In this document: in pieces, positions 1 through 64,000 of the stretch | Numbering within the stretch: position 1 is the first letter of the stretch | Layout: each line of letters starts with the position of its first letter | Sequence record: OP172796.1 | Reading direction: 5' to 3' (one strand) | DNA length: 64,000 nt | DNA from: Escherichia phage EF202P1 | The notes under the pieces: generated by a model | What the model saw: only the letters and a program-made list of their open reading frames with translations | The model's database searches: none | Told to the model about the DNA's origin: nothing | Translations under genes and position numbers: made by a program

Positions 1-9
1 GTCGGGGCT

Positions 10-444
10 ATGAAGAACTTGCAAACGGCTAATGCTCAAGTTGGGTATTTTCAAGAACAAGGTCAACATAGCTCTGGTTTTTCTTATCCTGCTTTAATGT
101 ATTTACAAGAAGTTATTGGGGTTCCTTCAGCTTCTGGTAAAGTATATCGTAGGTTGTTTGAAATCACTATGATGCTAAACAGACAGGCCTTGTTAGAGCA
201 GACTAAGAAGAATCTATATAAGCAACTTAGCAGTCTCAATACAGACCCTTCAAACACCTTAGAAGCATTTGCAAAGAATGCTCAGAAGGCAATTAAAAGA
301 GGTTTTGGTAATTCTGCTATCCTCCCTCCTAACGCACCTTCCACAGTCAAGAAAAAAGGCTTTAATGCACCTCTTGTTGAGACAGGTGACTTAAGGGATA
401 ACCTTGCTTATAAAATTTCTACTAAGAAGGGTATTAAAAAATGA
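10..444 (+). CDS. hypothetical protein, neck/structural module (may extend upstream of window)
   Basis: ORF open in frame to window edge; directly upstream of sheath/tube genes; no motif recognised. Confidence 0.35.
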   Translation: MKNLQTANAQVGYFQEQGQHSSGFSYPALMYLQEVIGVPSASGKVYRRLFEITMMLNRQALLEQTKKNLYKQLSSLNTDPSNTLEAFAKNAQKAIKRGFGNSAILPPNAPSTVKKKGFNAPLVETGDLRDNLAYKISTKKGIKK

Positions 445-842
445 GGCTCTTAAACAGACACAGCTTTGTAGTAAAGCGTAAAGTCTCTGAAGACGGTTAT
501 TATAATGATGATGGTGATTGGGTAGCTTCACAAGATATTGTAGAGGTTAACTGCAAAGGTAATATCCAGCCATACATTAAAGGTTCTGTAAAGAACGGTA
601 CACAGATTGCTTTACCGGAAGGTATTAGGCTAACCGATACAAGAATCCTATATACCACATATAAACTTAGAACTTCAGATGATGTAGAGTGGAATGAGTC
701 TGATATTGTTATGATTGATGGTCATGAGTATGAAGTATTTATGACTATGGATTGGTCACAGCAATTAGCCCATACGTCCCATTATGAATATATCATTATT
801 AGAAGGGATAAAATGAATGCAGTTAGAAACAGCAGAACTTGA
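441..842 (+). CDS. hypothetical structural-module protein
   Basis: ATGA stop/start overlap with upstream ORF, same strand as tail genes. Confidence 0.35.
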   Translation: MRLLNRHSFVVKRKVSEDGYYNDDGDWVASQDIVEVNCKGNIQPYIKGSVKNGTQIALPEGIRLTDTRILYTTYKLRTSDDVEWNESDIVMIDGHEYEVFMTMDWSQQLAHTSHYEYIIIRRDKMNAVRNSRT

Positions 843-1416
843 AAAAGGTCTAGTTAGAACCTTAGTGGATGTTATTGGTCACAGACTAGCTCGTGATAAG
901 AATAATAGACCAAATGTAATTAGAGCTTACCCTTCTGATAACTCAAATGACAAAGGTTTAAAACCTGACCAGCCATTTATTACCGTATATTGTCAAGATG
1001 CTGCAACACCTTATGGTTGGGTTCTTGATAAGTTTGTTGAGGATGATGTAGTTTGCTACAGAATTGCTTTTCAGATTCCAGTATTAATTACGGTGAATGG
1101 TAAAGGTGCTCACAGTATTATGCTTGAGCTTAAACAACGATTAGAGATGAGTTCAGTCAGAGATTTAATCCTTGAAGAAACAGGAGCTACAGTATTAGAC
1201 ACTGGAGCAATCCCTAATGATTACACTTATCTCAATACAGATTTCGAAAATTCTGCACCTCTTGTTGTAACTCTTGTAAAAAACTCAGTCCTGAAAGATG
1301 AACGTGGAAGTATTATCGAGCGTGTCATTGTTGATGGTGAGTTAGTTTATGAAGAAGGACAAGAGCCACCAGAATATATTATCCATCTAGATGTAGACTC
1401 CAAAGGGGTAAAATAA
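817..1416 (+). CDS. hypothetical protein (possible tail completion/neck protein)
   Basis: Position immediately 5' of tail sheath gene; stop abuts sheath start codon. Confidence 0.3.
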   Translation: MQLETAELEKGLVRTLVDVIGHRLARDKNNRPNVIRAYPSDNSNDKGLKPDQPFITVYCQDAATPYGWVLDKFVEDDVVCYRIAFQIPVLITVNGKGAHSIMLELKQRLEMSSVRDLILEETGATVLDTGAIPNDYTYLNTDFENSAPLVVTLVKNSVLKDERGSIIERVIVDGELVYEEGQEPPEYIIHLDVDSKGVK

Positions 1417-2769
1417 ATGTGGAATCCAATTGTTAATGTAGATATTACATTGAACACCGCAGGAACTACAAGAGAAGGTTTTGGTTTACCACTATTCTTA
1501 GCTTCAACAGATAACTTTGAAGAAAGAGTACGTGGCTACACTTCCTTAACTGAAGTTGCTGAAGATTTCGATGAGAATACTGCTGCATATAAGGCTGCTA
1601 AACAACTTTGGAGTCAGACTCCTAAAGTAACTCAGCTTTATATTGGTAGACGTGCTATGCAGTACACTGTATCAATTCCTGATGCCGTTACCGAAAGTAC
1701 AGACTACTCGATTACTGTAGCTGCTGGCGGTGGAATTTCTCAACCATACCAGTATACAGCGCAAGACTCAGACACTGCTGAAGTAGTGTTGCAACAGTTT
1801 AAAACACAGATTGAAGCTGACCCAACAATCAAAGATAAGGTTTCTGTGAACGTAACTGGTAGCAATGGTTCTGCCACAATGATTATCACTAAAGCTGGTG
1901 ACAATGATTTTGTGAAGGTAACCACTACAGCACAGACTGTATCTATTGCAAGCACAACTGCCGATACAGCATCAACTGCTCTGGCAGCCATTGAAGCTTA
2001 TTCTACTGACTGGTATTTCATTGCAGCAGAAGATAGAACTCAACAGTTTGTCCTAGCAATGGCTTCTGAGATTCAGGCTCGTAAGAAAATCTTCTTCACT
2101 GCTAACTCTGATGTATCAGCACTACAAGGTACAGAATTAAACAGTGCAAACGATGTTCCAGCACAGCTTGCTAAGAGTATGTATACTCGCACAGTTTGCT
2201 TGTGGCATCACACAGCAGCAGAAGACTATCCAGAGATGGCATACATTGCTTATGGTGCTCCATACGATGCAGGGTCAATTGCTTGGGGTAATGCTCAGTT
2301 GACTGGTGTAGCTGCTTCTCTACAGCCAGCTAATAAGAGACCTCTGACAAGTATTCAGAAGTCAGCTTTAGATGCACGTCACTGTAACTTTATTGACCTT
2401 GATGGTGGTGTTCCAGTGGTTCGTAGAGGGATTACTTCTGGTGGGGAATGGATTGATATCATCCGTGGCGTTGACTGGTTAGAATCAGACCTGAAAACTT
2501 CTCTGAGAGACTTGCTAATTAACCAGAAGGGTGGTAAGATTACTTATGATGATACTGGTATTACCCGTATTCGTCAAGTCATTGAAACCTCTCTACAAAG
2601 AGCAGTCAACAGAAACTTCCTGTCATCTTACACAGTTAATGTTCCTAAAGCCTCTCAAGTTGCTTTGGCAGACAAGAAAGCTCGTATCCTGAAAGACGTT
2701 ACCTTCGCAGGTATCTTAGCAGGGGCTATCTTGGATGTTGACTTGAAAGGTACAGTGGCTTACGAATAA
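1417..2769 (+). CDS. tail sheath protein
   Basis: 450-aa protein followed by 148-aa tube-sized ORF, chaperone pair and tape measure (canonical sheath-tube-chaperone-TMP order); AAAGGGG RBS. Confidence 0.6.
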   Translation: MWNPIVNVDITLNTAGTTREGFGLPLFLASTDNFEERVRGYTSLTEVAEDFDENTAAYKAAKQLWSQTPKVTQLYIGRRAMQYTVSIPDAVTESTDYSITVAAGGGISQPYQYTAQDSDTAEVVLQQFKTQIEADPTIKDKVSVNVTGSNGSATMIITKAGDNDFVKVTTTAQTVSIASTTADTASTALAAIEAYSTDWYFIAAEDRTQQFVLAMASEIQARKKIFFTANSDVSALQGTELNSANDVPAQLAKSMYTRTVCLWHHTAAEDYPEMAYIAYGAPYDAGSIAWGNAQLTGVAASLQPANKRPLTSIQKSALDARHCNFIDLDGGVPVVRRGITSGGEWIDIIRGVDWLESDLKTSLRDLLINQKGGKITYDDTGITRIRQVIETSLQRAVNRNFLSSYTVNVPKASQVALADKKARILKDVTFAGILAGAILDVDLKGTVAYE

Positions 2770-2784
2770 TAGAGGTAAATTGGA

Positions 2785-3231
2785 ATGGCTATGTATCAGC
2801 AATATTCCCCTAAAGACGTTGTGTGTAGCTGGAATGGTATTGCCATTGAAGGCTTTGCCCCAGACTCATTCTTACGTCTACAGAGAACATCACCACTTGT
2901 GACACCAGTTGTTGGTGCAGGTGGTCAAGTTGCTCTGACTAGAAATGCAGACAAGACAGGTACTATTGAGATTGAGCTAATGCAGACTTCTCTCTCTAAT
3001 CAGATGCTTTCTGCAATTCAAGCTAAACAAGACAATATGGAACTTGAAGAAGATATCTCTTCTAACTTCGTAATCTACGACCCATCAGGCTCTGTTCTGG
3101 CAACTGGTATCAATGCTTGGTTGCAGGAACTACCACAGATTGAACTTGGTCGTGACCAGAACTCTAAAACTTGGATTTTTGGTTGTGAGAAGCTAGACTA
3201 CACTTCTACAATTCCAGCGTCAAGTGTTTAA
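2785..3231 (+). CDS. tail tube protein
   Basis: 148 aa, between sheath and chaperone genes; strong terminator follows. Confidence 0.55.
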   Translation: MAMYQQYSPKDVVCSWNGIAIEGFAPDSFLRLQRTSPLVTPVVGAGGQVALTRNADKTGTIEIELMQTSLSNQMLSAIQAKQDNMELEEDISSNFVIYDPSGSVLATGINAWLQELPQIELGRDQNSKTWIFGCEKLDYTSTIPASSV

Positions 3232-3243
3232 TAAATCCTATAA

Positions 3244-3275
3244 GGGGGAGACTTTAAAAGGTCTTCCCCTTTTTT
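3244..3275 (+). terminator. intrinsic terminator after tail tube gene
   Basis: GGGGGAGAC-loop-GTCTTCCCC then TTTTTT. Confidence 0.7.
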
Positions 3276-3304
3276 GTTTCTTTTAAAAGTATTAAGGAAT
3301 CACA

Positions 3305-3703
3305 ATGAAAACAGAATCTAGAGTAATTAATGGTAAGAAAGTAAATATTGTTCTGCTTGGGGCAAGAGATGGTATTAAGATGTCTATGAAGTTGGGTAAA
3401 ATTGTTGTTCCAACTTTTGCACAGATGCTATCAAGTCTGACTGATAAAGATAAGAAAGAAGCTCCAATGGTTCCATTTAAAGAACTTGTTGAAGCTTGTT
3501 TTGACAGAATTGAAGAAATTAACCTTGAAGAAATGGCTACCCTATTATTTCAAGGGGCAACTGTTGATGACTTCCCACTTAATATTGATACATACTTCCA
3601 AGCAAACTATGGTGAATTTATTGATTACTTAGCATTTGCGCTGGAGGCAAATTTCGGAAGTTTTTTCGAAGCAAGCATTTTCAAAAGCCTAACTTCTCAG
3701 TAA
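3305..3703 (+). CDS. tail assembly chaperone (G-like)
   Basis: Small acidic protein directly upstream of tape measure; slippery T_TTT_TTC near 3' end. Confidence 0.55.
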   Translation: MKTESRVINGKKVNIVLLGARDGIKMSMKLGKIVVPTFAQMLSSLTDKDKKEAPMVPFKELVEACFDRIEEINLEEMATLLFQGATVDDFPLNIDTYFQANYGEFIDYLAFALEANFGSFFEASIFKSLTSQ

Positions 3704-3705
3704 AC

Positions 3706-3944
3706 ATGGGTAACACTCTACAGACACCACTAACTGATGCTGCTGTAGAGGCAACCTATGAAGAAGCAGACGAGATGAAATTTGTGCTTGCTATTTATGG
3801 TATGGAAGGGTGTAAAGAAACACTTGACCAACTCTTTGCTATGACATTCTCTGATTTATTATCATTGAGACAATTTCTTGAAATTCAGAGGTCGTATAAA
3901 GAGGAAATTGCTTACAACGAACTTAGAAGAGCAGGAAAAATGTA

Positions 3945-3945
<1 letters not shown>
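3706..3945 (+). CDS. tail assembly chaperone, -1 frame extension (GT-like)
   Basis: ORF in -1 frame relative to 3305..3703 with no stop between slippery site and this ORF; ends at tape measure start. Confidence 0.45.
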
Positions 3946-11964
<8,019 letters not shown>

Positions 11965-11966
11965 TA

Positions 11967-13154
11967 ATGGCAGTAGGTGAAATTCAAATTAGTGCCTTGC
12001 CTCAAGCAGCCTTACCAATTGACCTTAGTGATATCTTCCATCTTAAGCAGGGTATTGAGGATAAGAGGTGTACTCTTGAGCAATTACTTGCTCCACACTC
12101 AAGCCTAAAAAATAACCCTCATGGTGTTACTAAAACACAAATTGGTTTAGATAATGTTATTAATGCTCTTCAGTTAGTCGCTGCAAATAACTTATCAGAT
12201 ATTGTTAATGTAGCTGAGGCAAGAGCAAATCTACAGATTATGTCTTCAGAAGAGGTTAATAACCTTGTTCAGCAACATATCAAGGACAAGAGTAACCCAC
12301 ACAATACAACTAAGGCACAGGTTGGTTTAAGTAATGTTCAGAACTGGACAACATCTAACCTGTATAATGAAGATGCAGATAAGTATGCTACAGCAAGAGC
12401 AGTAAATAATTTGTACAAGGCTGTTCAGGCTTCTTATCCAGTAGGTACTATCCATCTTTCTATGAACTCTGCAAACCCTTCTACATACTTAATTTGTGGA
12501 GGTACTTGGGAGTTGGTTTCAAAAGGTAGGGCATTGGTTGGCTATGACTCTGATACAAGGCCAGCAGGTTCTGTATTTGGTGCTTCGACTGTCACTTTGT
12601 CAGTTAATAACATGCCTCAACACTCACACTCTGTATCTCTTAGTGGTGGTGGTCACACTCATAATGCAACTGTTTCAATTTCAGCTTTTGACTATGGAAC
12701 AAAGACTACCAACTCTTTTGACTATGGAACAAAGACTACTAACACAACTGGTAACCACAATCACGTTGGTAGTGGGTCAACAAGTGCTGCTGGTGCTCAC
12801 AACCACAGATTGACCTATGAAGCGGGTGGTGGCCTATCGGAGAGACCTGCAATGGTTTGGTCTACAAGAAATGACCAATCATGGTACTCAGCAGATGCTG
12901 TCTGTGAAGTCGCTGGTTCGCACACCCACTCTTTTAGCGTTACCACTAACACAACTGGTAACCATAATCATACGGTGGGTATTGGTGCTCATAGCCATAC
13001 AGTTGGTATTGGTTCACACACACACAATGGTACTGTGGCAGTTTCTTCTTCTGAGCATACACATAGTGGAAACACTAATAGTGTTGGTGGTGGACAAGCT
13101 TTCAACATTGAGCAGCCATCATTCGTGCTGTATGTATGGCAGAGAACAGCTTAA
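11967..13154 (+). CDS. tail fibre protein (short), HxH-rich receptor-binding tip
   Basis: Two NPHxxTKxQxGLxNV fibre repeats; C-terminus with many GxHxH motifs (HTHNATV, GNHNH, GAHSHTVGIGSHTHNG) ending ...WQRTA. Confidence 0.75.
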   Translation: MAVGEIQISALPQAALPIDLSDIFHLKQGIEDKRCTLEQLLAPHSSLKNNPHGVTKTQIGLDNVINALQLVAANNLSDIVNVAEARANLQIMSSEEVNNLVQQHIKDKSNPHNTTKAQVGLSNVQNWTTSNLYNEDADKYATARAVNNLYKAVQASYPVGTIHLSMNSANPSTYLICGGTWELVSKGRALVGYDSDTRPAGSVFGASTVTLSVNNMPQHSHSVSLSGGGHTHNATVSISAFDYGTKTTNSFDYGTKTTNTTGNHNHVGSGSTSAAGAHNHRLTYEAGGGLSERPAMVWSTRNDQSWYSADAVCEVAGSHTHSFSVTTNTTGNHNHTVGIGAHSHTVGIGSHTHNGTVAVSSSEHTHSGNTNSVGGGQAFNIEQPSFVLYVWQRTA

Positions 13155-13164
13155 TTTCTTTACA

Positions 13165-13186
13165 GGGGCTTTATAGCCCCTTTTAA
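13165..13186 (+). terminator. intrinsic terminator between tail-fibre genes
   Basis: GGGGCT-TTAT-AGCCCC then TTTT. Confidence 0.6.
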
Positions 13187-13200
13187 GAGGAAAATTTATA

Positions 13201-15585
13201 ATGGCAGATTACAAATTGAGTGAATTAAACTCAATCGATACAATCCGTTCAGATGACCTTCTTCATGTCAGAGTTAAAAAGAGACCTGAAATGCTGGGTG
13301 ATGAAGACCGTCGAATGACCTATCAAGATTTCTTAGCATCTTTTAAGCTTGAGAGATTTGTTCAGATTATTGGTAGTACCATGACGGGTGATTTAGGTAT
13401 TGTTAAGTTACTTTATGGTGGTAAGACAGTATTTGACCCTACAGGCTCTTCTGAGATTAATATTGGGGATGTTTTAAAGACTTTTAAAATTAACGCAAAC
13501 GGTCTTAAGCTAACTATTGCAGATGCTTCAAGGTCGGCAACTGTTTACCATACCCTGAATAAGCCAAGTCCTAATGAGCTTGGGATGAGAACTAATGAAG
13601 AGAATGATGCAAGATACTCAAGATTAGCTGCAAATAACATCTTTACCTTCCAACAGGTTATTCAAGCAAATGGCGAAGCTATTAGACTAAAAAATTCTTC
13701 TGAGAACTCACCGTTGTATATTAGAGGTCAGGACAGCACTGGTGCTAATAGGTGGTATGTAGGTAATGGTTCAGGGAATGATGATGTTATTATCCACAAC
13801 TACAAGACAGGTTGTGAAGTGAATCTGTCTAGTGTTGCTGCTATCAGTAAAACACTTAGAATCACTGGTCAAGTCCAACCTTCTGACTTCTCTAACTTAG
13901 ATGCTAGATACTTCACACAGACAGTTGCTAATCAGAGATTTGCACAGTTAGCTGCTAATAACAATTTCACTGGCACTAACACGTTTAGCAGAAACCTACT
14001 TATTATTAGTGACAGTGCTGCTTTAAGGTTGAAAAATACTGTAGCAAATGCTGCACTATACGTTAAAGCCGAAGCTAATGATGGTTCTGGTAAGTGGTAT
14101 GTAGGAAATGGTGATAATACACCTGCTGTATTCATCAGCAACTATGTGTATGGTTCTTATCTTAGACTTGACAATGGTCATGTCGCAGTAAACAAGGACT
14201 TCAGAATCACTGGTCAAGTTCAACCTTCAGATTGGGCTAACATCGACTCTAGATACATCCCAGCAGCAACTTTGAGTAACCTACCTAAACTTAATGTTGC
14301 TAACACATTTGTGAATGTGCAAACTATTGTATCAAATAATGAAGGCGTAGTATTAAGAAACTTAACACAGGGACAGCCACAATATATCCGTGGTGTTGAT
14401 ACCCAGAATGTATCTAGGTGGTGGGTAGGTGTGGGTGGCACAAATTCTACTGATGTAGCATTAAACAACAGCTACTCTGGGACTCAAATTACTCTTATGT
14501 CCTCAGCGATTAAGGCTAATAAGAATCTAACCATTACTGGTCAAGTACAACCTTCTGATTGGTCTAACTTAGATGCTAGATATTTTGTTAAAACTCAGTT
14601 ATTAAATCAATCCTTAATGACTGTCTCTGTAGATAACCTTGAAAACCCTTCAGCATTTAATCTTGGATATTCAGGTTTTGTCAGAAACAACAGTGTGACT
14701 AGTGGTCTGAAAGAGTTGGCAATTCATGTTGCTCACTCTAGTAAGTCTGCTGCACATGCAAGGGGTATCTCTTTTGTATACGGTTCAAACGGTTTGGCAA
14801 CATTCACCTATGCCTATGACAAAGACGGCAGATATGCTGGGGAAGCACAGCTTTACACAACTGATTTTAAACCAACCCCTTCAGATATTGGTGCATACAC
14901 TAAAGCTGAAACTGACCAGAAGATTGCACAGGCAGTAAGTGACTCTACAGACCTTAACAAAATCTATCCAGTTGGTATTGTAACGTGGTTTAACAGTAAT
15001 GTTGACCCTAATACAGCACTTCCTGGTCTAACTTGGACGTACCTGAACAATGGTGTTGGTAGAACTATCAGAATCGCAGCAGCAAACGGTTCAGATGTTG
15101 CTACAACTGGTGGTTCAGACTCTGTAACTTTAGCTGTTGGTAACTTACCATCACACACTCACAGTTTCTCTGCTACCACTTCATCTTTTGATTATGGTAC
15201 GAAGGGCACTAATAGTACTGGTGGTCATACTCACTCTGTAAGTGGTACAACAAGTGCTGCTGGTAACCACGCTCACCACTTAGGTTTGTTATTAGTTAAT
15301 GGTGGCGATGCTTTGTACGGTTATACAACAGTTGGTAACAATAAGACAAGGACTCTTGACTGGCTTGACAGAACTGATAACAAGTTCCCTAACACTAACA
15401 CAACTGGTAACCATACACACACATGGTCTGGTACTACAAGCAACACTGGTGCTCACACCCACTCTGTAGGTATCGGTGCTCACACTCATACAGTTAGTGG
15501 TAACACTGGTGGTACAGGTTCTGGTTCAGCATTTAGTGTTACTAACCAGTTCTACAAGTTAATGGCTTGGGTAAGAACTGCTTAA
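13201..15585 (+). CDS. tail fibre protein (long) with three internal ~110-aa repeats and HxH-rich tip
   Basis: Three repeats ending [10 protein letters not shown](W/F)(S/A)N(L/I)D(A/S)RY; C-terminus paralogous to 11967..13154 (SFDYGTKxTN, TNTTGNHx[17 protein letters not shown], ...WVRTA). Confidence 0.8.
13600..14590 (+). repeat. three tandem ~330-345-nt intragenic repeats in long tail-fibre gene
   Basis: ATCACTGGTCAAGT(C/T)CAACCTTC at about 13861, 14206, 14534. Confidence 0.6.
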
Positions 15586-15592
15586 TCCCTTG

Positions 15593-15621
15593 TTGACTGA
15601 TTGTTAAGATGGTGTTAATAT
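15593..15621 (+). promoter_or_regulatory. sigma70-like promoter (TTGACT-17-TAATAT) overlapping a 9-bp inverted repeat
   Basis: Hexamers at correct spacing; AAGATGGTG/CACCATCTT stem straddles -10. Confidence 0.45.
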
Positions 15622-15664
15622 TCTTTATGGGTATTCTCACCATCTTGGCTGATGAGGTGATTAA

Positions 15665-15862
15665 ATGCCTACAATCCTAGCAATTCTTCTAAAAAATCTA
15701 GGTAGCTTCTTCTGGAAACTCATTTTATCCCTTCTAAGTGAATACATGATTGAGAAAGTGTTCTTTAGGCTTGCAAGATACCTTGCGAGTAAAACAGACA
15801 CACCTATTGATGATGAGTTCGTAGATAACTTAGAAAAAGCTTTTAAGGGGGAGAATAAATGA
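15665..15862 (+). CDS. small membrane protein (holin-like candidate)
   Basis: 65 aa, hydrophobic N-terminus, charged C-terminus; follows promoter+hairpin after tail fibre. Confidence 0.3.
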   Translation: MPTILAILLKNLGSFFWKLILSLLSEYMIEKVFFRLARYLASKTDTPIDDEFVDNLEKAFKGENK

Positions 15863-16230
15863 AGTGGCTAGAGGAAGCTTTTAAAAATAATATTGGTGCA
15901 ATTGTAGTTGGTATTTTTAGTGTTATTGGGATGTATACCACCATGCAAGTTTCGGATGGTAAACAAGAAGTGTCTATCACAACAAAGTTACAGCAGTTGG
16001 ATAATTATTCCAAAAGTAATTATTCAGCTATCCGTGATTTACAGTCTGATATGAGGTTGCTTCAGCTAGGGATGGAGAACCAGAAAGTCCAGTTAGAGAA
16101 TGTTAAGGGTGAGAACGCAAAACTTACTAAGACTCTTGATAAATTCTCTGATAGTGTGAACAATCTGGCTCAATCAGTATCAGCCCTCCAAGCTATTACT
16201 GAAAAGAACACAAAGAATACTGAAAAGTAA
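15859..16230 (+). CDS. membrane-anchored coiled-coil protein
   Basis: N-terminal TM segment (IGAIVVGIFSVIGMYTT) plus coiled-coil rest; coupled to upstream ORF. Confidence 0.3.
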   Translation: MKWLEEAFKNNIGAIVVGIFSVIGMYTTMQVSDGKQEVSITTKLQQLDNYSKSNYSAIRDLQSDMRLLQLGMENQKVQLENVKGENAKLTKTLDKFSDSVNNLAQSVSALQAITEKNTKNTEK

Positions 16231-16237
16231 AGTTTAA

Positions 16238-16265
16238 GGCTCCTTTTTACGGGAGCCTTTTTTGT
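16238..16265 (+). terminator. intrinsic terminator at end of + strand structural block
   Basis: GGCTCC-loop-GGAGCC then TTTTTTGTTTT; convergent with thyA. Confidence 0.7.
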
Positions 16266-16266
16266 T

Positions 16267-17166
16267 TTATTTACCTACTGACAAAGGTGCTTCAATCTTT
16301 CCTGCATGTTGGTAATTGTTAATACCACCAATAAAGTCACTTGCAGTGAGATGTTTTAAGTCACTTAAAGTGTTAAGTGGGATACCAATCTCAAAAGTTG
16401 GTGCATGGAACTCTTCATTGTTCATCAGTTCATAAACCTGCTTCATATGGTTCTGATAAATCTGGGTATCTCCAAAAACACCTATCAAGTACCGTGGAGT
16501 GTATCCAGCCATCTTACAAAGAACTTCCAGAATAAAGCCATAAGATGCAATGTTAAAGGGAAGTCCTAAAAAGGTGTCTACAGAACGCTGATACCATTGT
16601 AAGTCAACTTCACCCTCGTTAGTGATATAAATCTGAAACAGAACATGACAAGGTGCTAAAGCCATTGAGTTAGCTGCAATATCTGCTGCATTCCAAGCAT
16701 TAACAAGCATGTAACGGTCTGTGATATCACCCTTCATCTTCGTTACTAAGGTATCTAACTGGTCTACAACACAACCATTATGACCTTCAAAGTTCCTCCA
16801 CTGAACCCCATAAATCCTTCCACCTGCATCTTCTAACCAATCTTGTTCAGAAGAATAATTAGAGCTTAACCAGCGTTTGAAATCATCTGACCAGATTGTC
16901 CAACGTTCTCCGTCATTTTCACCCCAAGTACGGTAACGGAGTTCACCCAGTTTATTCTCACCGTTCAGGAACCATAAAGCTTCCCCAATAACTTGCCGTG
17001 TAAACACCTGTTTAGATGTTAAAAGTGGGAAACCAGTTCTCATATCAAAACGAAATTGTGGTGGAGCAAATGCAGAGATAACAGCTCCAGTTCGTGTAGT
17101 ACGCAGTTCACCGACTGATAAAACATGGTTCAGGATATTTTTGTAACTTGTATCTGCTTGTGACAT
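16267..17166 (-). CDS. thyA: thymidylate synthase (ThyA type)
   Basis: Active-site region ALAPCHVLFQ and overall ThyA-like sequence. Confidence 0.9.
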   Translation of the reverse strand: MSQADTSYKNILNHVLSVGELRTTRTGAVISAFAPPQFRFDMRTGFPLLTSKQVFTRQVIGEALWFLNGENKLGELRYRTWGENDGERWTIWSDDFKRWLSSNYSSEQDWLEDAGGRIYGVQWRNFEGHNGCVVDQLDTLVTKMKGDITDRYMLVNAWNAADIAANSMALAPCHVLFQIYITNEGEVDLQWYQRSVDTFLGLPFNIASYGFILEVLCKMAGYTPRYLIGVFGDTQIYQNHMKQVYELMNNEEFHAPTFEIGIPLNTLSDLKHLTASDFIGGINNYQHAGKIEAPLSVGK

Positions 17167-17167
17167 A

Positions 17168-17713
17168 TCAAAAGTGTCCTTTTACTTGTGGAACATAAAT
17201 TTCAAAAGTTGCTTTACCATCCTCTGATGGTTTTGACTGTACCTTTGTAAATACACGGTTATCATACAGCTTCTCAAAGAAGTTTTCAAAAGGTAAATGC
17301 ACAGTGGCCTCTTCAGTAACTTTATGGAAAACAGTATGGAACACCACACCAGCATACGGTAAAGCATTGACAAGGATACCTGCACCACCAATTACAAAGA
17401 CATCTTCATCAATAGAGCTATCAAGATACTTCAAAAATGCTCCAAATGAATCTTTACTGGCTTTAGCATACATTACATCATCTTTGCCAAAGTCTATGCC
17501 TAAGTATGGTACAGAATTTGTTAAGATGAGGTTTGCACGTTCTGGTAAAGGCTTACTCCCCAGAGTCTTGAAAGTCTCATTCCCCATCACTACTAAGTTA
17601 TTTTTAGTGAGTCTCTTAAACTCTTGCATGTCCTGTTTATGTCGAGGCCACGGCATACCAGTTGGAGTACCAAACTCACCATTTTCACCACTTGCAAAGA
17701 TTAATTTAATCAT
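17168..17713 (-). CDS. frd: dihydrofolate reductase
   Basis: N-terminal DHFR signature (IFA...GMPWPRH...VVMGNETFKTLG); adjacent to thyA as in T4 frd-td. Confidence 0.85.
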   Translation of the reverse strand: MIKLIFASGENGEFGTPTGMPWPRHKQDMQEFKRLTKNNLVVMGNETFKTLGSKPLPERANLILTNSVPYLGIDFGKDDVMYAKASKDSFGAFLKYLDSSIDEDVFVIGGAGILVNALPYAGVVFHTVFHKVTEEATVHLPFENFFEKLYDNRVFTKVQSKPSEDGKATFEIYVPQVKGHF

Positions 17714-17970
17714 TTTGTAAACCCTCTCTTAATGAACCAGTTGATAACAGTCTTCACAGCTTTATTGCTATGGTAGATTAAGTGTGGTGTAGGTTGGTAT
17801 GAACCATAAGCCCAGAATGATAGGTGCTCACCACAACCAACACATGTAGTACTCTCTTCAGCTATATGACCATTAACAATCATATGAACTTCACCTTGCA
17901 AGTCTGTACATCCACAATGTGGACAACGAATGGGTGTTCCATCAGACTCATAACAGTGTTCAATTTTCAT
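17710..17970 (-). CDS. zinc-ribbon small protein
   Basis: CPHCGC ... CVGCGEH pattern. Confidence 0.4.
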   Translation of the reverse strand: MKIEHCYESDGTPIRCPHCGCTDLQGEVHMIVNGHIAEESTTCVGCGEHLSFWAYGSYQPTPHLIYHSNKAVKTVINWFIKRGFTK

Positions 17971-18486
17971 TTATTTAACCTCAAAAACTGGTTCAAGAAC
18001 CAATATAAAGTCTACACAGTCATCTTCTTCATCCAGAATACCATCAAAGTTCTTAGGAACGAAGTCGAAGAGGCTCATAGAGTAGCGGTCAGAAGTAATC
18101 CTGATAGCCCCTCCGATATTCTCTACAGTTAATATTGTACGGCTTTCTGTTACCTCACTAAGAAGATTACTTACAAAGTCATCCAAGAAGTACTTCATCA
18201 GTGACTTAAAACCTTTAGGATAATCTGTACCAGAGTATGTTTCAATCTGCGGAACAAGCTTAACATTTATACTAGTCTTTGTTAAGAATGTGCTAGAGAA
18301 CATACTATCAGGTAACTTACAAACAGTCTTTCCAGTACCTTCATGTTCAATCTCAACAAAACCAGCTTCGTCGCCACATGTAACTATTTTAAAAGATGCT
18401 TCATTCTCATACTGTGAAGCCATAAACTTTTTAAGCATCACTTTAAGAAAGTCTGCATGAGCATCTTGTAAGTAGATATCAATCAT
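17971..18486 (-). CDS. hypothetical protein
   Basis: ORF in minus-strand operon; no motif. Confidence 0.4.
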   Translation of the reverse strand: MIDIYLQDAHADFLKVMLKKFMASQYENEASFKIVTCGDEAGFVEIEHEGTGKTVCKLPDSMFSSTFLTKTSINVKLVPQIETYSGTDYPKGFKSLMKYFLDDFVSNLLSEVTESRTILTVENIGGAIRITSDRYSMSLFDFVPKNFDGILDEEDDCVDFILVLEPVFEVK

Positions 18487-18499
18487 AGTTAATCACCTA

Positions 18500-18859
18500 T
18501 TATGGGAACAGACACTTAATGTCATCATTTTTGAAAACGAAACTTGTGTAGTTGTGACCATCAACATCCAGCCAAACAGCCTGAACATCTACACCATCAA
18601 GATTCTGGTAAAGCTCTTTGATGAAGTGGTCTTTTACAATCTGACTGCTAGTGGTTTCCAGCTTAATGTTTGAGATTGCTGAACCTACAGCCATATAACC
18701 CATGACACGTTTCTTCTCAGTATGCTTAATCTTACCATCTTTGTAAGCCATAATGAGATTGGAAAGAATCTTCACACCGTAATACTTTTCAAGGTGTGTA
18801 GGTACACCATAAAAGCCTAATGCGAAGTTTTCAGAGTGGATAATGTTTTCACGTTTCAT
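18500..18859 (-). CDS. hypothetical protein
   Basis: ORF in minus-strand operon; no motif. Confidence 0.4.
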   Translation of the reverse strand: MKRENIIHSENFALGFYGVPTHLEKYYGVKILSNLIMAYKDGKIKHTEKKRVMGYMAVGSAISNIKLETTSSQIVKDHFIKELYQNLDGVDVQAVWLDVDGHNYTSFVFKNDDIKCLFP

Positions 18860-18860
18860 A

Positions 18861-19160
18861 TTAATCTGCCAACCTTAAATTAAAATTAACACCAAATTTT
18901 TCACATACTTCCAACATAAACTCAAGAGAGACATTACCAGTGAGATTGATTATGTTGGATACACGAGCCTGAGAGATACCACAAATTTTAGCAACTTGCT
19001 CTTGAGAAAGACCTCTGGATTTAATCTCTCTCTTAAAACGATGTGCAACGAAGTCTCGCATTTCGTCTACATCCATTGGACAAATATAACTCTCCATTTC
19101 AGCCTCTCTGTCAGCCTCCCAATCATCTTGTGGAGCATAAGGGTCAAAAACCTCATTCAT
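18861..19160 (-). CDS. XRE-family helix-turn-helix transcriptional regulator
   Basis: HTH motif LSQEQVAKICGISQARVSNI; start moved to internal ATG (MNEVF). Confidence 0.5.
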   Translation of the reverse strand: MNEVFDPYAPQDDWEADREAEMESYICPMDVDEMRDFVAHRFKREIKSRGLSQEQVAKICGISQARVSNIINLTGNVSLEFMLEVCEKFGVNFNLRLAD

Positions 19161-19365
19161 CTTTCTTCTTCCGTTTGCGTGAAGTGTCAATCAATGAATC
19201 TATGTTTGTAGCCCTAACCTTTTCACGTTCATCGTTAAGATAATCGTCGAGAGCCTTTTCAATCTGTGAATCATCTTGACAGATAACTGTAAAGACTGTA
19301 AAGCCGTCTGTATCATCAATTATCTTACCATAACCGCTTCTGGGATGTAACTTTTTAAGAGCCAT
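19153..19365 (-). CDS. hypothetical protein
   Basis: 70-aa ORF, basic C-terminus. Confidence 0.3.
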   Translation of the reverse strand: MALKKLHPRSGYGKIIDDTDGFTVFTVICQDDSQIEKALDDYLNDEREKVRATNIDSLIDTSRKRKKKDE

Positions 19366-19366
19366 A

Positions 19367-19750
19367 TCAAATACCTGTGCAGCTTCTGTTTTCTAAGAAA
19401 TACTCAACACCATACATAGCTTTTTGCATCAAATCTTCTTTAAACTGAATACGATGATTAAGCATAGCCTGTACATCAATATCATCATGGTGCTTCTCTT
19501 TAATATTTGCAGATTGCAGGAAATACTCTGCAAGAACACGATACTGATAGTCAGTTACCTTGTCAGTCATCTCTGTTAAAGACTCTTCAGAGATTGGTTT
19601 AAGTAACTCACCATTAGCCAAAGCAACACCTTTTACAATCTGGCAAGTGTCTTCTGGAACACCTGATAAGTCCACATTTGGAAGTTCTGTTGCATTGACT
19701 GGTAAATTCATTGCCATAACCATTGCAGCAGCTAATAAAATCTTTTTCAT
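19367..19750 (-). CDS. secreted/periplasmic protein with signal peptide
   Basis: N-terminal MKKILLAAAMVMAMNLPVNA signal-peptide-like segment; first gene of minus-strand operon. Confidence 0.45.
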   Translation of the reverse strand: MKKILLAAAMVMAMNLPVNATELPNVDLSGVPEDTCQIVKGVALANGELLKPISEESLTEMTDKVTDYQYRVLAEYFLQSANIKEKHHDDIDVQAMLNHRIQFKEDLMQKAMYGVEYFLENRSCTGI

Positions 19751-19970
19751 AATGACCTCAAAGTTATATTAAATTTTGTATTACATTGAGTATAAAAATA
19801 AGCTATAACACCTGACTTGTCAACAGATTTTATAGCTTATTTGGCAGATTTTTTATAAGGCTACTGCCATCCTTCCATACCTTACTTTACCGTACCTGAC
19901 AGTACAACACTTCAACTTACCCAACCACATAATACCCCACCTTATTAAAAGACCCTCTTAAAGACCTTTT

Positions 19971-20013
19971 AAAAAGGTAAGTCTCATTTTAATGTAGCTG
20001 AGACTAACTACCC
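19971..20013 (-). terminator. minus-strand hairpin with T-run (repeat unit terminator)
   Basis: On minus strand GGTAGTTAGTCTC-loop-GAGACTTACC then TTTTT. Confidence 0.45.
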
Positions 20014-20239
20014 ATACTTTACCTCGCCTAACCGCACCCGAATCAACCGGACTAGACCAAGCCCCACTGCACATCACCGAACCAAACATTACTTAAAAAC
20101 CCTTTTAAAAGACTCTTAAGTGATGTAATCGAATTTTTATGTAGTTCCGATTAACTACCCTTACCAGACATTACCGTACCTGACCCTACATAACCACTCC
20201 TTACCAAGCTCAACCTCATTAAAAGACCCTGTTTAAAGA

Positions 20240-20268
20240 CCTTTTAAAAAGGAGCCTCCGAAGAGGCT
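20240..20268 (-). terminator. minus-strand intrinsic terminator after cassette gene 20280..20720
   Basis: On minus strand AGCCTC-UUCG-GAGGCT then CCTTTTT. Confidence 0.6.
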
Positions 20269-20279
20269 ACCTAGTCAAC

Positions 20280-20720
20280 TTAGAAAGGCTTTCTACGTTG
20301 CTTGTTAATATTAGCTTTCATAGCAGCTAAGTGGTTTTGCTGTTCAATCAGTCGTGAACGTTCTTGATGACTAAGTGCCATAGTGTTCACATTCTCAATC
20401 GCTTGAGTGGCTTGCTTTAAAGCACGACCAATCTTACCAGACATTTTGCGTTTTGCAATAGTTGCTTGATGCTTAGGTTCAACCACACGATAACCAACAC
20501 CCATTGAAGCAACCAGATAAATCTTCTCTTCTTTAAGAAGCTTCTCAATAAACTTCTCAAGTCGGTTTAGACGTGTAAGTGCATAAGCCTTCATTTCATC
20601 TTCGTACTTAACAATGTCACCTTGATAAGTTGGCTTCACAATACCTAAGAAGGTATCCATCTCAGAATGTGATACAGTGTCACCGTAACTAAACTTTGCT
20701 GCTAATGCTTTTGTATTCAT
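20280..20720 (-). CDS. hypothetical protein (isolated cassette gene 2)
   Basis: 146 aa, basic C-terminus; followed on minus strand by UUCG-loop terminator. Confidence 0.45.
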   Translation of the reverse strand: MNTKALAAKFSYGDTVSHSEMDTFLGIVKPTYQGDIVKYEDEMKAYALTRLNRLEKFIEKLLKEEKIYLVASMGVGYRVVEPKHQATIAKRKMSGKIGRALKQATQAIENVNTMALSHQERSRLIEQQNHLAAMKANINKQRRKPF

Positions 20721-20722
20721 AA

Positions 20723-21355
<633 letters not shown>

Positions 21356-21359
21356 GAAC

Positions 21360-21697
21360 CCTCAACAGAAGACTCTTTAGAAACTTGGTAGATTTTTAAT
21401 GTGGCTACTACCATCCACCCATACCATGCCACACCACACCGGACCTTACCTAACCCGACCTTACCATACCTGACCTAACCCTACCATACATTATTAAAAG
21501 ACCCTGTTTAAAGACCTTTTAAAAAGGTAAGTCTCATTTTTATGTAGCTGAGACTAACTACCCACACCAAACCATAGCATACATCGCATTACCGGACAGA
21601 ACCATACTTTACCAAACATCACTTAAAAACCCTCTTAGAAGACTCTTAAGTGATGCTGGTGAGTACCCGTTGGTTTATGCTGCTCAGTATACTCACC
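21360..21697. repeat. second copy of the same intergenic unit family (two to three units)
   Basis: Same boxes and hairpins as 19866..20268, ending in GGTGAGTA/TACTCACC stem. Confidence 0.6.
21521..21563 (-). terminator. minus-strand hairpin with T-run downstream of ligase
   Basis: Same AGTCTC/GAGACT hairpin unit as at 19971..20013. Confidence 0.45.
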
Positions 21698-21719
21698 AAA
21701 TTTTCTATGTCAACAACTT

Positions 21720-22820
21720 TTATTCATAATCTCGTATAACCAGCCCAACAGGGAACTGTAAAGACCCCTTACGAGTCATCTTCTGGAACTGTACCGTTAA
21801 AGGTTTCCCGATAAACTCTTCAGGATGCTCAGCAAGATACTGTTTCTTCTCATGAGTAGTCTTCCATGAGACATCTACAAAGACATTAGGAAGAGTCTCT
21901 ACAACGAACTTGCCATGACCACGTTTATCTGTCTTTACACCAGTCACTTTAAACTCTTCAGTGTGCATCTTCTTGTGCTTAATCAAGAAGTATGAACGGT
22001 GACAACACTCATAGAAGGAGTCTTCAGAGATTGAACGGTACATTGCACCTTCAAACTTAGCTTCAACCCACTTATCATGAGCTTCATCAAACTCTTCCCA
22101 AGAATTTACACGACGAGACTTAACAGGAACAACTTTACAGCTGTCTCTGAAGTCATTCAATGGTGAAGTCTCAATAATATCTCTACGCTCAGGCCACGTC
22201 ATAGTACTGTCACAGATATCGTACCAGTAGAACTGGAGTAGATGTCGGTCTGGATTGTCAGCATTCTTAATCATAGACACAATATCTTCTAAGTCCCAAC
22301 CATGAGCATAAATCTCACCATCAAAGTCTTCGACTTGTGGATGCAATTTAAGCAACAAAAGCAAATCTGGGATTAGTTCTTCTGGGACGTTGTAAATAGT
22401 ATTCTCACGAGAATAAGCCGTGAAGCTAACTAAATCAGCATCTCTTGAAATTCTACAACGAACACCATCAAGTTTTGGTTGAGCATCAGCAGGGAATATC
22501 AAATACTTTGCATGACTAACCTTTGCAGCATCATGAGCAAGCTGCACACCTACCTTCTCAGTATTCTGTGCAGACTCTTTTGTGTAAGCATAACCTTTGC
22601 GGTCAACCTGCTTTTTATACTTTGCAGCAACTTCAAAGAGAGCTTGCTGTTCAGCGTTACGCTCATTCTTTTTACCGATGTTTTTAGGTTCTGCTGTATA
22701 CTCTTCAAACATCATCTTGCCATTTTCTTTACCGTAGGTTGTAATAACTTTGTCACCTACAGCAACACATGACCAGACGTTAAAAGAGCCGTCTTTATTT
22801 TGTTTGTACAGAATTGTCAT
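21720..22820 (-). CDS. ATP-dependent DNA ligase
   Basis: Adenylation motif I KLDGVRC; size about 366 aa from ATG with AGAGG RBS. Confidence 0.8.
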   Translation of the reverse strand: MTILYKQNKDGSFNVWSCVAVGDKVITTYGKENGKMMFEEYTAEPKNIGKKNERNAEQQALFEVAAKYKKQVDRKGYAYTKESAQNTEKVGVQLAHDAAKVSHAKYLIFPADAQPKLDGVRCRISRDADLVSFTAYSRENTIYNVPEELIPDLLLLLKLHPQVEDFDGEIYAHGWDLEDIVSMIKNADNPDRHLLQFYWYDICDSTMTWPERRDIIETSPLNDFRDSCKVVPVKSRRVNSWEEFDEAHDKWVEAKFEGAMYRSISEDSFYECCHRSYFLIKHKKMHTEEFKVTGVKTDKRGHGKFVVETLPNVFVDVSWKTTHEKKQYLAEHPEEFIGKPLTVQFQKMTRKGSLQFPVGLVIRDYE

Positions 22821-23013
22821 TTTTAACCTCTGAGTGATACCAAGTATTGCAAGCATTACATGCGTAAAGTTCTAAGTCATTTTTATCTGGTTTATGAAAA
22901 CAGTTTGCTCCACAGTGGCAACGAAACGGCTTTCCACCAACTGTCAGGATGAAGGATTGAACCTTTCCATCAGGAGTCCGTACAGCATTTTTATGCTTAT
23001 CTTCTTTATTCAT
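22795..23013 (-). CDS. zinc-finger small protein
   Basis: CHCGANC ... CNACN motif. Confidence 0.4.
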   Translation of the reverse strand: MNKEDKHKNAVRTPDGKVQSFILTVGGKPFRCHCGANCFHKPDKNDLELYACNACNTWYHSEVKNDNSVQTK

Positions 23014-23169
23014 TTGTGATATTGCCTTTGTCAGATTTCATATAGGACATGTTACTATGCCTTTTAATAAAATGTACAACGCATTTTGGTGTATCTTTTG
23101 TGTCTTTGATGTGCAATCTATCGAAACTGTGTACTGTGAAGGTTGCATCTGTCATTGTCTGCTTAGATT

Positions 23170-23376
23170 TCATTTTCTCTTACCACCAATCTCTACGTCA
23201 ATGACTTGAACATCACCAGCAACATCAAACTTATGAATGATGCTTTCCACAGTGTAAGTCCAACCCTCGATTCGAACCAACTCACCTTCTCGTGGGACGA
23301 TTGGGTTACGTTGAGCTACGGTTGTAGTGGAGTGAACAACATCATAACAGTAGATATAGTTTACTAGGACTTCCAT
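23170..23376 (-). CDS. hypothetical protein
   Basis: 68 aa from ATG with GAGG RBS, chosen to avoid overlap with lipoprotein gene. Confidence 0.3.
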   Translation of the reverse strand: MEVLVNYIYCYDVVHSTTTVAQRNPIVPREGELVRIEGWTYTVESIIHKFDVAGDVQVIDVEIGGKRK

Positions 23377-23386
23377 CTTGAAAACC

Positions 23387-23623
23387 TCACTCAATAACAG
23401 TAGTGTGTGATTGACCATTTTTGCCATAGCTATAAGATGTTGTTGTTTGAGAGTTTGGACATCTGACAACAACAATATCTCTGCTTATGGCATCACCATG
23501 TAACTTATAGACTTTGCAATCTTGCATCTCTGGTGGGAGGCTATAAGAAGCATTTTTGTCCTCGTAAGAGGGATTACAGCCAGATAGAAGGATAACACTA
23601 AGCACAATTACTGCTTTCCACAT
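23387..23623 (-). CDS. lipoprotein (candidate superinfection-exclusion/receptor-masking protein)
   Basis: MWKAVIVLSVILLSGC signal peptide with lipobox LSGC; AGGAGA RBS. Confidence 0.5.
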   Translation of the reverse strand: MWKAVIVLSVILLSGCNPSYEDKNASYSLPPEMQDCKVYKLHGDAISRDIVVVRCPNSQTTTSYSYGKNGQSHTTVIE

Positions 23624-23636
23624 AATACTTCTCCTA

Positions 23637-23795
23637 TTACTGTTCACGATGTTCTACTTCTCTGTACGTTCGTCGATAGTTTATAATAAGCTGTGCTAAC
23701 TCGTTGCTTTTAACATCTGAACGTAGAAGTTGCCAATCAAAACCTTTACCGACTCTTCCATACAAACTAAAGAATTTTACTTTGCGTTTCATTTT
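23637..23795 (-). CDS. small basic protein (not in ORF track, <60 aa)
   Basis: 52-aa ORF MKRKVKFFSLYGRVGKG... starting 12 nt after stop of 23810..24022 with GGAGA RBS; hand-derived coordinates. Confidence 0.3.
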   Translation of the reverse strand, partial: KMKRKVKFFSLYGRVGKGFDWQLLRSDVKSNELAQLIINYRRTYREVEHREQ

Positions 23796-24060
23796 GGTAT
23801 CTCCAATACTCAGATGTCAATGCTAATACGTTCACCCTTAAGGACTCCTGTACGGTCCCTTGCAATCTTACCGTCAACAATAAGGATATGTGCAGACCTT
23901 AAAGATTCGCCATTAAAAGCTTTTACGAACTTACAAGGCATTACCACAATAGACATCTCCTGAATCAACTCTGGAGTATAGCAATTGTCGTGAAGTTGCT
24001 GAATAACGTCTGCAAGTGTCATTTTTGATGTCTCCAATATTCAATGTCAATAAGTTCTTG
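23790..24060 (-). repeat. tandem duplication junctions of small-gene module
   Basis: CATTTTGGTATCTCCAATACTCAGATGTCAATGC (about 23793) vs CATTTTTGATGTCTCCAATATTCAATGTCAATAAG (about 24020). Confidence 0.5.
23810..24022 (-). CDS. small protein, paralogue B of duplicated module
   Basis: MTLADVIQQLHDNCY...GKIARDRTGVLKGERISI aligns with 24225..24443. Confidence 0.45.
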   Translation of the reverse strand: MTLADVIQQLHDNCYTPELIQEMSIVVMPCKFVKAFNGESLRSAHILIVDGKIARDRTGVLKGERISIDI

Positions 24061-24228
24061 TGCAATGCTTTTCAGATTACCTTTCAAGAAAACCTTCTCA
24101 GAACCTGAAAGAGATGAATTGTCAATTAACCTGTTCATTCTCTCAAACAACTTCTGCTTACGGTTCTTGATAGTTTCCTTTGAAGCACCTTTCATCATCG
24201 CTGCATGGGTTCTTCCACGGTGGCTCAT
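24019..24228 (-). CDS. small basic protein
   Basis: 69 aa, Lys/Arg-rich; ATGA overlaps with both neighbours. Confidence 0.35.
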   Translation of the reverse strand: MSHRGRTHAAMMKGASKETIKNRKQKLFERMNRLIDNSSLSGSEKVFLKGNLKSIAQELIDIEYWRHQK

Positions 24229-24443
24229 AGTAAACTCTCAATATTTACACGCTCACCTTTTAAGTAGCCTGTCTTATCTTTTGCGATTTTACCTCCAGCA
24301 ATAAAGATATCTACTCTACGTAGAACTTCAGGGTTTACCTTCAAATTCCTACAGCTACTGCAAAGAACAATAAACATCCCTTCAATCTCTTTTTGAGAAT
24401 AACCTGCACATTGCAACTGAACTTCAATCTCTGAAAGTGTCAT
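24225..24443 (-). CDS. small protein, paralogue A of duplicated module
   Basis: MTLSEIEVQLQCAGY...GKIAKDKTGYLKGERVNI aligns with 23810..24022. Confidence 0.45.
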   Translation of the reverse strand: MTLSEIEVQLQCAGYSQKEIEGMFIVLCSSCRNLKVNPEVLRRVDIFIAGGKIAKDKTGYLKGERVNIESLL

Positions 24444-24504
24444 GTGACCTCCTATACAAGATATAGTATAAGGTACTCTTCCATGAGCACCTTGTCAATA
24501 CTAA

Positions 24505-27204
24505 TTAGTGTACTTCAAGCCAGCTTTTGCCAACCTTACCAGTGCCTGTAACAAGCGTTTCTTTCTTAAGACCTAAGTTTTTAGAAGCTTGTCCATAATA
24601 CCAGTCAGTAACTGCTTTCACATCTGCCGTCATACTCTCTGGACATTCCCAACTCGTCTCGTCGTGATATGCGCAGAGCAAACGAGCACCAATAGCTGGT
24701 TGACGACCATTCAACTTCATCAAACCTTCGTCAATCATACGACGACAAGCAAGGTTAATCGCCTCATTTTGAATCTGAGCCTCTGAACCCATCAAAAGAT
24801 AGTTCAACAGCTTGTGTGGAGATTTACACCACAACCAAGCTCCAGCAACCTTTACAAAACCCCCTTTAGAGATTGCAGCGGTCTTACCAAACACCTCTTC
24901 AAGTGCCTTCTTAGTCGCTTTGTAGTCAGCTTCCAAGTCATCTAGCAGCTTCTTAATTTTAGGCAAACGAATAAAGTAAGTCTGTTTAGTCAGTGCACCT
25001 TCCTGAGTAGTTGCAGCTTTAATCGTCTTAGCAAACTTCTCGTCACCTGCACCGAACAGTAGTGCATAGATACCATTCTTAGCTTTCTTACGACCCTTGC
25101 TAATCTCATGAAGAAGGTTCTCATCCTGAGTAGCTCGACAAGTCAAGATATCCTGCTCATCATTCAAGCTAAAGTAAATACTGTTCAGTGTGTGTGCATC
25201 AGTCCCTGAATAGACAACGTAAAGGTCGTTCTCAGAGTCATAGCGAAGGTACTTATCAATCTCTGGGTTGAGGTACTCATCAAAGTGTTTGCAGTAATAG
25301 CGTCCATCTTCTTGACGAATAAACTCAATCTCTTCTTTACCTTGCGTTACCGCTTTGGTGAAGTCTTTGTCACCCATAAAGTTACAAAGAAGAACTAGCT
25401 GGGCTGAGTTCATGTCTACAGATACAACGTTAGTACCTTCTTCACAAATCCACACTGCCCTCATTGGTTCCCCATAGACAGCAGCACCAGACGGTACGTT
25501 TACAATACCATATTGTGTCATACGTCCAGTTGAAGTACCAAACACCATTGCACCAGCACTAAGGCGACCATCAGGACGAATCTGGTTCAACCAACCTTTT
25601 TCATCATCCTTTGAGTTCTCAATAGTTCTGCGTCGGTGCATCAAAGTATAGTATTTCGCAATCTTCTGTCCAAGCTCACCTTCAATCGTATCATAAGATG
25701 ATTCAGTAAGTTTTGGTGAAGTACGGATTAAACAAGGTTCAAGCAAATCTGTGTACTTCTTCACAGACCAGTTATGTTCAATGTACTGGACACCTTCATG
25801 TTCAACATAACTCAAACCGCACCGTTCAACCATCTCCTGCCATTTAGGATGCTTTGTAATCATCTTTTTGTTGTCTTTGAAGCGACAAACCTTAACAGGA
25901 CGACCATCAGAGTCTTTCTTATAGTTCCAGTCATCTGGAATCCAACCAACTGATTTCAAGTAGTCTTTAACAACTGCTACCTGAGTCATACGAGAAACTT
26001 CGAACTCAATTGGTGTATATGGTGCATCAATCAAACCTGTGTAGCGACTTGACTCAAGTTCAAAGTGGTTAACAATATGACTGTTATAGTACTTCACAGT
26101 TTTAACTGTTTTTACTGGCTTCCAGTCTTTGCATTTCTTACCAATCTTTGCGTTCAACTCATTGCAAATTGCACGAGCATCCTTCATTGCTACAAAACCT
26201 TCTTTGTACTCTTCACCAGTTACAGAGTTGGTTGGTGTATAGCAATTCCGCTTTTCAATGTTAAAAATCTTTGTAGTTGGCTTACCAAATGGCTTGATTT
26301 CGTATGTCTGCATCTCACCGTTACGTACCTGCTGACGATACTTCGTCTTAGGGTACTTGGTAATTCTCTTCAGTCCATCTGCATGACCGAATGCTTCAAC
26401 ATACTCATTCCAAGCTTTTGCAAATTCTTCTCCAGTGACTTTACCTTTAGTCTTAATAGTTGGAGGAAGATGTGGTTCAACTTCTGAAGCAAGCTCGTTA
26501 GTCAACTTGTCAAGTTCCTTTACATGAAACTCCATAAGCTCTTTATCAGCTTTCCAACCATTGATAGCTTGTTGACTCATCCAGAAAGATGTTTCTTTAG
26601 CTCGCATGTAGGTTTCATAGGTGTCTATGCCACACTTCTTTAGCTTCAGATATTCATTATCCAATGCACGTTTAGTTTTGGCGTTAATACGGATATCTTC
26701 CACAACACGAGTGAAGATTTCTGCATTCCACACACCCCAATGTTCAATCTCTGGTTTACGGACACCAACACGAGCACCCCATGCTGCCAAGCCATGAGCA
26801 CCTTTATAGCCTTTTGGAGTTGGTCTATCCATCCACTGAACACGAGACTGGATAAGAGAATCCTGAAAGAAATTACTCCACGGCTTACACTTTGGATTAT
26901 CAAAGTTCCACAAATCAGGTGCAATGTGATTGAAAACCCACCAGTCATACCCTAAACCATTATGGATGCAAAGTCGTTTTGCCTTTAACGCAAACTCAAT
27001 ACCTTCACGCAAACCACCCTTAATGTACTTGGTATACTTGTGACCGAGGATAGGCTCATCTGTAAAGACCCATACAGGTGGCTCTTCATCGTCAGATTTA
27101 TAGTCTGCGAAAGCCATTACGTGCACTTTAGTGAACTCAAGGAGTAAACCATCAGTTTCTGTATCACCAACTAAATGTAAGTTTTTAAAATCTACGTTTT
27201 CCAT
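24505..27204 (-). CDS. DNA polymerase, family A, with 3'-5' exonuclease domain
   Basis: Exo motif GDTETDGL; Pol A motifs (DMNSAQLVLL, KKAKNGIYALLFGAG, YHDE); start at ATG with GGAGGGAG RBS. Confidence 0.9.
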   Translation of the reverse strand: MENVDFKNLHLVGDTETDGLLLEFTKVHVMAFADYKSDDEEPPVWVFTDEPILGHKYTKYIKGGLREGIEFALKAKRLCIHNGLGYDWWVFNHIAPDLWNFDNPKCKPWSNFFQDSLIQSRVQWMDRPTPKGYKGAHGLAAWGARVGVRKPEIEHWGVWNAEIFTRVVEDIRINAKTKRALDNEYLKLKKCGIDTYETYMRAKETSFWMSQQAINGWKADKELMEFHVKELDKLTNELASEVEPHLPPTIKTKGKVTGEEFAKAWNEYVEAFGHADGLKRITKYPKTKYRQQVRNGEMQTYEIKPFGKPTTKIFNIEKRNCYTPTNSVTGEEYKEGFVAMKDARAICNELNAKIGKKCKDWKPVKTVKTVKYYNSHIVNHFELESSRYTGLIDAPYTPIEFEVSRMTQVAVVKDYLKSVGWIPDDWNYKKDSDGRPVKVCRFKDNKKMITKHPKWQEMVERCGLSYVEHEGVQYIEHNWSVKKYTDLLEPCLIRTSPKLTESSYDTIEGELGQKIAKYYTLMHRRRTIENSKDDEKGWLNQIRPDGRLSAGAMVFGTSTGRMTQYGIVNVPSGAAVYGEPMRAVWICEEGTNVVSVDMNSAQLVLLCNFMGDKDFTKAVTQGKEEIEFIRQEDGRYYCKHFDEYLNPEIDKYLRYDSENDLYVVYSGTDAHTLNSIYFSLNDEQDILTCRATQDENLLHEISKGRKKAKNGIYALLFGAGDEKFAKTIKAATTQEGALTKQTYFIRLPKIKKLLDDLEADYKATKKALEEVFGKTAAISKGGFVKVAGAWLWCKSPHKLLNYLLMGSEAQIQNEAINLACRRMIDEGLMKLNGRQPAIGARLLCAYHDETSWECPESMTADVKAVTDWYYGQASKNLGLKKETLVTGTGKVGKSWLEVH

Positions 27205-27264
27205 TTTTACTCCCTCTAAAATCATTAACCTCATACATTACTGCAAAAAATTATAAAAAGCAAG

Positions 27265-27293
27265 TTGACAATGTACTTGACAAGGTGTTAATC
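27265..27293 (+). promoter_or_regulatory. candidate promoter in divergent AT-rich region (two TTGACA boxes)
   Basis: TTGACA at about 27265 and 27277; weak -10. Confidence 0.35.
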
Positions 27294-27461
27294 TTTGCGA
27301 AGTGGGTTTTTACTTAAAAGGTTACTTAACAGTTTAACTATACAGATACTTTAAAACTCTTAAAAGATTATTTAATAGCTTTTAAAAAGCTTTAAAGTAT
27401 AACGTATAGAATACGTTAAGATAAAAGATTAAAACTTAATAGTTACTTAAAAGAGGCTTAC

Positions 27462-27884
27462 ATGCAGAAAATGTTTGTTCACCCAGACATAGCTGACTTT
27501 GTTAGAGCTTTGCAGAAGTTGGAAGAACTTGACATTGCTGCTCAACGGGAATATGCTCACCATCACAGGAGAATGGTTGATATACAACATGAAATAGAGT
27601 TGTCTGAAAACTATGAAGATGACTTAAAATGCTCTGTATTTGAGCATATGAAAGATGTTGCTACAGCGAGACGTAAAGCTAAAGATACAGTTGCTTTACT
27701 AGATTCTCTTAAAAAGAGGTTGCAAAGTGGTACAGACCTGTGTAATCTAGCATCACTGATTAACGATGTTGAAACTTCTTGGGATAGACATTACTATCCA
27801 CGTTCTGAAAAGACACTTGACTTTTCTTCGTCAGAAAACTTAAAATGTTCTAGAAAGAAACTTAACCAACTGAGAGAGAAATAA
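27462..27884 (+). CDS. hypothetical early protein
   Basis: First + strand ORF after divergent AT-rich promoter region. Confidence 0.4.
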   Translation: MQKMFVHPDIADFVRALQKLEELDIAAQREYAHHHRRMVDIQHEIELSENYEDDLKCSVFEHMKDVATARRKAKDTVALLDSLKKRLQSGTDLCNLASLINDVETSWDRHYYPRSEKTLDFSSSENLKCSRKKLNQLREK

Positions 27885-27885
27885 T

Positions 27886-28698
27886 ATGAATATCGATGTA
27901 GAAAAGATGCTTGAAGAAAAAGGTGTTGACGAAGCGTTCTTAATCAATGCCGTAGAAAGCATGGCTATGATTCTTCGTGGCAACAACTACACAGAACAGT
28001 TTATGCCTGCAAGCTATAACTTGCCTGAAGACAAGTCTGATAACGGTGCTTTTGCAGAACAGGTTAATATGATGCTGTGTGACAAAAAGCTTGCCTTAGC
28101 ATCTATTGTTGTAGGTGTTGATGCTCTTGCAGAGTTCATTTTTTATGAGATGCAGAAAAATGACTATATTGCCATGACACCTGAAGAAAAAGACTCACTA
28201 CTACTCTTAGATAATAATGAGCTAGTTGACCTGTTAATTTCGTCAACGAGTGCTGTTATGGCTGCTCTTGAGAAGCGAATGGAAGAGAATCTGTCACGAT
28301 ATGAAAAACTTGATTGGGGTGTAGAAGAGTTAAACCCACGAATCAAAGAGATTATCCAGCAAACTAAAGACTCTTTAGCAGAAGCTGTGAAAGATGACTC
28401 TGTAGCTGATGTAGAACCACTACAGGTGAAGGTTGCTCTGATGATTCCCGCTATCTCTACAATGATGAATATCGTTGCACTAATCCAACTTTCTCAGATG
28501 TTGGGTGTAACCATTGAGTTTGTTGAGGAGATGACTGGTGGTGTCAGTATGCAAGCAATCAATGATGTTTTGGTAAACATTGGTGCTTCAATCATTGAAG
28601 AGAAGCTGCGTATTAACTTCGGTGATGATTTTGTGAAGCAAATCTCAGCTATGGCTGAAAAAGAGCATTCACAGATTACCAGTGACCAACTGCACTAA
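27886..28698 (+). CDS. hypothetical acidic protein
   Basis: 270 aa; terminator follows. Confidence 0.4.
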   Translation: MNIDVEKMLEEKGVDEAFLINAVESMAMILRGNNYTEQFMPASYNLPEDKSDNGAFAEQVNMMLCDKKLALASIVVGVDALAEFIFYEMQKNDYIAMTPEEKDSLLLLDNNELVDLLISSTSAVMAALEKRMEENLSRYEKLDWGVEELNPRIKEIIQQTKDSLAEAVKDDSVADVEPLQVKVALMIPAISTMMNIVALIQLSQMLGVTIEFVEEMTGGVSMQAINDVLVNIGASIIEEKLRINFGDDFVKQISAMAEKEHSQITSDQLH

Positions 28699-28716
28699 GT
28701 CTTTATAAATCTTACA

Positions 28717-28741
28717 AGCCTCCTTAGTTGGGGGCTTTTTA
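28717..28741 (+). terminator. intrinsic terminator
   Basis: AGCCTCC-loop-GGGGGCT then TTTTT. Confidence 0.6.
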
Positions 28742-28759
28742 GTAATTAAGGGAGACAAA

Positions 28760-29503
28760 ATGAGTAATATTATTGCATTTACTGGAAAGGCACGTTCTGG
28801 AAAAGATACCTCATGCTCTATTGTTAAGAATATCCTAGAAGATGAGTATGGCTACAATGTTGCAGTAATGGCCTATGCAGACAATCTTAAGCTATCTGCA
28901 TCAAAGATATTTGACTTGACATGGAATGACCTGTACGGCGAAACTAAAGAGACTCCACAGGTTTTTGATTTATCATACTCTGAACTTATGGGTAAAGTTA
29001 CGGAAGCTATGGAGTTCACCTTCAGAGATGAACGTTACCATATGGACTTTAAGCTTATGTCGGAGTTAACCGGACGATTAATCATGGAACTTAAGAAGGT
29101 TGCCAAGCCAACTCTATTGACACGTCTGGGATTTAGTAAGAAGTATAAATTCTCATCAAGACAAATTCAACAGATTTGGGGCACTGAAGTAATCCGTAAA
29201 GTTATGGGTGACAAATTCTGGGCTAAAGACCTTGAAAAACGAATGGCTCGCTTCTTTGAATCTTGTTCACTTATGAATCAAGAGGGTGTTGTTTTAATCA
29301 GTGACTTAAGGTTTGACTCTGAAGCTGAGTGGCTGAGTAGATTTGCACACCAGATTATTGAAGTAAAAAGAGACAATGTGGACAAGGTTTCATCACATGT
29401 TTCAGAAAATGGAATTTCTACCAAATATGCGCGTGACATTATCCATAATAATGGTACTCTTGCAGACCTTGAAAGCAAGCTAAGAGCTATCCTGAAAATT
29501 TAA
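28760..29503 (+). CDS. deoxynucleoside monophosphate kinase (T4 gp1-like)
   Basis: P-loop FTGKARSGKDT and further blocks resembling T4 gene 1 dNMP kinase (from memory). Confidence 0.75.
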   Translation: MSNIIAFTGKARSGKDTSCSIVKNILEDEYGYNVAVMAYADNLKLSASKIFDLTWNDLYGETKETPQVFDLSYSELMGKVTEAMEFTFRDERYHMDFKLMSELTGRLIMELKKVAKPTLLTRLGFSKKYKFSSRQIQQIWGTEVIRKVMGDKFWAKDLEKRMARFFESCSLMNQEGVVLISDLRFDSEAEWLSRFAHQIIEVKRDNVDKVSSHVSENGISTKYARDIIHNNGTLADLESKLRAILKI

Positions 29504-29511
29504 AAGAGAGA

Positions 29512-29712
29512 ATGAAGATGAGAGTAAAAGATAATTTCAAAGTTATTGACCATCGTTTAGTGGAACTCTCATCTCTTTCCAATGAGGTAATGATTGAACG
29601 TCTTAAGAGAGTTGAATCACGAAGGAAAGAGATTGCAGATGAGATTCATGAACTGGACAAGATTGAAAATGGATTGAAGGCAGAACTACAACGAAGAGGT
29701 GCTAATGTCTAA
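29512..29712 (+). CDS. small coiled-coil protein
   Basis: 66 aa, overlaps start of primase-helicase. Confidence 0.3.
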   Translation: MKMRVKDNFKVIDHRLVELSSLSNEVMIERLKRVESRRKEIADEIHELDKIENGLKAELQRRGANV

Positions 29713-31690
29713 AGGTCGTAAATTGAAAGAGGCTGGTCAGTTTATTGGTCATTGTGCATGTCCACGTTGTGGTTCATCAGATGCTGGTTCAATCTACCAT
29801 CATGACGATGATTCTTATTCGATGACTTGCTTTAGCTGTAACAAAGGTTTCCCAGAGTGGGATTTTGATAAAGGACAAATCGTGAGCACTTATTCTACTG
29901 GTTCAGATAATAAAAACCGTACTTTCCGTGGAATGGATTTAGATGATGTAAAAGAAAACCTAGAAGCAATGGACTTGAAAGATAGGAAGATTCCTGCAAA
30001 AGTCCTTGAACGTTTAGGTATCAAGGTTGACATTGATAGTGACGGTGAAATTGATGCACATTTCTATCCGACTTACAAACGTAATGAAGATGGTAAGCTA
30101 GAACATGTTGGCTACCGTGTTCGTCACCGTTACCCAGAAGACCATCCAAAAGAACACCTACGTGGTAAGTTAAAAGACTTTTCAGGTGGTGTTGGAGACA
30201 TTAAAGGTGAACTAGCAATGTTTGGTTCATGGATTGCTCCAGAAGGTGGGAATCGTCTGTTCATCTGGGAAGGTGAGATGGAATGTGCCACAGCAATCTA
30301 CATGACTTCTTTGGCGATTAAAGATAAGTCTCGTCGTAAGAATTACTGTCACGTATCTGTTCCATCAGGCGCAAACATTAAATCTATCAAAGACAACTAT
30401 CAGTACATCACATCATTTGATGAGATTTACTTGTGCTTTGATAACGATGAAGCTGGTGCTAAAGCTACCAAAGAGGCTGCTGGTATCCTACCTATTGAGA
30501 AGGTTCGTTTATTCCAGTATCCAGAAGGTGTAAAAGACCTTAACGAATGGTGGACAAAGTTCTATAAAGAGAAAGATACAGTTCTGGAAGGATTTAAGCA
30601 GCGTATCTACAATGCACCTCGTTACTGCCCTGCTGGTATCAAGAACTTTGCAGATGGTTTTGAGGCAATGAAGAATCGTGGTCAGATTCCATTGATTCCT
30701 TTCCCAGAATCTTTCGGGGATTTGAACAGGTTGACTTATGGTGGTTACGGTTTAGGTGAGATTACAACTCTGGCAGCACCATCTTCAGTAGGTAAATCAG
30801 CATATACCCGTGAAATGATTTACACTGCTTGGAAAGAAACTGATTATAATATCGGTGTAATTCCTGTAGAAGATACCTATGAAGAGTTGATGGAGATGCT
30901 CTGTGCAATCCATCTAAGCAAGCAGATTTCTGAGATTCCTTATGATGAACGAGATTGGGATGAACTAAAGGGAGCGCACGCCGAGCTTTCAAAAGGTCGT
31001 CGCATCCATATCGTTGACCATCAAGGGGCAATTGACCAAGATAACCTGCTGGAGTTTGTTGACTATCTTGTTAATAGTTTAGACTGTAAGATTATCATTC
31101 TTGACCCTATTACGTTGGCTCTGTCACGTTCTGATACGGATGAAGAGGAAGTCTTGTCTGAACTGCTACGTCGTTGCAAACGCTACCAGTACGCACAGGT
31201 GAACGTCTGTCACGTTCGTAAGAGTGCAGGTGGTCAGAAAGCTAACTCTGAAGGTGGAGATATCTCTGAAGAGGACATTAAAGGTTCTGGTGCGTATTTC
31301 CAGATTTCCATGAACAACATTCTGTTAATGCGTAACAAGGTTGACCCAGACCCTGTTAAGAAAAACTTGACAAAAATCAAGTTAACCAAGTGTCGTCGTC
31401 ATGGTAAGTCAACAGGTATTGCTGGTCATACATGGTACAATCCAGACACAGGACGTCTTATCAAAGCTTCTGGATGTGGTGTTGACATTGATGGTGCAGC
31501 AGAAAATATTCGTCAACAGTTTGGTATTGGTGAAGCTGAAGACCATTATGACGACTCTTTACCTCATTATGAGGATGAAGTGTTTGACCGTGAGACTGGT
31601 GAAGTCTATACTGAAGAGCAACGTCAAAGCTCAACAATTCCACCTGTATTAAGTGAGGATGCAGATGACTGCCCGTTTGAAACTGAGTGA
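29699..31690 (+). CDS. DNA primase-helicase (T7 gp4-like)
   Basis: N-terminal zinc ribbon CxxC...CxxC (CACPRCGSSD, CFSC); Walker A PSSVGKS in C-terminal half. Confidence 0.85.
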   Translation: MLMSKGRKLKEAGQFIGHCACPRCGSSDAGSIYHHDDDSYSMTCFSCNKGFPEWDFDKGQIVSTYSTGSDNKNRTFRGMDLDDVKENLEAMDLKDRKIPAKVLERLGIKVDIDSDGEIDAHFYPTYKRNEDGKLEHVGYRVRHRYPEDHPKEHLRGKLKDFSGGVGDIKGELAMFGSWIAPEGGNRLFIWEGEMECATAIYMTSLAIKDKSRRKNYCHVSVPSGANIKSIKDNYQYITSFDEIYLCFDNDEAGAKATKEAAGILPIEKVRLFQYPEGVKDLNEWWTKFYKEKDTVLEGFKQRIYNAPRYCPAGIKNFADGFEAMKNRGQIPLIPFPESFGDLNRLTYGGYGLGEITTLAAPSSVGKSAYTREMIYTAWKETDYNIGVIPVEDTYEELMEMLCAIHLSKQISEIPYDERDWDELKGAHAELSKGRRIHIVDHQGAIDQDNLLEFVDYLVNSLDCKIIILDPITLALSRSDTDEEEVLSELLRRCKRYQYAQVNVCHVRKSAGGQKANSEGGDISEEDIKGSGAYFQISMNNILLMRNKVDPDPVKKNLTKIKLTKCRRHGKSTGIAGHTWYNPDTGRLIKASGCGVDIDGAAENIRQQFGIGEAEDHYDDSLPHYEDEVFDRETGEVYTEEQRQSSTIPPVLSEDADDCPFETE

Positions 31691-31946
31691 TAGTTATAAA
31701 AGAGAGGGGTTCATACCCTTCTTTGAAGAAAAAAGTTTAAATGAATTTCAGGAAGAGTGTTTGACAAAGGTTGATAGGTTCTATAGAATGCTCTACATGA
31801 AATGCGATGGGGAGGTTGCCATAAAAGAAGATTCCTACCAAAGCACGATTACAGTCATCATTACACTGCCTCAGCATAATATTAGTTGGCTGTTTATAAT
31901 TAAAGAAAATGTGTTTGAATATCAAGTATATCGGAGAATATTATGA
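31659..31946 (+). CDS. hypothetical protein
   Basis: Overlaps 3' end of primase-helicase; start uncertain. Confidence 0.25.
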   Translation: MQMTARLKLSDSYKREGFIPFFEEKSLNEFQEECLTKVDRFYRMLYMKCDGEVAIKEDSYQSTITVIITLPQHNISWLFIIKENVFEYQVYRRIL

Positions 31947-32099
31947 AACACTCTAAAGCATTTGAAAAAGTTTTTGGGGATTCCTTAAAAGCCACTGCTG
32001 GTAAACCAGCAAAATACTATGAAGAGAAGCGTGTAAGAACTGGAAAAACTGCACGTAAAGCAGCTTCTAAAGATAAGCACAACTTCCAGTAATTAATGT

Positions 32100-32128
32100 T
32101 TGACAATAGAGTATCAACAAATTAGAAT
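32100..32128 (+). promoter_or_regulatory. sigma70-like promoter TTGACA-17-TAGAAT for SSB-like gene
   Basis: Near-consensus hexamers, 17-nt spacer. Confidence 0.55.
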
Positions 32129-32164
32129 TGGTACTCTTCATAAATTGAGATAGAGGTTTAAATA

Positions 32165-33022
32165 ATGTCTAAAGTTGTTAAAATGAAAGCTCCGGTAGAG
32201 AAGTACAATGGTACTGAACGTCAAACTCTGCGTTACCTTCTGAAAGATGTTTGGTTTTATTACCTGAACACTTCACCACGTCCGGGAAAAGGTAAATCCA
32301 TTGATAAGAAATTCCCAGGCAAAGACTGTAACTACAGTGTTTCAATTCTGGCAGAAGATGGTAACAAGCTGTTTAAAGAGTTTACTAAGTCTAAGAAAAA
32401 CCCAGAAGGTTGGGATAAAGTTACTACTGAAGCAGTTGATGCAGATGACTTCGAAGAGAAGTTTGGTTGCAAACCACCATTTGAAGCAGACACTTACTAC
32501 ATCTTGAAAGTAAGTCGTGCAGCAGCTTATAAAGATGGTGCTGTGTGGACAGCTAAACAGTCATTCCCTGTAATGCTGATTGAAGAAGTAAATGGTAAGC
32601 GTGTAGCTGTTAAACAGCCGATGAAGAAAATCAAAGCTCAAGCATCTGACAAACATGAAGATGACAAGAACTATGATGTAATTCATCCAGATATTGCAGT
32701 TGGTAACGGTTCTTTTGGTAGTGTGATTCTTTCTACTCACTTCTACACTTTTGAGAACAATGTTCTGACAAAACCTATTCAGGAACAGTTTATCATTGAT
32801 ACCCTTGTACCTTACACTGGTGGTAACGGTGCTAACGGCGAACCTGAACTGGATGAAGATGAACTGGCTATGCTTGGTCTTGATGGTGTTGAAGATAACG
32901 GTGAAATCACTGAAGAAGATGCAAAAGACCACAAACCTTCGAATGATTCTGATGATGGTGACGATGAAGACTTGCCAGACCCAGATGACGAAGAAGATGA
33001 AGACTTCGATACAGAAGACTAA
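32165..33022 (+). CDS. single-stranded DNA-binding protein (acidic-tail type)
   Basis: Strongly acidic C-terminal tail (DSDDGDDEDLPDPDDEEDEDFDTED) typical of phage SSBs; own promoter and terminator. Confidence 0.5.
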   Translation: MSKVVKMKAPVEKYNGTERQTLRYLLKDVWFYYLNTSPRPGKGKSIDKKFPGKDCNYSVSILAEDGNKLFKEFTKSKKNPEGWDKVTTEAVDADDFEEKFGCKPPFEADTYYILKVSRAAAYKDGAVWTAKQSFPVMLIEEVNGKRVAVKQPMKKIKAQASDKHEDDKNYDVIHPDIAVGNGSFGSVILSTHFYTFENNVLTKPIQEQFIIDTLVPYTGGNGANGEPELDEDELAMLGLDGVEDNGEITEEDAKDHKPSNDSDDGDDEDLPDPDDEEDEDFDTED

Positions 33023-33040
33023 TCTCTAAAAGTTAATTTA

Positions 33041-33068
33041 AAGCCCTGTACTTAGTATGGGGCTTTTT
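33041..33068 (+). terminator. intrinsic terminator after SSB-like gene
   Basis: AAGCCC-loop-GGGGCTT then TTTTT. Confidence 0.6.
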
Positions 33069-33084
33069 CATATGGAGAGCCACA

Positions 33085-34125
33085 ATGGAGAAGTATACGC
33101 TAACAAAACTTCCCGATTCAGTTACACATGTCTTTATTGACTCTGATAGTATTGCCTATAAAGGTGCTTGTGTAGTTGAGAAAGCAAAATATAAGTATGT
33201 CAATAAACTCACAGCAGAAGAATCTGAACCATTTGAGAATGCAAAAGATGCTGCAAGATGGTTAGCAGACCAGAGAATCCTTGTGGAAGAACTTGGCCTG
33301 ACATTTGATGAAGATGAATGGGAAAGACAGACTTGGAAAGAAGCTAAGAGTGAAAAAGAAGCTATCATGGCTACTCAGCAGGTTCTTCAGGAATGGCTTA
33401 AGGTTGTTGGTAAAGAAAGAACTTGGGTAGGTTACTTAACAGAGAAAGGTGTACATAAACATAAAGATATTAAAGGTCTTGAGCACCAATATCAAGGTAA
33501 CCGTAAAGAGGCTGTCACACCAACACACTTAGTTGCTTGTCGTGAATATCTTCTATCAAGACCAGAGTTCAAGCTCTTAAAGGGAGGCTTCGAAGCCGAT
33601 TCCATCGTAATTGCTAAAGCTGAAAAGATGGGTAAGAAGGCTGCTCTTATGAGTATTGACAAAGACCTTCGACAAGCTGAAGGGACTTATTGTATTGATA
33701 TGACTTATGAAAAGTCACCACTAATTTTTATTGCTGATAATAATGTTGGTGATATCTGGGATTGTCCTATCAAATCAAAACCAAAAGCTGCAAAAACTGT
33801 TGGTGTAGGTTTTAAATTTTTGTGTTATCAGGCTGTTGCTGGAGATAATGCAGACAACTACTTCGGCCTTAAAGGTGCTGGCAAAGTAGCTGTGATGAAT
33901 GCTTTAGATGGTAAAGAGACCTATAAAGAGTGTCTTGACGCTATCTATGAACTCTATGCTAAAAAAGAGTCTTACACCTATGTGTCATGGGATGGACAGA
34001 CTGTCACAAAGACACCATTAGAACTAATGGAACAGCATTTCTGGATAGCATATCAAGAGAGAAATCCAAAAGATAATTTCTCTTTTAAGAAATATAATTG
34101 GGAGCCGTGTATGAATGAAGATTAA
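33085..34125 (+). CDS. 5'-3' exonuclease / flap endonuclease
   Basis: N-terminal acidic catalytic cluster (FIDSDSIAY) and helix-hairpin-helix GDNADNYFGLKGAGKVA. Confidence 0.7.
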   Translation: MEKYTLTKLPDSVTHVFIDSDSIAYKGACVVEKAKYKYVNKLTAEESEPFENAKDAARWLADQRILVEELGLTFDEDEWERQTWKEAKSEKEAIMATQQVLQEWLKVVGKERTWVGYLTEKGVHKHKDIKGLEHQYQGNRKEAVTPTHLVACREYLLSRPEFKLLKGGFEADSIVIAKAEKMGKKAALMSIDKDLRQAEGTYCIDMTYEKSPLIFIADNNVGDIWDCPIKSKPKAAKTVGVGFKFLCYQAVAGDNADNYFGLKGAGKVAVMNALDGKETYKECLDAIYELYAKKESYTYVSWDGQTVTKTPLELMEQHFWIAYQERNPKDNFSFKKYNWEPCMNED

Positions 34126-34612
34126 AGGATTTGGCAATTGTCCCACCTATGGTCATTGGGTATCTTTATGTGGGGAAGTTGACCCCACTAAACATTTTGG
34201 TTTTGTCTATTTAGTACACTGTAAGAAAACCGGACAATACTATATTGGAAAGAAACAGCTTAATAGTGTGACCAAAAGAAAAGTTGCTGGTAAGACTCGG
34301 AAGAAGGTAGTCACTAAGGAAAGTGATTGGATGACTTATGAGACTTCTTCTGAGTATATTAAAAAAGATATTGAGAGTTTTGGAAAAGAGTTTTTTGACT
34401 TTTACATTATTCAAACCTACTACACAAAAGGTGGTCTAGTTTATGGTGAAGCAAACCTTCAACATAAATTTGATGTAATGACAAAAAGGATTGACTCTAA
34501 GCTCAGACTCTTCTACAATGCCAATATTGCAGCAATTAAGTTTATTACTAAAGAAACTTATGAAGATGCTGAAAAAAGAATCCATAAGGTAATGAAAGCA
34601 AACTGTGCTTGA
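34115..34612 (+). CDS. GIY-YIG family nuclease
   Basis: FGFVYLVHCKKTGQYYIGKK matches GIY-x10-YIG motif. Confidence 0.5.
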   Translation: MKIKGFGNCPTYGHWVSLCGEVDPTKHFGFVYLVHCKKTGQYYIGKKQLNSVTKRKVAGKTRKKVVTKESDWMTYETSSEYIKKDIESFGKEFFDFYIIQTYYTKGGLVYGEANLQHKFDVMTKRIDSKLRLFYNANIAAIKFITKETYEDAEKRIHKVMKANCA

Positions 34613-34633
34613 TAACTATTGAGAGAGAATAAA

Positions 34634-34864
34634 ATGTTTAACAAAAGTAAAGCTGTGGGTCATGTAGCAAAGGTTGACAGCAAGATTGAAGAACTTGAGC
34701 GCATTCTTGCAAATGCCAGAGAGTCAATAATTAAAGAAGTTGAAGCTGTTGAGTCTCAAATGCAGCACCTAATGCTTAAACGTCAAGAGTTACGTGAGCA
34801 TCTGGAATATATTGAAACACGAGAGCTAAAAGTTAACAGATTTTTAAGGAGTCCAAATGTTTAA
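34634..34864 (+). CDS. small coiled-coil protein
   Basis: ORF with GAGAGAGAA RBS. Confidence 0.3.
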   Translation: MFNKSKAVGHVAKVDSKIEELERILANARESIIKEVEAVESQMQHLMLKRQELREHLEYIETRELKVNRFLRSPNV

Positions 34865-35612
34865 CTCAAGAGAAGCAGTAAAAAACTGGAATCTTCGTTG
34901 TGGAAACACTCAAAAGCAACCTTACAGTGATGAGTATTGGGAATCTTTAAAATCCCAGTCTCTGTGTATGCTTGAAGAAGCAAAAGAGCTTGTAAAAGCA
35001 ATTGAAGAGAAAGACCCCATTGAGACACTGGATGCTCAGGCAGATTTGCAATATGTTCTTGATGGTCTGATTTATCTGTCACAACATGACCATAATGGTG
35101 CTATGAAAGCTGTTTGCCATAATAATGACCTGAAGTACACAGATGACTATGAAGAAGCTTTAAAGCGTCTTGCAGATGTTGAGAAGCGTACTGGTCAAGA
35201 GTGTATCATCAGAATGTCAGTGGTTGATGGTAAAGAGTGGTATGCGATTGTCCGTGCAGCCGATGGGAAGATTATGAAGCAATCAAATCTCCCTAAAGTA
35301 CAGCTTGGTGAATACATTGTAGAGCTTGAAAGCCAAGAACTTTTTGTGGTAGTATCTGAGACATGCGTTATCTGCAAAGGTATTGTAGATAGCTTAAAGG
35401 ATTTGGGTGTAGATGGTTTTGTAGAAGTTAATCCAATTACCTCTAAAGCAGATAAAGATTTCTGTAAAGAGAATGGACTATGGATTGCAGATATTGTCTA
35501 CTACGATGGTGAGCAGTTCCATGTAACCTCATACCCGAAACTGAATTATGATGCTAATAACCTGAAGTGCTGGTTAAAAGGGGTTGGTTATAATGGATTC
35601 ACAGAACATTAA
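34857..35612 (+). CDS. hypothetical protein, possible MazG-like NTP pyrophosphohydrolase N-domain plus CxxC C-domain
   Basis: EEAKELVKAIEEKDPIETLDAQADLQYVLDGL region is MazG-like; CVIC motif in C-terminal half; weak. Confidence 0.3.
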   Translation: MFNSREAVKNWNLRCGNTQKQPYSDEYWESLKSQSLCMLEEAKELVKAIEEKDPIETLDAQADLQYVLDGLIYLSQHDHNGAMKAVCHNNDLKYTDDYEEALKRLADVEKRTGQECIIRMSVVDGKEWYAIVRAADGKIMKQSNLPKVQLGEYIVELESQELFVVVSETCVICKGIVDSLKDLGVDGFVEVNPITSKADKDFCKENGLWIADIVYYDGEQFHVTSYPKLNYDANNLKCWLKGVGYNGFTEH

Positions 35613-35916
35613 TAAAGAAGGTGTGGCTCAGAAGAGCCACTTCTCAAACTACAATATCTCTATGACGGTGTTTATGAATGACCCGTTACTTGAGAAGTAT
35701 GGTGAGACTCCAGATACACTTCTGGATAATGAACAAGTTTTAAAAGCAGTCCTGTATAAATACGGGATTGATATTGAGAAAGAATATTCTTTTGAAATCT
35801 GCCAACACAGAAATACTTTTGGTAAAGTTGTGATGGCTCCACTCTTCATGGGTGTAGAAAGAACTGACTATGGTTGGTTATATCTAAAAAGAAACTTGGA
35901 GAAATACCGTGTCTAA
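35593..35916 (+). CDS. hypothetical protein
   Basis: ORF, no motif. Confidence 0.3.
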   Translation: MDSQNINKEGVAQKSHFSNYNISMTVFMNDPLLEKYGETPDTLLDNEQVLKAVLYKYGIDIEKEYSFEICQHRNTFGKVVMAPLFMGVERTDYGWLYLKRNLEKYRV

Positions 35917-36247
35917 AGCAAAAAAGCTATCTTATGATGACATTATCTCAGGTGCTAAGTTAGGTGTTGACAGTATCGGACAAGATGTTAAGCACGGAGA
36001 CACAGTTATGTACTGTGATGACCGAAGAGGGAGAAGTGCAATCTTGTTTGGAAGAATTGTTTGCAAGATGCGAGGTAATTACGTTGTTGCAGACATGGAT
36101 GTGAACGTTACACAAAAACTTGAAACAATTATAGATAATAATACATCATCATGGTTCTCCCTGAATTGTATGCACACTTCTTCAGTCACAAAGGTAAGTG
36201 ATAAGTTTTACGATATGTGGCAGAATGAGCAAATTTTCAAGATTTAA
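35909..36247 (+). CDS. hypothetical protein
   Basis: ORF followed by UUCG-loop terminator. Confidence 0.4.
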   Translation: MSKAKKLSYDDIISGAKLGVDSIGQDVKHGDTVMYCDDRRGRSAILFGRIVCKMRGNYVVADMDVNVTQKLETIIDNNTSSWFSLNCMHTSSVTKVSDKFYDMWQNEQIFKI

Positions 36248-36253
36248 ACTAGG

Positions 36254-36276
36254 GAGCCTCTTCGGAGGCTCTTTTC
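36254..36276 (+). terminator. intrinsic terminator upstream of nrdA
   Basis: GAGCCTC-TTCG-GAGGCTC then TTTT. Confidence 0.7.
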
Positions 36277-36293
36277 ATCTGTAGGACTTAAAA

Positions 36294-38528
36294 ATGATTA
36301 AGACAATTAAAAAATCAAACGGTACAGTAGTAAACTTTGACCCAGAAAGACTGAATAAGTGGGCATCATGGGCAGATAAGCGTGGAATTATCTGGTCAGA
36401 AGTTACTATGGAAGCCATGAAACGTGTCTATGAGGGTTGCACTACAAAAGAGATGCACCAAGCCATGATTGATGTTTGTGTTGATAAGCAAACTCAAGAG
36501 TACTCAGACATGGCTGGACGGCTACTTCTGGGGATTATCTACAAAGAAGCCTTTGGAGGCTTTACTAAGGTTCCTACGCTGGTTACCTTCGTTAAAAATA
36601 TGGAGAGAGCAGGACTTTGGGAGAAGATGGACTATTCTCAGGAAGAGCTTGAATACCTGCAAGGGTACATTGTGCACTCAAAAGATATCTCTTATGGTTA
36701 TGCAGTCCTGAAACAGTTCAGAGACAAGTATGGTATCCGTGATATTAAAACGGGAAGACTTTTTGAGTCACCACAATTTATGTTTATGGGTATGGCTATG
36801 AAAGCCTTCGAGAAGCAACCAAAGCACCGTAGACTGCAAGATGTTATCAAGCTGTACACTTACCTATCTGACCTGAAGATTAATGCTCCTACGCCTTATC
36901 TGAATGGTTTAAGAGCTACTAAATCAGGTTATGCGTCATGCTGTTTGATTAAGGCGAATGATACCGCTGAATCTCTCGGTATTGCTGCAAAGGTTGCTTA
37001 TGATATGACTACAAAGCAAGCTGGCATTGGGATGCTGATGGAGACTCGTACTATTGGTGATGGTATCCGTCAAAATACTATTGAGCACATGGGTAAACTG
37101 CCTTATTACAAGCTTGTACGTTCATCTGTAGAGGCAAACAAACAGAAGAGCCGTGGTGGTTCAGCTAACAACTTCTACACCGCTCTAGACCCGCAGATTG
37201 AAGATTTACTGCGTTTGAAGCACCCTACAACGGTTCCTTCGAAACGTATTAACGAGATGGACTACTCATTTGGTACAAATGATTATTTCTGGCAGTGTGT
37301 TCAATATGATACAGACTGGTTGCTATTCTCTTACAAGGATGCACCAAAGCTCTATGACATGTTCTACACAGCATCTGCTGATGAGTTTGCTATGGCAGTT
37401 GGTCATGCAGTACATTCAGGTGTTAAGCACAGACGGGTGAAGGCTCGTGAAATTGCTAAACTGTTTATCCAGCAGCGTTATGCAACAGGCCGTGTGTATC
37501 CATTCTTCACAAATAATGCAAACACACATACACCATTTAAAGAGCCTTTGAAGATGTCAAACCTTTGTATGGAAATTGTGTTGCCAGTGTACGGCTTTGA
37601 GAAAGAGACAGACCTTTACAGAGATGATGCTGTGAAAGAGGATGGTGAGGTAGCTCTTTGCTTCCTAGCTAGTTTGGTTGCAGGGAGAATTTCAGAAGAT
37701 GAATACGCTGACGTTGCTTATTATGCTCTTGCAATGGTTGACTCCGTTATTGACCTTATGGATTATCCGTATCCGTCGATGCGCAACCATGTTCAGAAGC
37801 GTCGTTCTGTTGGGATTGGCCTTACAAATGTGGCTCATTACCTTGCGAAAAACTACGTGAACTACTCTTCAAGAGCAGGCAAGACAAAGCTTCACGAACT
37901 TGCAGAGATGCACTCTTACTATCTGCATGAAGCTTCTCTAAGACTTGCTAAAGAGCGCGGTGTACCTGAATACATGAAGTTCACTAAGTATCCTGAAGGT
38001 TGGGTTCCTCCGAAGACAGCTAACAAGAAGATTGATGAGAAGCATGATGCAAAACTAAGATATGATTGGGATGACTTAGCACAACGTATTAAAGAAAATG
38101 GTGGAATCCGTAACTCTGTATTAGAAGCTTACATGCCTAATGAGAGTTCTTCACTGGCAACTAATACGACAAATGGCTTGTACCCAATTCGTGACTTTAT
38201 TTTAACTAAAAAGTCTGCAACTGGTAACGTACTGTTTATTGTTCCAGATTACGAAGAGTTGAAGTATGTCTATGAAATTGCTTGGGATATTGACACCTTT
38301 GACCTAATTGATTGCTATGCAATTGTTCAAAAGTTCACTGGTCAAGCTATCTCTTCAGATTTCTATGTTGACTACGCAAAAGCTAAGAAGGTATCATTGG
38401 CTCAAGCTTTGAAGTACATGATTTATGCCAACTCAGTAGGTATGAAAACCATGTACTACCTTAACAGTCGCATTGGTGTAGGTAAATCTGCACTGCAAGA
38501 TGCTTATTGCGAGGGTTGTGGTGTTTAG
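36294..38528 (+). CDS. nrdA: ribonucleoside-diphosphate reductase large subunit (class Ia)
   Basis: 744 aa, N-terminal ATP-cone-like region, followed by NrdB and glutaredoxin genes. Confidence 0.9.
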   Translation: MIKTIKKSNGTVVNFDPERLNKWASWADKRGIIWSEVTMEAMKRVYEGCTTKEMHQAMIDVCVDKQTQEYSDMAGRLLLGIIYKEAFGGFTKVPTLVTFVKNMERAGLWEKMDYSQEELEYLQGYIVHSKDISYGYAVLKQFRDKYGIRDIKTGRLFESPQFMFMGMAMKAFEKQPKHRRLQDVIKLYTYLSDLKINAPTPYLNGLRATKSGYASCCLIKANDTAESLGIAAKVAYDMTTKQAGIGMLMETRTIGDGIRQNTIEHMGKLPYYKLVRSSVEANKQKSRGGSANNFYTALDPQIEDLLRLKHPTTVPSKRINEMDYSFGTNDYFWQCVQYDTDWLLFSYKDAPKLYDMFYTASADEFAMAVGHAVHSGVKHRRVKAREIAKLFIQQRYATGRVYPFFTNNANTHTPFKEPLKMSNLCMEIVLPVYGFEKETDLYRDDAVKEDGEVALCFLASLVAGRISEDEYADVAYYALAMVDSVIDLMDYPYPSMRNHVQKRRSVGIGLTNVAHYLAKNYVNYSSRAGKTKLHELAEMHSYYLHEASLRLAKERGVPEYMKFTKYPEGWVPPKTANKKIDEKHDAKLRYDWDDLAQRIKENGGIRNSVLEAYMPNESSSLATNTTNGLYPIRDFILTKKSATGNVLFIVPDYEELKYVYEIAWDIDTFDLIDCYAIVQKFTGQAISSDFYVDYAKAKKVSLAQALKYMIYANSVGMKTMYYLNSRIGVGKSALQDAYCEGCGV

Positions 38529-38583
38529 TTTTAATAACTATGAGGGTCGTAAAAGACCCTCTAAAATTAACTTTGGAGAAACT

Positions 38584-38859
38584 ATGAAAGAACTCATTGA
38601 AGATGCAAAAAACAGGGAACCAAACTGTGCTTTGTATCTGTATTATACTCCAAGAGAGTCTTTATATTATATTGCAGATTATCACCTGAAAGTTAAAATG
38701 CCAGATGGTTCTTGGAAAGAACATCTTCGTTACATTGATTGCTTTAATCCAAGCAATACTTATGCAAGGTCTCTTGACATGTTTAAAGTTGACCGCTGGC
38801 AAGTTTTAACAGCGTCAGAAGCCAGAGAATTTTACGAAACAGGAAAATTACCAGAATGA
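38584..38859 (+). CDS. hypothetical protein between nrdA and nrdB
   Basis: 91 aa from ATG with GGAGAA RBS. Confidence 0.35.
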   Translation: MKELIEDAKNREPNCALYLYYTPRESLYYIADYHLKVKMPDGSWKEHLRYIDCFNPSNTYARSLDMFKVDRWQVLTASEAREFYETGKLPE

Positions 38860-39929
38860 TTAACCAACACCCAATCTTTTTAGGTGGTGAGAGAAAGACG
38901 TTTGACTCACTTAATAAACACTACCCAAAAATCTTTGAACTATATAAACAACAAAAAGCACAAGACTGGTCAGAAGATGAGTTCCCTTTTGAACAATCAC
39001 GTCTTGATTTTGAAAGTGTCCCAGCATCAATGTCAGGTGTAATGCTTGAGATTCTTAAGTGGCAGTGGGAAGCAGATACCCAAGTTGCTAAGAGTTTAGC
39101 GTTTGCCTTTGCACCATTCATCTCTGATGACATTTATGCAACTGCAATTATGAAGCAGTCTGAGATTGAAAACCTACATGCTCTTACTTACTCGGAGATT
39201 GTAAGACAATGTATTAAAAATCCTGAAACAATCTTAGATGAGATTAACCAGAACATTGCTGTACAAGACCGATTAAAAACTGTGAATCGTGTTCTTGAAG
39301 AATTACTGGATGAAGGTATAAACTATCGGCTGAGTTATGTTCGTGACTCACTTCTGGACAAAGACCCTTTACACTTCCATAAAGTGATTCTAAAAGGTCT
39401 ATTTGCAGTGACTGCACTTGAAGGTATCTCTTTTATGGCATCCTTTGCATGTACTTTTGCACTTGATGCTCAAGATAAATTTCAAGGTATTGCTCAAGCT
39501 GTACAGAAAATTATGCTTGACGAAATCCTTCACACTAAAATTGATATTGAAGTTTTAAAAGAAACTTTAAGAGATGATGAGTGGCAAAAAGCTTTCCAAC
39601 AAATTCTTCCAGAGATTAAAGTAATCTTAGATGAAGTAGTTGAAAGTGAAGAAAAATGGTCGTATTATATCTTCTCCGAAGGACGTGCTGTAGTTGGTTT
39701 AAATACAAAGCTTCTTCATGAGTGGGTTTACTATAATGCTGCCCCACTGTATGATATGTTTGGCATTCCCAGAGATTTTGTAGCTCCTAAAGAACCACCT
39801 TTGAAGTATATGATTAAGAAGATGGAAATTGATAAAGAGCAGAATGCTAATCAGGAGCAACAGAACGGTGCGTATTTATTGAATACTGTTGTCGATGATT
39901 TGAATAGTGGATTTTTAGAGGTTCCTTAA
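38856..39929 (+). CDS. nrdB: ribonucleoside-diphosphate reductase small subunit
   Basis: 357 aa, size and position after nrdA. Confidence 0.85.
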   Translation: MINQHPIFLGGERKTFDSLNKHYPKIFELYKQQKAQDWSEDEFPFEQSRLDFESVPASMSGVMLEILKWQWEADTQVAKSLAFAFAPFISDDIYATAIMKQSEIENLHALTYSEIVRQCIKNPETILDEINQNIAVQDRLKTVNRVLEELLDEGINYRLSYVRDSLLDKDPLHFHKVILKGLFAVTALEGISFMASFACTFALDAQDKFQGIAQAVQKIMLDEILHTKIDIEVLKETLRDDEWQKAFQQILPEIKVILDEVVESEEKWSYYIFSEGRAVVGLNTKLLHEWVYYNAAPLYDMFGIPRDFVAPKEPPLKYMIKKMEIDKEQNANQEQQNGAYLLNTVVDDLNSGFLEVP

Positions 39930-40171
39930 TGACTTATGTAATTTACTCCAAAACTGGATGCCCTCAGTGTGAGACTGCAAAGAATTTTGCAAAAGCTCGT
40001 GGTATTGACCATGTTGTGAGAATGTTAGGGCAGGATTATGAACTGTCAGACCTGATGGATATTGCACAGATGCCAGTTCGTCAGATGCCATTCATCATGA
40101 AAACTGATGGTCAAAATCTAAAACCTGTTGGAACGCTACAGAATTTTATGGCAGAGGTGAATAATGCTTAA
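39929..40171 (+). CDS. glutaredoxin (NrdH/Grx-like)
   Basis: CPQC active site in MTYVIYSKTGCPQCETAK. Confidence 0.75.
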   Translation: MTYVIYSKTGCPQCETAKNFAKARGIDHVVRMLGQDYELSDLMDIAQMPVRQMPFIMKTDGQNLKPVGTLQNFMAEVNNA

Positions 40172-40370
40172 ACGCCTTTGGGAAGGCTTGGTTGTTGATG
40201 CACCAGCCATTGTGATTGGTATGCTTATTGTTAACCTATTTACTGATTTTGAACAAGGTTCATTGTTTGGAGCCATGTTACTATGGGTTATCTTTGAAAT
40301 ATTAGAGATACAGCTAGGCATCACTGAAAAACTAAGAAAATTCGTTTCAAAGTTTTCTAAAAAGATTTAA
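40164..40370 (+). CDS. small membrane protein
   Basis: Two hydrophobic segments. Confidence 0.3.
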   Translation: MLKRLWEGLVVDAPAIVIGMLIVNLFTDFEQGSLFGAMLLWVIFEILEIQLGITEKLRKFVSKFSKKI

Positions 40371-40377
40371 AATGAAA

Positions 40378-40400
40378 GGGTCTCTTCGGAGACCTTTTTA
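40378..40400 (+). terminator. intrinsic terminator upstream of nrdD
   Basis: GGTCTC-TTCG-GAGACC then TTTTT. Confidence 0.7.
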
Positions 40401-40418
40401 GCATGTAAAGGGGCAATA

Positions 40419-42563
40419 ATGAACAAAGTACAGATTATTAAAAAGAATGGCTCACTTGAAGAACCTGATATCAAAAAAGTTTTAGCAGCAGTAACTAAGT
40501 CAGCTAACAGGGTTGGGTATAAAGAACTTCCCCCAGATGTTACCCAAGCTCTTGAGTCAGCATTTATGAGGATTCTGGTGAAGTCCACTAAGCAGAATAA
40601 TTTGCTCATCTCGGTAAATGACATTCACAGTATTGTTGAGGGTGCTTTGGCAGAAGTCAATCACGAGATTTATGAGTCTTACTCAACATACAGAAATTAC
40701 CGTAAAGAGGTTGCTCAAAATTGGGATGAGCTTTACCAAAAGACCAGAGACACACTCTTCTTAGGTGACCGTGAAAATGCTAACTTTGACAGCAGTTTAA
40801 TTTCTACAAAAGGTTCAATTATTCGTGGCTATCTGACTAAAGAAATCTTTAAACAATACCATTTAACACCAGAGGAACTCGAAGCCATTGAAAAAGGGTT
40901 TATCTACATCCATGACTTAAGAGACCTAATTTTTGGTGGTATCAACTGTTGCCTGTTTGACATCGGTAAAGTACTGAAAGGTGGCTTTGAAATGTCTGGT
41001 ATCGAATACTGTGAACCGAAATCTGTACTGTCATCCTTACAGGTTATCGGTGATGTAGTTCTTTCAGCAACTGCACAGCAATTTGGTGGTTTTACTTTAG
41101 CAGAGATTGATAAGGTGCTTGTACCGTATGCTAAGAAGTCTCTACGCTATCATGCTGAGAAAGCAGCATCTTACGGTATTCCTAAAGAACATTACCACAA
41201 TTATGTCATGGAGCAGCTACAGCTTGAATTAACTCAAGGCTTCCAGTCACTAGAGATGAAGCTAAATACTGTACCTTGTAGCCGTGGTGATTTCGCATTC
41301 ACAACTTTAACATTTGGTTTACTTGACTCAGATATGTCTAATGAAGACAACCGACTACAATACATGATTGCAAACACTATTCTTGATGTTCGCATGAATG
41401 GACAAGGTAAGAGCAAGAAGCCTGTTGTATTCCCTAAACTGGTTTATATTCATGACCAGAAGAGACACGATGAGAATATCTGTCAAGGTCAACTGTACAG
41501 TAAAGCTATTGAGTGTTGCTCTAAAGCAATGTATCCAGATTTCTTAAGCGTCTCTGGTCATGGTGCTGTAGCAGAAGCTTTTGAGCGTTCTGGCAAGGTA
41601 ATTTCACCGATGGGTTGCAGAGCCTTCTTATCTCCATATCTTAATGAGGATGGGGAAGAGTTCTATGTTGGTCGTGCTAACATTGGTGCTGTATCTTTGA
41701 ACTTGCCAATGATTTACCAGTATTCTAAAGAGAATGGTTTAGATTTCTGGAAAGAGCTTGATAAGTACCTAGAGATGATTCGCAGCTTCCACAAGAAACG
41801 CTACGAAATGATTGCTAATATGCCAGCAAGTTCTAACCCTCTTGCATTCACACAAGGTGGTCTGTACAAAGGGACTAAGAAACCTACTGACAAGGTTGGT
41901 TGGGATATCGTGAAGTCCTTCACAGCTTCTTTTGGGGTTACTGCTCTTGATGAGTTGTCTGTTCTTGCTGAAGGTAAACGACTTCATGAAGTTGGAAGCT
42001 ATAGTTTTGCATACGATGTTCTGGCATACATTAACATGAAAACTGAAGAGTTTAAGAACGAAGATGGCTTCTTGTATGCGGTATATGGCACTCCAGCAGA
42101 ATCACTTTGTGGAACTCAGTTAAAACAGTTCAGGGATATGTTTGGCGTTATTAAAGGTGTCTCTGACAAGGAATATTTTACAAACAGTTTCCATATGAAT
42201 GTTGCAGCAGATATCTCACCATTTGAGAAGCAGGACTTAGAAGAGCCATTCTTCCATATCTGTAGAGGCGGCAGAATCCAGTATGTGAGGGTAGCTAACC
42301 CAGAAAACTTACCAGCACTTAAAAGTTGTATTACAAGAGGGATGTTGAAGGGTTTTTATCAGGGACTTAACTTTGACTTAGCAACCTGCGAACATTGTGG
42401 CAACAGACCAAAGGCTGATGTTGAAGAATGTGAGGTTTGCCATTCACATGACATCTCTGTGATTAACAGAGTGTGTGGGTATCTTGGGTGGACTAAGATT
42501 AAAGGTGAATCCCGAATGAATGATGCAAAAATTGCTGAGATTCGTGACAGGGTTTCTATGTAA
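40419..42563 (+). CDS. nrdD: anaerobic ribonucleoside-triphosphate reductase (class III)
   Basis: 714 aa, C-terminal Cys cluster and glycyl-radical region (CEHCG...CEVC...RVCGYLG). Confidence 0.9.
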   Translation: MNKVQIIKKNGSLEEPDIKKVLAAVTKSANRVGYKELPPDVTQALESAFMRILVKSTKQNNLLISVNDIHSIVEGALAEVNHEIYESYSTYRNYRKEVAQNWDELYQKTRDTLFLGDRENANFDSSLISTKGSIIRGYLTKEIFKQYHLTPEELEAIEKGFIYIHDLRDLIFGGINCCLFDIGKVLKGGFEMSGIEYCEPKSVLSSLQVIGDVVLSATAQQFGGFTLAEIDKVLVPYAKKSLRYHAEKAASYGIPKEHYHNYVMEQLQLELTQGFQSLEMKLNTVPCSRGDFAFTTLTFGLLDSDMSNEDNRLQYMIANTILDVRMNGQGKSKKPVVFPKLVYIHDQKRHDENICQGQLYSKAIECCSKAMYPDFLSVSGHGAVAEAFERSGKVISPMGCRAFLSPYLNEDGEEFYVGRANIGAVSLNLPMIYQYSKENGLDFWKELDKYLEMIRSFHKKRYEMIANMPASSNPLAFTQGGLYKGTKKPTDKVGWDIVKSFTASFGVTALDELSVLAEGKRLHEVGSYSFAYDVLAYINMKTEEFKNEDGFLYAVYGTPAESLCGTQLKQFRDMFGVIKGVSDKEYFTNSFHMNVAADISPFEKQDLEEPFFHICRGGRIQYVRVANPENLPALKSCITRGMLKGFYQGLNFDLATCEHCGNRPKADVEECEVCHSHDISVINRVCGYLGWTKIKGESRMNDAKIAEIRDRVSM

Positions 42564-42572
42564 AACTTGACA

Positions 42573-42612
42573 AGGTGGTGTGGGTCTTGATAGGCTTACA
42601 TCACCTTTTTTA
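42573..42612 (+). terminator. candidate terminator after nrdD
   Basis: AGGTGGTG ... CATCACCT then TTTTTT (long loop). Confidence 0.4.
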
Positions 42613-42717
42613 TTGGATGTTAGATATGGCAGAGAGCATCATTGGCCTGTTCATAGGTTCTGTTTTACTAGGGTTCTTTTTAGGACTCTCTTATTGTGAG
42701 TTGAGAGATAAGTTAAA

Positions 42718-42918
42718 ATGTTTAAAATATCAAAAACATTGATATACATACTCCACATTCTAATCTTCTTCTTTGGGGTTAGTGTTATGGTATGGGGTTT
42801 TTCAGACCCACAATGGAGTTTTGCATATCATGGTCAGATGGATTTATGGTCATGCTTCAAACCATTTTTAGGGTTAGCTATAGCATTCAGTGCATTACCA
42901 ACTAAGGTGAAATTATGA
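42718..42918 (+). CDS. small membrane protein
   Basis: Hydrophobic 66-aa ORF. Confidence 0.3.
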   Translation: MFKISKTLIYILHILIFFFGVSVMVWGFSDPQWSFAYHGQMDLWSCFKPFLGLAIAFSALPTKVKL

Positions 42919-43310
42919 TTAAGCTCAACCAGAAACAGTTAGAGTGGATTAAAGATTATGCCTCAGAGTGTGGCTCTTGTGAGAAGAATCACGTAAGGTA
43001 CTCAACATTCCATACAGTTTTCACATTGTATATCAGTGACAACGTTCTAAGTGATTCTGTAGAAGATGGTGTAGCGTTGCCTAATGAATTGCTTGACAAA
43101 TTAGCTGTAGTCACTGGAACTTGGTCTGAAGAAGATGGTCATGAACTATCTGGTGATGTTGTCTTCTACACCCTTGAAAACATCATGAATCCAGAGTACA
43201 TTATGCTAATGACTTGTGCACAAGACTGTGTGCCACTACAGGACTTCATTAAAGAACACTGTGAAGAATTTATTACTAAACAGGTTCCTTGTCAGGTGGT
43301 GATTGAATGA
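42915..43310 (+). CDS. hypothetical protein
   Basis: ORF between nrdD and nrdG. Confidence 0.4.
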   Translation: MIKLNQKQLEWIKDYASECGSCEKNHVRYSTFHTVFTLYISDNVLSDSVEDGVALPNELLDKLAVVTGTWSEEDGHELSGDVVFYTLENIMNPEYIMLMTCAQDCVPLQDFIKEHCEEFITKQVPCQVVIE

Positions 43311-43345
43311 GTAAAACAATTAAATAATATTGGTGAGGTAACGAG

Positions 43346-43831
43346 ATGAATTACATGGAGATTCGACCATTTGACACAGCTAATGGTGAAGGGGTTCGGA
43401 TAAGCCTCTTCGTAGCTGGCTGTAAACATCACTGTGAAGGCTGCTTTAACAGGGAGTCTTGGAAGTTTAATGCTGGTAAAGAGTTTACTTATGCAAACCT
43501 CTACGGCATCATTAAATTAATGGATGATGAGGCCATCAGTGGGTTGTCAATACTTGGCGGAGAGCCTCTTGATGACAGAAACATTCAAGAAGTCACCAAC
43601 ATATGTAAACGTATTAAAACTGTTTACCCAGAAAAATCTATATGGCTTTGGACAGGTTTTCAGTTACACGAAAAAATCCACCTCGATGTGATGAAATATG
43701 TTGACGTGGTGATTGATGGTAAGTATGATTCTTCTAAACCAACAGTTAAACCTTATCGTGGCTCTGATAACCAAAACCTCTGGAGAAAAGAGTATGGGTG
43801 GCAAGGTGATTGTCAATGGCGAGCAGAGTAG
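43346..43831 (+). CDS. nrdG: anaerobic ribonucleotide reductase activating protein (radical SAM)
   Basis: CKHHCEGC (CxxxCxxC) radical-SAM cluster motif; 161 aa. Confidence 0.8.
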   Translation: MNYMEIRPFDTANGEGVRISLFVAGCKHHCEGCFNRESWKFNAGKEFTYANLYGIIKLMDDEAISGLSILGGEPLDDRNIQEVTNICKRIKTVYPEKSIWLWTGFQLHEKIHLDVMKYVDVVIDGKYDSSKPTVKPYRGSDNQNLWRKEYGWQGDCQWRAE

Positions 43832-44063
43832 TATAGCAGGGCTATACACATACAACAGTGAGTTATTAGATGAGTGGACTAAGTTTACATCTGATAACCA
43901 CGGGAAGGATGGTTTAGAATCTCTTGCTTGTATAGTTGGAGCAGGTGTATTTCTAGTCTTAGATGAAAAGTTTGGAGAGTACTACAAAACAAACCTCTTT
44001 TGTGGAATGTGGAGAGTCGGTATTACTCCAGAAGAGTTAATCAACTTCTGTATAAAAGTTTGA
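43794..44063 (+). CDS. hypothetical protein
   Basis: ORF overlapping nrdG 3' end; start uncertain. Confidence 0.25.
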   Translation: MGGKVIVNGEQSSIAGLYTYNSELLDEWTKFTSDNHGKDGLESLACIVGAGVFLVLDEKFGEYYKTNLFCGMWRVGITPEELINFCIKV

Positions 44064-44074
44064 GAGATAGTGAA

Positions 44075-44332
44075 ATGGGAATATGGAATAGTTTTAAATC
44101 AAAAGTAAAAGCAGCATTGGCATCATTAGGTATGCTCACTGGTGTTGATGTGACCCATCTTATGCAAAACTTCAAGATGGATGAGAATCTGGCTAATGAG
44201 ATTATGAAAAGCATCTACGTAGGTCGTGGTAAAGGTGGTAAGAAACAAGCACATCGACCAACTGGTGCAGCAGCAATTAAACGTGCAGCTAAAAAAGCTC
44301 GTAACCGTAAACGTAACAAGAAGGCTAAATAA
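44075..44332 (+). CDS. small protein with highly basic C-terminus
   Basis: C-terminus GRGKGGKKQAHRPTGAAAIKRAAKKARNRKRNKKAK. Confidence 0.35.
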   Translation: MGIWNSFKSKVKAALASLGMLTGVDVTHLMQNFKMDENLANEIMKSIYVGRGKGGKKQAHRPTGAAAIKRAAKKARNRKRNKKAK

Positions 44333-44334
44333 TC

Positions 44335-44646
44335 ATGAGCAAAGTTTATAACACTCGTAAAATTCAGATTTCTGTTCTGTGTCAGTTTATGGCTGATAAA
44401 CACAATTCACATTATTGTGGCACAGGTTTCCTTACTCTTGGTGGCGGTTACATTAGCTTCAAAGAGGCTGTAAAGATGTACAATGAGCACCCTGAAGATG
44501 ATAAAGAGCTGAAGCAGCTTAAACTCTCTTATGATAAGAAACGTAAGAAAATAATCTGCTTGAACAACCTTATCAAGCCAACTGAAAAGGTCTATGATGC
44601 AATTGGCGAAGAAGGTTTCTTCAAAGTATTGAAATTAGTTCAGTAA
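44335..44646 (+). CDS. hypothetical protein
   Basis: ORF followed by terminator. Confidence 0.4.
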   Translation: MSKVYNTRKIQISVLCQFMADKHNSHYCGTGFLTLGGGYISFKEAVKMYNEHPEDDKELKQLKLSYDKKRKKIICLNNLIKPTEKVYDAIGEEGFFKVLKLVQ

Positions 44647-44659
44647 GAATCTATGATTA

Positions 44660-44688
44660 GGGAACTGTAAAGGTTCCCTTTTTTATTT
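44660..44688 (+). terminator. intrinsic terminator
   Basis: GGGAAC-TGTAAAG-GTTCCC then TTTTTT. Confidence 0.7.
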
Positions 44689-44698
44689 TGGAGATAAT

Positions 44699-45214
44699 AT
44701 GTACCTGTCAAACCTGAAACGTTCGGCTGCAATGTCAGTGTTAAGGCTCAGCTTTGAGGAACGTCAAGAGTTCATTGACTCCCACCAATACGACCCTTCT
44801 AACTCAAATCACATGATTCTCTGGAATCGTGATAACTTCCGTGAAAGAGCACTTGTCCGTTATTACCCACACTACACAATAGATAACCTGTATGAATGGT
44901 GTGTTGTGAAGAACACTATTGCAACACTTAACAATCTTTGCAGGTATACAGGCAAGCAAACATTTACACTAGGTCACCACAAGCCTGTTACAAAAGGTGG
45001 TGAACATCACTGTGCAAACTGGTTTATCCAAACTAAAGCTGATAACCAGAAGCAAGGAGATAGACTCCTAAGCATCCCTAAGATGACCTATGAAGAGCAA
45101 GAGAAATATATCAAAAATAATATGCCAGATGTGCTTGACAACAACTATACAGATTTGGCAATATCTCTCCTGTTGAAGTTTGAGACAGTTTATAGGGCAA
45201 CTTACAATGGCTAA
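44699..45214 (+). CDS. HNH endonuclease
   Basis: HNH motif LGHHKPVTKGGEHHCANWFIQTKADNQKQGD. Confidence 0.7.
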   Translation: MYLSNLKRSAAMSVLRLSFEERQEFIDSHQYDPSNSNHMILWNRDNFRERALVRYYPHYTIDNLYEWCVVKNTIATLNNLCRYTGKQTFTLGHHKPVTKGGEHHCANWFIQTKADNQKQGDRLLSIPKMTYEEQEKYIKNNMPDVLDNNYTDLAISLLLKFETVYRATYNG

Positions 45215-45485
45215 AGCAGATTGGGAAATAAAAGACCTAATAAGTGATGCTGGAAATGGTTGTGAGATGTATATGATTCGTGGTCATGTACCAGACCCAT
45301 TAGCTCTTGAGATGATTGACCATCACACAAATGGATTCTACAAAGAACTAGGTGAACCAAATGTTGAACGCACTTGGACAAAACCAGTACCAGATAGCAC
45401 AGGCAACTGTTCAGTCCTCTATCACATTGTGAATCCACAAAAATGCAAAACAGCTATGGCTGTGACATTCGTAACTTTTGATTGA
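45207..45485 (+). CDS. hypothetical protein
   Basis: ORF overlapping HNH 3' end. Confidence 0.35.
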   Translation: MAKADWEIKDLISDAGNGCEMYMIRGHVPDPLALEMIDHHTNGFYKELGEPNVERTWTKPVPDSTGNCSVLYHIVNPQKCKTAMAVTFVTFD

Positions 45486-45497
45486 GAGAGAAAAACT

Positions 45498-46379
45498 ATG
45501 AAAACATCTATCCGTGTTATAATTCATTCACCGACAAAAGGGTCTCATGAAGAAGAGTTTAACATCATCCAGTTCCCTTCTGGTGAGATTGGTGGACACT
45601 TTTCACAAGAGCTTGTTGACTTTACTGCTCACGCAGCATCATCCATCAACAATGTGATTATGATTGTAAAAGGTTATGATAAAGACACATTGTTTGCTGT
45701 GGCACTTGCTAAAGAAGCAATTGATGATTTAGTTCCTCATGAATATGCCTTAAAGACTGTCATCTTTTACTACTTACCAAATGCACGATATGACCGTCAC
45801 ATGTTTAAAGGTGATGCAGCAGCTTTGAAGGTTTTTGCTAAACAGGTTAATGCAATGGGGTTTGGTGCGGTCTGTGCAGTTGACCCTCACAGTTATGTGC
45901 CAGATAACTTGTTTAACTGCTTCCAAAGTATTCCTCAAAATGAAATTGCAGTCCACTATGCAAATGACCCACTGGTTGATTACTTAGTAGCCCCAGATGC
46001 AGGTGCTTCTAAGAAGATTGCAGAGACTGCTAAAGAGGTGGATAAACCATACATCACAATGTCTAAAGTACGTAACCTTCAGACTGGTGAAATTACTGGT
46101 ATGCGAATCCTTGATGATGTGGATTTGACAGATAAAACTGTCATGATTCTTGATGATATCTGTGATGGTGGTCGAACCTTCATAGAAGCAGCTAAACATC
46201 TTCGTGAAGCAGGTGCAAAGCGTGTGGAACTCTATGTAACACATGGTATCTTCTCTAAAGGTGTTGAAAACCTTCTTGACAATGGTATTGACCACATCTA
46301 CACTACAAACTCTTTAGGGGAAGCTAAAGACCGTGGTTTAACACATTATGGTCAAGTGACTGTAGCAAACCTTGATTAA
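45498..46379 (+). CDS. ribose-phosphate pyrophosphokinase family protein (PRPP synthetase-like; candidate ADP-ribose pyrophosphokinase Adps)
   Basis: PRPP-binding loop VMILDDICDGGRT and Prs-like fold; adjacent to NAMPT-like gene. Confidence 0.8.
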   Translation: MKTSIRVIIHSPTKGSHEEEFNIIQFPSGEIGGHFSQELVDFTAHAASSINNVIMIVKGYDKDTLFAVALAKEAIDDLVPHEYALKTVIFYYLPNARYDRHMFKGDAAALKVFAKQVNAMGFGAVCAVDPHSYVPDNLFNCFQSIPQNEIAVHYANDPLVDYLVAPDAGASKKIAETAKEVDKPYITMSKVRNLQTGEITGMRILDDVDLTDKTVMILDDICDGGRTFIEAAKHLREAGAKRVELYVTHGIFSKGVENLLDNGIDHIYTTNSLGEAKDRGLTHYGQVTVANLD

Positions 46380-46388
46380 AACTTTATA

Positions 46389-46410
46389 GGGGGCTTTTAA
46401 GCCCCATTTT
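46389..46410 (+). terminator. hairpin/terminator between Prs-like and NAMPT-like genes
   Basis: GGGGCT-TTTA-AGCCCC then ATTTT. Confidence 0.55.
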
Positions 46411-46426
46411 GAGAGAGATTAAAAAG

Positions 46427-48208
46427 ATGACTAAATCACTTTATGCAGTGCCAGCAGGTTTAAACGCAGATGCTTACAAATCTGGTCACATTTACCAGTA
46501 CCCTAGTGCAACAGAGTACTTAATGTTTAACCTGACACCACGTAGTGACAAATGGTTTAACAGTCCCTTAGCAATTGATGGTGTAGTTGCTTTTGGTATT
46601 CAACGTTTTGTTAAAGATTACTTGATAGACCACTGGAACGCCACCTTTTTTGAACGTGACAAAAAAGAAGCAATTGATGAAATCTTAGAAGTCATGAACG
46701 GTGTTCTGGGTAAAGATGCTATTGGTCGAGAGCATTGGGAAGCACTTCATGACTTGGGTTATCTACCAGTTGAAGTATACGCTGTAGAAGAAGGAACAGT
46801 TGTCCCTATGCGTGTACCAATGGTTGTCTTCCAGAACACTGTTTCAGGTTTCCATTGGGTAGCGGGGTATCTGGAAGATGCTTTCTCTGCTGAGATTTGG
46901 AAGGCTTGTACCATTGCAACTATTGCATTGCACTACAAACGTATCTGTAAGAAGTGGGCTGACCTTACTTGTGACAACGACTTGCATTTACCTTATCAGT
47001 GCCATGACTTTGCTATGCGTGGTATGTCCGGCTTTACTGATGACGCATTTAACGCTGTAGGCCACTTAACCAGCTTTAAAGGGACTGATAGCTTCCCTGC
47101 TGTATATACAGCTAAACGCATCTACGGTCAGTCCTACCCAATCTCTGATATTGGTAGCTCTGTACCAGCCACTGAACACTCTGTAATGTGTGCAAACATT
47201 GCTTGGGAAGGTGGTAATGAGTTGATTGAAGAAGAAAGACGCTTCAAAGGTGAGTTACAAACCTTCCGTCGCTTCTTAACAGAAACTTACCCAACTGGTA
47301 TTGCAAGTGTTGTTTCAGATACTTATAATTTCTGGAGAACTGTATCAGTCATATTGCCAGAACTCCGTAAAGAGATTATGGAACGAAATGGCAAACTGGT
47401 AATTCGTCCTGATTCTGGAGACCCTGTACATATTGTCACAGGTTATAAAGCAATTCACTTAGAGTGTGCTAAAAAGGCTTATTATGAACACCTAAGCAAG
47501 CTGGAAGCCAGCGACACAATGTTGAATGCTGTTCTGAACATGAAGCTTGAAAACATCAATTATGGTATTGCTGGATGGCTACTGTCAGAAGGCTATGAGA
47601 TGGTTGTTGACAGAGAAGACTTTGAAGTTGCTGATACAGTGATGTTGAAAAATGCTTATATGGTTGGTTCTGCAAACGTTGTAACACGTCCTGTAGCAGA
47701 GATTGATGGGGCTATTAAGACACTGTATAACATCTTTGGAGGGACTATCAACTCTAAAGGTTTTAAGGTACTGGATGAGCACATTGGCCTTATTTATGGT
47801 GACTCTATCACGTTGGAACGTGCAAACGAAATCCTGAAGCGTTTGTATGAAATGGGTTTTGCAAGCTCTAACGTAGTGTTTGGTGTAGGTTCTTACACTT
47901 ACCAGTACATGACTCGTGACACCTTTGCATTTGCTGTCAAAGCAACTCTTGCAAGCATTGGTGGTAAAGAGATTATGCTTGCAAAAGACCCTAAAACAGA
48001 TAGTGGTGTTAAGAAGTCTGCTTTTGGTGGTGTAGCACCTATGTGGGATGGCGATAAGATGAAAGCTGTAGATGGCTATGGATTCCAGAGCTTTGCAGAT
48101 GTGCTTGAACATCCAGCTTGTGCTTTACGTTTAGTCTTTAGTGACTCTGAGCAGTTTGGTTACACAACTCTTGGTGATATTCGAAATAATATTGACAAGC
48201 AGCTTTAA
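46427..48208 (+). CDS. nicotinamide phosphoribosyltransferase family protein (NAMPT-like; candidate Namat)
   Basis: About 593 aa, NAMPT-like throughout; GAGAGAG RBS; own terminators either side of the pair. Confidence 0.8.
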   Translation: MTKSLYAVPAGLNADAYKSGHIYQYPSATEYLMFNLTPRSDKWFNSPLAIDGVVAFGIQRFVKDYLIDHWNATFFERDKKEAIDEILEVMNGVLGKDAIGREHWEALHDLGYLPVEVYAVEEGTVVPMRVPMVVFQNTVSGFHWVAGYLEDAFSAEIWKACTIATIALHYKRICKKWADLTCDNDLHLPYQCHDFAMRGMSGFTDDAFNAVGHLTSFKGTDSFPAVYTAKRIYGQSYPISDIGSSVPATEHSVMCANIAWEGGNELIEEERRFKGELQTFRRFLTETYPTGIASVVSDTYNFWRTVSVILPELRKEIMERNGKLVIRPDSGDPVHIVTGYKAIHLECAKKAYYEHLSKLEASDTMLNAVLNMKLENINYGIAGWLLSEGYEMVVDREDFEVADTVMLKNAYMVGSANVVTRPVAEIDGAIKTLYNIFGGTINSKGFKVLDEHIGLIYGDSITLERANEILKRLYEMGFASSNVVFGVGSYTYQYMTRDTFAFAVKATLASIGGKEIMLAKDPKTDSGVKKSAFGGVAPMWDGDKMKAVDGYGFQSFADVLEHPACALRLVFSDSEQFGYTTLGDIRNNIDKQL

Positions 48209-48222
48209 AAGTATATGATAAG

Positions 48223-48246
48223 AGGCTCCTACGGGAGCCTTTTTAA
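48223..48246 (+). terminator. intrinsic terminator after NAMPT-like gene
   Basis: AGGCTCC-TACG-GGAGCCT then TTTT. Confidence 0.7.
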
Positions 48247-48261
48247 TTTCTGGAGAATGCT

Positions 48262-48606
48262 ATGGACAACCTTTCCATATGGTTTAACAAGAAACCTGTA
48301 CAACCGAAATACTTACAAGTTGCCTATACAGACATCCTTGAAGTTCTCGGTAAAGAAAAGTTTGAAAAGTTTTGTGAAGGTATCTACAATCACCACTGCC
48401 AATTTGCTACAAAAGAAGGTATGTTTGTCATAGAACAGTTCTTTGGCAGAGACCCAGATGACTACGAAGAGATTAGCTTTGTAATGAAATACATGATAGA
48501 GTATATTGAAAATCGTGGATTTGAAGTTAATCCTGAATTTTATGAGCATGAGGGTGTACCTTTAGCAAAAGGTTTTGATGGTATACTCGTTAACTGGACT
48601 TGGTGA
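48262..48606 (+). CDS. hypothetical protein
   Basis: ORF, no motif. Confidence 0.4.
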   Translation: MDNLSIWFNKKPVQPKYLQVAYTDILEVLGKEKFEKFCEGIYNHHCQFATKEGMFVIEQFFGRDPDDYEEISFVMKYMIEYIENRGFEVNPEFYEHEGVPLAKGFDGILVNWTW

Positions 48607-48611
48607 AAATT

Positions 48612-48947
48612 ATGAAAATCAAAGAGATGAACATCAACATTGTCTTAGAAGAACGTTGGGAGAACATCAAGAAGTCTGAGAATGGCCATAAGTTCCTCAA
48701 CAAAATCTTAGTAGCAGCTAAAGAAGAACTGACTGGTAAGGTTGCAGCAGCAATTACAATAAAGGTGTGTGTAAAAGGTCTTCCAGACAATCACCAATTT
48801 GCACTTGACGAGTTTAAAGAGAGCTTCTACAATCCAAACAAACAGATGCTTGAAAGTAACTTTGCAGTATCTACAAGCATCGTTCATGACAGAAGCTTTA
48901 TCCTTTACAAGAATATGAGAGGTGAGTCATGCAAGCATATTGGATAG
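48612..48947 (+). CDS. hypothetical protein
   Basis: ORF, no motif. Confidence 0.4.
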   Translation: MKIKEMNINIVLEERWENIKKSENGHKFLNKILVAAKEELTGKVAAAITIKVCVKGLPDNHQFALDEFKESFYNPNKQMLESNFAVSTSIVHDRSFILYKNMRGESCKHIG

Positions 48948-49105
48948 AAATTTTACTGTCACTCGGTAGTGTAGCAGTGTTTGTTTACCTTCTTTGCAAG
49001 TACTATGCAGAATACAAAAAATGTGACTTCTGTAATGGAGAAGGTTATACAAGAGCAGGTTGTTGCCCTATGTGTGGCGGTTCTGGTAAAATGTTTAATA
49101 AGTAA
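48929..49105 (+). CDS. small membrane-anchored zinc-finger protein (not in ORF track)
   Basis: 58-aa ORF: TM helix then CDFCNGEGYTRAGCCPMCGGSGK (DnaJ-like CxxCxGxG pair); hand-derived coordinates. Confidence 0.3.
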   Translation: MQAYWIEILLSLGSVAVFVYLLCKYYAEYKKCDFCNGEGYTRAGCCPMCGGSGKMFNK

Positions 49106-49133
49106 TTTAACAGTAAACTAAGAGGAAAGTATT

Positions 49134-51500
49134 ATGCGCATGGTAAACGACCACGCAGAAGTGATTAAGAGTTCAACTTCTTTAGAGACATCTCAAGCAC
49201 AGATTACAATGACACCTGAAATGTTCAGCCTTCTGAGTTCTGGTGTATATACCTTTAAAGAGCGAGCAGTAATTCGTGAACTGTCATGTAACGCAGTAGA
49301 TGCTCAGAAAGAAGCTGGAAAAGAGAACATCCCGTTCCATGTGCATTTACCTACTCGTTTTGAGCCTTACTTTGAAGTCCGTGATTTTGGAACTGGATTG
49401 ACTCATGATAAAGTTATGAGTTTGTATCTAAACTACGGGGCTTCTACAAAGAATGACTCTAATGACTACATTGGTGCAATGGGTATCGGCTCAAAATCTC
49501 CATTTGCAATTGCTCAGTCATTCACAGTATCTAGCTATGTTGATGGTGTTGTTAATAAGTACTCTGTTTATCTTGAGAATGGTATCCCTCAAGTAACTAA
49601 GCTGACCACTAACCCAACAAAAGAACCTAATGGTTTAGCTGTGCGTGTAGCAGTTGCTGACCATCGTATCTCAAAGTTCTTTGAAGAAGCTGGTCACGTA
49701 TACTCATACTTTGCTGTAAAACCAGAAAGTAATATCGAGTACGATGATGTATTAGCAGATATGAATGTCATTGCCCGTGAAGAAGGTGTTTATGATGCCA
49801 TGATTCATAAGCAAAGCTGGCGTTCTAGTGGTAACAGGACAGAGTTTAACGTGGTAATGGGTAACATTGCCTATCCAGTGAATATGGAAGCATTACTTGG
49901 TGATGATTTCTTCAAAGTCTTGCCAGAGTTTTTCCGCAGGAGCGTAGACCTTGTAAACATCTACATGCCTATTGGTTCAGTTGCTATTGCAGCTTCTCGT
50001 GAAGCATTGCAGATGAACGACACGACAAAAAATGTTATCATTGAGGCTACTAAAAAGATAACTGAAGCAATTACAAAGGATGTTATCAAGAAAGTTAATA
50101 GCCAACCTACACTCATGGATGCTGCACAGGCTTATGCTGAGTTACGTTTGAACTCACGAGAGATGTTTAATGCTGTGTGTCCAAAGCTAGAGTGGGGAGG
50201 TGTTAAGCTTGATTCTCTGGAGGAAGAATTACTAAACATTCGTCGTGGAATTATCTACGCAGAAGACGGCTCAGTCATTTATGAACGTGACGGTAAAGGT
50301 AATATTAAGGTTGATAGGAACGGAAACAACATCCCTAAAGTAGATTATCTTTATAATCCAGTTGCTTATGTTAAGTTCAACTCTTTAGAAAGTAAGATTC
50401 GTGCAACAGCACTTTCCTACACTCAAGAGGCAAGTATGTTCAATATCTTTGGCGCAATGCGTAAAAGCCAAATTGAACAGTTTTTGTTTGTTATAAATGA
50501 CCGTCGCAATAAAAATGGTACTGAGAAGACTGTAGGACGCAATCAGATTCTGCGTGGTGCATGTCGAGACTATGCCAGCGAGTCAAGCCTGTTTCACAGA
50601 TACAATGGTATTGTCTTTGTATTCTCTACAGAGAAAGAGTTAGACGACTTAATCACTCTGCACAAACTTGATAAAAGCTTGTTAAAGATTGTGAAGATGT
50701 CTGATAAGGAACATCATTATCAGCGTAAAGAAGCTGTAAGAGGTGTTGTAAAACTCTGGAAAGCTGTTCCAGCAGAAGGTGTAGCTTCATACAAAGAGGT
50801 GTCAGAAGACTTAGATACGATTGAAGAGCCTCAGCTTTATATTAAGGCAGTAGGAGACACAGTTGATGGCGAATGTTTTTGCTCATCTCCAGAAGATGTA
50901 GCTAAGTCAGTTGCCAATGTCATTGGAAAGACAGTATATGTTTTCCGAAAAGCAAATTGGAAAAAGATACCAGAAGACTGGATTGAAGTAGATGAGAAGC
51001 GCTTGAACGACAGCTTAACTGATGTTCACTGGATTAATCATAACAGGTATATGACACGCATCTATATGAATGGTGTCCTAGACCTTACAAGCAGTTGGAT
51101 TATTGCCAGAAACTTTACGTTCAATAACAGGAAGATTTCTCGTGGTTATTGCTATTCACGAGACACAAACAAAACTATCTTCTTAGAAGGTAATGAAGAT
51201 GCTGTTGAGGCAATGTTTGGTAAAATCCAATACGTTGCTGCACCGTTTGCATACACTTACACTATTAGTCGGTTGCAAACTTTGAAAGAATGCCTTGACA
51301 ACGATACAAAGCTGTACAAGAAGATTAAGAAAGCTGGTGACCGTATGGTCATCAAGGTGACAAACTATCTTTCAAAAAGAAAACAAGAAAACTTCTTGCT
51401 TTCTCATTTAGATTGGAATAAAGTGTCACCCATCGAAGTGAGTAAGTTCTTGGGCTTTGATGTGAAGTGTGTTCCAGAAGGGACTACAATTTACGATTAA
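49134..51500 (+). CDS. rIIA: rIIA protein (GHKL-type ATPase domain)
   Basis: N-terminal blocks VIRELSCNAVDA, RDFGTGL, SNDYIGAMGIGSKSPF resemble T4 rIIA. Confidence 0.8.
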   Translation: MRMVNDHAEVIKSSTSLETSQAQITMTPEMFSLLSSGVYTFKERAVIRELSCNAVDAQKEAGKENIPFHVHLPTRFEPYFEVRDFGTGLTHDKVMSLYLNYGASTKNDSNDYIGAMGIGSKSPFAIAQSFTVSSYVDGVVNKYSVYLENGIPQVTKLTTNPTKEPNGLAVRVAVADHRISKFFEEAGHVYSYFAVKPESNIEYDDVLADMNVIAREEGVYDAMIHKQSWRSSGNRTEFNVVMGNIAYPVNMEALLGDDFFKVLPEFFRRSVDLVNIYMPIGSVAIAASREALQMNDTTKNVIIEATKKITEAITKDVIKKVNSQPTLMDAAQAYAELRLNSREMFNAVCPKLEWGGVKLDSLEEELLNIRRGIIYAEDGSVIYERDGKGNIKVDRNGNNIPKVDYLYNPVAYVKFNSLESKIRATALSYTQEASMFNIFGAMRKSQIEQFLFVINDRRNKNGTEKTVGRNQILRGACRDYASESSLFHRYNGIVFVFSTEKELDDLITLHKLDKSLLKIVKMSDKEHHYQRKEAVRGVVKLWKAVPAEGVASYKEVSEDLDTIEEPQLYIKAVGDTVDGECFCSSPEDVAKSVANVIGKTVYVFRKANWKKIPEDWIEVDEKRLNDSLTDVHWINHNRYMTRIYMNGVLDLTSSWIIARNFTFNNRKISRGYCYSRDTNKTIFLEGNEDAVEAMFGKIQYVAAPFAYTYTISRLQTLKECLDNDTKLYKKIKKAGDRMVIKVTNYLSKRKQENFLLSHLDWNKVSPIEVSKFLGFDVKCVPEGTTIYD

Positions 51501-51504
51501 GTGT

Positions 51505-51534
51505 TTGACAAGGGGCTTTGAAGCCCCTTAGAAT
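51505..51534 (+). promoter_or_regulatory. promoter TTGACA-N17/18-TAGAAT with GGGGCT/AGCCCC hairpin inside spacer (rIIB)
   Basis: Hexamers flank AGGGGCTTTGAAGCCCCT stem-loop. Confidence 0.5.
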
Positions 51535-51578
51535 AGCCTTACAAAATGATTTATTAACTAACAAGAGAGAGTAATAAG

Positions 51579-52688
51579 ATGACTACTAAAACTAAAGCAC
51601 AGATTGACGCAGAAATTTACAAACTGGTTAAAGAAGGCAAGCTGACTAAAACAGCTATTGCACAGAAGTTCAATACTTCAACCCGTTCAGTTGGTCGTGC
51701 TGTAGAGCGTCATGAAGCAACCTTAAAAGGTAAGAAAAAGGCAGCTTCTAAACCAGCTACGAAGACTTTGAAGCAAGTTGCTAAGTCAGTTAAAAAGAAA
51801 GCTGGAAAACCAGTTGAAAAGGTTGTTAAAAAGGCTGTACAAAAGGCTCCGGTAAATAAACTACACGAAGCTATGCAGAATGGTGACCGAATTGAGTATA
51901 TGATTACTGGCGACTCTGTTATCATGACTTTCGGTGCAGATTCTGAAATCGTTGAGTCTACCCATCCGAACTACAAAGAAATCGTAATGGCTGTTGTAGG
52001 TGGTGAGTACAAGAAAGCTTTCGAACTGATGAACATTCGTAAGTCTATCGAGAACTTCACTCAGGGTGCTATCACAATTAAAGGTGACAAGCTATTCTAC
52101 GGTGCTGTTGAGATGCGTTCTACTCTGGTTGACCGTATTCTTCACATGATGAAGACTGGCGATAAAGGTTTTGAACGACTTGTAATGTTCTTCGAAAAAC
52201 TGATGGAAAACCCATCTAAAGATTCTGTAGAACAACTTTGGGGATTTGTATCTCACCTTGATGTTGAAATTGATGAAGAAGGCTACATCATTGGTTGGAA
52301 GAAAGTCTCTACTCGTGAAGGTAAGCTGGTTGACTCTCACACCTACAAAGTACCTAATGATTTGGGTAACATTGTAGAGATGCCACGTTGGATGGTTGAT
52401 AACAACCGTAACGTAACTTGCTCTCAAGGTCTTCATGTCGGTGCTTGGGATTATGTTCGCCACTTCTCAGGTGATACCATCCTGAAGGTTCGTGTCCATC
52501 CACGAGATGTTGTATCTGTTCCAACTGATTACAACGATATGAAGATGCGTTCCTCTCGTTATGAAGTTGCAGCAATCGTTGATAATCAGCGTAAAGTACT
52601 GAAAGCGTGGGATGGTAAGACTGAGGCTTTGCATGTCATCGTTGGCACTGCTGGTGAACTCATCTCCCAACGTAAACGTGAAATCTAA
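51579..52688 (+). CDS. rIIB: rIIB protein
   Basis: C-terminal blocks IVEMPR, TCSQGLHV, KVRVHPRDVVSVPTDYNDMKMRSSRYEV match T4 rIIB pattern; follows rIIA. Confidence 0.8.
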   Translation: MTTKTKAQIDAEIYKLVKEGKLTKTAIAQKFNTSTRSVGRAVERHEATLKGKKKAASKPATKTLKQVAKSVKKKAGKPVEKVVKKAVQKAPVNKLHEAMQNGDRIEYMITGDSVIMTFGADSEIVESTHPNYKEIVMAVVGGEYKKAFELMNIRKSIENFTQGAITIKGDKLFYGAVEMRSTLVDRILHMMKTGDKGFERLVMFFEKLMENPSKDSVEQLWGFVSHLDVEIDEEGYIIGWKKVSTREGKLVDSHTYKVPNDLGNIVEMPRWMVDNNRNVTCSQGLHVGAWDYVRHFSGDTILKVRVHPRDVVSVPTDYNDMKMRSSRYEVAAIVDNQRKVLKAWDGKTEALHVIVGTAGELISQRKREI

Positions 52689-52705
52689 TAAGTAATTTCT
52701 TAAAA

Positions 52706-52728
52706 GGCTGCTTCGGCGGCCTTTTTTA
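52706..52728 (+). terminator. intrinsic terminator after rIIB
   Basis: GGCTGC-TTCG-GCGGCC then TTTTTT. Confidence 0.7.
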
Positions 52729-52788
52729 TTTGTATTTTGTGCAGAGTGCTGTATAATTGAGGTCACGATAAACTAAACAGGAGAACCA

Positions 52789-53337
52789 ATGAAGAAGTTG
52801 ATTCTAGGTTTGTGCTTAATGTTTACAGCACACTTATCTTATGCAGTTGACTGCCCAGAGCTATCAATTAGTCAAAAAGTAAACATGTTAAAAGCTTACC
52901 AGTATGGTGAGAATAATATGGGTAAAGGATGGGGCATCACTCTAGCTGCTATAGCCTTACAAGAGTCAGAGTTAGGTCTGAATATGGAGAATAAAAAGAC
53001 CCATGACTATGGTATCTTCCAGAATCACTTGAAGACTGTTGTAAAGCGTAACAAAATCAGTCCTAATGTGGCTAAAAAGAAACTCTTAAAAGACTTCGAC
53101 TATGCTGCAAAGGAAACACACAAAGAGCTTGAGTTTTGGACGAAGGTACATGGTCACCCAAAGTCAAAGAAGACTTTACAAAAAGTTTTAGCATCATATA
53201 ATGCTGGGTATTCGTACAAAATTCCTAAAGCTAAGAAATACTCTCAAGATGTCTACAACAATATGAAAGTTATTGCTCAATGTGAATTTGCAACAAACAT
53301 TTCTAAGGTAAATCATGAAAAAATTAAGAAAGTCTGA
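52789..53337 (+). CDS. lytic transglycosylase / lysozyme-like protein with signal peptide (candidate endolysin)
   Basis: Signal peptide MKKLILGLCLMFTAHLSYA; SLT-like catalytic region ALQESELG ... DYGIFQ. Confidence 0.5.
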   Translation: MKKLILGLCLMFTAHLSYAVDCPELSISQKVNMLKAYQYGENNMGKGWGITLAAIALQESELGLNMENKKTHDYGIFQNHLKTVVKRNKISPNVAKKKLLKDFDYAAKETHKELEFWTKVHGHPKSKKTLQKVLASYNAGYSYKIPKAKKYSQDVYNNMKVIAQCEFATNISKVNHEKIKKV

Positions 53338-54010
53338 TGAAGTACTGTGCCATGCTTATGACTTGCATCCTCATGAGTTAGGTCTTGATTCATGTGTATG
53401 GACTCCAGAACAGTGCAGAGATTTTGAAGATACTGCAAGAGAAGTTGTATGTTCACTTGAAGAGTTCCACACGCCAGAAACAATTGTGAACGTTGTGGAC
53501 AAAGAGACTGGACAATCTATAGGTGTAAGACGTGACAGTTTAGTTATAGTCAATAAAGACCTTGTAGAAAAAGGTAACCTCATCTTAGCAGATATTGATG
53601 GTGTTCTTACAAATTTTAATCACGAAGACTGCTCAACGGAACTGATTGATGGGTCATTTTCACAGTACACTAATTTGCTTGACTCTGTAAGTGCAAAACC
53701 AACGTATGTTTTTAATATTATTGATGCAATTGCTAACCATGCTGCCATTGGACTCTTGACAGCGAGGGGTGAATCTCAGAGAATACCTACTGAGATGTTT
53801 TTAAGGCATTACATAGAGCATGATTACATGCTTTTCATGCGTGGTTTTGGAACTAACTCTATAAGTGCAGAAAGTTTAAAAGTTAGGATGATTCAGTCTT
53901 GCATTCTTCCTTACTTTAATATAGTATGCTTTATAGAAGATACAGAGAAGAATGTTCAGAAGGTAAACAGAATCCTTCCACACATTAAAACCATGTTAGT
54001 TAAACATTGA
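53315..54010 (+). CDS. HAD-superfamily hydrolase-like protein
   Basis: HAD motif I LILADIDGVLT and motif IV-like FIEDTEKN. Confidence 0.4.
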   Translation: MKKLRKSDEVLCHAYDLHPHELGLDSCVWTPEQCRDFEDTAREVVCSLEEFHTPETIVNVVDKETGQSIGVRRDSLVIVNKDLVEKGNLILADIDGVLTNFNHEDCSTELIDGSFSQYTNLLDSVSAKPTYVFNIIDAIANHAAIGLLTARGESQRIPTEMFLRHYIEHDYMLFMRGFGTNSISAESLKVRMIQSCILPYFNIVCFIEDTEKNVQKVNRILPHIKTMLVKH

Positions 54011-54021
54011 GAGAAAAACTT

Positions 54022-54486
54022 ATGAACAATATCATTACGGTAGCACTGGACGATACGACAAACAAATCTGTAGTAGTTCGTAAATTGATTCAAGGTAACT
54101 TTGAAGGTAAAATTTTTCGTGCTGTCAATGTAAAAGCTGATGGCAGCATTCGTGAATATCGTGCATTGTTGAATGTTAAAAAGCACGTAAAAGGTGCTGG
54201 TTCAACGACTGCACACAAAGAAAACCTGATGACTATTTATGATATGGGTAAGGCTTCAGAGTTAGGTGCTGAAGGTATCGTTAAAGAAGGTGCTCCGTAT
54301 CGCTCTTTCAATCTGGAAACTACTCTTATGCTTTCCTTTACAAGTGGTTCTAAAACAATCACTTACCTCTTTACTGATGCTGCAACGGTATCTGCTATTA
54401 AGGATGGCACTGTCAAAGCTGGCGTAGTTGCTGCTGCAAAAGCTTCTTCGATGGCTGCGAATATCCTTGCTAAAGTCCTCAGTTAA
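54022..54486 (+). CDS. hypothetical protein
   Basis: ORF followed by UUCG-loop terminator. Confidence 0.4.
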   Translation: MNNIITVALDDTTNKSVVVRKLIQGNFEGKIFRAVNVKADGSIREYRALLNVKKHVKGAGSTTAHKENLMTIYDMGKASELGAEGIVKEGAPYRSFNLETTLMLSFTSGSKTITYLFTDAATVSAIKDGTVKAGVVAAAKASSMAANILAKVLS

Positions 54487-54497
54487 GGTTAAGATAC

Positions 54498-54521
54498 AGG
54501 CTCCTTCGGGAGCCTTTTTCA
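54498..54521 (+). terminator. intrinsic terminator
   Basis: AGGCTCC-TTCG-GGAGCCT then TTTTT. Confidence 0.7.
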
Positions 54522-54538
54522 TTTCAGGAGATTGTTAA

Positions 54539-54886
54539 ATGACATTTAAAGAGTTCTGCCAAGCTACTTTCATAATTGTTTTCTTAGTTGGAGCAGGTGT
54601 CTGGGGAGGATACTCTTACAGAGACTACCAAGTTGCTGAAGCTGAGCTAAATAATGAGAAATTAATAAGTGTTGCCAAAGATGCTTATCAGGAAGGTTTA
54701 GCCACACTCAGCACCAATTACAAAAATGATTTGAAAGATGTGCTTGCTAAGAATAAGCATACAAAAGAGGTACTAACATATGAAAAAACTAAGCCAGAGT
54801 TTTATAATGTTTGTGTTACTGATAATTATGTCAGGGTGTTCAACGAACAAAGTGAACAGTACATTCAAAAACTCCCAAGTAAGTGA
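54539..54886 (+). CDS. candidate i-spanin (Rz-like)
   Basis: N-terminal TM segment then coiled-coil-like periplasmic part; lipoprotein ORF embedded at 3' end in another frame. Confidence 0.4.
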   Translation: MTFKEFCQATFIIVFLVGAGVWGGYSYRDYQVAEAELNNEKLISVAKDAYQEGLATLSTNYKNDLKDVLAKNKHTKEVLTYEKTKPEFYNVCVTDNYVRVFNEQSEQYIQKLPSK

Positions 54887-55049
54887 GAGTGATAAGTACA
54901 CTCAAGAAGAGTCGAGATTCACTATCAAAGGTAATACCGGCAGTGATGTGGCAGCAGCCCTTGAGTTTTATCGTGATGGTTTTTACCAGTGCACAATAAA
55001 AGCTAATAACCTTATTGATATGATTTTATTAGGGAACAAACAGCAATGA
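54780..55049 (+). CDS. candidate o-spanin lipoprotein (Rz1-like)
   Basis: Signal peptide with lipobox IMSGC; starts inside 54539..54886 in a different frame. Confidence 0.4.
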   Translation: MKKLSQSFIMFVLLIIMSGCSTNKVNSTFKNSQVSESDKYTQEESRFTIKGNTGSDVAAALEFYRDGFYQCTIKANNLIDMILLGNKQQ

Positions 55050-55315
55050 CAGAGAATGAAGACACTTTCTATGTAGAAGGGTACTTACTGCTACCACGAC
55101 CAAAAGAAACTTATATGCGGATTGATTTCTCACCAACCATTATGGATAATGTGATGTGTCATATTTTTATACAAGGTATCACAGCACAACTAAAGCATGT
55201 TGGTAAAGAGTGCAAAATAAAGGTTGACACTCATCCAGAAATCAAAGAGAATCACTACACATGGTTCTTACCAGACTCTAAAGAAATCTTAGCAGTTCTT
55301 AAAACGAGGAAATGA
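55046..55315 (+). CDS. hypothetical protein
   Basis: Coupled ORF. Confidence 0.35.
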   Translation: MTENEDTFYVEGYLLLPRPKETYMRIDFSPTIMDNVMCHIFIQGITAQLKHVGKECKIKVDTHPEIKENHYTWFLPDSKEILAVLKTRK

Positions 55316-55626
55316 TTATGCAATTCCAGCCAACAAATCGTGGATTTTCTTATGCAGAATTTAAAGATGCTAAAGGGGAAATTTGTACTTTACAAGAGAG
55401 TTCATCATATGAACCATGTATCTGGTTAGGTGCTAAAGAGGTCTCTGTTCAGTACCTAGATGGTGGCTGGAAAACACTTGATATCCCAGCATTAGTAGGT
55501 AAAGATTTTGTAGGTAACCAAAGAATGAAACTCAATCAAGAACAGGTAAAAGAACTGTTGCCGTACCTTCAATACTTTGCTGAAAATGGTGAATTACCAA
55601 CAGAGGAACTTACAAATGCAGATTAA
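55312..55626 (+). CDS. hypothetical protein
   Basis: Coupled ORF. Confidence 0.35.
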   Translation: MIMQFQPTNRGFSYAEFKDAKGEICTLQESSSYEPCIWLGAKEVSVQYLDGGWKTLDIPALVGKDFVGNQRMKLNQEQVKELLPYLQYFAENGELPTEELTNAD

Positions 55627-55942
55627 CGGAAGAGACTTTGTAGCCGTTTACTATGAGAAAGATAAAGAAGTTGGCGTAGCACAAGTATCTTATGGTAATG
55701 GTAAGTGGTTGTATGGAACAATCGCAGTAGTCGGAACAAGGAGTGATACAAAAACTTTTAAAGATTGTGTTGACCTTCTTGAAGAATCCATACACAATCA
55801 TTGGTGTCTGATATGGATGACTGACAACGAAGTGATAGAACGCTTCAAAAAGATTGGTATCAACATTGATAGTATTGAGCATGTTGATTTGTATGAGCTA
55901 ACTGAGAAGGTAAACTATGAAAGTAATACTAGCCAGAGATAA
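55616..55942 (+). CDS. hypothetical protein
   Basis: Start at ATG overlapping upstream stop. Confidence 0.35.
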   Translation: MQINGRDFVAVYYEKDKEVGVAQVSYGNGKWLYGTIAVVGTRSDTKTFKDCVDLLEESIHNHWCLIWMTDNEVIERFKKIGINIDSIEHVDLYELTEKVNYESNTSQR

Positions 55943-56150
55943 AAAGACACGTAAGATTGTAAGTTCAGCAGTATTCATAGGGAGAGATGAAGTCGTCCCG
56001 TTTGCAGGGGAAGATGTGTTAACTTATAAGAAGGGTTTAAAACGTAAATTCAGTGACCGTTTACGTGGCTTCATCTCTGAACCATTAGAAGATTTTAAAA
56101 GTCGTTGTGGTAAAGGTATCATCACTCAAGAGGTAATTATTCATGGCTGA
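55917..56150 (+). CDS. hypothetical protein
   Basis: ORF. Confidence 0.3.
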   Translation: MKVILARDKKTRKIVSSAVFIGRDEVVPFAGEDVLTYKKGLKRKFSDRLRGFISEPLEDFKSRCGKGIITQEVIIHG

Positions 56151-56343
56151 CTTCTGCAAAGACTGCTCTATCGAAATGTTCGGACGTGATACAGGCGACT
56201 TAAAAGGTCTCATCACTGAAGATGACTTTAAAGCTGGCTATGCAATGCCAGTAATCTGTGAAGGTTGTGGGTGCATCTGGGTAGACCATGAAGGGCAACG
56301 TGTAAAACCTTCAGAAGATAAAGAATCTTGGGAGAGATGTTAA
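56143..56343 (+). CDS. zinc-ribbon small protein
   Basis: CKDC ... CEGCGC motif. Confidence 0.35.
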   Translation: MADFCKDCSIEMFGRDTGDLKGLITEDDFKAGYAMPVICEGCGCIWVDHEGQRVKPSEDKESWERC

Positions 56344-57129
56344 ATGGGTATTGTAAAAATCATCAATGGGGATATCTTCTCCGCATTTGATAAAGGTAAG
56401 TTTGATATCATTGGTCACGGTTGCAACTGTATGAACTTAATGGGTGCAGGTATCGCTGACAAGATTTCTAAACTTTACCCAAAAGCATATGAGACCGATA
56501 CAGAAGTTTATCTGTATGCAGGTGGCATAGGTCACAAACCCTGTGAAAATTTACTAGGGAATTTCTCTGTAGCACGTTTAGAACAAGGCCGTATAGCTAA
56601 CCTTTACACTCAGCTTAAGACTGGTAAAGATGCCCGATACAGTGCTTTAGAGTCATCTTTGAAACAACTTAACAGATACTGTGAAGTTAATCAGTTGAAG
56701 AAAGTTGGTTTACCTATGATTGGTGCAGGTATTGGTGGACTTGACCCTCAAGCCGTCACAGTTATCATCAATCAGGTGATGAAGAGTGTAGATGTCTATC
56801 TATATGTCTATGAAGGAGAGATGTACCACAAGTTACGCTCAGGTTGGAAGAACTACTGTGAACCAGAATACTTTGCAGGTGTAGTAACGTTCACAGATAA
56901 CGCAGTTACCCTCTTCAGACGAAGAAAAGGTAAGATACATCAAAGTAACCCTCCGGTTGAAAAGATGTCTCTAAGTAACGCTCTAGTTACCCACCTGTCG
57001 AAGAGCAATCACAGAATTGCCGTGACATTTGGTAGCGATGCAGACACCTACATCTATGCAAGAACTGATGAGAATGTCGAGGAAATTTTCTCATCACCGG
57101 AAGTAACCTTCTTAGACGCAAAGAACTAA
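56344..57129 (+). CDS. macro-domain protein (ADP-ribose binding/hydrolase) with C-terminal extension
   Basis: N-terminal macro signature INGDIFSAF...FDIIGHGCNCMNLMGAGIA and later LPMIGAGIGGLDP. Confidence 0.65.
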   Translation: MGIVKIINGDIFSAFDKGKFDIIGHGCNCMNLMGAGIADKISKLYPKAYETDTEVYLYAGGIGHKPCENLLGNFSVARLEQGRIANLYTQLKTGKDARYSALESSLKQLNRYCEVNQLKKVGLPMIGAGIGGLDPQAVTVIINQVMKSVDVYLYVYEGEMYHKLRSGWKNYCEPEYFAGVVTFTDNAVTLFRRRKGKIHQSNPPVEKMSLSNALVTHLSKSNHRIAVTFGSDADTYIYARTDENVEEIFSSPEVTFLDAKN

Positions 57130-57160
57130 GAAACTCTGTATAATATTCACAATAGACTAA

Positions 57161-57204
57161 GCCTTTCTTATCTGGTAAATTTTTCAGGTAAGGAGGGCTT
57201 TTTC
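57161..57204 (+). terminator. candidate terminator after macro-domain gene
   Basis: GCCTTTCTTA ... TAAGGAGGGC then TTTTT (G-U pairs). Confidence 0.4.
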
Positions 57205-57400
57205 ATTTCAGGATTGTGCAGGTATAAATCTGTAGAGAAATCTGTAGAGAAAATTTTGAACTCCAAAGAGAAAATTCATTTTCAAACTGTGCAGATAATC
57301 TCCAAAGAGCTTTTTTATTTTCAAAACGTGCAGACCCCGCTCAGGTCGGGCAAGAAAAATCATTTTAGAATTGTGCAGGTAGGTGGGTGCAGGTGGGGAT
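57201..57400. repeat. cluster of short direct repeats (TTTTCAAA..TGTGCAGA, AATCTGTAGAGAA x2, CTCCAAAGAG x2)
   Basis: Four copies of (T)CATTTTCAAA(A/C)(T/C)GTGCAG(A/G) plus tandem 13-mers. Confidence 0.55.
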
Positions 57401-57558
57401 GTCGCCATTTCTCACAAGGCTACCACATCTGAAAAGAAAAGTCAACAGAAAAATTTGTAGCGGATTGAAAAATAATTCTTGATTGTAGTTCTGTTTTGTG
57501 GTAGTCGCGTGCACCCGTTTCATTACAGTTTTTTGCAAAAATATTTTTAAAATTCCTA

Positions 57559-57587
57559 TTGACTCTTTGAGTATGGTTATCTAATAT
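57559..57587 (+). promoter_or_regulatory. sigma70-like promoter TTGACT-17-TAATAT at start of small-ORF array
   Basis: Near-consensus hexamers. Confidence 0.5.
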
Positions 57588-57635
57588 TTGCATCAGACGG
57601 GCAATCAAGCCCACTTCCTAAACTGGAGAATCAAA

Positions 57636-57842
57636 ATGCTTTACAGTCGTGAATTGATGGTTACAACTAACGTTAACACAAAGGTAAAACGTTTTTATAT
57701 GCAAGTGTGCGGCGCATGGCGTAGAATATCAGAAGCTGACTATTGCAACTATGTAGAAACGGCTATTAATTCTAATTGCTACCTTACAAGAAACACTAAG
57801 AAATTTACAAGGCAGACAGCGATTTACTACTACGACAAATAA
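57636..57842 (+). CDS. small hypothetical protein (array gene 1)
   Basis: ATG after RBS CTGGAGAATCAAA; sigma70-like promoter upstream. Confidence 0.4.
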   Translation: MLYSRELMVTTNVNTKVKRFYMQVCGAWRRISEADYCNYVETAINSNCYLTRNTKKFTRQTAIYYYDK

Positions 57843-57928
57843 AGTACTTTACAGGGGGCTTAAAAGCTGATATCTTAAGCCCCAGATAAAGAGCTTTACC
57901 ACTCAATCCTAAATTGGAGAACTTAAAA
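57843..57928 (+). promoter_or_regulatory. class-A cassette (TTTACA - hairpin - TATCTT/TAAAGT - conserved leader - RBS)
   Basis: AAGTACTTTACAGGGGGCTT...AAGCCCCAGATAAAGAGCTTTACC...GGAGA...ATG. Confidence 0.5.
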
Positions 57929-58309
57929 ATGGCATACCGTGCACCTAAATTCATCAACAAAGACAACTTTCGCAACGCACTGGAGAAGTCACTTGATGAA
58001 AATTTTAAAGGTAACATTATCGTTGTTCACGCATTCAATTTTAAGTATGATGTAAACGGGAATAGAATCAACCATTACACAGCAACCATGTTAGATGGTA
58101 CGCTATCAAGTGAAAAAGCTGTACTGAATGCACTTGCAGGACGTGGTAAAAACCTGATAAGATGCGATAAGAGACGTTATCAGGGTGGCGCATATGGTTA
58201 TGATGATGCTGTTTATCATCTTGAAAATATGGGCTATTCAGTGGAAAAAGCTGGAGTGTCTCAAATAATCGGCAGTGACGGCTATGTGACAATTTTCAAA
58301 ATTAACTAA
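57929..58309 (+). CDS. small hypothetical protein (array gene 2)
   Basis: ATG 8 nt after GGAGA RBS of conserved cassette. Confidence 0.45.
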   Translation: MAYRAPKFINKDNFRNALEKSLDENFKGNIIVVHAFNFKYDVNGNRINHYTATMLDGTLSSEKAVLNALAGRGKNLIRCDKRRYQGGAYGYDDAVYHLENMGYSVEKAGVSQIIGSDGYVTIFKIN

Positions 58310-58311
58310 TA

Positions 58312-58397
58312 AAGTACTTTACAGGGGGCTTATAGTTCGATAAAGTAAGCCCCAGATAAAGAGCTTTACCACTAAATCCTAAATTGGAGATTCAAAA
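58312..58397 (+). promoter_or_regulatory. class-A cassette
   Basis: Near-identical copy; hairpin GGGGCTTATAGTTCGATAAAGTAAGCCCC. Confidence 0.5.
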
Positions 58398-58655
58398 ATG
58401 GCTATTATTAAAAACGTTGTAATTCCTGCAAAAACTCGTGATGACGCTCGCATCATGGCGAAAAAGTTAGGCGGAAAAGTGGTTGACAACGGAAAACAAA
58501 CTGCTGTAAGGTGGGGCGTGAAAGCTGATAAGCAACTAACCTTAAAACGCAGTTCAAACAACCTTTTTAAAGGTGTAAAATCACTCGGTAAAGTGAACGT
58601 GTTTACCAAAAAAGGCTATAAAATGCACTTATCATTAACTGGCAATTTAATCTGA
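58398..58655 (+). CDS. small hypothetical basic protein (array gene 3)
   Basis: Cassette-preceded ORF. Confidence 0.45.
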   Translation: MAIIKNVVIPAKTRDDARIMAKKLGGKVVDNGKQTAVRWGVKADKQLTLKRSSNNLFKGVKSLGKVNVFTKKGYKMHLSLTGNLI

Positions 58656-58745
58656 TAAAGTACTTTACAGGGGGCTTAAAAGCTGATATCTTAAGCCCCA
58701 GATAAAGAGCTTTACCACTCAATCCTTAAACTAGGAGATTCAAAA
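58656..58745 (+). promoter_or_regulatory. class-A cassette
   Basis: Near-identical copy. Confidence 0.5.
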
Positions 58746-59258
58746 ATGAAAACTGTAGACGCTACCTTTGAAGTTGTAAAAGAAAAATTTTCCATAATTT
58801 ATGAGGCTGTCAATTGCTACGAAGCAAGCCATAATCTTGATAATTGGAAGTTTACAGATGACCATCAAGGCGGTGTGACTATTAAAAACCCCAACTGTCA
58901 GCGTAATGGATTTAAATATGCAATTCCTTTACATTACAGCCTTAAACAGCTTTCAATTGACTATGCAAAACAAGGCCGGGAAAATCCATCGAAAGAGGCT
59001 TACATCAGCTTACAGAAAGAACTAGAAAGAGATTTAGAGGCTTCAGAATATAACATCGCCGCGAAAGTTGTAGATGCAAACGGTAGCACGGTTTTAGAGA
59101 GTTTTTATATTGGTTATGCTTTCGATTGGTGCTACAGTGACGGCGATGATTTAGATGACAGACTAAAAGAGGAAGTGAACAACGCAGACGCAGAATCTGA
59201 AGTATTAGAACGCTTGGAAGCATTAAAAGATTCAGTGATGAATATCTTTAAGAACTAA
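58746..59258 (+). CDS. hypothetical acidic protein (array gene 4)
   Basis: Cassette-preceded ORF. Confidence 0.45.
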   Translation: MKTVDATFEVVKEKFSIIYEAVNCYEASHNLDNWKFTDDHQGGVTIKNPNCQRNGFKYAIPLHYSLKQLSIDYAKQGRENPSKEAYISLQKELERDLEASEYNIAAKVVDANGSTVLESFYIGYAFDWCYSDGDDLDDRLKEEVNNADAESEVLERLEALKDSVMNIFKN

Positions 59259-59349
59259 ATAGATTTCTTTACACGGGGCTAACAAGCGGATATGATAGCC
59301 CCAGATAAAGAGATTTATCAAATTAACCCTTAAACTAGGAGATTCTAAA
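59259..59349 (+). promoter_or_regulatory. class-A cassette (divergent copy, TTTACA-17-TATGAT)
   Basis: Hairpin sequence differs (CGGGGCTA...TAGCCCC) but hexamers and spacing kept. Confidence 0.5.
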
Positions 59350-59646
59350 ATGAAATTATCAAATAAAGTTAGGGAAAACCTTAGCAAATTACTCAATAAA
59401 ATTGATTTTATCGAGACATCAAGGAATAGTCATGATGTTATGGAATGGTTACACGGCAAAATAAAAGGCCGTCGCGTCGTGATTTGCTTATGGAATAGTT
59501 GCAGGGAATATAAAAAGCCTGTATTGCAAATTAATGTTTATGATGATACTTTTAAAAGTCCTGTAAAGTCTAAAAGCGATTTATTAGAATCCTATGAGAT
59601 AACTGTAAATGGCAAAGTATCATGTAAAGAGGAAGCACCATGTTAA
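59350..59646 (+). CDS. small hypothetical protein (array gene 5)
   Basis: Cassette-preceded ORF. Confidence 0.45.
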   Translation: MKLSNKVRENLSKLLNKIDFIETSRNSHDVMEWLHGKIKGRRVVICLWNSCREYKKPVLQINVYDDTFKSPVKSKSDLLESYEITVNGKVSCKEEAPC

Positions 59647-59972
59647 TGATGGGTATCACTGCAATCATTGCCATTATAGCACTGTACAAGGCTTATAGCG
59701 CATATAATTTGGCAAGTAAGGCAATCACGCAACAGGTTAATAATAGCCTTGTAATGAGCTTTCTGGAGCGTTTAAGTGATGAACAAATAAAACGGTTAGA
59801 AATGAGCTTCAGATTTCAATCAAAAACTTATCAAATCAGCGACATTTTCAAAGATAATTTTCAGCTTGTCGATGATTATAACTCTCTGATAAATGCTTTA
59901 AATATCAGTGACTTAAAAGACTATTACACTGTAATTGTCCAAGAACTGAACAAACGAAAAAATTTCTCTTGA
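59640..59972 (+). CDS. small membrane protein (array gene 6)
   Basis: N-terminal TM helix MLMMGITAIIAIIALY; overlaps upstream ORF. Confidence 0.4.
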   Translation: MLMMGITAIIAIIALYKAYSAYNLASKAITQQVNNSLVMSFLERLSDEQIKRLEMSFRFQSKTYQISDIFKDNFQLVDDYNSLINALNISDLKDYYTVIVQELNKRKNFS

Positions 59973-60062
59973 TTTTAGTTTTAAAAACAAGTAAATTACT
60001 AATCAACGGGGAGGGAATGACCTTCCCCACTAAGTAAAGTCCTTAAACTAGGAGATTCAAAA
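59969..60062 (+). promoter_or_regulatory. class-B cassette (TTGATT-17-TAAATT promoter, 5' hairpin GGGGAGG/CCTTCCCC, RBS)
   Basis: Promoter hexamers, then AATCAACGGGGAGGGAATGACCTTCCCCACTAAGTAAAGTCCTTAAACTAGGAGATTC..ATG. Confidence 0.55.
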
Positions 60063-60335
60063 ATGTACACTACTAACAACGGTCGCACCTTAAACGTAAC
60101 CCTACGTCACTATGTGAACGGTGTAATGCACTTCGAGGATTTACAAGCTGAACAGCACATTTTGGATTGGCAACTTGCAGGATTCCAAAAAACTGCTACC
60201 GGATACGGGAAAAAGATTCCAACTAGCTGGAAAGTATACTACGAAGGCCGTTTGCGTAGAATTTATCAAGATGTATGCGGCAATAGCGCATCAAGTTACA
60301 TCATAGTAAAAGGCAAAAAGCTGCATTTAGTATAA
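60063..60335 (+). CDS. small hypothetical protein (array gene 7)
   Basis: Cassette-preceded ORF. Confidence 0.45.
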   Translation: MYTTNNGRTLNVTLRHYVNGVMHFEDLQAEQHILDWQLAGFQKTATGYGKKIPTSWKVYYEGRLRRIYQDVCGNSASSYIIVKGKKLHLV

Positions 60336-60420
60336 AGTACTTTACAAGGGGCTTATAGTTCGATAAAGTAAGCCCCAGATAAAGAGCTTTACCACTAAAT
60401 CCTAAATTGGAGATTCAAAA
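60336..60420 (+). promoter_or_regulatory. class-A cassette
   Basis: Near-identical copy. Confidence 0.5.
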
Positions 60421-60825
60421 ATGGCTATTAATAATCGTGAGTTATCTATCTTAAAAGCACGTTTGACCGTCAACCGGATTAATGTTATCACATCATCAGC
60501 ACCAGATGAAACACTGCAAAACATTATTGGGAAGATTCAAAGTATTATCTTAGACGTTGAAAGCGTAAAAAACTCATTGGCTGACGTTGCAGCCGGTATC
60601 ACGCTAGACGGTGCACAACATGAGATGGCCGACATGTTAGGCAAATCAAAGGTAATGAATAAAGAGCTTGATTTAAAGATGTTCCGATTTGCTGTTAAAG
60701 TGTGGCTATCCGTCGAGTATGACGCTAATTTTGCAATCGCTGATTTCTTTGCCACTTGGTTACAACGTAACTTAACAAATCATGATTTCCGTGATGTCTG
60801 TGATGCAATCTACGCAGAACTTTAA
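60421..60825 (+). CDS. small hypothetical protein (array gene 8)
   Basis: Cassette-preceded ORF. Confidence 0.45.
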   Translation: MAINNRELSILKARLTVNRINVITSSAPDETLQNIIGKIQSIILDVESVKNSLADVAAGITLDGAQHEMADMLGKSKVMNKELDLKMFRFAVKVWLSVEYDANFAIADFFATWLQRNLTNHDFRDVCDAIYAEL

Positions 60826-60832
60826 AAAGATG

Positions 60833-60925
60833 TTGACACTGATTTTTAGATAGATTAAATTACTCATCAACGGGGAGGCAATAGCCTCCCTACTAAGTAA
60901 AGTCCTTAAACTAGGAGATTCAAAA
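60833..60925 (+). promoter_or_regulatory. class-B cassette (TTGACA-17-TAAATT)
   Basis: As above, hairpin variant GGGGAGGCAATAGCCTCCC. Confidence 0.55.
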
Positions 60926-61123
60926 ATGGCTATTATTAACGGCTTAAACATTGAAACAACACACATCAAAGATATCAAAGTTGGTGATGTAGTCCTTTCC
61001 CACGGCGTAGAAAAAACTGTCACTGCAAAGGATATCAAAGAGGATTCTTTCATGGGTAGAACTCTCTTCGGTGATTCTTATTGCTTAGGTTATCTTGCAG
61101 TTTTAAAAGTTGTCAAAAATTAA
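60926..61123 (+). CDS. small hypothetical protein (array gene 9)
   Basis: Cassette-preceded ORF. Confidence 0.4.
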   Translation: MAIINGLNIETTHIKDIKVGDVVLSHGVEKTVTAKDIKEDSFMGRTLFGDSYCLGYLAVLKVVKN

Positions 61124-61215
61124 GTAATAAAGTGCTTTACAAGGGGCTTAAAAAGTTGGTATCTTAAGCCCCAGATAAAGAGCTTTACACAGTCCTTAAA
61201 CTAGGAGATTAAAAA
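61124..61215 (+). promoter_or_regulatory. class-A cassette
   Basis: Near-identical copy. Confidence 0.5.
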
Positions 61216-61464
61216 ATGATGAACTATTTCAATGTCCCTGATACCTGCCGACTATTGACACAAGAAGAAAACTTGGGTAAACCTTTTCTTTACCACATAC
61301 CAGACAACACACCAAAAACTTATAGTTACAATGTCAACCGTTTTACCGCATACGCTGCAAAGAACGGTTATAAGTTGGTCACTCAAAAAGTAATGCTGGT
61401 TACAACCGCTGATGAGATTCCTACAGTTGCAGTTAAACTAATTTTCTCAAAAAAAGTTAAATAA
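61216..61464 (+). CDS. small hypothetical protein (array gene 10)
   Basis: Cassette-preceded ORF. Confidence 0.45.
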   Translation: MMNYFNVPDTCRLLTQEENLGKPFLYHIPDNTPKTYSYNVNRFTAYAAKNGYKLVTQKVMLVTTADEIPTVAVKLIFSKKVK

Positions 61465-61549
61465 AGTACTTTACAAGGGGCTTATAGTTCGATAAAGTAA
61501 GCCCCAGATAAAGAGCTTTACCACTAAATCCTAAACTGGAGATTCAAAA
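61465..61549 (+). promoter_or_regulatory. class-A cassette
   Basis: Near-identical copy. Confidence 0.5.
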
Positions 61550-62113
61550 ATGAAATGCTATCACGGAACTACCCTCAAAAACTTTGTAAACCTGCTGAAT
61601 GGTGGCGACAAGCCGGAAGGAATCTGGAACTGCTCATACATGGATGATTGTTTCTACGTTTACCCAATGAACAAGATTATCAAAACGGAATGTCTGGAAG
61701 ATGAGGAAGATTCTTACATTCGTGAACGCTGCATTCAAAACGCTTTAGAATCTGGGCTTATTACGGCAGCTTTCCAAATGGAAACGCAGGATGTAATTGT
61801 CATTGAGATGGATATCCCAGAGGAAGAGCTAGAGGATGATTATTCTTGTGACAACATGAGCGATATCGCCAGCTTTACCGGACACTTTGATAAAAATTGG
61901 ATTATTGGCCTTCACTCGACGAAATTTAGTGCGATGTATGCACCTTTCTTTGTACCAGATGCAACTAACCGCAATTTAGGCTATGTTGACGATGATTTGT
62001 TAAGTATGGCGAAAATTGTACAGAATAGCGGTGATAGTTCCGTGTTTTGTGACTTGCTGGATAAAATCACGGCAAACATCACAGAGTGCAATTTAAAAGA
62101 CTTTTTAGGTTAA
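61550..62113 (+). CDS. hypothetical strongly acidic protein (array gene 11)
   Basis: Cassette-preceded ORF; Asp/Glu-rich (EDEEDSY, EEELEDDYSCD). Confidence 0.45.
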   Translation: MKCYHGTTLKNFVNLLNGGDKPEGIWNCSYMDDCFYVYPMNKIIKTECLEDEEDSYIRERCIQNALESGLITAAFQMETQDVIVIEMDIPEEELEDDYSCDNMSDIASFTGHFDKNWIIGLHSTKFSAMYAPFFVPDATNRNLGYVDDDLLSMAKIVQNSGDSSVFCDLLDKITANITECNLKDFLG

Positions 62114-62176
62114 TCAGTACAAAGACACCAACTTCCAACTTAAGGCCCATACAGGGCCATTTAAAGGGCTTAAATC

Positions 62177-62410
62177 ATGCTTACAACCGTTTATCTTATC
62201 CTTTCTATTTGTAATGGTCATTCATGTGATTTTAAAGGGCTTGAGGAGTTTACAGGGAGTAAAGAAAATGCTATTCAAGTTTGCCAGATAGCAAGACAAG
62301 ACTATCCCGCCAGTGATGATATTCAATGTTACTTTAAGACAGAAGACAGCGACGGCGTTTATTTTGACAGTGTCGATGGTCAATATGAAATTATCATTGA
62401 AAAAGACTAG
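62177..62410 (+). CDS. small hypothetical protein (array gene 12)
   Basis: ORF after GGCCC hairpin. Confidence 0.4.
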   Translation: MLTTVYLILSICNGHSCDFKGLEEFTGSKENAIQVCQIARQDYPASDDIQCYFKTEDSDGVYFDSVDGQYEIIIEKD

Positions 62411-62501
62411 ACAAGCCTGATAAAAGTCTGTAAATTGTCAATCAACGGGGAGGGAATGACCTTCCCCACTAAATAAAGTCCTTAAACTAGGAGATTCTAA
62501 A
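62408..62501 (+). promoter_or_regulatory. class-B cassette (TAGACA-17-TAAATT)
   Basis: As above. Confidence 0.5.
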
Positions 62502-62843
62502 ATGGCTTATGTAACTGTAATTACCGATAAAGCTGGCGCATCTTGGTCAACTCAAGTAAGCGATAAGATGTCACCTATGCAGTGCCTAAAATACTTTGAG
62601 CAGTGGAACAAAGGCGAGGATGTAAGCCCCTTTCAAGTGATGCAGATTATCCATGTAGACAACGAAGGGAATAAAACGACGCTGAATAGTGAGCACTATG
62701 TAAGCCGTTTTGAAACGAGAAGTAAAACAATGAAACTTTTACGTGAATCCGGTTACGCCCATATCGCCGCGTTAATCTGGGATGACCTGCTAAAAAGACA
62801 GCGTATCAGCTATGTAAAACCTGAAAAAATATTTATCAGTTAA
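62502..62843 (+). CDS. small hypothetical protein (array gene 13)
   Basis: Cassette-preceded ORF. Confidence 0.45.
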   Translation: MAYVTVITDKAGASWSTQVSDKMSPMQCLKYFEQWNKGEDVSPFQVMQIIHVDNEGNKTTLNSEHYVSRFETRSKTMKLLRESGYAHIAALIWDDLLKRQRISYVKPEKIFIS

Positions 62844-62973
62844 TCAATAACTTACAAAAAACTTTTAAAAAGATGTTGACAATCCCTCTTGACATTGGTA
62901 ACTTTGTTCGAGGGGGGTTTATCTAAAAGGGATTAACTTAAAAGATTCTTTATAGATAGACTTAAAAAATTGC

Positions 62974-63066
62974 TTGCAATCAGATATCAAAACAAGTAAA
63001 TTACTCATCAACGGGGAGGCAATAACCTCCCTACTAAGTAAAGTCCTTAAACTAGGAGATTCTAAA
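62974..63066 (+). promoter_or_regulatory. class-B cassette (TTGCAA-17-TAAATT)
   Basis: As above. Confidence 0.5.
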
Positions 63067-63597
63067 ATGAACAAGTTCAAAGCTATCAACTATATTCGTT
63101 CCGTCAATGTCATGTCAAAGCCTGTAAAAGATACGTATGAATTTCGTTGTAATGGTGTACACTTCGCAACAATCACCAAATCAGAAAACGGGGCTTATTA
63201 CGTTCATCGCCGTAATGTTGCAACCGTTGTAGTCTCTCATTTTATGCAAGCTGTCGCGGAACTTCTCCCGATGTTTTTAGGTCTTTATTTAGATGAGTGT
63301 AAAAACGTTCACAGCCACGTTAAAAACCTTTTAAATAGCTATAAAATGGCTTATGAACGTTCTATCAAGTCCTTAAACAAGTTTTACAACGCACCTGAAA
63401 ATACTGTATCAATGGCCTACGATGTAAATGGTGAGGCGGTGAGTCTCTTTGAAGTGGAAGAAATCAAGCTGCATGATTTACGCCCTAGCGGTTACTCTAA
63501 GACTCTCGGTGAAGGTTTAACGTTCAATATCAAGAACTTAGAAAAAACTTTAAAAGATATTGAAAAAGATATTGACGAGACAATCAAAAATCTGTAA
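63067..63597 (+). CDS. hypothetical protein (array gene 14)
   Basis: Start at ATG after class-B cassette RBS. Confidence 0.45.
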   Translation: MNKFKAINYIRSVNVMSKPVKDTYEFRCNGVHFATITKSENGAYYVHRRNVATVVVSHFMQAVAELLPMFLGLYLDECKNVHSHVKNLLNSYKMAYERSIKSLNKFYNAPENTVSMAYDVNGEAVSLFEVEEIKLHDLRPSGYSKTLGEGLTFNIKNLEKTLKDIEKDIDETIKNL

Positions 63598-63663
63598 ATT
63601 GTCAATCAACGGGGAGGGAATGACCTTCCCCACTAAGTAAAGTCCTAAACTGGAGATTCAAAA
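63573..63663 (+). promoter_or_regulatory. class-B cassette (TTGACG-16-TAAATT)
   Basis: As above; -35 lies in 3' end of upstream CDS. Confidence 0.5.
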
Positions 63664-63927
63664 ATGGAACACGTCGAACTGACCACAATTTTACAAATTG
63701 CAACCGACAAAGAGGATGTAGCATTATTCCACCGTATCGAAAGTGACTTGTTCAATGGTGAAATCATTAAAGAATCTTACGAAGTGGTCGGATTCAAAGA
63801 TGGTAAATCATTTGGATTCTTTGACCTCGACAAAGGCAAAGCGGTTACAAAATATGATGTTTTATCTTGTGAGATTCTGACAAAATACAACGAAAAAAGA
63901 CTTGCAACATACGCCAACATGCAGTAA
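63664..63927 (+). CDS. small hypothetical protein (array gene 15)
   Basis: Cassette-preceded ORF. Confidence 0.45.
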   Translation: MEHVELTTILQIATDKEDVALFHRIESDLFNGEIIKESYEVVGFKDGKSFGFFDLDKGKAVTKYDVLSCEILTKYNEKRLATYANMQ

Positions 63928-63996
63928 ATTACTAATCAACGGGGAGGGAATGACCTTCCCCACTAAATAAAGTCCTTAAACTAGGAGATTCTAAAA
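63902..63996 (+). promoter_or_regulatory. class-B cassette (TTGCAA-17-TAAATT)
   Basis: As above; next ORF starts at about 63997 and runs off the window. Confidence 0.5.
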
Positions 63997-64000
63997 TGGC

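What the first reader, a model, noticed from the sequence alone, without database searches (positions are those of the whole stretch)
3661..3945. Probable -1 programmed ribosomal frameshift in the tail assembly chaperone pair
ORF 3305..3703 contains the slippery heptamer T_TTT_TTC (3661..3667, zero-frame codons AGT TTT TTC) 12 codons before its stop. After a -1 slip the reading frame runs without a stop into ORF 3706..3945, which ends exactly at the tape-measure start. This is the conserved G/GT chaperone arrangement of long-tailed phages and would give a fusion of about 200 aa alongside the 132-aa short form.
Basis: partly seen in the sequence, partly recalled or inferred. Interest (0 to 1): 0.5.

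Follow-up and report, generated by a model that had tools for sequence, protein, structure and literature searches.

The report
Tail chaperone -1 frameshift, Felix O1-like phage
This is the usual programmed -1 ribosomal frameshift that lets a long-tailed phage make a short and a long tail-assembly chaperone from one gene; it is real on comparative evidence but already annotated in sister phages, so it is ordinary.

Summary
The window is a Felix O1-like E. coli myophage (98.9% identical to vB_EcoM-LTH02). ORF 3305..3703 is a tail assembly chaperone (Pfam PF21822). It carries an in-phase T_TTT_TTC at 3661..3667. The -1 frame is open from 3625 to the stop at 3943..3945, which overlaps the tape-measure ATG by one base. 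The fusion would be 213 aa.

- The heptamer, as NNT TTT TTY, is invariant in about 97 related loci, down to 23% protein identity, including 65% G+C contigs.
- The -1 frame is always open for 69-124 codons after it.
- Many relatives have no start codon for the downstream ORF.
- The ATG at 3706 has no Shine-Dalgarno sequence.
- Synonymous variation falls to its minimum exactly in the overlap.

No conserved downstream RNA structure exists in this clade. An SD-like GGAGG lies 13 nt upstream and looks selected across the family, so it is a plausible stimulator.

The finding is not new. The same junction is deposited for Salmonella phage Meda (same genus) and for Citrobacter phages Michonne and Maleficent, and three genome papers state the frameshift. 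I found no experimental proof for this group. Interest is low.

The parts
3305..3703 (+). Short tail assembly chaperone (G-like), 132 aa, made by standard translation
   Evidence: ORF. PF21822 Phage_TAC_15, E 1.2e-19, 71.5 bits against cutoff 22. phrog_1613 'tail assembly chaperone', E 7.9e-49. Its own SD AAGGA, -6.1 kcal/mol against the anti-SD.
3643..3647 (+). SD-like GGAGG (codons CTG GAG GCA), 13 nt 5' of the heptamer; candidate upstream stimulator (inferred)
   Evidence: Read from the sequence. GGAGG or GAGG is at this fixed position in 47 of 55 unique related sequences. The Glu codon is GAG in 24 of 28 clusters against 10.7 expected, P about 8e-8. SD stimulators of -1 frameshifting act 9-14 nt upstream (PMC5009743 section 36). 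No start codon lies 5-12 nt downstream of it, so it is not an initiation site.
3661..3667 (+). Slippery heptamer T_TTT_TTC, in phase (AGT TTT TTC); both tRNA-Phe re-pair to UUU UUU in the -1 frame
   Evidence: Invariant in 43 of the first 44 loci, the exception being phage CL1 with seven Ts, and as NNT TTT TTY in 53 further IMG/VR loci. U_UU.C is the second-best tetramer in E. coli, and all-pyrimidine heptamers are shift-prone (PMC4066793).
3667..3945 (+). -1 frame extension (T-like part), 92 codons plus stop, read after the slip. It includes the mechanically listed 'ORF 3706..3945'.
   Evidence: Translation. phrog_4963 'tail assembly chaperone', E 2.8e-55. The -1 peptide RSKHFQKP, which begins right after the heptamer, is conserved in Kolesnikvirus and L037, which have no nearby start codon.
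3661..3703 (+). Dual-coding overlap, translated in both frame 0 and frame -1
   Evidence: Only 12% of same-residue pairs use different codons here, against 47% elsewhere. These are the lowest 15-codon blocks of the whole 213-codon alignment (same dip). In Erwinia phages, 3650..3690 is the only stretch that blastn can still align, at 90% identity.
3706..3708 (+). ATG that makes the downstream ORF look like a separate gene; probably not used as a start
   Evidence: No SD: +0.7 kcal/mol, against -5.1 to -7.9 for 13 of the 14 neighbouring starts that could be scored; the 14th, the listed GTG at 10799, also scores +0.7. An ATG at this position occurs only in Felixounavirus and Suspvirus. It is displaced or absent in the other lineages.
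3945..6176 (+). Tape measure protein (context); its start overlaps the -1 frame stop by one base (TAATG)
   Evidence: phrog_4036, 1534.9 bits, E reported as 0; PF20155 TMP_3. Sequence.
2785..3231 (+). Tail tube protein (context); presumed partner of the T part
   Evidence: phrog_280 'virion structural protein'; PF11681 KPP10_Orf10. It follows the sheath gene 1417..2769 (phrog_205). The tube assignment rests on position and is inferred.
3242..3281 (+). Intrinsic terminator between the tube gene and the chaperone gene (context)
   Evidence: 13-bp stem followed by a T tract. Annotated as a terminator in Salmonella phage Meda.

Best explanation
Most ribosomes translating the chaperone gene from 3305 stop at 3703 and make the 132-aa short form.

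A minority slip back one base. This happens when tRNA-Phe occupies the P site on UUU (3662-3664) and the A site on UUC (3665-3667). Both tRNAs re-pair with UUU UUU (3661-3666). Reading then resumes at CGA (3667) in the -1 frame and ends at TAA 3943-3945, giving a 213-aa fusion with the junction ...ANFGSFF|RSKHFQ...

By analogy with lambda G/GT, the shared N-terminal part coats the tape measure protein. The -1-encoded C-terminal part recruits the tube protein. The slip rate fixes the ratio of the two forms.

The site has no 3' stem-loop in this clade. The GGAGG 13 nt upstream probably pairs with 16S rRNA and raises the slip rate.

Shown here: the sequence anatomy, the family assignment, selection on the heptamer, the overlap, and the missing initiation signals. 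Inferred: that the slip occurs, its rate, the SD effect and the binding partners.
For: - Anatomy.
- Chaperone family and synteny (sheath, tube, chaperone, tape measure).
- In-phase T_TTT_TTC invariant in 43 of 44 loci of Felixounavirus, Suspvirus, Mooglevirus, Kolesnikvirus, Yersinia P778, Pectobacterium Wc4 and two Vequintavirinae, down to 29% identity. The -1 frame is open from the heptamer to the tape measure. The 44th, phage CL1, has seven Ts and a single fused ORF.
- In 53 further IMG/VR loci, down to 23% identity and up to 65% G+C, the codons are always NNT TTT TTY. The scan that found them required the peptide F-F, not particular codons.
- The -1 frame opens 3 nt (P778) or 9 nt (SUSP) before the heptamer.
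- No usable start codon for the downstream ORF in Kolesnikvirus, L037, Wc4 or the Vequintavirinae.
- ATG 3706 has no SD.
- Synonymous variation is 12% in the overlap against 47% elsewhere.
- The fusion built with this slip is identical to deposited frameshift products AXY86324.1 (Meda) and AKU44019.1/AYR00813.1 (Michonne/Maleficent). Joined CDS are annotated.
- Papers stating the frameshift: PMC4319497, PMC4591319, PMC5543628.
- Motif shiftiness in E. coli: PMC4066793.
- SD-like element.
- Some G+C-rich relatives have a stable hairpin starting 7-8 nt after the same heptamer.
Against: - No protein-level evidence exists for this phage group in the literature I could search.
- There is no conserved 3' stimulator. 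The RNAalifold consensus is -1.0 kcal/mol with no covariation. The 45 nt downstream fold no better than shuffles, z -0.8 to +1.2.
- The SD-like element is absent in Kolesnikvirus, P778, L037 and A5-4, so it is not essential.
- The conserved F-F could partly reflect protein constraint, although codon choice cannot be explained that way.
- The lineages compared are related, so the P-values are approximate.
Confidence: 0.9

Rival explanations
1. Two independent genes. The downstream 79-aa ORF is translated only from its own ATG at 3706, by re-initiation after the stop at 3701-3703, and the T run is incidental.
For: An ATG lies 3 nt after the ORF1 stop, so termination-reinitiation is conceivable. 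Most Felixounavirus records annotate two separate CDS.
Against: There is no SD before 3706. The ATG is not conserved: it is moved in Mooglevirus, only a TTG in P778, and absent in Kolesnikvirus, L037, Wc4 and the Vequintavirinae, where the first in-frame start lies deep inside the conserved domain. This reading cannot explain the invariant NNT TTT TTY codon choice in about 97 loci, or the synonymous-site minimum that starts at the heptamer rather than at the ATG.
Confidence: 0.03
2. Transcriptional slippage. RNA polymerase adds one U in the T6 run, and ordinary translation of the U7 mRNA gives the same fusion.
For: The site is a homopolymer run. One extra T in the DNA does give the fused ORF, as in phage CL1, which has seven Ts and a single 213-aa CDS. 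A few distant relatives have 7-8 Ts.
Against: Efficient bacterial slippage is described for runs of about 9 A or T (PMC5009743); here the run is 6. Position 7 is C in 45 of 53 distant loci and in all close ones, although the synonymous TTT would lengthen the run. The run is always extended on the 5' side by a T-ending Ser or Cys codon, as tandem tRNA re-pairing requires. The upstream SD-like bias and the 3' hairpins at 7-8 nt in G+C-rich relatives are ribosome-level stimulators.
Confidence: 0.05
3. The slip occurs elsewhere in the overlap, for example at the second in-phase heptamer A_AAT_TTC (3649..3655).
For: A_AAT_TTC is in phase and lies inside the open -1 window 3625..3945.
Against: It is present only in the window, in L011 and in SUSP-type sequences. 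Other Felixounavirus sequences have AAC there. In P778 and SUSP the -1 frame is closed at that position. Re-pairing of tRNA-Asn on AAA is non-cognate.
Confidence: 0.02

Closest known systems
Annotated frameshift products of Salmonella phage Meda (AXY86324.1, Felixounavirus) and Citrobacter phages Moogle, Michonne, Mijalis and Maleficent (Mooglevirus)
   Same: Same gene, same heptamer, same junction. My fusion built at T_TTT_TTC is residue-for-residue the deposited protein for Meda and for Michonne/Maleficent. The window's fusion differs from Meda's at 3 residues. [quoted passage not shown]
   Different: Nothing of substance. The window's exact 213-aa sequence is not itself in the protein collection. 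Most sister records still list two separate CDS.
Bacteriophage lambda G/GT (Levin 1993; Xu, Hendrix and Duda 2004, 2013, 2014; as summarised in PMC5009743)
   Same: Two overlapping ORFs just upstream of the tape measure gene, a low-level -1 slip near the end of the first, and a fusion that shares the N-terminal chaperone part. No elaborate 3' structure is evident.
   Different: Lambda is a siphovirus and its shift motif differs (G_GGA_AAG with tRNA-Lys, from my own knowledge; the review passage I read mentions only the tRNA-Lys). I ran no sequence comparison with lambda G or T; the family here is Pfam PF21822. The partner here would be the tube of a contractile tail. The rate is unknown.
Phage P2 E/E+E' (myovirus G/GT equivalent)
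   Same: Contractile-tail phage with the order sheath, tube, chaperone pair, tape measure, and a -1 frameshift. P2-type frameshifting is 2-3 fold more efficient than lambda's (PMC5009743).
   Different: Unrelated sequence family. The P2 motif is recalled from memory as T_TTT_TTG, not checked here.
E. coli dnaX and IS911-type -1 frameshift cassettes
   Same: An internal SD-like sequence 9-14 nt 5' of the heptamer acts as a stimulator. Here GGAGG lies 13 nt upstream.
   Different: Those cassettes also use a 3' stem-loop or pseudoknot and A_AAA_AAG, and reach up to 50%. This site has no 3' structure and uses a Phe-Phe motif. The SD effect here is inferred only.

Membership tests
Tail assembly chaperone G/GT pair with programmed -1 frameshift (Xu, Hendrix and Duda 2004) | Located between the major tail or tube gene and the tape measure gene | tested here: met
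   Sheath 1417..2769, tube 2785..3231, pair 3305..3945, tape measure 3945..6176.
Tail assembly chaperone G/GT pair with programmed -1 frameshift (Xu, Hendrix and Duda 2004) | Second ORF in the -1 frame, overlapping the end of the first | tested here: met
   The -1 frame is open 3625..3945 and overlaps ORF1 by 79 nt.
Tail assembly chaperone G/GT pair with programmed -1 frameshift (Xu, Hendrix and Duda 2004) | In-phase X_XXY_YYZ slippery heptamer inside the overlap, conserved in relatives | tested here: met
   T_TTT_TTC at 3661..3667. Invariant in 43 of 44 loci (phage CL1 has seven Ts), and as NNT TTT TTY in 53 more.
Tail assembly chaperone G/GT pair with programmed -1 frameshift (Xu, Hendrix and Duda 2004) | Downstream ORF lacks its own conserved initiation signals | tested here: met
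   No SD at 3706. No conserved start codon across lineages.
Tail assembly chaperone G/GT pair with programmed -1 frameshift (Xu, Hendrix and Duda 2004) | Both the short form and the fusion are made, at a set ratio, and both are needed for tail assembly | not testable with these tools
   Needs protein detection and genetics. No such data were found for Felix O1-like phages.
Pfam PF21822 Phage_TAC_15 | Score above the curated gathering threshold | tested here: met
   71.5 bits against 22, residues 9-124 on profile positions 1-124 of 127.
Transcriptional slippage site | Long homopolymer run (about 9 A or T in bacteria) | tested here: not met
   The run is 6 T followed by C. The criterion is from PMC5009743.
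dnaX/IS-type stimulated -1 frameshift cassette | SD-like sequence 9-14 nt 5' of the heptamer | tested here: met
   GGAGG at 3643-3647 with 13 nt spacing. Family-wide GAG bias, P about 8e-8. Function not tested.
dnaX/IS-type stimulated -1 frameshift cassette | Stable stem-loop or pseudoknot 5-9 nt 3' of the heptamer | tested here: not met
   No Rfam family reaches its threshold.

The most novel reading that the evidence does not exclude
In the Felix O1 clade the slip may depend on the upstream SD-like GGAGG alone, with no 3' structure, while G+C-rich members of the same chaperone family use a 3' hairpin with the same T_TTT_TTY motif. That would mean one protein family has exchanged frameshift stimulators around a fixed slip site. 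The conserved N-F/Y-G/S-S-F-F peptide would then be shaped by the RNA signal rather than by protein function.
Probability: 0.3. Interest if true: 0.35.

Novelty: already known. Interest (0 to 1): 0.15.

Why it matters
For this window it matters mainly for annotation. Positions 3305..3945 should be two products of one gene, the short form and a joined -1 fusion of 213 aa. They should not be a chaperone plus an independent 79-aa 'hypothetical protein', which is how most Felixounavirus records list them.

The family-wide data add a clean example of selection acting on codon choice. AGT/TCT TTT TTY is kept even at 65% G+C. The data also suggest a testable upstream SD-like stimulator. Neither changes what is known about how phage tails are built.

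Tried and rejected
- Downstream stimulatory structure. The single-sequence fold of 3668..3760 gives only a 4-bp GAAG/CUUC helix next to the site, plus a hairpin at 3705..3760 that is 38 nt away. RNAalifold on nine lineages gives -1.0 kcal/mol with no covariation. The 45-nt downstream windows are no more stable than shuffles. Rejected for this clade.
- A fold that includes the site (3630..3730) pairs the U run itself and has z +0.64. Not meaningful.
- Rfam scan of 3200..4100 at E up to 10: nothing near any gathering score.
- PDB sequence search with the fusion: no relative, best E 0.62.
- Second heptamer A_AAT_TTC at 3649: not conserved.
- A_AAG_GGG at 6958, whose -1 frame runs into gene 6973..7314: it lies within the SD of that gene (AAAAAGGGGA, -7.8 kcal/mol), so it is not a frameshift candidate.
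- Phage-encoded tRNA-Phe as a modifier: no tRNA genes in the window.
- The literature searches for experimental proof in Felix O1-like phages returned only annotation-level statements.
- I did not run the large protein searches or structure prediction. They would not bear on the frameshift question.

Full report
**What the window is.** Positions 2700..6300 are 98.9% identical to Escherichia phage vB_EcoM-LTH02. They match 261 phage records, almost all Felixounavirus (Felix O1-like myophages of Escherichia, Salmonella and Shigella). The local gene order is:
- a neck terminator-like gene, 817..1416;
- tail sheath, 1417..2769 (phrog_205, DUF3383);
- tube, 2785..3231 (phrog_280);
- an intrinsic terminator, 3242..3271;
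- the two ORFs of the finding;
- tape measure, 3945..6176 (phrog_4036, PF20155);
- baseplate genes.

**The observation.** It holds in every detail.
- ORF1 (3305..3703, 132 aa) has zero-frame codons AGT TTT TTC at 3659..3667. T_TTT_TTC at 3661..3667 is therefore in the X_XXY_YYZ phase.
- The -1 frame is open from 3625 to the TAA at 3943..3945, which shares one base with the tape-measure ATG.
- A slip at the heptamer gives a 213-aa protein with the junction ...ANFGSFF|RSKHFQKPNFSVNMGNT...
- ORF1 is a tail assembly chaperone: PF21822 at 71.5 bits against a cutoff of 22, and phrog_1613. The downstream ORF matches phrog_4963, also labelled tail assembly chaperone.

**Is it more than chance?**
- TTTTTTC occurs once on the + strand of the window and 11 times on the other strand. 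Runs of six T occur 12 times against 41.
- The 64 in-phase heptamers in long ORFs were checked for open -1 frames. Only those in ORF1 and one other are followed by more than 40 open -1 codons. The other is A_AAG_GGG at 6958, which lies within the SD of the next gene.
- Phe-Phe is written TTT-TTC in 2 of 20 cases in the window. From codon usage, the chance of NNT TTT TTC given Ser-Phe-Phe is 0.13.

**Comparative evidence.** I collected 44 loci from annotated phages and IMG/VR. They cover Felixounavirus, Suspvirus, Mooglevirus, Kolesnikvirus (Erwinia), Yersinia phage P778, Pectobacterium phage Wc4, an unclassified contig (L037), and two Vequintavirinae (A5-4 and Av-05, at 29-30% protein identity).
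- In 43 of the 44 loci the in-phase T_TTT_TTC is present and the -1 frame is open from it to just before the tape measure gene. The exception is phage CL1, described at the end of this report.
- In P778 the -1 frame opens 3 nt before the heptamer, and in SUSP-type phages 9 nt before. This leaves no other place for the shift.
- A second scan used an alignment of the diverse chaperones. It required the peptide ...S/C-F-F but not particular codons, and it gave 53 more loci down to 23% identity, some at 62-65% G+C. The codons are AGT or TCT, then TTT, then TTC (45 loci) or TTT (8 loci). There is no exception, and 69-116 open -1 codons follow.
- Keeping these A/T-rich codons in G+C-rich genomes is direct evidence of selection on the RNA sequence.

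**The downstream ORF is not a free-standing gene.**
- The ATG at 3706 has no complementarity to the anti-SD (+0.7 kcal/mol). Thirteen of the fourteen neighbouring listed starts that could be scored have -5.1 to -7.9 kcal/mol; the fourteenth, the GTG listed at 10799, also scores +0.7 and is probably not a true start.
- An ATG at that position exists only in Felixounavirus and Suspvirus. In Mooglevirus it is displaced. P778 has only a TTG. In Kolesnikvirus, L037, Wc4 and the Vequintavirinae the first in-frame start lies far inside the conserved C-terminal domain.
- The -1 peptide RSKHFQKP, which begins immediately after the heptamer, is conserved in those lineages.
- phiEa21-4 and Wc4 do not even annotate the second ORF.

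**Overlap signature.**
- Among eight lineage representatives, 12% of same-residue pairs use different codons in fusion codons 119-133, against 47% elsewhere. The eight lowest 15-codon blocks of the 213-codon alignment start at codons 113-122. The 39-sequence set shows the same dip.
- In Erwinia phages, the only DNA that blastn can still align to 3305..3945 is 3650..3690, at 90% identity.

**Stimulators.** There is no conserved 3' structure in this clade and no Rfam match.

Upstream, GGAGG at 3643..3647 lies 13 nt before the heptamer. SD-like stimulators of -1 frameshifting act at 9-14 nt (PMC5009743 section 36).
- The element comes from the codons Leu-Glu-Ala/Val. GGAGG or GAGG is at this fixed place in 47 of 55 unique sequences.
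- The Glu codon is GAG in 24 of 28 clusters (below about 70% identity), where local usage predicts 10.7. The Poisson-binomial P is about 8e-8. This is approximate, because the lineages are related.
- The element is missing in Kolesnikvirus, P778, L037 and A5-4. It is therefore an enhancer at most.
- Several G+C-rich distant relatives instead carry a 9-bp hairpin that starts 7-8 nt after the same heptamer, at -18 to -27 kcal/mol with z -2.2 to -4.9. That is the classical arrangement.

**Mechanism.** In E. coli, U_UU.C is the second most shift-prone tetramer after A_AA.G. UUN codons and all-pyrimidine heptamers are frameshift-prone (PMC4066793). The most likely event is tandem re-pairing of two tRNA-Phe from UUU UUC to U UUU UU.

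The function is inferred by analogy with lambda. There G and GT are needed at about 30:1, G binds the tape measure, T binds the major tail protein, and neither is in the virion (PMC5009743).

Transcriptional slippage is a weak rival. The run is six T, the seventh base is kept as C, and the associated signals are ribosomal.

**Novelty.**
- Salmonella phage Meda (Felixounavirus) carries a joined CDS labelled 'Tape measure chaperone frameshift product'. Citrobacter phage Maleficent has one too.
- The fusions I built for Meda and for Michonne/Maleficent with this slip are exactly the deposited proteins AXY86324.1 and AKU44019.1/AYR00813.1.
- Genome papers on Moogle, Michonne ('to the -1 reading frame') and Mijalis state the frameshift.
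- Most other records, including Felix O1 itself, still list two CDS.
- I found no experimental confirmation for this group.

The finding is therefore a correct re-discovery of a known, annotated feature.

**One variant record.** Phage CL1 has seven Ts at the site and a single 213-aa CDS. This is either a homopolymer sequencing error or a real variant. It does show that one extra base yields exactly the predicted fusion.

Noticed in passing
window 3242..3281: Strong intrinsic terminator (13-bp stem plus T tract) between the tube gene and the chaperone gene. It probably lowers expression of the chaperones and tape measure relative to sheath and tube. It is annotated as a terminator in phage Meda.
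   Followed up: partly
L003 957..963 (Escherichia phage CL1, OK040806.1): Seven Ts instead of six at the slip site, so the record has one fused 213-aa 'tape measure chaperone' CDS and no short form. This is a homopolymer sequencing error or a natural fusion-only variant.
   Followed up: partly
L104, L110, L114-L122 and L109, first 45 nt after the heptamer: G+C-rich environmental relatives of the same chaperone family carry a stable 9-bp hairpin starting 7-8 nt after T_TTT_TTC (-18 to -27 kcal/mol, z -2.2 to -4.9). The Felix O1 clade has none. The stimulator appears to differ between lineages around a fixed slip site.
   Followed up: partly
window 3643..3647 and the homologous position in related loci: Family-wide preference for GAG over GAA at the Glu codon five codons before the slip (24 of 28 clusters against 10.7 expected). 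This creates a GAGG or GGAGG SD-like element at constant spacing.
   Followed up: yes
window 6958..6964: In-phase A_AAG_GGG three codons before the stop of ORF 6176..6973, with the -1 frame running into gene 6973..7314. It lies within the Shine-Dalgarno sequence of that gene, so it is not a recoding site.
   Followed up: yes
window 3649..3655: A second in-phase heptamer, A_AAT_TTC, inside the open -1 window. It is present in only a few relatives (AAC elsewhere) and is unlikely to matter.
   Followed up: yes
window 3705..3760: A stable hairpin (the 93-nt fold has z -2.7) whose outer stem includes the ATG at 3706. It is not in the nine-lineage consensus structure. It could further hinder independent initiation in this genus.
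   Followed up: partly
whole window, both strands: Runs of six T are strongly asymmetric (12 on +, 41 on -). Phe-Phe is mostly written TTC-TTT or TTC-TTC, which is consistent with avoidance of slippery U runs in coding sequence. No tRNA genes lie in the 64-kb window.
   Followed up: no
GU169904.1 74360..75000 (hit H70): The 147-kb record 'Staphylococcus phage SA1' contains a 97% identical copy of this Felix O1-like chaperone region. A Staphylococcus hyicus assembly also holds the 132-aa protein. These are probably mixed or contaminated records.
   Followed up: no

Follow-up and report, generated by a model that had tools for sequence, protein, structure and literature searches.

The short and long tail fibres encoded by a 64,000-nucleotide stretch of Escherichia phage EF202P1 (OP172796.1; hereafter the window) very probably each carry a collar-needle-head tip of the T4 gp37 type. 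The window matched Escherichia phage vB_EcoM-LTH02 (Felixounavirus) at 96.7% DNA identity over 4.1 kb, and the 247 matching records were mostly phages of E. coli, Salmonella and Shigella, with Felixounavirus nearest. The source phage is a Felixounavirus (Ounavirinae), a Felix O1-like myovirus of E. coli. The fibre region is laid out as follows:

11662..11964, + strand: 100-aa ORF, probable long-fibre platform (Bas63 gp25, T4 gp9-like), placed by synteny
11967..13154, + strand: short tail fibre gene, 395 aa, Bas63 gp26 orthologue (phrog_2097, Gp10_C, 2XGF)
13201..15585, + strand: long tail fibre gene, 794 aa, Bas63 gp27 orthologue (phrog_4277, gp37_trimer, Phage_fiber, 2XGF)
13848..14585, + strand: long fibre shaft, three repeat units ending ITGQVQPSD(F/W)xN(L/I)DxRY (direct repeats; gp37_trimer)

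The two fibre genes encode adjacent baseplate fibres and are orthologues of Bas63 gp26 and gp27. Gene products of 489, 287, 100, 395 and 794 aa follow one another in the order wedge 2, wedge 1, platform, short fibre and long fibre; the two ORFs 5' of the 100-aa ORF (489 aa and about 285 aa) correspond to Bas63 wedge 2 (gp23) and wedge 1 (gp24), and the short/long pair stands in the same layout in 9 related records. The 100-aa ORF matched a PHROG family of unknown function (phrog_4141, E 9e-62), and synteny points to a long-fibre platform. The short fibre matched phrog_2097 (tail fiber, E 2e-137) and Pfam Gp10_C (E 1.3e-18), and its LTH02 counterpart is annotated as 'tail fiber'. The long fibre matched phrog_4277 (tail fiber) over its full length (1244 bits), with three gp37_trimer domains (E 1e-69) and Phage_fiber at aa 757-769; its direct repeats D1, at 13848, 14193 and 14520, were 73-82% identical, and aa 156-224 gave a weak T7 gp17-like match to 4A0T/4A0U. 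The N-terminal 140-200 residues of the fibres, their baseplate-binding parts, kept at least 0.9 identity among orthologues.

An earlier note, made from the DNA letters, had claimed that both fibres share a similar His-rich C-terminal module, and every motif that it quoted was found in the sequences. Results of the protein-level alignment that it called for showed 36% identity over about 233 residues (BLASTP E 5e-22). The short fibre carries GAHSHTVGIGSHTHNGT and closes in WQRTA, and the long fibre closes in WVRTA. The short fibre had 9 HxH motifs and the long fibre had 6, against means of 1.4 (max 6) and 0.5 (max 4), respectively, in 2000 residue shuffles, and the His share was 8-9% in the tips versus 1-3% in the N-terminal parts. 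The needle-head cores of the two fibres were 46% identical in protein, and their heads were not alignable. The tips were divided into the following parts:

12414..12620, + strand: short fibre collar domain, first part, aa 150-218 (Gp10_C; gp37/gp10 collar alignment)
12621..12806, + strand: short fibre descending needle strand, aa 219-280, HxH at 219, 230, 264 and 278
12807..12914, + strand: short fibre head insert, aa 281-316, putative receptor-contacting tip (hypervariable; aligns with the T4 head)
12915..13070, + strand: short fibre ascending needle strand, aa 317-368, HxH at 319, 333, 342, 351 and 364
13071..13154, + strand: short fibre C-terminal strand returning to the collar (...EQPSFVLYVWQRTA) and stop codon (aligns with the T4 gp37 C-terminus)
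14956..15153, + strand: long fibre collar domain, first part, aa 586-651
15154..15279, + strand: long fibre descending needle strand, aa 652-693, HxH at 652, 676 and 690, extra His at 693
15280..15405, + strand: long fibre head insert, aa 694-735, putative receptor-contacting tip (hypervariable)
15406..15498, + strand: long fibre ascending needle strand, aa 736-766, HxH at 738, 752 and 761
15499..15585, + strand: long fibre C-terminal strand returning to the collar, and stop codon (conservation 0.91-0.96; pLDDT 91)

Both tips were homologous to the T4 gp37 tip (2XGF). Using phmmer against the PDB, short fibre aa 146-366 aligned with residues 18-227 of the 2XGF chain (E 7e-26) and long fibre aa 647-773 with residues 94-218 (E 2e-21), and gp10 collars were matched at about 1e-5. 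In a three-way alignment with T4 gp37 the mean column identity was 58%, and both tips shared with 2XGF the order of collar, descending HxH strand, variable head, ascending HxH strand and ...R(T/L)A strand. The terminal ...VWQRTA (short) and ...AWVRTA (long) aligned with ...IVRLA of T4; the T4 counterpart of the short-fibre C-terminal strand (pLDDT 89, conservation 0.91) reads ...NYIVRLA in the alignment. The seven T4 HxH motifs were in register with 7 of the 9 short-fibre motifs and with all six long-fibre motifs. Compared with T4, the short fibre has one added HxH unit in the descending half (H230) and one in the ascending half (H364); its descending strand also contains a duplicated FDYGTKTTN unit (30-nt tandem duplication in the DNA, 12685-12713 and 12715-12743, copies 97% identical). 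The long fibre has one unit fewer per half: the unit absent from its descending half is the non-HxH DLGTKTTSS of T4, and T4's last ascending motif has no counterpart. In each fibre the length changes of the two hairpin halves match, as a doubled-back needle requires. Gp10_C (PF21939) was found in the short fibre at aa 154-261 with 68.7 bits against a gathering threshold of 27; the long-fibre collar, at 22.3 bits, fell below the same cut-off but was alignable with the short-fibre and gp37 collars. Thus, at the sequence level, both fibres show colinear homology to gp37, GxHxH arrays on both halves, a head between the arrays and a returning strand. The earlier assignment of both tips to the T4 gp37-type HxH needle agrees with the 2XGF match and with the published cryo-EM and modelling of Bas63 gp26/gp27.

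By this homology, each fibre is expected to be a homotrimer in which a gp10/gp12-like collar would lead into a thin beta-needle running down to a small distal head and up again, before the ...W(Q/V)RTA strand rejoins the collar. The doubling back of the chain is thus predicted for the tips of the window, and the three-dimensional form has been reported for the Bas63 orthologues. GxHxH motifs from three chains would place six histidines around one axial metal ion (Fe2+ in T4), with up to 9 such sites predicted in the short fibre and 6 in the long fibre, compared with 7 in T4. Such axial His-metal sites along the needle would make the HxH arrays a rigid shaft. AF2 monomer models of the tips, built with alignments of 44 and 107 sequences, had mean pLDDT values of 61.5 and 65.3; the collar and last strand were the confident parts (pLDDT 82-91; first part of the short-fibre collar, 82-89), and the needle remained at 45-65 (low confidence), since a monomer model would not be expected to reproduce an intertwined trimer. 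Fold searches with these models gave weak matches to the gp10, gp12 and gp37 families and barely found 2XGF. Homologues of T4 gp38 and of gp57A, a short protein, were not found by tblastn in the 64-kb window, which covers about 64 of about 88 kb (chance-level E 0.18 and 5), so folding may differ from that in T4; dependence on gp38/gp57A is an accessory trait and does not define the fold.

Variability among orthologues was concentrated in the heads. Identity to the window sequence was about 0.9 or higher in the collars and terminal strands (about 0.69-0.96 in the first part of the short-fibre collar) and fell to 0.21-0.31 in the short-fibre head and 0.26-0.35 in the long-fibre head. The earlier note had regarded the HxH tips as likely receptor-binding. 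A gp37-type tip is borne out, but the HxH arrays themselves would, by analogy with T4, be structural shaft, and receptor contact is probably made through the head of about 40 residues between them. This reading follows from T4, in which residues 929-953 of a gp37 tip with seven Fe sites are functional, receptor-critical determinants (PMC6957217), and from the head being the hypervariable part here. Felixounaviruses depend on LPS (PMC8594841; bioRxiv 2026.04.02.716166), which would make LPS a candidate ligand of these fibres.

The two heads are unrelated in sequence and so probably serve different ligands or different adsorption steps. Dual receptor specificity, which the earlier note had suggested, is a reasonable inference from this difference, and a sequential role of the two fibres is equally possible. 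In the sequential case the short fibre would be the counterpart of T4 gp12: the long fibre would make a first, reversible contact and the short fibre would then bind the LPS core irreversibly, as successive steps on one host. We consider this quite possible, if short of probable. In its favour, the Bas63 short fibre is mounted on wedge 2 and the Bas63 long fibre on a platform resembling gp9, much as T4 arranges gp12 and its long fibre, and the short-fibre collar is Gp10_C-like. The distribution of heads points the same way: the short-fibre head type turned up in 31 phage records, each time in a short-fibre gene, and every one of these records that was classified or inspected was Felixounavirus-like; the long-fibre head type occurred in 30 records of Felixounavirus size (about 71-89 kb) and in gp37 of 5 T4-like phages, long-fibre heads being traded with T-even long fibres. 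However, the Bas63 virion holds both fibres folded upwards along its sheath, their tips are of the gp37 and not the gp12 type, and the two fibres of UAB_Phi87 share one head, which fits redundancy better than distinct steps.

The gp37-type reading of the long-fibre tip is also borne out at the DNA level, where the long fibre contains a segment in common with T-even phages:

15187..15495, + strand: needle-plus-head cassette common to Tequatrovirus gp37 (DNA identity)

This segment was identical to gp37 of Shigella phage SHBML-50-1 at 267 of 309 nt (86.4%, no gaps), compared with 64.7% DNA identity to T4 g37, and its flanks aligned with SHBML-50-1 gp37 at 33-54%, that is, as unrelated sequence. 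An 86% identical segment within unrelated flanks supports cassette exchange between phage families, and REP9 (93% DNA identity to T4) is a further case. The coding DNA of the conserved motifs FDYGTK and GIGAHxH brackets the variable head and may mark the breakpoints of horizontal exchange. In the Felix O1-like phage UAB_Phi87, exact matches of 105 and 32 nt link the two fibre genes across the head, and their needle-head cores are 85% identical in protein. The record of Salmonella phage vB_Si_35FD holds just one fibre gene, a chimera whose 5' part is short-fibre and whose 3' part is long-fibre; this may be a real fusion or a collapse in assembly. We tentatively propose that the FDYGTK-to-GIGAHxH needle-head segment (~300 nt) may be a portable host-range cassette, moving between T-even gp37 and Felixounavirus long fibres and, in some lineages, between the short and long fibres of one genome (the same head in UAB_Phi87, the fused fibre in vB_Si_35FD), and folding without a gp38-type chaperone. 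If this holds, designed transfer of the head between unrelated myovirus chassis could be feasible. In the 1990s, Tetart and Krisch reportedly put forward recombination at His boxes for T-even gp37.

The earlier suggestion of a tip-exchange cassette therefore stands for exchange with T-even gp37 and fails for recent exchange between the window's own two fibres. That the paralogous tips form an active exchange system, in which recombination in HxH-coding DNA swaps or homogenises heads, appears very unlikely. Such events do happen elsewhere, in UAB_Phi87 and vB_Si_35FD, but here the cores are 46% identical with unalignable heads, the tip DNA reached 72-76% identity over stretches of only 50-80 nt (with 96% in one stretch of 26 nt), and exact matches between the fibres ran to at most 23 nt. 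On these values we rejected recent short/long exchange in this genome. In related genomes, moreover, the short-fibre head type was never found at the long-fibre position, nor the reverse. That the His-rich repeats are low-complexity sequence resembling gp37 by composition only, with no metal-binding needle, can hardly be maintained: AF2 monomers without a confident needle and the near absence of 2XGF from the fold searches would fit it, but the 2XGF alignment (E 1e-21 to 1e-26) takes in non-repetitive parts (the collar, a stretch of 16 residues and the terminal strand), the long-fibre segment is 86% DNA-identical to a real T-even gp37, and the cryo-EM density and models of the orthologues agree with a needle, so that the homology data appear to have effectively refuted it already.

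The short-fibre gene is also overlapped by two ORFs in one alternative frame:

12496..12813 and 12817..13176, + strand: two alternative-frame ORFs, spurious

The earlier note had dismissed both as spurious, and rightly so. All 18 substitutions relative to LTH02 across the two ORFs fell at codon position 3 of the fibre frame (18/18), the alternative frame was closed by 7-10 stops in three diverged orthologues and by 3 in the nearer REP9, and neither ORF matched a PHROG family. Real overlapping genes in this frame were therefore rejected.

Fibres set which bacteria Felix O1-like phages attack, and these phages are used in the typing, biocontrol and therapy of Salmonella and E. coli. The present analysis is of practical value in locating the heads that probably determine specificity (12807..12914 and 15280..15405) and in giving DNA evidence that the long-fibre needle-head block is interchangeable with that of T4-like phages, which suggests natural junctions for host-range engineering. 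The architecture itself has already been published; the data newly suggest the head as the likely contact and a cassette common to the long fibre and T4-like phages.

Gp37-type tips on both fibres are already known from cryo-EM of the sister phage Bas63 (Escherichia phage JohannRWettstein), whose short and long fibres were described in 2025 with a collar, an HxH needle and a head like 2XGF, and with variable tips (PMC12609058). Bas63 gp26/gp27 and gp52/gp53 of Shigella phage Sf14, related at genus or subfamily level, stand in the same gene order as in the window, and in these relatives too variability across the genus lies in the tips (PMC12609058; PMC11821841). The Sf14 study reports that each fibre is made of one protein and that homologues of gp50/gp51, the fibre chaperones of phage Mu, are absent (PMC11821841). 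Compared by its published description, Bas63 has 7 HxH in its short fibre against 9 in the window (the short fibres of C600M2 and warpig have 7), HHxH at 692/693/695 of its long fibre against HxHH at 690/692/693, and heads that are allelic variants of those in the window. The long fibre and T4 gp37 (2XGF; domains D10-D11) share one identical run of 21 residues, but the window's fibres have 9 or 6 HxH units against 7 in gp37, with different heads, and they are single proteins attached to the baseplate, whereas the gp37 tip belongs to the distal half of a four-protein fibre. Compared with the collars of T4 gp10/gp11/gp12 (Gp10_C, PF21939), the collar in the window is split by a long needle-head hairpin, a feature of gp37 that gp10 lacks. 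The head type of the long fibre recurs in gp37 of the Tequatrovirus phages SHBML-50-1, AV122, BYEP01, sutha and N2. The SHBML-50-1 cassette, head included, is about 93% identical in protein (86.4% in DNA), whereas each lineage has its own collar and C-terminal strand, which do not align as DNA. SHBML-50-1 also has one FDYGTK unit and one GIGAHTH unit more.

The two tail-fibre genes of Escherichia phage EF202P1, a short (STF) and a long (LTF) one, follow baseplate genes in this arrangement:

9333..10802: Baseplate_J protein, upstream of both fibre ORFs
10799..11662: wedge protein, upstream of both fibre ORFs
11662..11964: 100-aa ORF directly before the fibre ORFs
11967..13154, + strand: STF ORF, 395 aa
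13201..15585, + strand: LTF ORF, 794 aa

The order and lengths of these ORFs (489, about 285, 100, 395 and 794 aa) correspond to gp23 to gp27 of the Felixounavirus relative Bas63, which are wedge 2, wedge 1, long-fibre platform, STF and LTF. The 4.1-kb fibre stretch matched 247 phage records, predominantly from Escherichia, Salmonella and Shigella phages. The nearest were Felixounavirus, and vB_EcoM-LTH02, in which the STF and LTF counterparts are both annotated as tail fibres, shared 96.7% DNA identity with the stretch.

An earlier note had proposed that both fibres end in a common His-rich tip of the T4 gp37 type. Every motif that it quoted was found in the STF and LTF translations, and both proteins matched 2XGF, the T4 gp37 tip as solved by crystallography (E 7e-26 for STF, 2e-21 for LTF). 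STF further matched gp10 collars; Pfam Gp10_C was seen in both fibres, over threshold in STF only, and LTF additionally gave three gp37_trimer stretches and an HxH 'Phage_fiber' repeat. The two tips also proved significantly similar to each other, with about 233 alignable residues at 36% identity (E 5e-22). HxH motifs numbered nine in STF (H219, 230, 264, 278, 319, 333, 342, 351, 364) and six in LTF (H652, 676, 690, 738, 752, 761; plus H693), against residue-shuffle expectations of 1.4 and 0.5, respectively.

In a three-way alignment, STF, LTF and T4 gp37 (residues 785-1026) were colinear end to end. After the collar (YP(V/I)G...) and a first HxH where it exits, the chain passes through one or more FDYGTK units and a pair of HxH motifs to an insert of ~40 residues that are not conserved, beyond which come three to five HxH motifs including an invariant VGIGAHxHTV; the last strand closes with W(Q/V)RTA in STF and LTF versus VRLA in T4. 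The T4 gp37 collar comprises residues 811-881 and 1010-1026, seven Fe ions lie along the needle axis, and LPS and OmpC binding requires distal-tip residues 929-953 (PMC6957217). Mapped onto T4 gp37 in this way, the HxH arrays are assigned to the structural shaft, and receptor contact probably falls to the head inserts (STF aa 281-316, LTF aa 694-735). Each half of the hairpin is longer by one HxH unit in STF than in T4 gp37, and shorter by one unit in LTF; a doubled-back needle requires matched indels, and these length changes fit. Conservation among nine related phages was at least 0.9 in collars and terminal strands but fell to 0.21-0.35 in the heads. AF2 monomer models of both tips gave pLDDT 82-91 for the collar and last strand, whereas the needle was poorly modelled (45-65). 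These results indicate that the earlier interpretation was essentially right.

The architecture is already known, having been published for the Bas63 orthologues. By cryo-EM (Sci Adv 2025), STF gp26 and LTF gp27 each bear a 2XGF-like collar, HxH needle and head in which the chain doubles back, with seven di-histidine motifs in STF and six plus one extra His in LTF; fibre tips are the variable part genus-wide (PMC12609058). Two fibres and a gp37-like tip were noted in Sf14 (PMC11821841), and felixounaviruses depend on LPS (PMC8594841; bioRxiv 2026.04.02.716166).

At the DNA level the STF and LTF tips are old paralogues, to judge from 72-76% identity over stretches of 50-80 nt and a longest exact match of 23 nt. 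A 30-nt tandem duplication at 12685-12743 encodes FDYGTKTTN twice. The two-unit arrangement is old, occurring also in orthologues and, in the form [18 protein letters not shown], in T4, yet the copies here are 97% identical, which suggests local homogenisation. The alternative-frame ORFs 12496..12813 and 12817..13176 were confirmed as spurious by-products of codon composition: all 18 of the differences from LTH02 in this stretch fall at the third codon position of the fibre frame, three diverged orthologues carry 7-10 stops in the alternative frame, and neither ORF matched a PHROG family.

The shafts carry repeats of their own. In LTF, three units of ~330-345 nt (13848-14585), each closing with ITGQVQPSD(F/W)xN(L/I)DxRY, coincide with the three gp37_trimer stretches. 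Between conserved linkers, orthologues diverge in this shaft (0.35-0.5) no less than in the tip, as was remarked for Bas63 too (PMC12609058). The STF shaft holds NPH(G/N)xTKxQ(I/V)GLxNV twice (12111-12338, aa 49-124), with no match to a Pfam family at E <= 0.1; a 60-aa extra insertion in the orthologue of Hafnia phage Zyzzx bears a third copy.

The earlier note had also raised the idea of a tip-exchange cassette. By tblastn, the LTF head occurred in gp37 of five T4-like phages as well as in 30 records of Felixounavirus size, about 71-89 kb. Window positions 15187..15495 were identical to gene 37 of Shigella phage SHBML-50-1 at 267 of 309 nt without gaps (64.7% to T4), whereas the flanking DNA for collar and terminal strand is unrelated. 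The STF head type was confined to short-fibre genes of 31 phage records, Felixounavirus-like wherever classified or inspected. Escherichia phage REP9 (OQ174508, L004:5950-6430), a felixounavirus, has an LTF needle-head with 93% DNA identity to T4 gene 37 (253/272), carrying the T4 head YIEAWNGTG.GG.KMSSYA.SYR.GG within Felixounavirus collar DNA, so REP9 may share the OmpC/LPS specificity of T4. In the Felix O1-like phage UAB_Phi87 (NC_027360), two stretches spanning the head, 105 and 32 nt long, are identical in STF (L009:3450-4020) and LTF (L009:5850-6419) and lie between unrelated flanks, a pattern that indicates recent gene conversion. The STF and LTF needle-head cores of UAB_Phi87 are 85% identical as proteins; eight other phages give 31-56%. 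The value for EF202P1 is 46%, and recent exchange between its own two fibres was not seen. Salmonella phage vB_Si_35FD (MZ327261, L011:2854-4056) has a single fibre gene (400 aa), 90% identical to Phi87 STF in its 5' part and 93% to Phi87 LTF in its 3' part. It joins a short-fibre N-terminus and collar to an LTF-type C-terminus (...[14 protein letters not shown]), with a 32-aa internal duplication in the needle/head; the entire LTF shaft is missing and the small post-fibre ORFs come directly after. The paper describing this phage remarks only on a count of seven tail proteins, not eight. The gene may be a natural STF/LTF recombinant formed via the paralogous tips; alternatively, the assembly may have collapsed here. 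These four comparisons bear out the cassette idea for the family and also for the LTF of EF202P1, where the exchange is with T-even phages; recent STF/LTF exchange within this genome is not seen.

Immediately 3' of the LTF gene lie ORFs of 65 aa (15665..15862) and 123 aa (15859..16230), each membrane-type with an N-terminal hydrophobic segment and belonging to families without known function (phrog_402, phrog_4038); some records call the second 'holin', and it faintly resembled an Rz-like spanin (E 0.0097). At 16236-16259 a strong stem-loop of 9 bp, five of them G-C, together with a T-run separates the + strand late fibre operon from the convergent - strand thymidylate synthase/dihydrofolate reductase genes (16267..17713). 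It probably terminates transcription in both directions, and GC skew switches sign there. ARAGORN found no tRNA genes in the whole window (1-64000).

In T4, gene 37 is followed by gp38 and holin t, and the two small ORFs occupy the same position. T4 gp37 needs gp38 and gp57A (PMC6957217). No homologue of either was detectable by tblastn in the 64-kb window. The needle-head could be a portable, chaperone-independent cassette, able to move across phage families as well as from one fibre to the other, a reading that we hold tentatively, as possible rather than probable. Mosaic tail fibres are an old concept, and so is recombination at the conserved His-box motifs of T-even gp37.

What the first reader, a model, noticed from the sequence alone, without database searches (positions are those of the whole stretch)
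19751..20279. 530-bp non-coding region of tandem structured units with extreme strand asymmetry (G-depleted on + strand)
Between two minus-strand operons lie three tandem ~145-bp units, each a ~75-nt C/A-rich, nearly G-free block (CCATCCTTCCATACCTTACTTTACCGTACC...), an A/T box (ATTAAAAGACCCT.TTAAAGACCTTTTAAAAAGG) and a hairpin that on the minus strand is followed by a T-run (terminator-like; the last has a UUCG tetraloop). No ORF of 60 aa or more is present. Read on the + strand the blocks look like rut-type (C-rich, G-poor) Rho loading sites; on the - strand they are GU-rich leaders ending in terminators, so they could be tandem terminators, short non-coding RNAs or protein/RNA-binding platforms.
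Basis: seen in the sequence. Interest (0 to 1): 0.7.

Follow-up and report, generated by a model that had tools for sequence, protein, structure and literature searches.

The report
Phage VIPR guide-RNA array (vrRNAs)
The 530-bp "non-coding" stretch is an array of three guide RNAs for a recently described phage RNA-guided DNA-silencing system (VIPR), apparently aimed at a satellite element in E. coli genomes; it is real and functional-looking, but it was already described in 2026.

Summary
In detail: three tandem units, G-poor on the + strand, no ORF of 60 aa or more, hairpins and A/T boxes. On the - strand (the sense of all flanking genes) each block is a degenerate pentanucleotide array (GGYNN)n, with fixed GGY and free NN.

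The window is a Felix-O1-like (Ounavirinae) phage. The gene upstream (20723-21310, -) is 98.5% identical to SUSP1 Vipr (PDB 36pp, E 1e-128). The next gene is 99.3% identical to the SUSP1 gene in the vap1 position.

This is therefore a type II VIPR locus (bioRxiv 10.64898/2026.04.26.720920 and .720927). It holds two vrRNAs upstream of vipr (21387-21655) and three downstream, which are the finding. Each vrRNA is a GGYNN tract plus a conserved pseudoknot tail.

With the published 1-nt-skip rule, and not with skips of 0, 2 or 3, all five guides match an ~11.6-kb E. coli satellite:
- B1: 19/20
- B2: 20/24
- A1: 20/22
- A2: 24/26
- A3: 23/26

There is no self-target. The Rho/rut reading is not supported; "short ncRNAs / protein-binding platforms" was right.

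Novelty: already known. This particular guide set is not in the phage collection. A six-copy locus-specific box before each vrRNA and before vipr remains unexplained.

The parts
21686..21713 (-). Sigma-70-like promoter TTGACA-16-TATACT at the head of the VIPR locus, just after the DNA ligase gene
   Evidence: Promoter scan, 11 of 12 matches. The same sequence stands upstream of vrRNA1 in SUSP1.
21617..21655 (-). Box preceding vrRNA B1: GTCTT..GGGTTTTT core between 10-nt inverted arms CATCACTTAA / TTAAGTGATG
21521..21613 (-). vrRNA B1. GGYNN tract 21563-21613, guide NN = aa at tc cc aa ga at at tt gt. Pseudoknot tail plus U-run 21521-21562
   Evidence: Target 19/20 in satellite L134:8064-8092.
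21488..21528 (-). Box preceding vrRNA B2
21387..21485 (-). vrRNA B2. Tract 21413-21485 with 11 consecutive perfect GGTNN, guide ag ta ca at aa cg ta aa cc gt gt at. Tail 21387-21412; GTGG of the last unit can pair with CCAC in the tail loop
   Evidence: The first 10 units match 20/20 in satellite L132:11689.
21351..21375 (-). Sixth copy of the box, 40 nt upstream of the vipr start, with no repeat tract after it
20723..21310 (-). vipr gene (195 aa from the ATG at 21310; the ORF list starts it at the GTG at 21325)
   Evidence: PDB 36pp 'SUSP1 Vipr protein', E 1e-128. 98.5% identical to the SUSP1 protein. The RNA- and DNA-contact residues named in the cryo-EM paper are present. phrog_4652; no Pfam family.
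20280..20720 (-). vap1 (vipr accessory protein), 146 aa
   Evidence: 99.3% identical to the SUSP1 gene in the same position. phrog_5926; no Pfam family and no PDB relative. The name is assigned by position and identity; the protein was not tested.
20246..20271 (-). Intrinsic terminator after vap1 (UUCG tetraloop, U-run)
   Evidence: Terminator scan.
20125..20253 (-). Unit 1 of the finding. Box 20213-20253. vrRNA A1 tract 20160-20215, guide tg tt aa gt ta ag ca ac aa ct aa. Pseudoknot tail 20125-20159 (variant stem 2, no U-run)
   Evidence: Target 20/22 at L148:7001-7032, upstream of the satellite's small recombinase gene.
19971..20126 (-). Unit 2 of the finding. Box 20086-20126. vrRNA A2 tract 20013-20083, guide tc ga gc gg tt ct cc tg cg gc ta ga aa (at). 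Pseudoknot tail plus U-run 19971-20012
   Evidence: Target 24/26 in the satellite's large serine recombinase gene in L128, L129 and L131.
19843..19978 (-). Unit 3 of the finding. Box 19939-19978. vrRNA A3 tract 19869-19941, guide gg at gt tg aa ga gt ac ca ac aa aa at. Tail 19843-19868 (GGCAG/CTGCC stem; AAGG/CCTT second stem)
   Evidence: Target 23/26 in a 128-aa satellite CDS, L135:7375 and L128:7533.
19789..19842 (-). 19-bp hairpin followed by TTTTTAT that closes the array. It carries the -35 (TTGACA) of the promoter for the downstream operon in its loop
   Evidence: Inverted repeat I1 and promoter scan TTGACA-17-TATTTT.

Best explanation
The region is the downstream guide-RNA array (three vrRNAs) of a type II VIPR (Viral Interference Programmable Repeat) system carried by a Felix-O1-like phage.

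The locus reads, on the - strand: promoter, two vrRNAs, vipr, vap1, terminator, three vrRNAs. Each vrRNA is a tract of about 10-14 GGYNN units followed by a conserved pseudoknot tail.

From the published work on the 98.5%-identical SUSP1 system: one Vipr protomer (a minimal RAMP) binds each repeat and buries the GGY. The NN dinucleotides are left exposed to pair with double-stranded DNA, skipping every third target base. The bound DNA is held in an R-loop triplex and transcription of the target is silenced.

Shown here: the anatomy, the identity of the proteins, and sequence complementarity of all five guides, under the 1-nt-skip rule only, to an ~11.6-kb satellite element integrated in E. coli chromosomes. 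The targets are its integrase gene, the region upstream of its small recombinase gene, a baseplate gene and two other CDSs.

Inferred: during infection of a satellite-bearing host, the phage uses these RNAs to shut down the satellite that would parasitise it.
For: Protein identity
- The upstream gene matches PDB 36pp 'SUSP1 Vipr protein' at E 1e-128 over residues 6-200. It is 98.5% identical to the SUSP1 protein, and the next gene is 99.3% identical to its SUSP1 counterpart.
- GGY-, target- and non-target-strand contact residues H17, K33, R39, E71, M72, K82, G87, K88, R138, C173, D177, W178 and R179 are all present. The residue roles come from the paper read.

Repeat register
- GGT spacings in the blocks are multiples of 5.
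- GGYNNx4+GGY occurs 9 times against 0.00 in shuffles.

Conservation pattern
- Across relatives (heid, bumzen, wV8, AYO145A, SUSP1 and three IMG/VR contigs) boxes and tails are conserved while the NN differ.
- 233 units use all 16 dinucleotides, with 3.76 bits of entropy. Y is T in 204 units and C in 29.

Tail pseudoknot
- 11 pairs are paired in 100% of cells, three with compensatory changes; slid controls give 21-36%.

Independent re-derivation
- A scan of IMG/VR for (GGTNN)7GGT, followed by BLAST clustering of neighbouring ORFs, found one ~175-210-aa protein family next to complex arrays in 42 loci. That family includes the Felix-like homologue of this gene. In the 18 loci mapped, almost every array lay on the sense strand of its neighbouring ORFs.

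Targets (10-11 satellite variants, ~198 kb)
- With skip 1: B1 19/20, B2 20/24 (first 10 units 20/20), A2 24/26, A3 23/26. 0 of 100 unit-order shuffles reached any of these.
- Skips 0, 2 and 3 gave no match above 80% of NN; the best was 17/22 (77%).
- A1 reaches 20/22 at L148:7001-7032, a site held by 57 E. coli genomes.
- In the three targets where I worked out the reading frame from the coordinates (B1, A3 and A2), the skipped base falls on the codon wobble position, as the paper reports.
- There is no self-target at 80% or more in the window.

Layout
- The arrangement (vrRNA upstream, three vrRNAs downstream of vipr-vap1) is the one shown by sRNA-seq for SUSP1.
Against: - Nothing here shows that these RNAs are made. 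No consensus sigma-70 promoter precedes the three downstream vrRNAs, and they lie after a good terminator. Their transcription must rest on read-through, unrecognised promoters or processing.
- Several units are degenerate (AGC, GGA, TGT, AGT in place of GGY): 4 of 11 in A1. The paper says mutating GGY motifs abolishes silencing, although native SUSP1 guides with the same kind of degeneracy worked and such degeneracy is called frequent.
- No target match is perfect, and B2 loses its last units.
- The A1 target was found with a query built from the guide plus skip bases borrowed from a marginal hit. Its significance therefore holds only within the satellite family: 20/22 would occur about 7 times by chance in all 28 Gb.
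- The reference work is two preprints.
Confidence: 0.93

Rival explanations
1. The C-rich, G-poor + strand blocks are rut sites that load Rho on antisense or read-in transcripts. The - strand hairpins are tandem intrinsic terminators insulating two operons.
For: Composition: 40-48% C and 5-12% G over 51-78 nt on the + strand. One consensus terminator lies at 20253-20268, and two tails end in TTTTT.
Against: - All flanking genes and both promoter-like sites are on the - strand.
- A rut site needs no fixed ACC every 5 nt with free spacers.
- This reading does not explain the linkage to a Vipr gene in 42 unrelated viral loci or the 1-nt-skip matches to satellite DNA.
- Relatives such as Salmonella phage Si3 lack the whole cassette, with the ligase gene next to the same downstream operon. 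It is therefore not needed as an insulator.
Confidence: 0.02
2. A TRAP-like or other ring or filament RNA-binding regulator binds the GGU triplets (2-nt spacers) to attenuate transcription or block translation of neighbouring genes. There is no DNA targeting.
For: The triplet-plus-2-nt register resembles TRAP sites (recalled knowledge, used as a lead). In several IMG/VR loci the arrays fill the spacer between two co-directional genes and run into the next ribosome-binding site.
Against: - The partner protein is Vipr, not a TRAP-type protein. There is no Pfam hit for any neighbour except an HTH protein.
- A pure protein-docking role does not predict hypervariable NN that spell out satellite genes under one specific skip rule.
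Confidence: 0.02
3. The array is a decaying or partly inactive copy of a VIPR array: vrRNA-like DNA kept by hitch-hiking, with some units no longer functional.
For: Degenerate GGY positions. Unit number varies between relatives, and many carry only one or two units in this spacer. Target matches are imperfect.
Against: - Boxes and tails are intact and identical to those of SUSP1.
- All five guides still reach at least 83% NN match to the satellite.
- SUSP1 native guides with similar degeneracy silenced reporters.
Confidence: 0.03

Closest known systems
Type II VIPR system of Escherichia phage SUSP1 (vrRNA1-4, Vipr, Vap1); bioRxiv 10.64898/2026.04.26.720920 and 10.64898/2026.04.26.720927; PDB 36pp
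   Same: - Genomic slot: ligase, VIPR locus, then the 127-aa gene operon.
- Vipr is 98.5% and Vap1 99.3% identical.
- The promoter, boxes and pseudoknot tails are the same.
- Three vrRNAs lie downstream of vap1.
- The guides point at the same kind of E. coli satellite (tape measure, baseplate, serine recombinase).

   Different: - The NN guide content and unit numbers differ in every vrRNA.
- There are two vrRNAs upstream of vipr instead of one.
- The host genome is closest to Felixounavirus records, about 94% over the flanking genes, while the locus as a whole reaches at most 92% in any phage record.
Class 1 CRISPR crRNA bound by Cas7-type RAMP filaments
   Same: One RAMP protomer binds per fixed RNA period. 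A thumb flips bases out of the guide-target duplex. A variable guide is capped by a conserved structured handle (as stated in the papers).
   Different: - The period is 5 nt with only 2 pairing bases, and 1 target base is skipped.
- There are no CRISPR repeats or spacers, no cas1/cas2 and no PAM.
- The system is phage-encoded.
- The outcome is silencing rather than cleavage in this type.
TRAP (trp RNA-binding attenuation protein) binding sites
   Same: Arrays of about 11 conserved triplets separated by 2-nt free spacers on an RNA that wraps an oligomeric protein (recalled knowledge; resemblance only).
   Different: The triplet is GGY rather than (G/U)AG. The protein is unrelated. The spacers carry information.
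Rho utilisation (rut) sites
   Same: C-rich, G-poor stretches of about 50-80 nt on the + strand.
   Different: The C-rich strand is the antisense strand. The composition is a by-product of the GGY register.

Membership tests
VIPR system (type II, SUSP1 clade) | A vipr gene (minimal RAMP homologue) in the locus | tested here: met
   PDB 36pp SUSP1 Vipr, E 1e-128; 98.5% identity over 195 aa.
VIPR system (type II, SUSP1 clade) | Residues that read G1, G2 and Y3 and hold the target and non-target strands | tested here: met
   H17, K33, R39, E71, M72, K82, G87, K88, R138, C173, D177, W178 and R179 are present. Position 175 is V here and also in the SUSP1 sequence I extracted, so the paper's 'T175' is not a difference between the two.
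VIPR system (type II, SUSP1 clade) | vrRNAs with 9-16 YNNGG repeats: GGY conserved, NN hypervariable | tested here: met
   10-14 units per tract in 5-nt register. NN differ among relatives while the scaffold is kept. All 16 dinucleotides are used, 3.76 bits. Some units are degenerate, as the paper notes for natural vrRNAs.
VIPR system (type II, SUSP1 clade) | Invariant 3' tail folding into a pseudoknot | tested here: met
   Tails are identical or near-identical to those of SUSP1. The proposed H-type pseudoknot is 100% paired, with 3 compensatory pairs, against 21-36% when slid. For the second tail type, GGTAG/CTACC changes to GGCAG/CTGCC and GTGG/CCAC to AAGG/CCTT; this is read directly from the sequences.
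VIPR system (type II, SUSP1 clade) | An accessory vap gene next to vipr | tested here: met
   The 146-aa gene is 99.3% identical to the SUSP1 gene in the same position. Its DNA-binding role was not tested, and it has no Pfam or PDB relative.
VIPR system (type II, SUSP1 clade) | Guides complementary to foreign DNA under the 1-nt-skip rule, with no self-targets | tested here: met
   Matches of 19/20, 20/24, 20/22, 24/26 and 23/26 to E. coli satellite variants with skip 1. Skips 0, 2 and 3 gave no match above 80% of NN (best 17/22). 0 of 100 unit-order shuffles reached the observed score for four guides. The best self-hit is 17/22.
VIPR system (type II, SUSP1 clade) | vrRNAs expressed as ~100-nt RNAs that co-purify with Vipr and repress targets | not testable with these tools
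   Shown for SUSP1 by sRNA-seq, pull-down and GFP or plaque assays; no expression data exist for this window.
Rho-dependent terminator (rut site) | A C-rich, G-poor, unstructured stretch on the RNA that is actually transcribed | tested here: not met
   The composition is met only on the + strand. Genes and promoter-like sites are on the - strand, and the only + strand promoter-like site in 19000-22000 lies inside vipr at 21004-21031. There are no expression data.
Intrinsic (Rho-independent) terminators | A G+C-rich hairpin followed by a U-run | tested here: met
   Met by consensus scan for 20253-20268. The tails at 19971-20012 and 21521-21562 end in TTTTT. The tails at 20125-20159, 19843-19868 and 21387-21412 have no U-run. 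Terminator function can coexist with the vrRNA role by defining 3' ends.
TRAP-type attenuation | A TRAP (TrpBP) family protein and (G/U)AG triplet repeats | tested here: not met
   No Pfam family on the neighbouring proteins apart from an HTH protein. The triplet is GGY.
Rfam families | A match at gathering score to any curated RNA family | tested here: not met
   No match in the whole window. vrRNAs are apparently not in Rfam 15.

The most novel reading that the evidence does not exclude
The box is GTCTT-N5-9-GGGTYYTT, in most copies flanked by 10-13-nt inverted arms. It stands before every vrRNA tract and also before the vipr ORF, and occurs nowhere else in the 64-kb window. It may be a cis-element of VIPR biogenesis or control that the text I read does not mention. 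Candidates are a Vap1 operator, a non-canonical promoter giving each vrRNA its own start, or a processing signal that sets vrRNA 5' ends.

Conserved but different 5' flanks also precede the tracts in unrelated VIPR-like loci, for example ACTAACTG in L015. That points to a general 5' determinant.
Probability: 0.35. Interest if true: 0.4.

Novelty: already known. Interest (0 to 1): 0.25.

Why it matters
VIPR is a newly reported way of recognising DNA with RNA through a gapped code: two paired bases, one skipped. It is proposed to be older than CRISPR.

This window adds a natural locus with five guides whose predicted targets I could map onto an E. coli satellite found, at least in part, in about 10% of complete E. 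coli genomes (547 of 5426). The targets are its integrase, the region upstream of its small recombinase, a baseplate gene and two further CDSs.

That gives concrete, testable phage-versus-satellite pairs. It also flags one cis-element (the box) and the question of how the downstream array is transcribed past a terminator.

As a discovery it is not new. The same locus in SUSP1 is the type example.

Tried and rejected
- tRNA/tmRNA scan and Rfam at gathering score: nothing in the window.
- Tandem Repeats Finder did not report the arrays, because the units are too divergent.
- My first working ideas are listed below. All were set aside once the neighbouring protein proved to be Vipr and the guides matched satellite DNA.
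  - TRAP-like ring-protein site
  - two-tetrad G-quadruplex
  - R-loop origin downstream of a promoter
  - primase recognition cluster
  - ribosome standby / Shine-Dalgarno-like enhancer
- Older Felix O1 and wV8 genome papers mention direct repeats but not this element. wV8 annotates part of it only as 'DR_4'.
- Box as a sigma-70 promoter: by eye no good -35/-10 pair, and the scan finds none.
- Box as an RNA hairpin: by my reading of the sequences, one arm varies among relatives without compensation, so the hairpin is not supported.
- Exact-pattern scans for perfect A1 and B2 targets in IMG/VR: none.
- A1 in one-genome-per-species bacteria: no full match. A 9-unit seed gave 12 hits in unrelated taxa, about the number I estimate from the collection's size.
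- Vipr and Vap1 by tblastn in ten satellites: no hit.
- The satellite's own vrRNA against the window: best 16/24, not significant. Its 21/24 hit in L127 lies outside the satellite, in what looks to me like a REP-type palindrome, and I treat it as chance.

Full report
**What is in the sequence**

The finding lies between two - strand genes (19367..19750 and 20280..20720). It has no ORF of 60 aa or more; the longest is 43 aa. A 37-41-nt A/T-rich box recurs three times at 147- and 127-nt spacing.

On the + strand the blocks between the boxes hold 5-12% G and 40-42% C. The window averages 20.5% G and 18.3% C. The description is therefore correct.

Read on the - strand, which is the sense of all neighbouring genes, the blocks have a strict register. 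GGT triplets are 5, 10, 20 or 25 nt apart. Each block is thus a degenerate (GGYNN)n array, and the + strand G-poverty is just the complement of this.

A second intergenic spacer, 21326-21720, contains two more units of the same build. One has 11 consecutive perfect GGTNN with varied NN. The pattern GGYNNx4+GGY is found 9 times there and never in shuffles.

Each tract is preceded by the box. GTCTT-N5-9-GGGTYYTT has six copies in 64 kb, all in this locus, against 0.06 expected. Each tract is followed by a hairpin with a conserved A-rich loop.

**Where it comes from**

The window is a Felix-O1-like phage (Ounavirinae). It is about 94% identical to many Felixounavirus records over 18500-21500. Within the finding itself, identity to relatives drops to 77-87% and the number of units varies.

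Older annotations call part of it 'repeat_region' or 'DR_4' without a function. The Felix O1 and wV8 genome papers do not explain it.

**How the partner was found**

Besides plain microsatellites, many unrelated viral contigs (34-60% G+C) carry arrays with 5-15 different spacers, often several in tandem. In the 18 loci I mapped, almost all arrays lie on the sense strand of the flanking ORFs, commonly starting just after a stop codon.

BLAST clustering of ORFs within 1.5 kb of such arrays gave one family of about 175-210 aa present in 42 loci. It includes the Felix-like homologue of window gene 20723..21325.

That protein has no Pfam family and belongs to phrog_4652, of unknown function. It matches PDB entry 36pp, 'SUSP1 Vipr protein', at E 1e-128.

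**What is known about it**

Two 2026 preprints describe VIPR, Viral Interference Programmable Repeat systems.

- Vipr is a minimal RAMP.
- vrRNAs are ~100-nt RNAs with 9-16 YNNGG repeats and an invariant 3' tail, which is a pseudoknot in the SUSP1 clade.
- One Vipr protomer binds each repeat, sequesters GGY and presents NN.
- The NN pair with double-stranded DNA while every third target base is skipped.
- The complex forms an R-loop triplex and represses transcription.
- In phage SUSP1 one vrRNA lies upstream, and three lie downstream, of vipr-vap1.
- 18 of 20 assignable guides of that clade hit a satellite phage in E. coli genomes.

**Membership tests done here**

- Vipr is 98.5% identical to its SUSP1 counterpart and the 146-aa neighbour 99.3%. 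The promoter, boxes and tails are shared, whereas the NN differ throughout.
- The contact residues named in the cryo-EM paper are all present.
- Across nine tails from five phages, the proposed H-type pseudoknot is paired in 100% of cells. Three pairs change on both sides; slid controls give 21-36%.
- In the second tail type both stems also co-vary: GGTAG/CTACC to GGCAG/CTGCC, and GTGG/CCAC to AAGG/CCTT. This is read directly.
- In 233 well-defined units from this phage and relatives, all 16 NN occur (3.76 bits). Y is T in 204 units and C in 29.

**Targets**

The locus matched 67 E. coli chromosomes only over one vrRNA-like stretch. That stretch sits in an ~11.6-kb island integrated in yecE or between yciI and tonB. 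The island carries a large serine recombinase, a tape-measure gene and a baseplate gene, which is the satellite of the paper. Parts of the island occur in 547 of 5426 complete genomes.

I fetched ten variants and scored every position on both strands for each guide, with 0-3 skipped bases. Only skip 1 gave strong hits:

| Guide | Match | Site | Context |
|---|---|---|---|
| B1 | 19/20 | L134:8064-8092 | inside a 236-aa CDS, in frame |
| B2 | first ten units 20/20 (20/24 overall) | L132:11689 | baseplate gene |
| A2 | 24/26 | L128, L129, L131 | large recombinase gene |
| A3 | 23/26 | L135:7375, L128:7533 | 128-aa CDS, in frame |

None of 100 unit-order shuffles reached these scores. Skips 0, 2 and 3 gave no match above 80% of NN; the best was 17/22.

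A1 was marginal at first (17/22). A 32-nt query combining the guide with the skip bases of that hit found 57 E. coli genomes. In STEC2018-553 the site matches 20/22, with the first nine units perfect. It lies 30-61 nt upstream of the satellite's small recombinase gene. This last result is significant only within the satellite family.

The window holds no self-target at 80% or more.

From the coordinates, the skipped base falls on the codon wobble position in the B1, A3 and A2 targets, as the paper reports. It does not in the B2 target.

**How it most likely works, and what is not shown**

The promoter at 21686-21713 heads the locus, and a good terminator follows vap1. Two tails carry U-runs that could set 3' ends.

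How the three downstream vrRNAs are transcribed is open. No consensus promoter precedes them. The box could be a promoter, an operator or a processing site. By my reading of the sequences, its inverted arms do not co-vary among relatives.

Expression, Vipr binding and silencing are taken from the SUSP1 work and are not shown for this phage.

**Context**

Salmonella phage Si3 has the ligase gene directly next to the 127-aa gene, with no vipr, vap1 or arrays. The ~1.9-kb cassette is therefore an accessory module. No phage record exceeds 92% identity over the whole locus, so this guide set is not in that collection.

**Verdict**

The rut reading is wrong, and the 'ncRNA / protein platform' reading is right. 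The element is a member of an already described system, of which its SUSP1 orthologue is the type example.

Noticed in passing
window 21387-21655: A second vrRNA array lies upstream of vipr, outside the finding's coordinates. It has two vrRNAs where SUSP1 has one. The extra one (B1) has the terminator-type tail.
   Followed up: yes
window 19948-19965, 20095-20113, 20222-20240, 21354-21373, 21497-21515, 21625-21643: The box GTCTT-N5-9-GGGTYYTT has six copies in 64 kb (0.06 expected). One stands before each vrRNA tract and one 40 nt before the vipr start codon. Its role is unknown (promoter, operator or processing site). It is not mentioned in the text of the preprints I read.
   Followed up: partly
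L126, L127 about 15000-15102; L128 about 4390-4450: The E. coli satellite carries its own vrRNA with the phage-type tail (GGTGGATGGTAGTAGCCACATTAAAAATCTACC), but tblastn finds no vipr or vap1. It would presumably have to borrow the helper phage's Vipr. In L128 the tail stem changes compensatorily (GTCG/CGAC).
   Followed up: partly
IMG/VR loci, e.g. L114 (2609-12920), L063, L017, L010/L113, L015, L038: Very diverse VIPR-like loci. L114 (60% G+C) has more than 20 arrays spread over 10 kb between ORFs. L038 and L016 have one array in each intergenic spacer, running straight into the next gene's ribosome-binding site. Each family has its own conserved 5' flank (e.g. ACTAACTG in L015) and end motif (GGCA, GGTAAGGC).
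   Followed up: partly
window 57822-61563 (+ strand): Another intergenic repeat family has 5-6 copies: TAAAGTACTTTACA, then hairpin GGGGCTTA...TAAGCCCC, then AGATAAAGAGCTTTAC. It corresponds to the 57-bp direct repeat reported for Felix O1. Nearby, a conserved leader CCTTAAACTAGGAGATTCAAAAATG precedes several genes (five copies between 58717 and 61219). These may be promoter/terminator cassettes of the early region.
   Followed up: no
window 19789-19842: A 19-bp hairpin (89% complementary) followed by TTTTTAT closes the vrRNA array. The -35 hexamer of the next operon's promoter sits in its loop. Its 5' arm (ATAAGCTA) could also pair with the loop of the A3 tail.
   Followed up: no
window 21310-21325: The mechanical ORF starts at the GTG at 21325. 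The SUSP1 protein and the PDB chain begin at the ATG at 21310 (MKLLNIK...), which is the likelier start.
   Followed up: yes
L149 (Salmonella phage Si3) 3001-3282: Some Felix-O1-like phages lack the whole VIPR cassette, with ligase and the 127-aa gene only 282 bp apart. The cassette is thus an accessory insertion at a fixed slot.
   Followed up: yes
window 16763-16844, 18840-18939, 27162-27266 (G-poor); 15805-15940, 674-756 (C-poor): Other stretches with strong strand asymmetry turned up in the composition scan. None contains a GGYNN register by the pattern search; they were not examined further.
   Followed up: no

What the first reader, a model, noticed from the sequence alone, without database searches (positions are those of the whole stretch)
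23387..23623. Phage-encoded lipoprotein in the early region (candidate superinfection exclusion or receptor masking)
The 78-aa ORF starts MWKAVIVLSVILLSGC-, a lipoprotein signal peptide with lipobox and AGGAGA RBS, and sits among early genes near the DNA polymerase. Small phage lipoproteins of this kind (T5 Llp, T4 Imm/Sp-like functions) block the phage's own receptor or DNA-injection route. A second exported early protein (19367..19750, signal peptide) points the same way.
Basis: partly seen in the sequence, partly recalled or inferred. Interest (0 to 1): 0.45.

Follow-up and report, generated by a model that had tools for sequence, protein, structure and literature searches.

The report
Early phage lipoprotein, uncharacterised widespread family
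A Felix O1-like coliphage encodes a real, strongly conserved small lipoprotein in its DNA-replication operon; it belongs to a large family found in many unrelated virulent phages, has no known function, and is not related to the known receptor-blocking phage lipoproteins it resembles in size and design.

Summary
The ORF is real. It lies on the minus strand at 23387..23623, encodes 78 aa, and has an AGGAGA ribosome-binding site 6 nt upstream. Its N-terminus is a textbook lipoprotein signal (MWKAVIVLSVILLSG|C).

The window is a Felixounavirus genome. The gene sits in the ligase-to-DNA-polymerase operon, about 8 kb from the tail-fibre genes and on the opposite strand.

It belongs to a large uncharacterised family (phrog_902; 649 50%-identity clusters). 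The family has a conserved lipobox, three invariant Cys, and the motifs LPxELxDC and VVRCPNSxTTT..GK. Members occur as stand-alone genes among early or replication genes in Ounavirinae, Vequintavirinae, T5-like and N4-like Vibrio phages, T4-like Aeromonas phages and jumbo phages. The family is almost absent from bacterial genomes.

The mature domain is under strong purifying selection (dN/dS about 0.07).

It is not the o-spanin, because a true Rz/Rz1 pair lies at 54539..55049. It is not homologous to T5 Llp, T1 Cor or Rtp45; only the signal peptides align. No solved structure shares its fold.

The design matches those exclusion lipoproteins, but Felixounaviruses use the LPS core as receptor. 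The multi-lineage spread also argues against masking the phage's own receptor. The most likely role is a periplasmic binder of a conserved envelope component. The function is untested.

The parts
23387..23623 (-). Lipoprotein precursor gene, 78 aa plus stop
   Evidence: phrog_902 match at E 3.3e-17. Orthologs are annotated as CDS in relatives. dN/dS is 0.12 overall.
23630..23635 (-). Shine-Dalgarno AGGAGA, 6-nt spacer to the ATG
   Evidence: Read directly from the sequence.
23579..23623 (-). Signal peptide, residues 1-15 (n-region MWK, h-region AVIVLSVILL)
   Evidence: Selection is relaxed here (dN/dS 0.4-0.55), as is typical of signal peptides.
23576..23587 (-). Lipobox L13-S14-G15-C16; Cys16 is the predicted lipidated N-terminus of the mature protein, and +2 is Asn, so outer-membrane sorting is predicted
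   Evidence: The lipobox Cys is present in 100% of 237 aligned family members. 236 of 251 sequences match a strict lipobox pattern and the rest carry close variants.
23390..23578 (-). Mature chain C16-E78 (63 aa): a roughly 12-residue linker followed by a small beta-sheet domain
   Evidence: AF2 model with mean pLDDT 74 and strands at 37-42, 50-55, 58-66 and 69-75. dN/dS is 0.06-0.07.
23501..23539 (-). Conserved motif 1, L29-L41 (LPPEMQDCKVYKL; family consensus LPxELxDCKxYxL), including invariant Cys36 (23516..23518)
   Evidence: Conservation: P30 97%, L33 82%, D35 87%, C36 100%. dN/dS 0.06.
23477..23500 (-). Variable loop H42-D49, the most length- and sequence-variable part of the domain
   Evidence: Up to 61% gaps per column. 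dN/dS 0.24, which is still purifying.
23438..23470 (-). Conserved motif 2, V52-T62 (VVRCPNSQTTT), including invariant Cys55 (23459..23461); Cys36-Cys55 is inferred to form a disulfide at the base of a beta-hairpin
   Evidence: Conservation: R54 89%, C55 100%, P56 96%, N57 85%, S58 89%, T60 92%. dN/dS 0.05. The strand pairing in the AF2 model places the two Cys side by side. The disulfide itself is inferred, not shown.
20253..27460 (-). Presumed transcription unit: DNA polymerase, eight tightly packed small ORFs including the lipoprotein, DNA ligase, three more ORFs, then a terminator-like hairpin at 20268..20253
   Evidence: Gene packing with overlaps or gaps of about 10 nt. The only convincing terminator on this strand is at 20268..20253. 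Promoter scans were no better than shuffled sequence, so the operon and its timing are inferred.

Best explanation
The gene encodes a genuine bacterial-type lipoprotein made by the phage from its replication-gene operon.

Inferred pathway, from the signal sequence and established Sec/Lgt/LspA/Lnt/Lol biology:
- The precursor is exported and cleaved before Cys16.
- Cys16 is triacylated.
- Because residue +2 is Asn and not Asp, the protein is delivered to the periplasmic leaflet of the outer membrane.
- There, a roughly 12-residue tether carries a roughly 50-residue beta-sheet domain locked by a Cys36-Cys55 disulfide.

Shown here:
- It belongs to a large, phage-restricted, functionally uncharacterised family (phrog_902).
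- The family travels as a single stand-alone accessory gene among the early or replication genes of many unrelated virulent phages of Gammaproteobacteria.
- It is under strong purifying selection.

Inferred mechanism: it acts stoichiometrically as a periplasmic binder of a conserved host envelope component, not of this phage's own receptor, which is LPS core. This would make the infected cell's envelope refractory to further attack, through exclusion at a step after receptor binding or protection against damage from outside. In design it works like T5 Llp, T1 Cor and Rtp45, but it is not a member of those families.
For: - Real gene with a canonical lipoprotein signal.
- The lipobox Cys and two further Cys are invariant in 237 family sequences.
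- LPAM_1 matches 19 of 88 members.
- dN/dS is 0.06-0.07 in the mature part against 0.40-0.55 in the signal peptide, across 21 Felixounavirus orthologs.
- Family size: 649 50%-identity clusters at E<=1e-3.
- tblastn hits in 596 phage records covering Felixounavirus, jumbo coliphages and Erwinia phages, Certrevirus, T5-like and N4-like Vibrio phages, Acinetobacter ME3 and Aeromonas T4-likes.
- Context is always small early or replication-region ORFs, with no conserved neighbour.
- Only 1 confirmed locus in 185,579 bacterial species genomes for the core motif.
- Same size and architecture as Llp, Cor and Rtp45.
- Those proteins act from the periplasmic face on outer-membrane proteins (PMC12685063).
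- Felixounavirus receptor is the LPS core (PMC13196588).
- Complete modification of abundant surface glycans during lytic infection is judged futile (PMC11990801).
Against: - There is no experimental datum for any member, and every database name is 'hypothetical' or 'lipoprotein'.
- No target was identified.
- The AF2 model is only moderate (pLDDT 74, C-terminus about 53).
- The conserved motifs could be purely structural, with the variable loop conferring lineage-specific targets. Receptor-specific action in phages with protein receptors is therefore not excluded.
- In the T5-like Vibrio phage, the family member was the only lipoprotein found in the 68 kb scanned, and none lay next to the putative RBP.
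- Expression timing is inferred from position only; promoter scans were uninformative.
- About 13% of members carry Asp at +2, so localisation may not be uniform across the family.
- Frameshifted alleles exist (P0012, P0013), and at least 19 Salmonella Ounavirinae records lack the gene. It is therefore dispensable.
Confidence: 0.4

Rival explanations
1. Receptor-specific superinfection exclusion. The lipoprotein would inactivate the phage's own terminal receptor, as Llp and Cor do for FhuA and Rtp45 does for LptD, blocking adsorption to infected cells and to debris.
For: Size, lipid anchor and single disulfide are the same as in Llp, Cor and Rtp45. The gene sits in an early-type position. The variable loop 42-49 could carry specificity. 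In a T5-like Vibrio phage it is the only lipoprotein found in the regions scanned.
Against: Felixounavirus receptor is the LPS core, not a protein. The gene is not adjacent to the tail-fibre or RBP genes, unlike all three known cases. There is no homology to any of them. The family is shared by phages of different hosts and receptor types. No diversifying selection was detected: loop dN/dS is 0.24 and the core is 0.05.
Confidence: 0.12
2. Envelope management without exclusion. The lipoprotein would modulate a host periplasmic or outer-membrane process during infection. Candidates include peptidoglycan hydrolases or lysozymes, Tol-Pal, BAM or Lpt machinery, envelope-stress sensing and vesiculation. 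The benefit would be a stabilised or reprogrammed infected cell, or adjusted lysis timing.
For: Strong purifying selection and invariant motifs across lineages suggest one conserved host partner. It is a stand-alone accessory gene in hyperplastic early regions, for example next to nrdC.11 and nadV in Aeh1. It is dispensable in some isolates.
Confidence: 0.3
3. It is the phage's o-spanin (Rz1-like) or another lysis component. One homolog, in Vibrio phage PhiImVa-1, is annotated this way.
For: It is a small outer-membrane lipoprotein. There is a weak PHROG hit to an Rz-like spanin (phrog_6073, E 0.003), but it covers only residues 3-21, which is the signal peptide. The homolog carries the annotation 'putative spanin'.
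Against: A canonical overlapped i-spanin/o-spanin pair lies at 54539..54886 and 54780..55049 (phrog_1152, E 9e-42). No adjacent or embedding membrane-protein partner exists here; the neighbours are soluble 51-aa and 68-aa ORFs. There is no C-terminal transmembrane segment, so it is not a u-spanin. The gene lies in the replication operon, not a lysis cassette.
Confidence: 0.02
4. Non-functional or chance ORF.
For: It is short and is annotated only as hypothetical. Some alleles are frameshifted.
Against: dN/dS is 0.07 in the mature part. There are hundreds of homolog clusters with invariant Cys and motifs. It has an RBS and tight operon packing.
Confidence: 0.02

Closest known systems
T5 Llp (lytic conversion lipoprotein; PDB 8A60)
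   Same: It has a 77-aa precursor against 78 aa here. It carries a lipoprotein signal and has a mature chain of about 60 aa with one Cys pair. It is made early by a virulent phage and sits on the inner leaflet of the outer membrane.
   Different: No sequence or profile similarity beyond the signal peptide, and no fold match. llp sits divergently next to the RBP gene oad and targets the phage's protein receptor FhuA. The gene here is in the replication operon of an LPS-core-binding myovirus, and its family spans many lineages.
Cor (T1, phi80, N15)
   Same: It is a 75-aa lipoprotein precursor with two Cys in the mature part, and it is an exclusion factor.
   Different: Only the signal peptide aligns. 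cor lies in the tail-fibre/RBP locus. It acts on FhuA. No PHROG 'Cor' hit was obtained for the query.
Rtp45 (phage Rtp; LptDE-binding exclusion lipoprotein, PMC12685063)
   Same: It is a 76-aa lipoprotein precursor. It combines an N-terminal tether, one disulfide and a long beta-hairpin, which is the same building plan as predicted here.
   Different: Only the signal peptide aligns. rtp45 is adjacent to the RBP gene rtp44. Its target, LptD, is that phage's receptor.
T4 Sp (Spackle) and Imm
   Same: Both are early-expressed envelope proteins of a virulent myovirus that block a post-adsorption step: tail lysozyme for Sp, and DNA entry at the inner membrane for Imm (own knowledge). This is the kind of outcome proposed here.
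   Different: Neither is a lipoprotein, and no sequence similarity was detected in the PHROG or PDB searches. Sp is helical (own knowledge), whereas this domain is predicted to be all-beta.
o-spanins (Rz1 family)
   Same: Small phage outer-membrane lipoproteins.
   Different: o-spanins need an i-spanin partner gene and a lysis-cassette context. The phage's true pair is elsewhere, at 54539..55049.

Membership tests
Bacterial lipoprotein precursors (PROSITE PS51257-type signal) | Positively charged n-region, uncharged hydrophobic h-region, lipobox [LVI][ASTVI][GAS]C with the Cys at position 15-35 | tested here: met
   K3; AVIVLSVILL; L-S-G-C16. The lipobox is conserved across the family. LPAM_1 hits in 19 of 88 members.
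Bacterial lipoprotein precursors (PROSITE PS51257-type signal) | Actual lipidation and LspA cleavage; outer-membrane localisation | not testable with these tools
   Needs globomycin or palmitate labelling and membrane fractionation. Outer-membrane sorting is predicted only from Asn at +2.
phrog_902 / 'LPxELxDC...VVRCPNSxTTT..GK' phage lipoprotein family | Significant profile match over the full length | tested here: met
   phrog_902 E 3.3e-17, residues 1-76. 649 clusters were retrieved with the family profile.
phrog_902 / 'LPxELxDC...VVRCPNSxTTT..GK' phage lipoprotein family | Three invariant Cys and both motifs | tested here: met
   C16, C36 and C55 are at 100%; P30 97%, R54 89%, P56 96%, K68 92%. 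The query carries all of them.
T5 Llp family | Sequence or profile homology of the mature domain | tested here: not met
   hhalign aligns residues 1-19 only. hmmsearch against PDB 8a60_B gives E 6.3, residues 1-18 only.
T5 Llp family | Gene adjacent to the receptor-binding protein gene | tested here: not met
   llp lies next to oad in T5. Here the tail fibres are at 11967..15585 on the + strand, about 7.8 kb away.
Cor family | Sequence or profile homology of the mature domain | tested here: not met
   hhalign aligns residues 1-21 only. No Cor PHROG appeared among the hits.
Rtp45-type LptD-binding exclusion lipoproteins | Sequence or profile homology; gene adjacent to the RBP | tested here: not met
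   hhalign aligns the signal peptide only. rtp45 abuts rtp44 and rtp43, and there is no such linkage here.
Functional class: superinfection-exclusion lipoproteins | Expression blocks adsorption or infection by the cognate phage | not testable with these tools
   Requires adsorption and efficiency-of-plating assays.
o-spanin (Rz1-like) | Partner i-spanin gene embedding, overlapping or adjacent; lysis-cassette context | tested here: not met
   The neighbours are soluble small ORFs. The real pair is at 54539..54886 and 54780..55049.
Pfam PF16225 (DUF4884), the precomputed label on all homologs | hmmscan match at or near the gathering threshold | tested here: not met
   No hit for the query at E<=10. 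Only 1 of 88 family members matched, at E 0.091. The label is spurious.

The most novel reading that the evidence does not exclude
The family is a pan-lineage phage 'envelope effector'. In this reading, a disulfide-locked beta-hairpin lipoprotein docks from the periplasm onto a universally conserved outer-membrane machine of Gammaproteobacteria, such as LptDE, BAM or Tol-Pal. That would give receptor-independent, broad superinfection exclusion or envelope takeover. It would be a mechanism distinct from the receptor-specific Llp, Cor and Rtp45 proteins, acquired horizontally by at least seven virulent phage lineages.
Probability: 0.3. Interest if true: 0.7.

Novelty: new variant of a known kind. 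Interest (0 to 1): 0.45.

Why it matters
Small phage lipoproteins that act on outer-membrane proteins from the periplasmic side have revealed how FhuA and LptDE can be allosterically shut, and they have suggested peptidomimetic inhibitors. This family has the same building plan. Unlike the known cases, it is not tied to a receptor-binding gene, is strongly conserved, and has been passed among many unrelated virulent phages of enterics, Vibrio, Aeromonas and Acinetobacter. If it binds one conserved envelope target, it would define a receptor-independent exclusion or takeover strategy and point to a druggable periplasmic surface. It would also matter for phage-cocktail design, because a cell infected by one phage could become refractory to others. 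If it proves to be an ordinary lineage-specific exclusion factor, the practical gain is a correct annotation for hundreds of 'hypothetical' or mis-labelled ('putative spanin', DUF4884) genes.

Tried and rejected
- **Pfam, NCBIfam and PADLOC scans of the query and homologs:** nothing beyond lipobox-type noise.
- **Precomputed PF16225/DUF4884 label:** checked and rejected.
- **PDB sequence searches, single sequence and profile:** only signal-peptide matches.
- **AF2 model searched against structures:**
  - Foldseek-PDB gave no match.
  - BFVD returned only family members.
  - The afdb50 library was unavailable.
- **Direct profile comparisons with T5 Llp, Rtp45 and T1 Cor:** signal peptide only.
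- **o-spanin hypothesis:** rejected after finding the true spanin pair.
- **Search for a conserved neighbour gene across four phage lineages:** none found.
- **Search for diversifying selection in sub-regions:** none found; the maximum dN/dS in the mature part is 0.24.
- **Bacterial-genome scan:** one locus, in Hylemonella gracilis, with unclear context. Only 1 of 7 neighbouring ORFs hit a PHROG. The first attempt, with the broad alignment, failed for lack of a conserved stretch.
- **Test for a second, RBP-linked lipoprotein in a T5-like Vibrio phage that carries the family:** none in the 68 kb scanned, so the test was uninformative.
- **Promoter and terminator scan:** promoter matches were no more frequent than in shuffled sequence.
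- **Literature searches:** no functional study of this family or of Felixounavirus lipoproteins was found. One search was wasted on unrelated hits.

Full report
**Observation.** The ORF reported at 23387..23623 is on the minus strand. ATG is at 23623..23621 and the TGA stop at 23389..23387. It encodes the 78-aa protein MWKAVIVLSVILLSGCNPSY...TTVIE.

AGGAGA lies 6 nt upstream of the ATG and directly after the stop codon of the preceding gene. The N-terminus has a Lys in the n-region, a 10-residue uncharged hydrophobic core, and the lipobox L-S-G-C with Cys at position 16. This is the canonical lipoprotein signal.

I scanned every ORF and every alternative start in all six frames of the window for the same kind of signal. 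Only two loci came back: this gene, and the lipoprotein at 54780..55049.

**Where it sits.** The window is a Felixounavirus (Felix O1-like myovirus) genome. It is about 95% identical over this region to Escherichia phage vB_EcoM_Shy, where the gene is Shy_0092, 'hypothetical protein'. The identical protein is public as WAX15067.1 of Escherichia phage EF202P1.

The tail module occupies the plus strand up to 15585. It comprises the sheath, tape measure, baseplate, and tail fibres at 11967..13154 and 13201..15585.

From 16267 onward the minus strand carries, in order:
- thymidylate synthase and DHFR
- an HTH regulator
- the 127-aa exported protein (19367..19750)
- DNA ligase (21720..22856)
- eight tightly packed small ORFs, including the lipoprotein
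- DNA polymerase (24505..27234)

The only convincing terminator on that strand lies at 20268..20253. The lipoprotein is therefore probably co-transcribed with polymerase and ligase. This, and the 'early/middle' timing, are inferred from position. The promoter scan was no better than shuffled sequence.

**The family.** The query matches phrog_902 (unknown function, E 3.3e-17, full length). A profile of close homologs, searched against 1.84 billion cluster representatives, found 649 clusters at E<=1e-3 and 100 at E<=1e-10.

The sequences are 75-130 aa long and share the following features:
- a lipobox
- a tether of about 12-15 residues
- the motif Y-x-L-P-x-E-L-x-D-C-K-x-Y-x-L
- a variable loop
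- the motif V-V-R-C-P-N-S-x-T-T-T, followed by G-K

Three Cys are invariant in 237 aligned sequences: the lipid Cys, Cys36 and Cys55. About a quarter of members add a C-terminal V-(V/I)-D-G-(V/E)-x-Y extension, sometimes repeated. About 13% add a second Cys pair (CGKxC).

The AF2 model built with an 88-sequence alignment has mean pLDDT 74, around 85 in the core and around 53 at the C-terminus. It shows a small antiparallel beta-sheet. Cys36 and Cys55 flank the base of one hairpin, which fits a disulfide. The disulfide is inferred, not shown.

**Distribution.** tblastn against 50,697 phage records hit 596 records. Together with BFVD and annotated contexts, the family is found in:
- Ounavirinae
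- Vequintavirinae (Certrevirus)
- T5-like 114-kb Vibrio phages, where it sits among helicase, ligase and origin-binding genes
- an N4-like Vibrio phage, where it is mis-annotated 'putative spanin'
- T4-like Aeromonas phages (Aeh1, next to nrdC.11 and nadV; phiAS5)
- Acinetobacter ME3
- jumbo coliphages (PBECO4, G17)
- Erwinia jumbo phages
- a Yersinia phage

The neighbouring genes are not conserved between lineages. The gene is therefore a stand-alone module.

A scan of one genome for each of 185,579 bacterial species used the core pattern VVRCPNSxT[TS], which about 40% of family members carry. It confirmed a single locus, in Hylemonella gracilis. The family is essentially restricted to virulent phages.

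Within Ounavirinae the gene is common but not universal. At least 195 of about 258 records carry it at 60% identity or more. At most 57 of 76 Salmonella records have it. Two frameshifted alleles were seen.

**Selection.** Across 21 Felixounavirus orthologs from IMG/VR, pairwise Nei-Gojobori dN/dS is 0.06-0.07 for the mature chain and 0.40-0.47 for the signal peptide. Pooled values by sub-region:

| Region | dN/dS |
|---|---|
| Signal peptide | 0.55 |
| Tether | 0.10 |
| Motif 1 | 0.06 |
| Variable loop | 0.24 |
| Motif 2 | 0.05 |
| C-terminus | 0.17 |

This is a functional, exported protein under purifying selection. There is no sign of the diversifying selection expected from a receptor arms race.

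**What it is not.**

*Not the o-spanin.* A canonical overlapped pair lies at 54539..54886 (phrog_1152 'Rz-like spanin', E 9e-42) and 54780..55049. The gene here has no membrane-protein partner.

*Not a homolog of the three characterised exclusion lipoproteins.* Profile-profile comparison with each of T5 Llp, Rtp45 and T1 Cor aligns only the signal peptide. The profile search of all PDB sequences matches 8A60 (Llp) only over residues 1-18, at E 6.3.

*Not DUF4884.* The precomputed PF16225 tag attached to all homologs is spurious. hmmscan gives no hit for the query and matches only one of 88 members, at E 0.09. PADLOC and NCBIfam gave nothing.

**How it most likely works.** The export and lipidation steps follow from the signal sequence and standard Lgt/LspA/Lnt/Lol biology. 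Asn at +2 predicts outer-membrane sorting. Across the family, Asp at +2 occurs in only about 13% of members.

The product would be a 63-residue protein tethered to the periplasmic face of the outer membrane. This is the same plan as the known exclusion lipoproteins:
- Llp: 77-aa precursor
- Cor: 75-aa precursor
- Rtp45: 76-aa precursor, with an N-terminal tether, one disulfide and a long beta-hairpin that enters LptD (PMC12685063)

All three bind the periplasmic side of an outer-membrane protein and so prevent RBP binding.

Four facts argue that this gene does not simply mask its phage's own receptor:
- Felixounaviruses use the LPS core oligosaccharide (PMC13196588). It is an abundant outer-leaflet glycolipid that cannot be reached from the periplasm. 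Complete modification of surface glycans during a lytic cycle has been judged futile (PMC11990801).
- The known exclusion lipoproteins are encoded next to the RBP gene. This one is about 8 kb away, in the replication operon.
- The same family is used by phages of different hosts and adsorption types.
- Its motifs are nearly invariant and under purifying selection.

The best-supported reading is therefore a stoichiometric periplasmic binder of a conserved envelope component. It would give exclusion at a post-receptor step or protection of the infected envelope.

I put about 0.4 on that compound statement. I put about 0.3 on a non-exclusion envelope-management role, about 0.12 on receptor-specific masking, and about 0.02 each on spanin and non-gene. 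The target and the phenotype are unknown, and no tool here could test them.

**The 'second exported protein'.** ORF 19367..19750 is real and has a plausible SPase I signal. It is an Ounavirinae-restricted core gene, present in all 258 records and at least 95% identical in 206 of them. It belongs to phrog_4332, of unknown function. It has a different distribution from the lipoprotein and provides no evidence for exclusion.

**Novelty and verdict.** The sequences are already in databases as hypothetical proteins, and a PHROG exists. I found no functional study.

Relative to known systems this is a new variant of a known kind. It is a phage outer-membrane lipoprotein with the Llp/Cor/Rtp45 building plan. 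It is unrelated to them in sequence and predicted fold, uncoupled from RBP genes, and spread horizontally across many virulent phage lineages. Interest is moderate (0.45). It rises to about 0.7 if a single conserved envelope target is demonstrated.

Noticed in passing
window 54539..54886 (+) and 54780..55049 (+): Overlapped i-spanin/o-spanin (Rz/Rz1-type) pair. The 115-aa protein has an N-terminal transmembrane segment (phrog_1152, E 9e-42). The out-of-frame 89-aa lipoprotein begins MKKLSQSFIMFVLLIIMSGC....
   Followed up: yes
window 19367..19750 (-): 127-aa protein with an SPase I-type signal peptide (phrog_4332, unknown function). It is restricted to Ounavirinae, present in all 258 matching phage records and extremely conserved. 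It is preceded by a roughly 500-bp non-coding gap (19751..20252) and a promoter-like site at 19823..19795.
   Followed up: partly
window 52789..53337 (+): A third exported protein: 182 aa with signal peptide MKKLILGLCLMFTAHLSYA (phrog_600, unknown function). It lies about 1.2 kb upstream of the spanin pair and may be part of the lysis region.
   Followed up: no
window 15665..15862 (+) and 15859..16230 (+), terminator 16236..16259: Two small membrane proteins sit directly after the tail-fibre genes. One is 65 aa (phrog_402); the other is 123 aa with a transmembrane segment plus coiled coil (phrog_4038). A strong hairpin terminator follows. This is the position where siphophages keep exclusion factors, and the function is unknown.
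   Followed up: partly
window 23810..24037 (-) and 24225..24443 (-): Two paralogous small ORFs (both phrog_4230; 75 and 72 aa) flank the 69-aa ORF 24019..24228, just downstream of the DNA polymerase gene. This looks like a local duplication in a mosaic region: only 96 of 258 related genomes cover at least 80% of the 3-kb stretch.
   Followed up: no
window 6176..6973 (+): 265-aa protein immediately after the tape-measure gene, with an endolysin-like domain (phrog_1517, E 7e-23). It is probably the tail-associated peptidoglycan hydrolase used for penetration.
   Followed up: no
family members P0145, P0156, P0070, P0143, P0161; L015, L024, L026, L027 at about 601..846: Many homologs carry a C-terminal V-(V/I)-D-G-(V/E)-x-Y extension, sometimes in two copies separated by a low-complexity spacer. 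Some Felixounavirus alleles end ...VIDGGY or ...VIDEGY, while the window's allele stops 3 residues earlier. Other members add a small second Cys-pair domain or a helical L-x-x-L-T-x-E-E-R-K-A-L-G-L tail.
   Followed up: partly
L006 5983..6261 (Hylemonella gracilis ATCC 19624, NZ_AEGR01000062.1): This was the only bacterial-genome locus found for the family, in a betaproteobacterium. Its 92-aa lipoprotein carries the motif ...YVVRCPNSSTTT.... The neighbourhood is not clearly prophage: 1 of 7 ORFs hits a PHROG.
   Followed up: partly
all homologs: The precomputed Pfam tag PF16225 (DUF4884) attached to nearly every family member is not reproduced by hmmscan: 1 of 88 members matches, at E 0.09. 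It appears to be an artefact of the lipoprotein signal region.
   Followed up: yes
L005 3989..4273 (Vibrio phage PhiImVa-1, ON042477.1): A family member in an N4-like (Schitoviridae) phage is annotated 'putative spanin'. It sits among small early-type ORFs and tRNA genes with no i-spanin partner, so this is probably a mis-annotation.
   Followed up: partly
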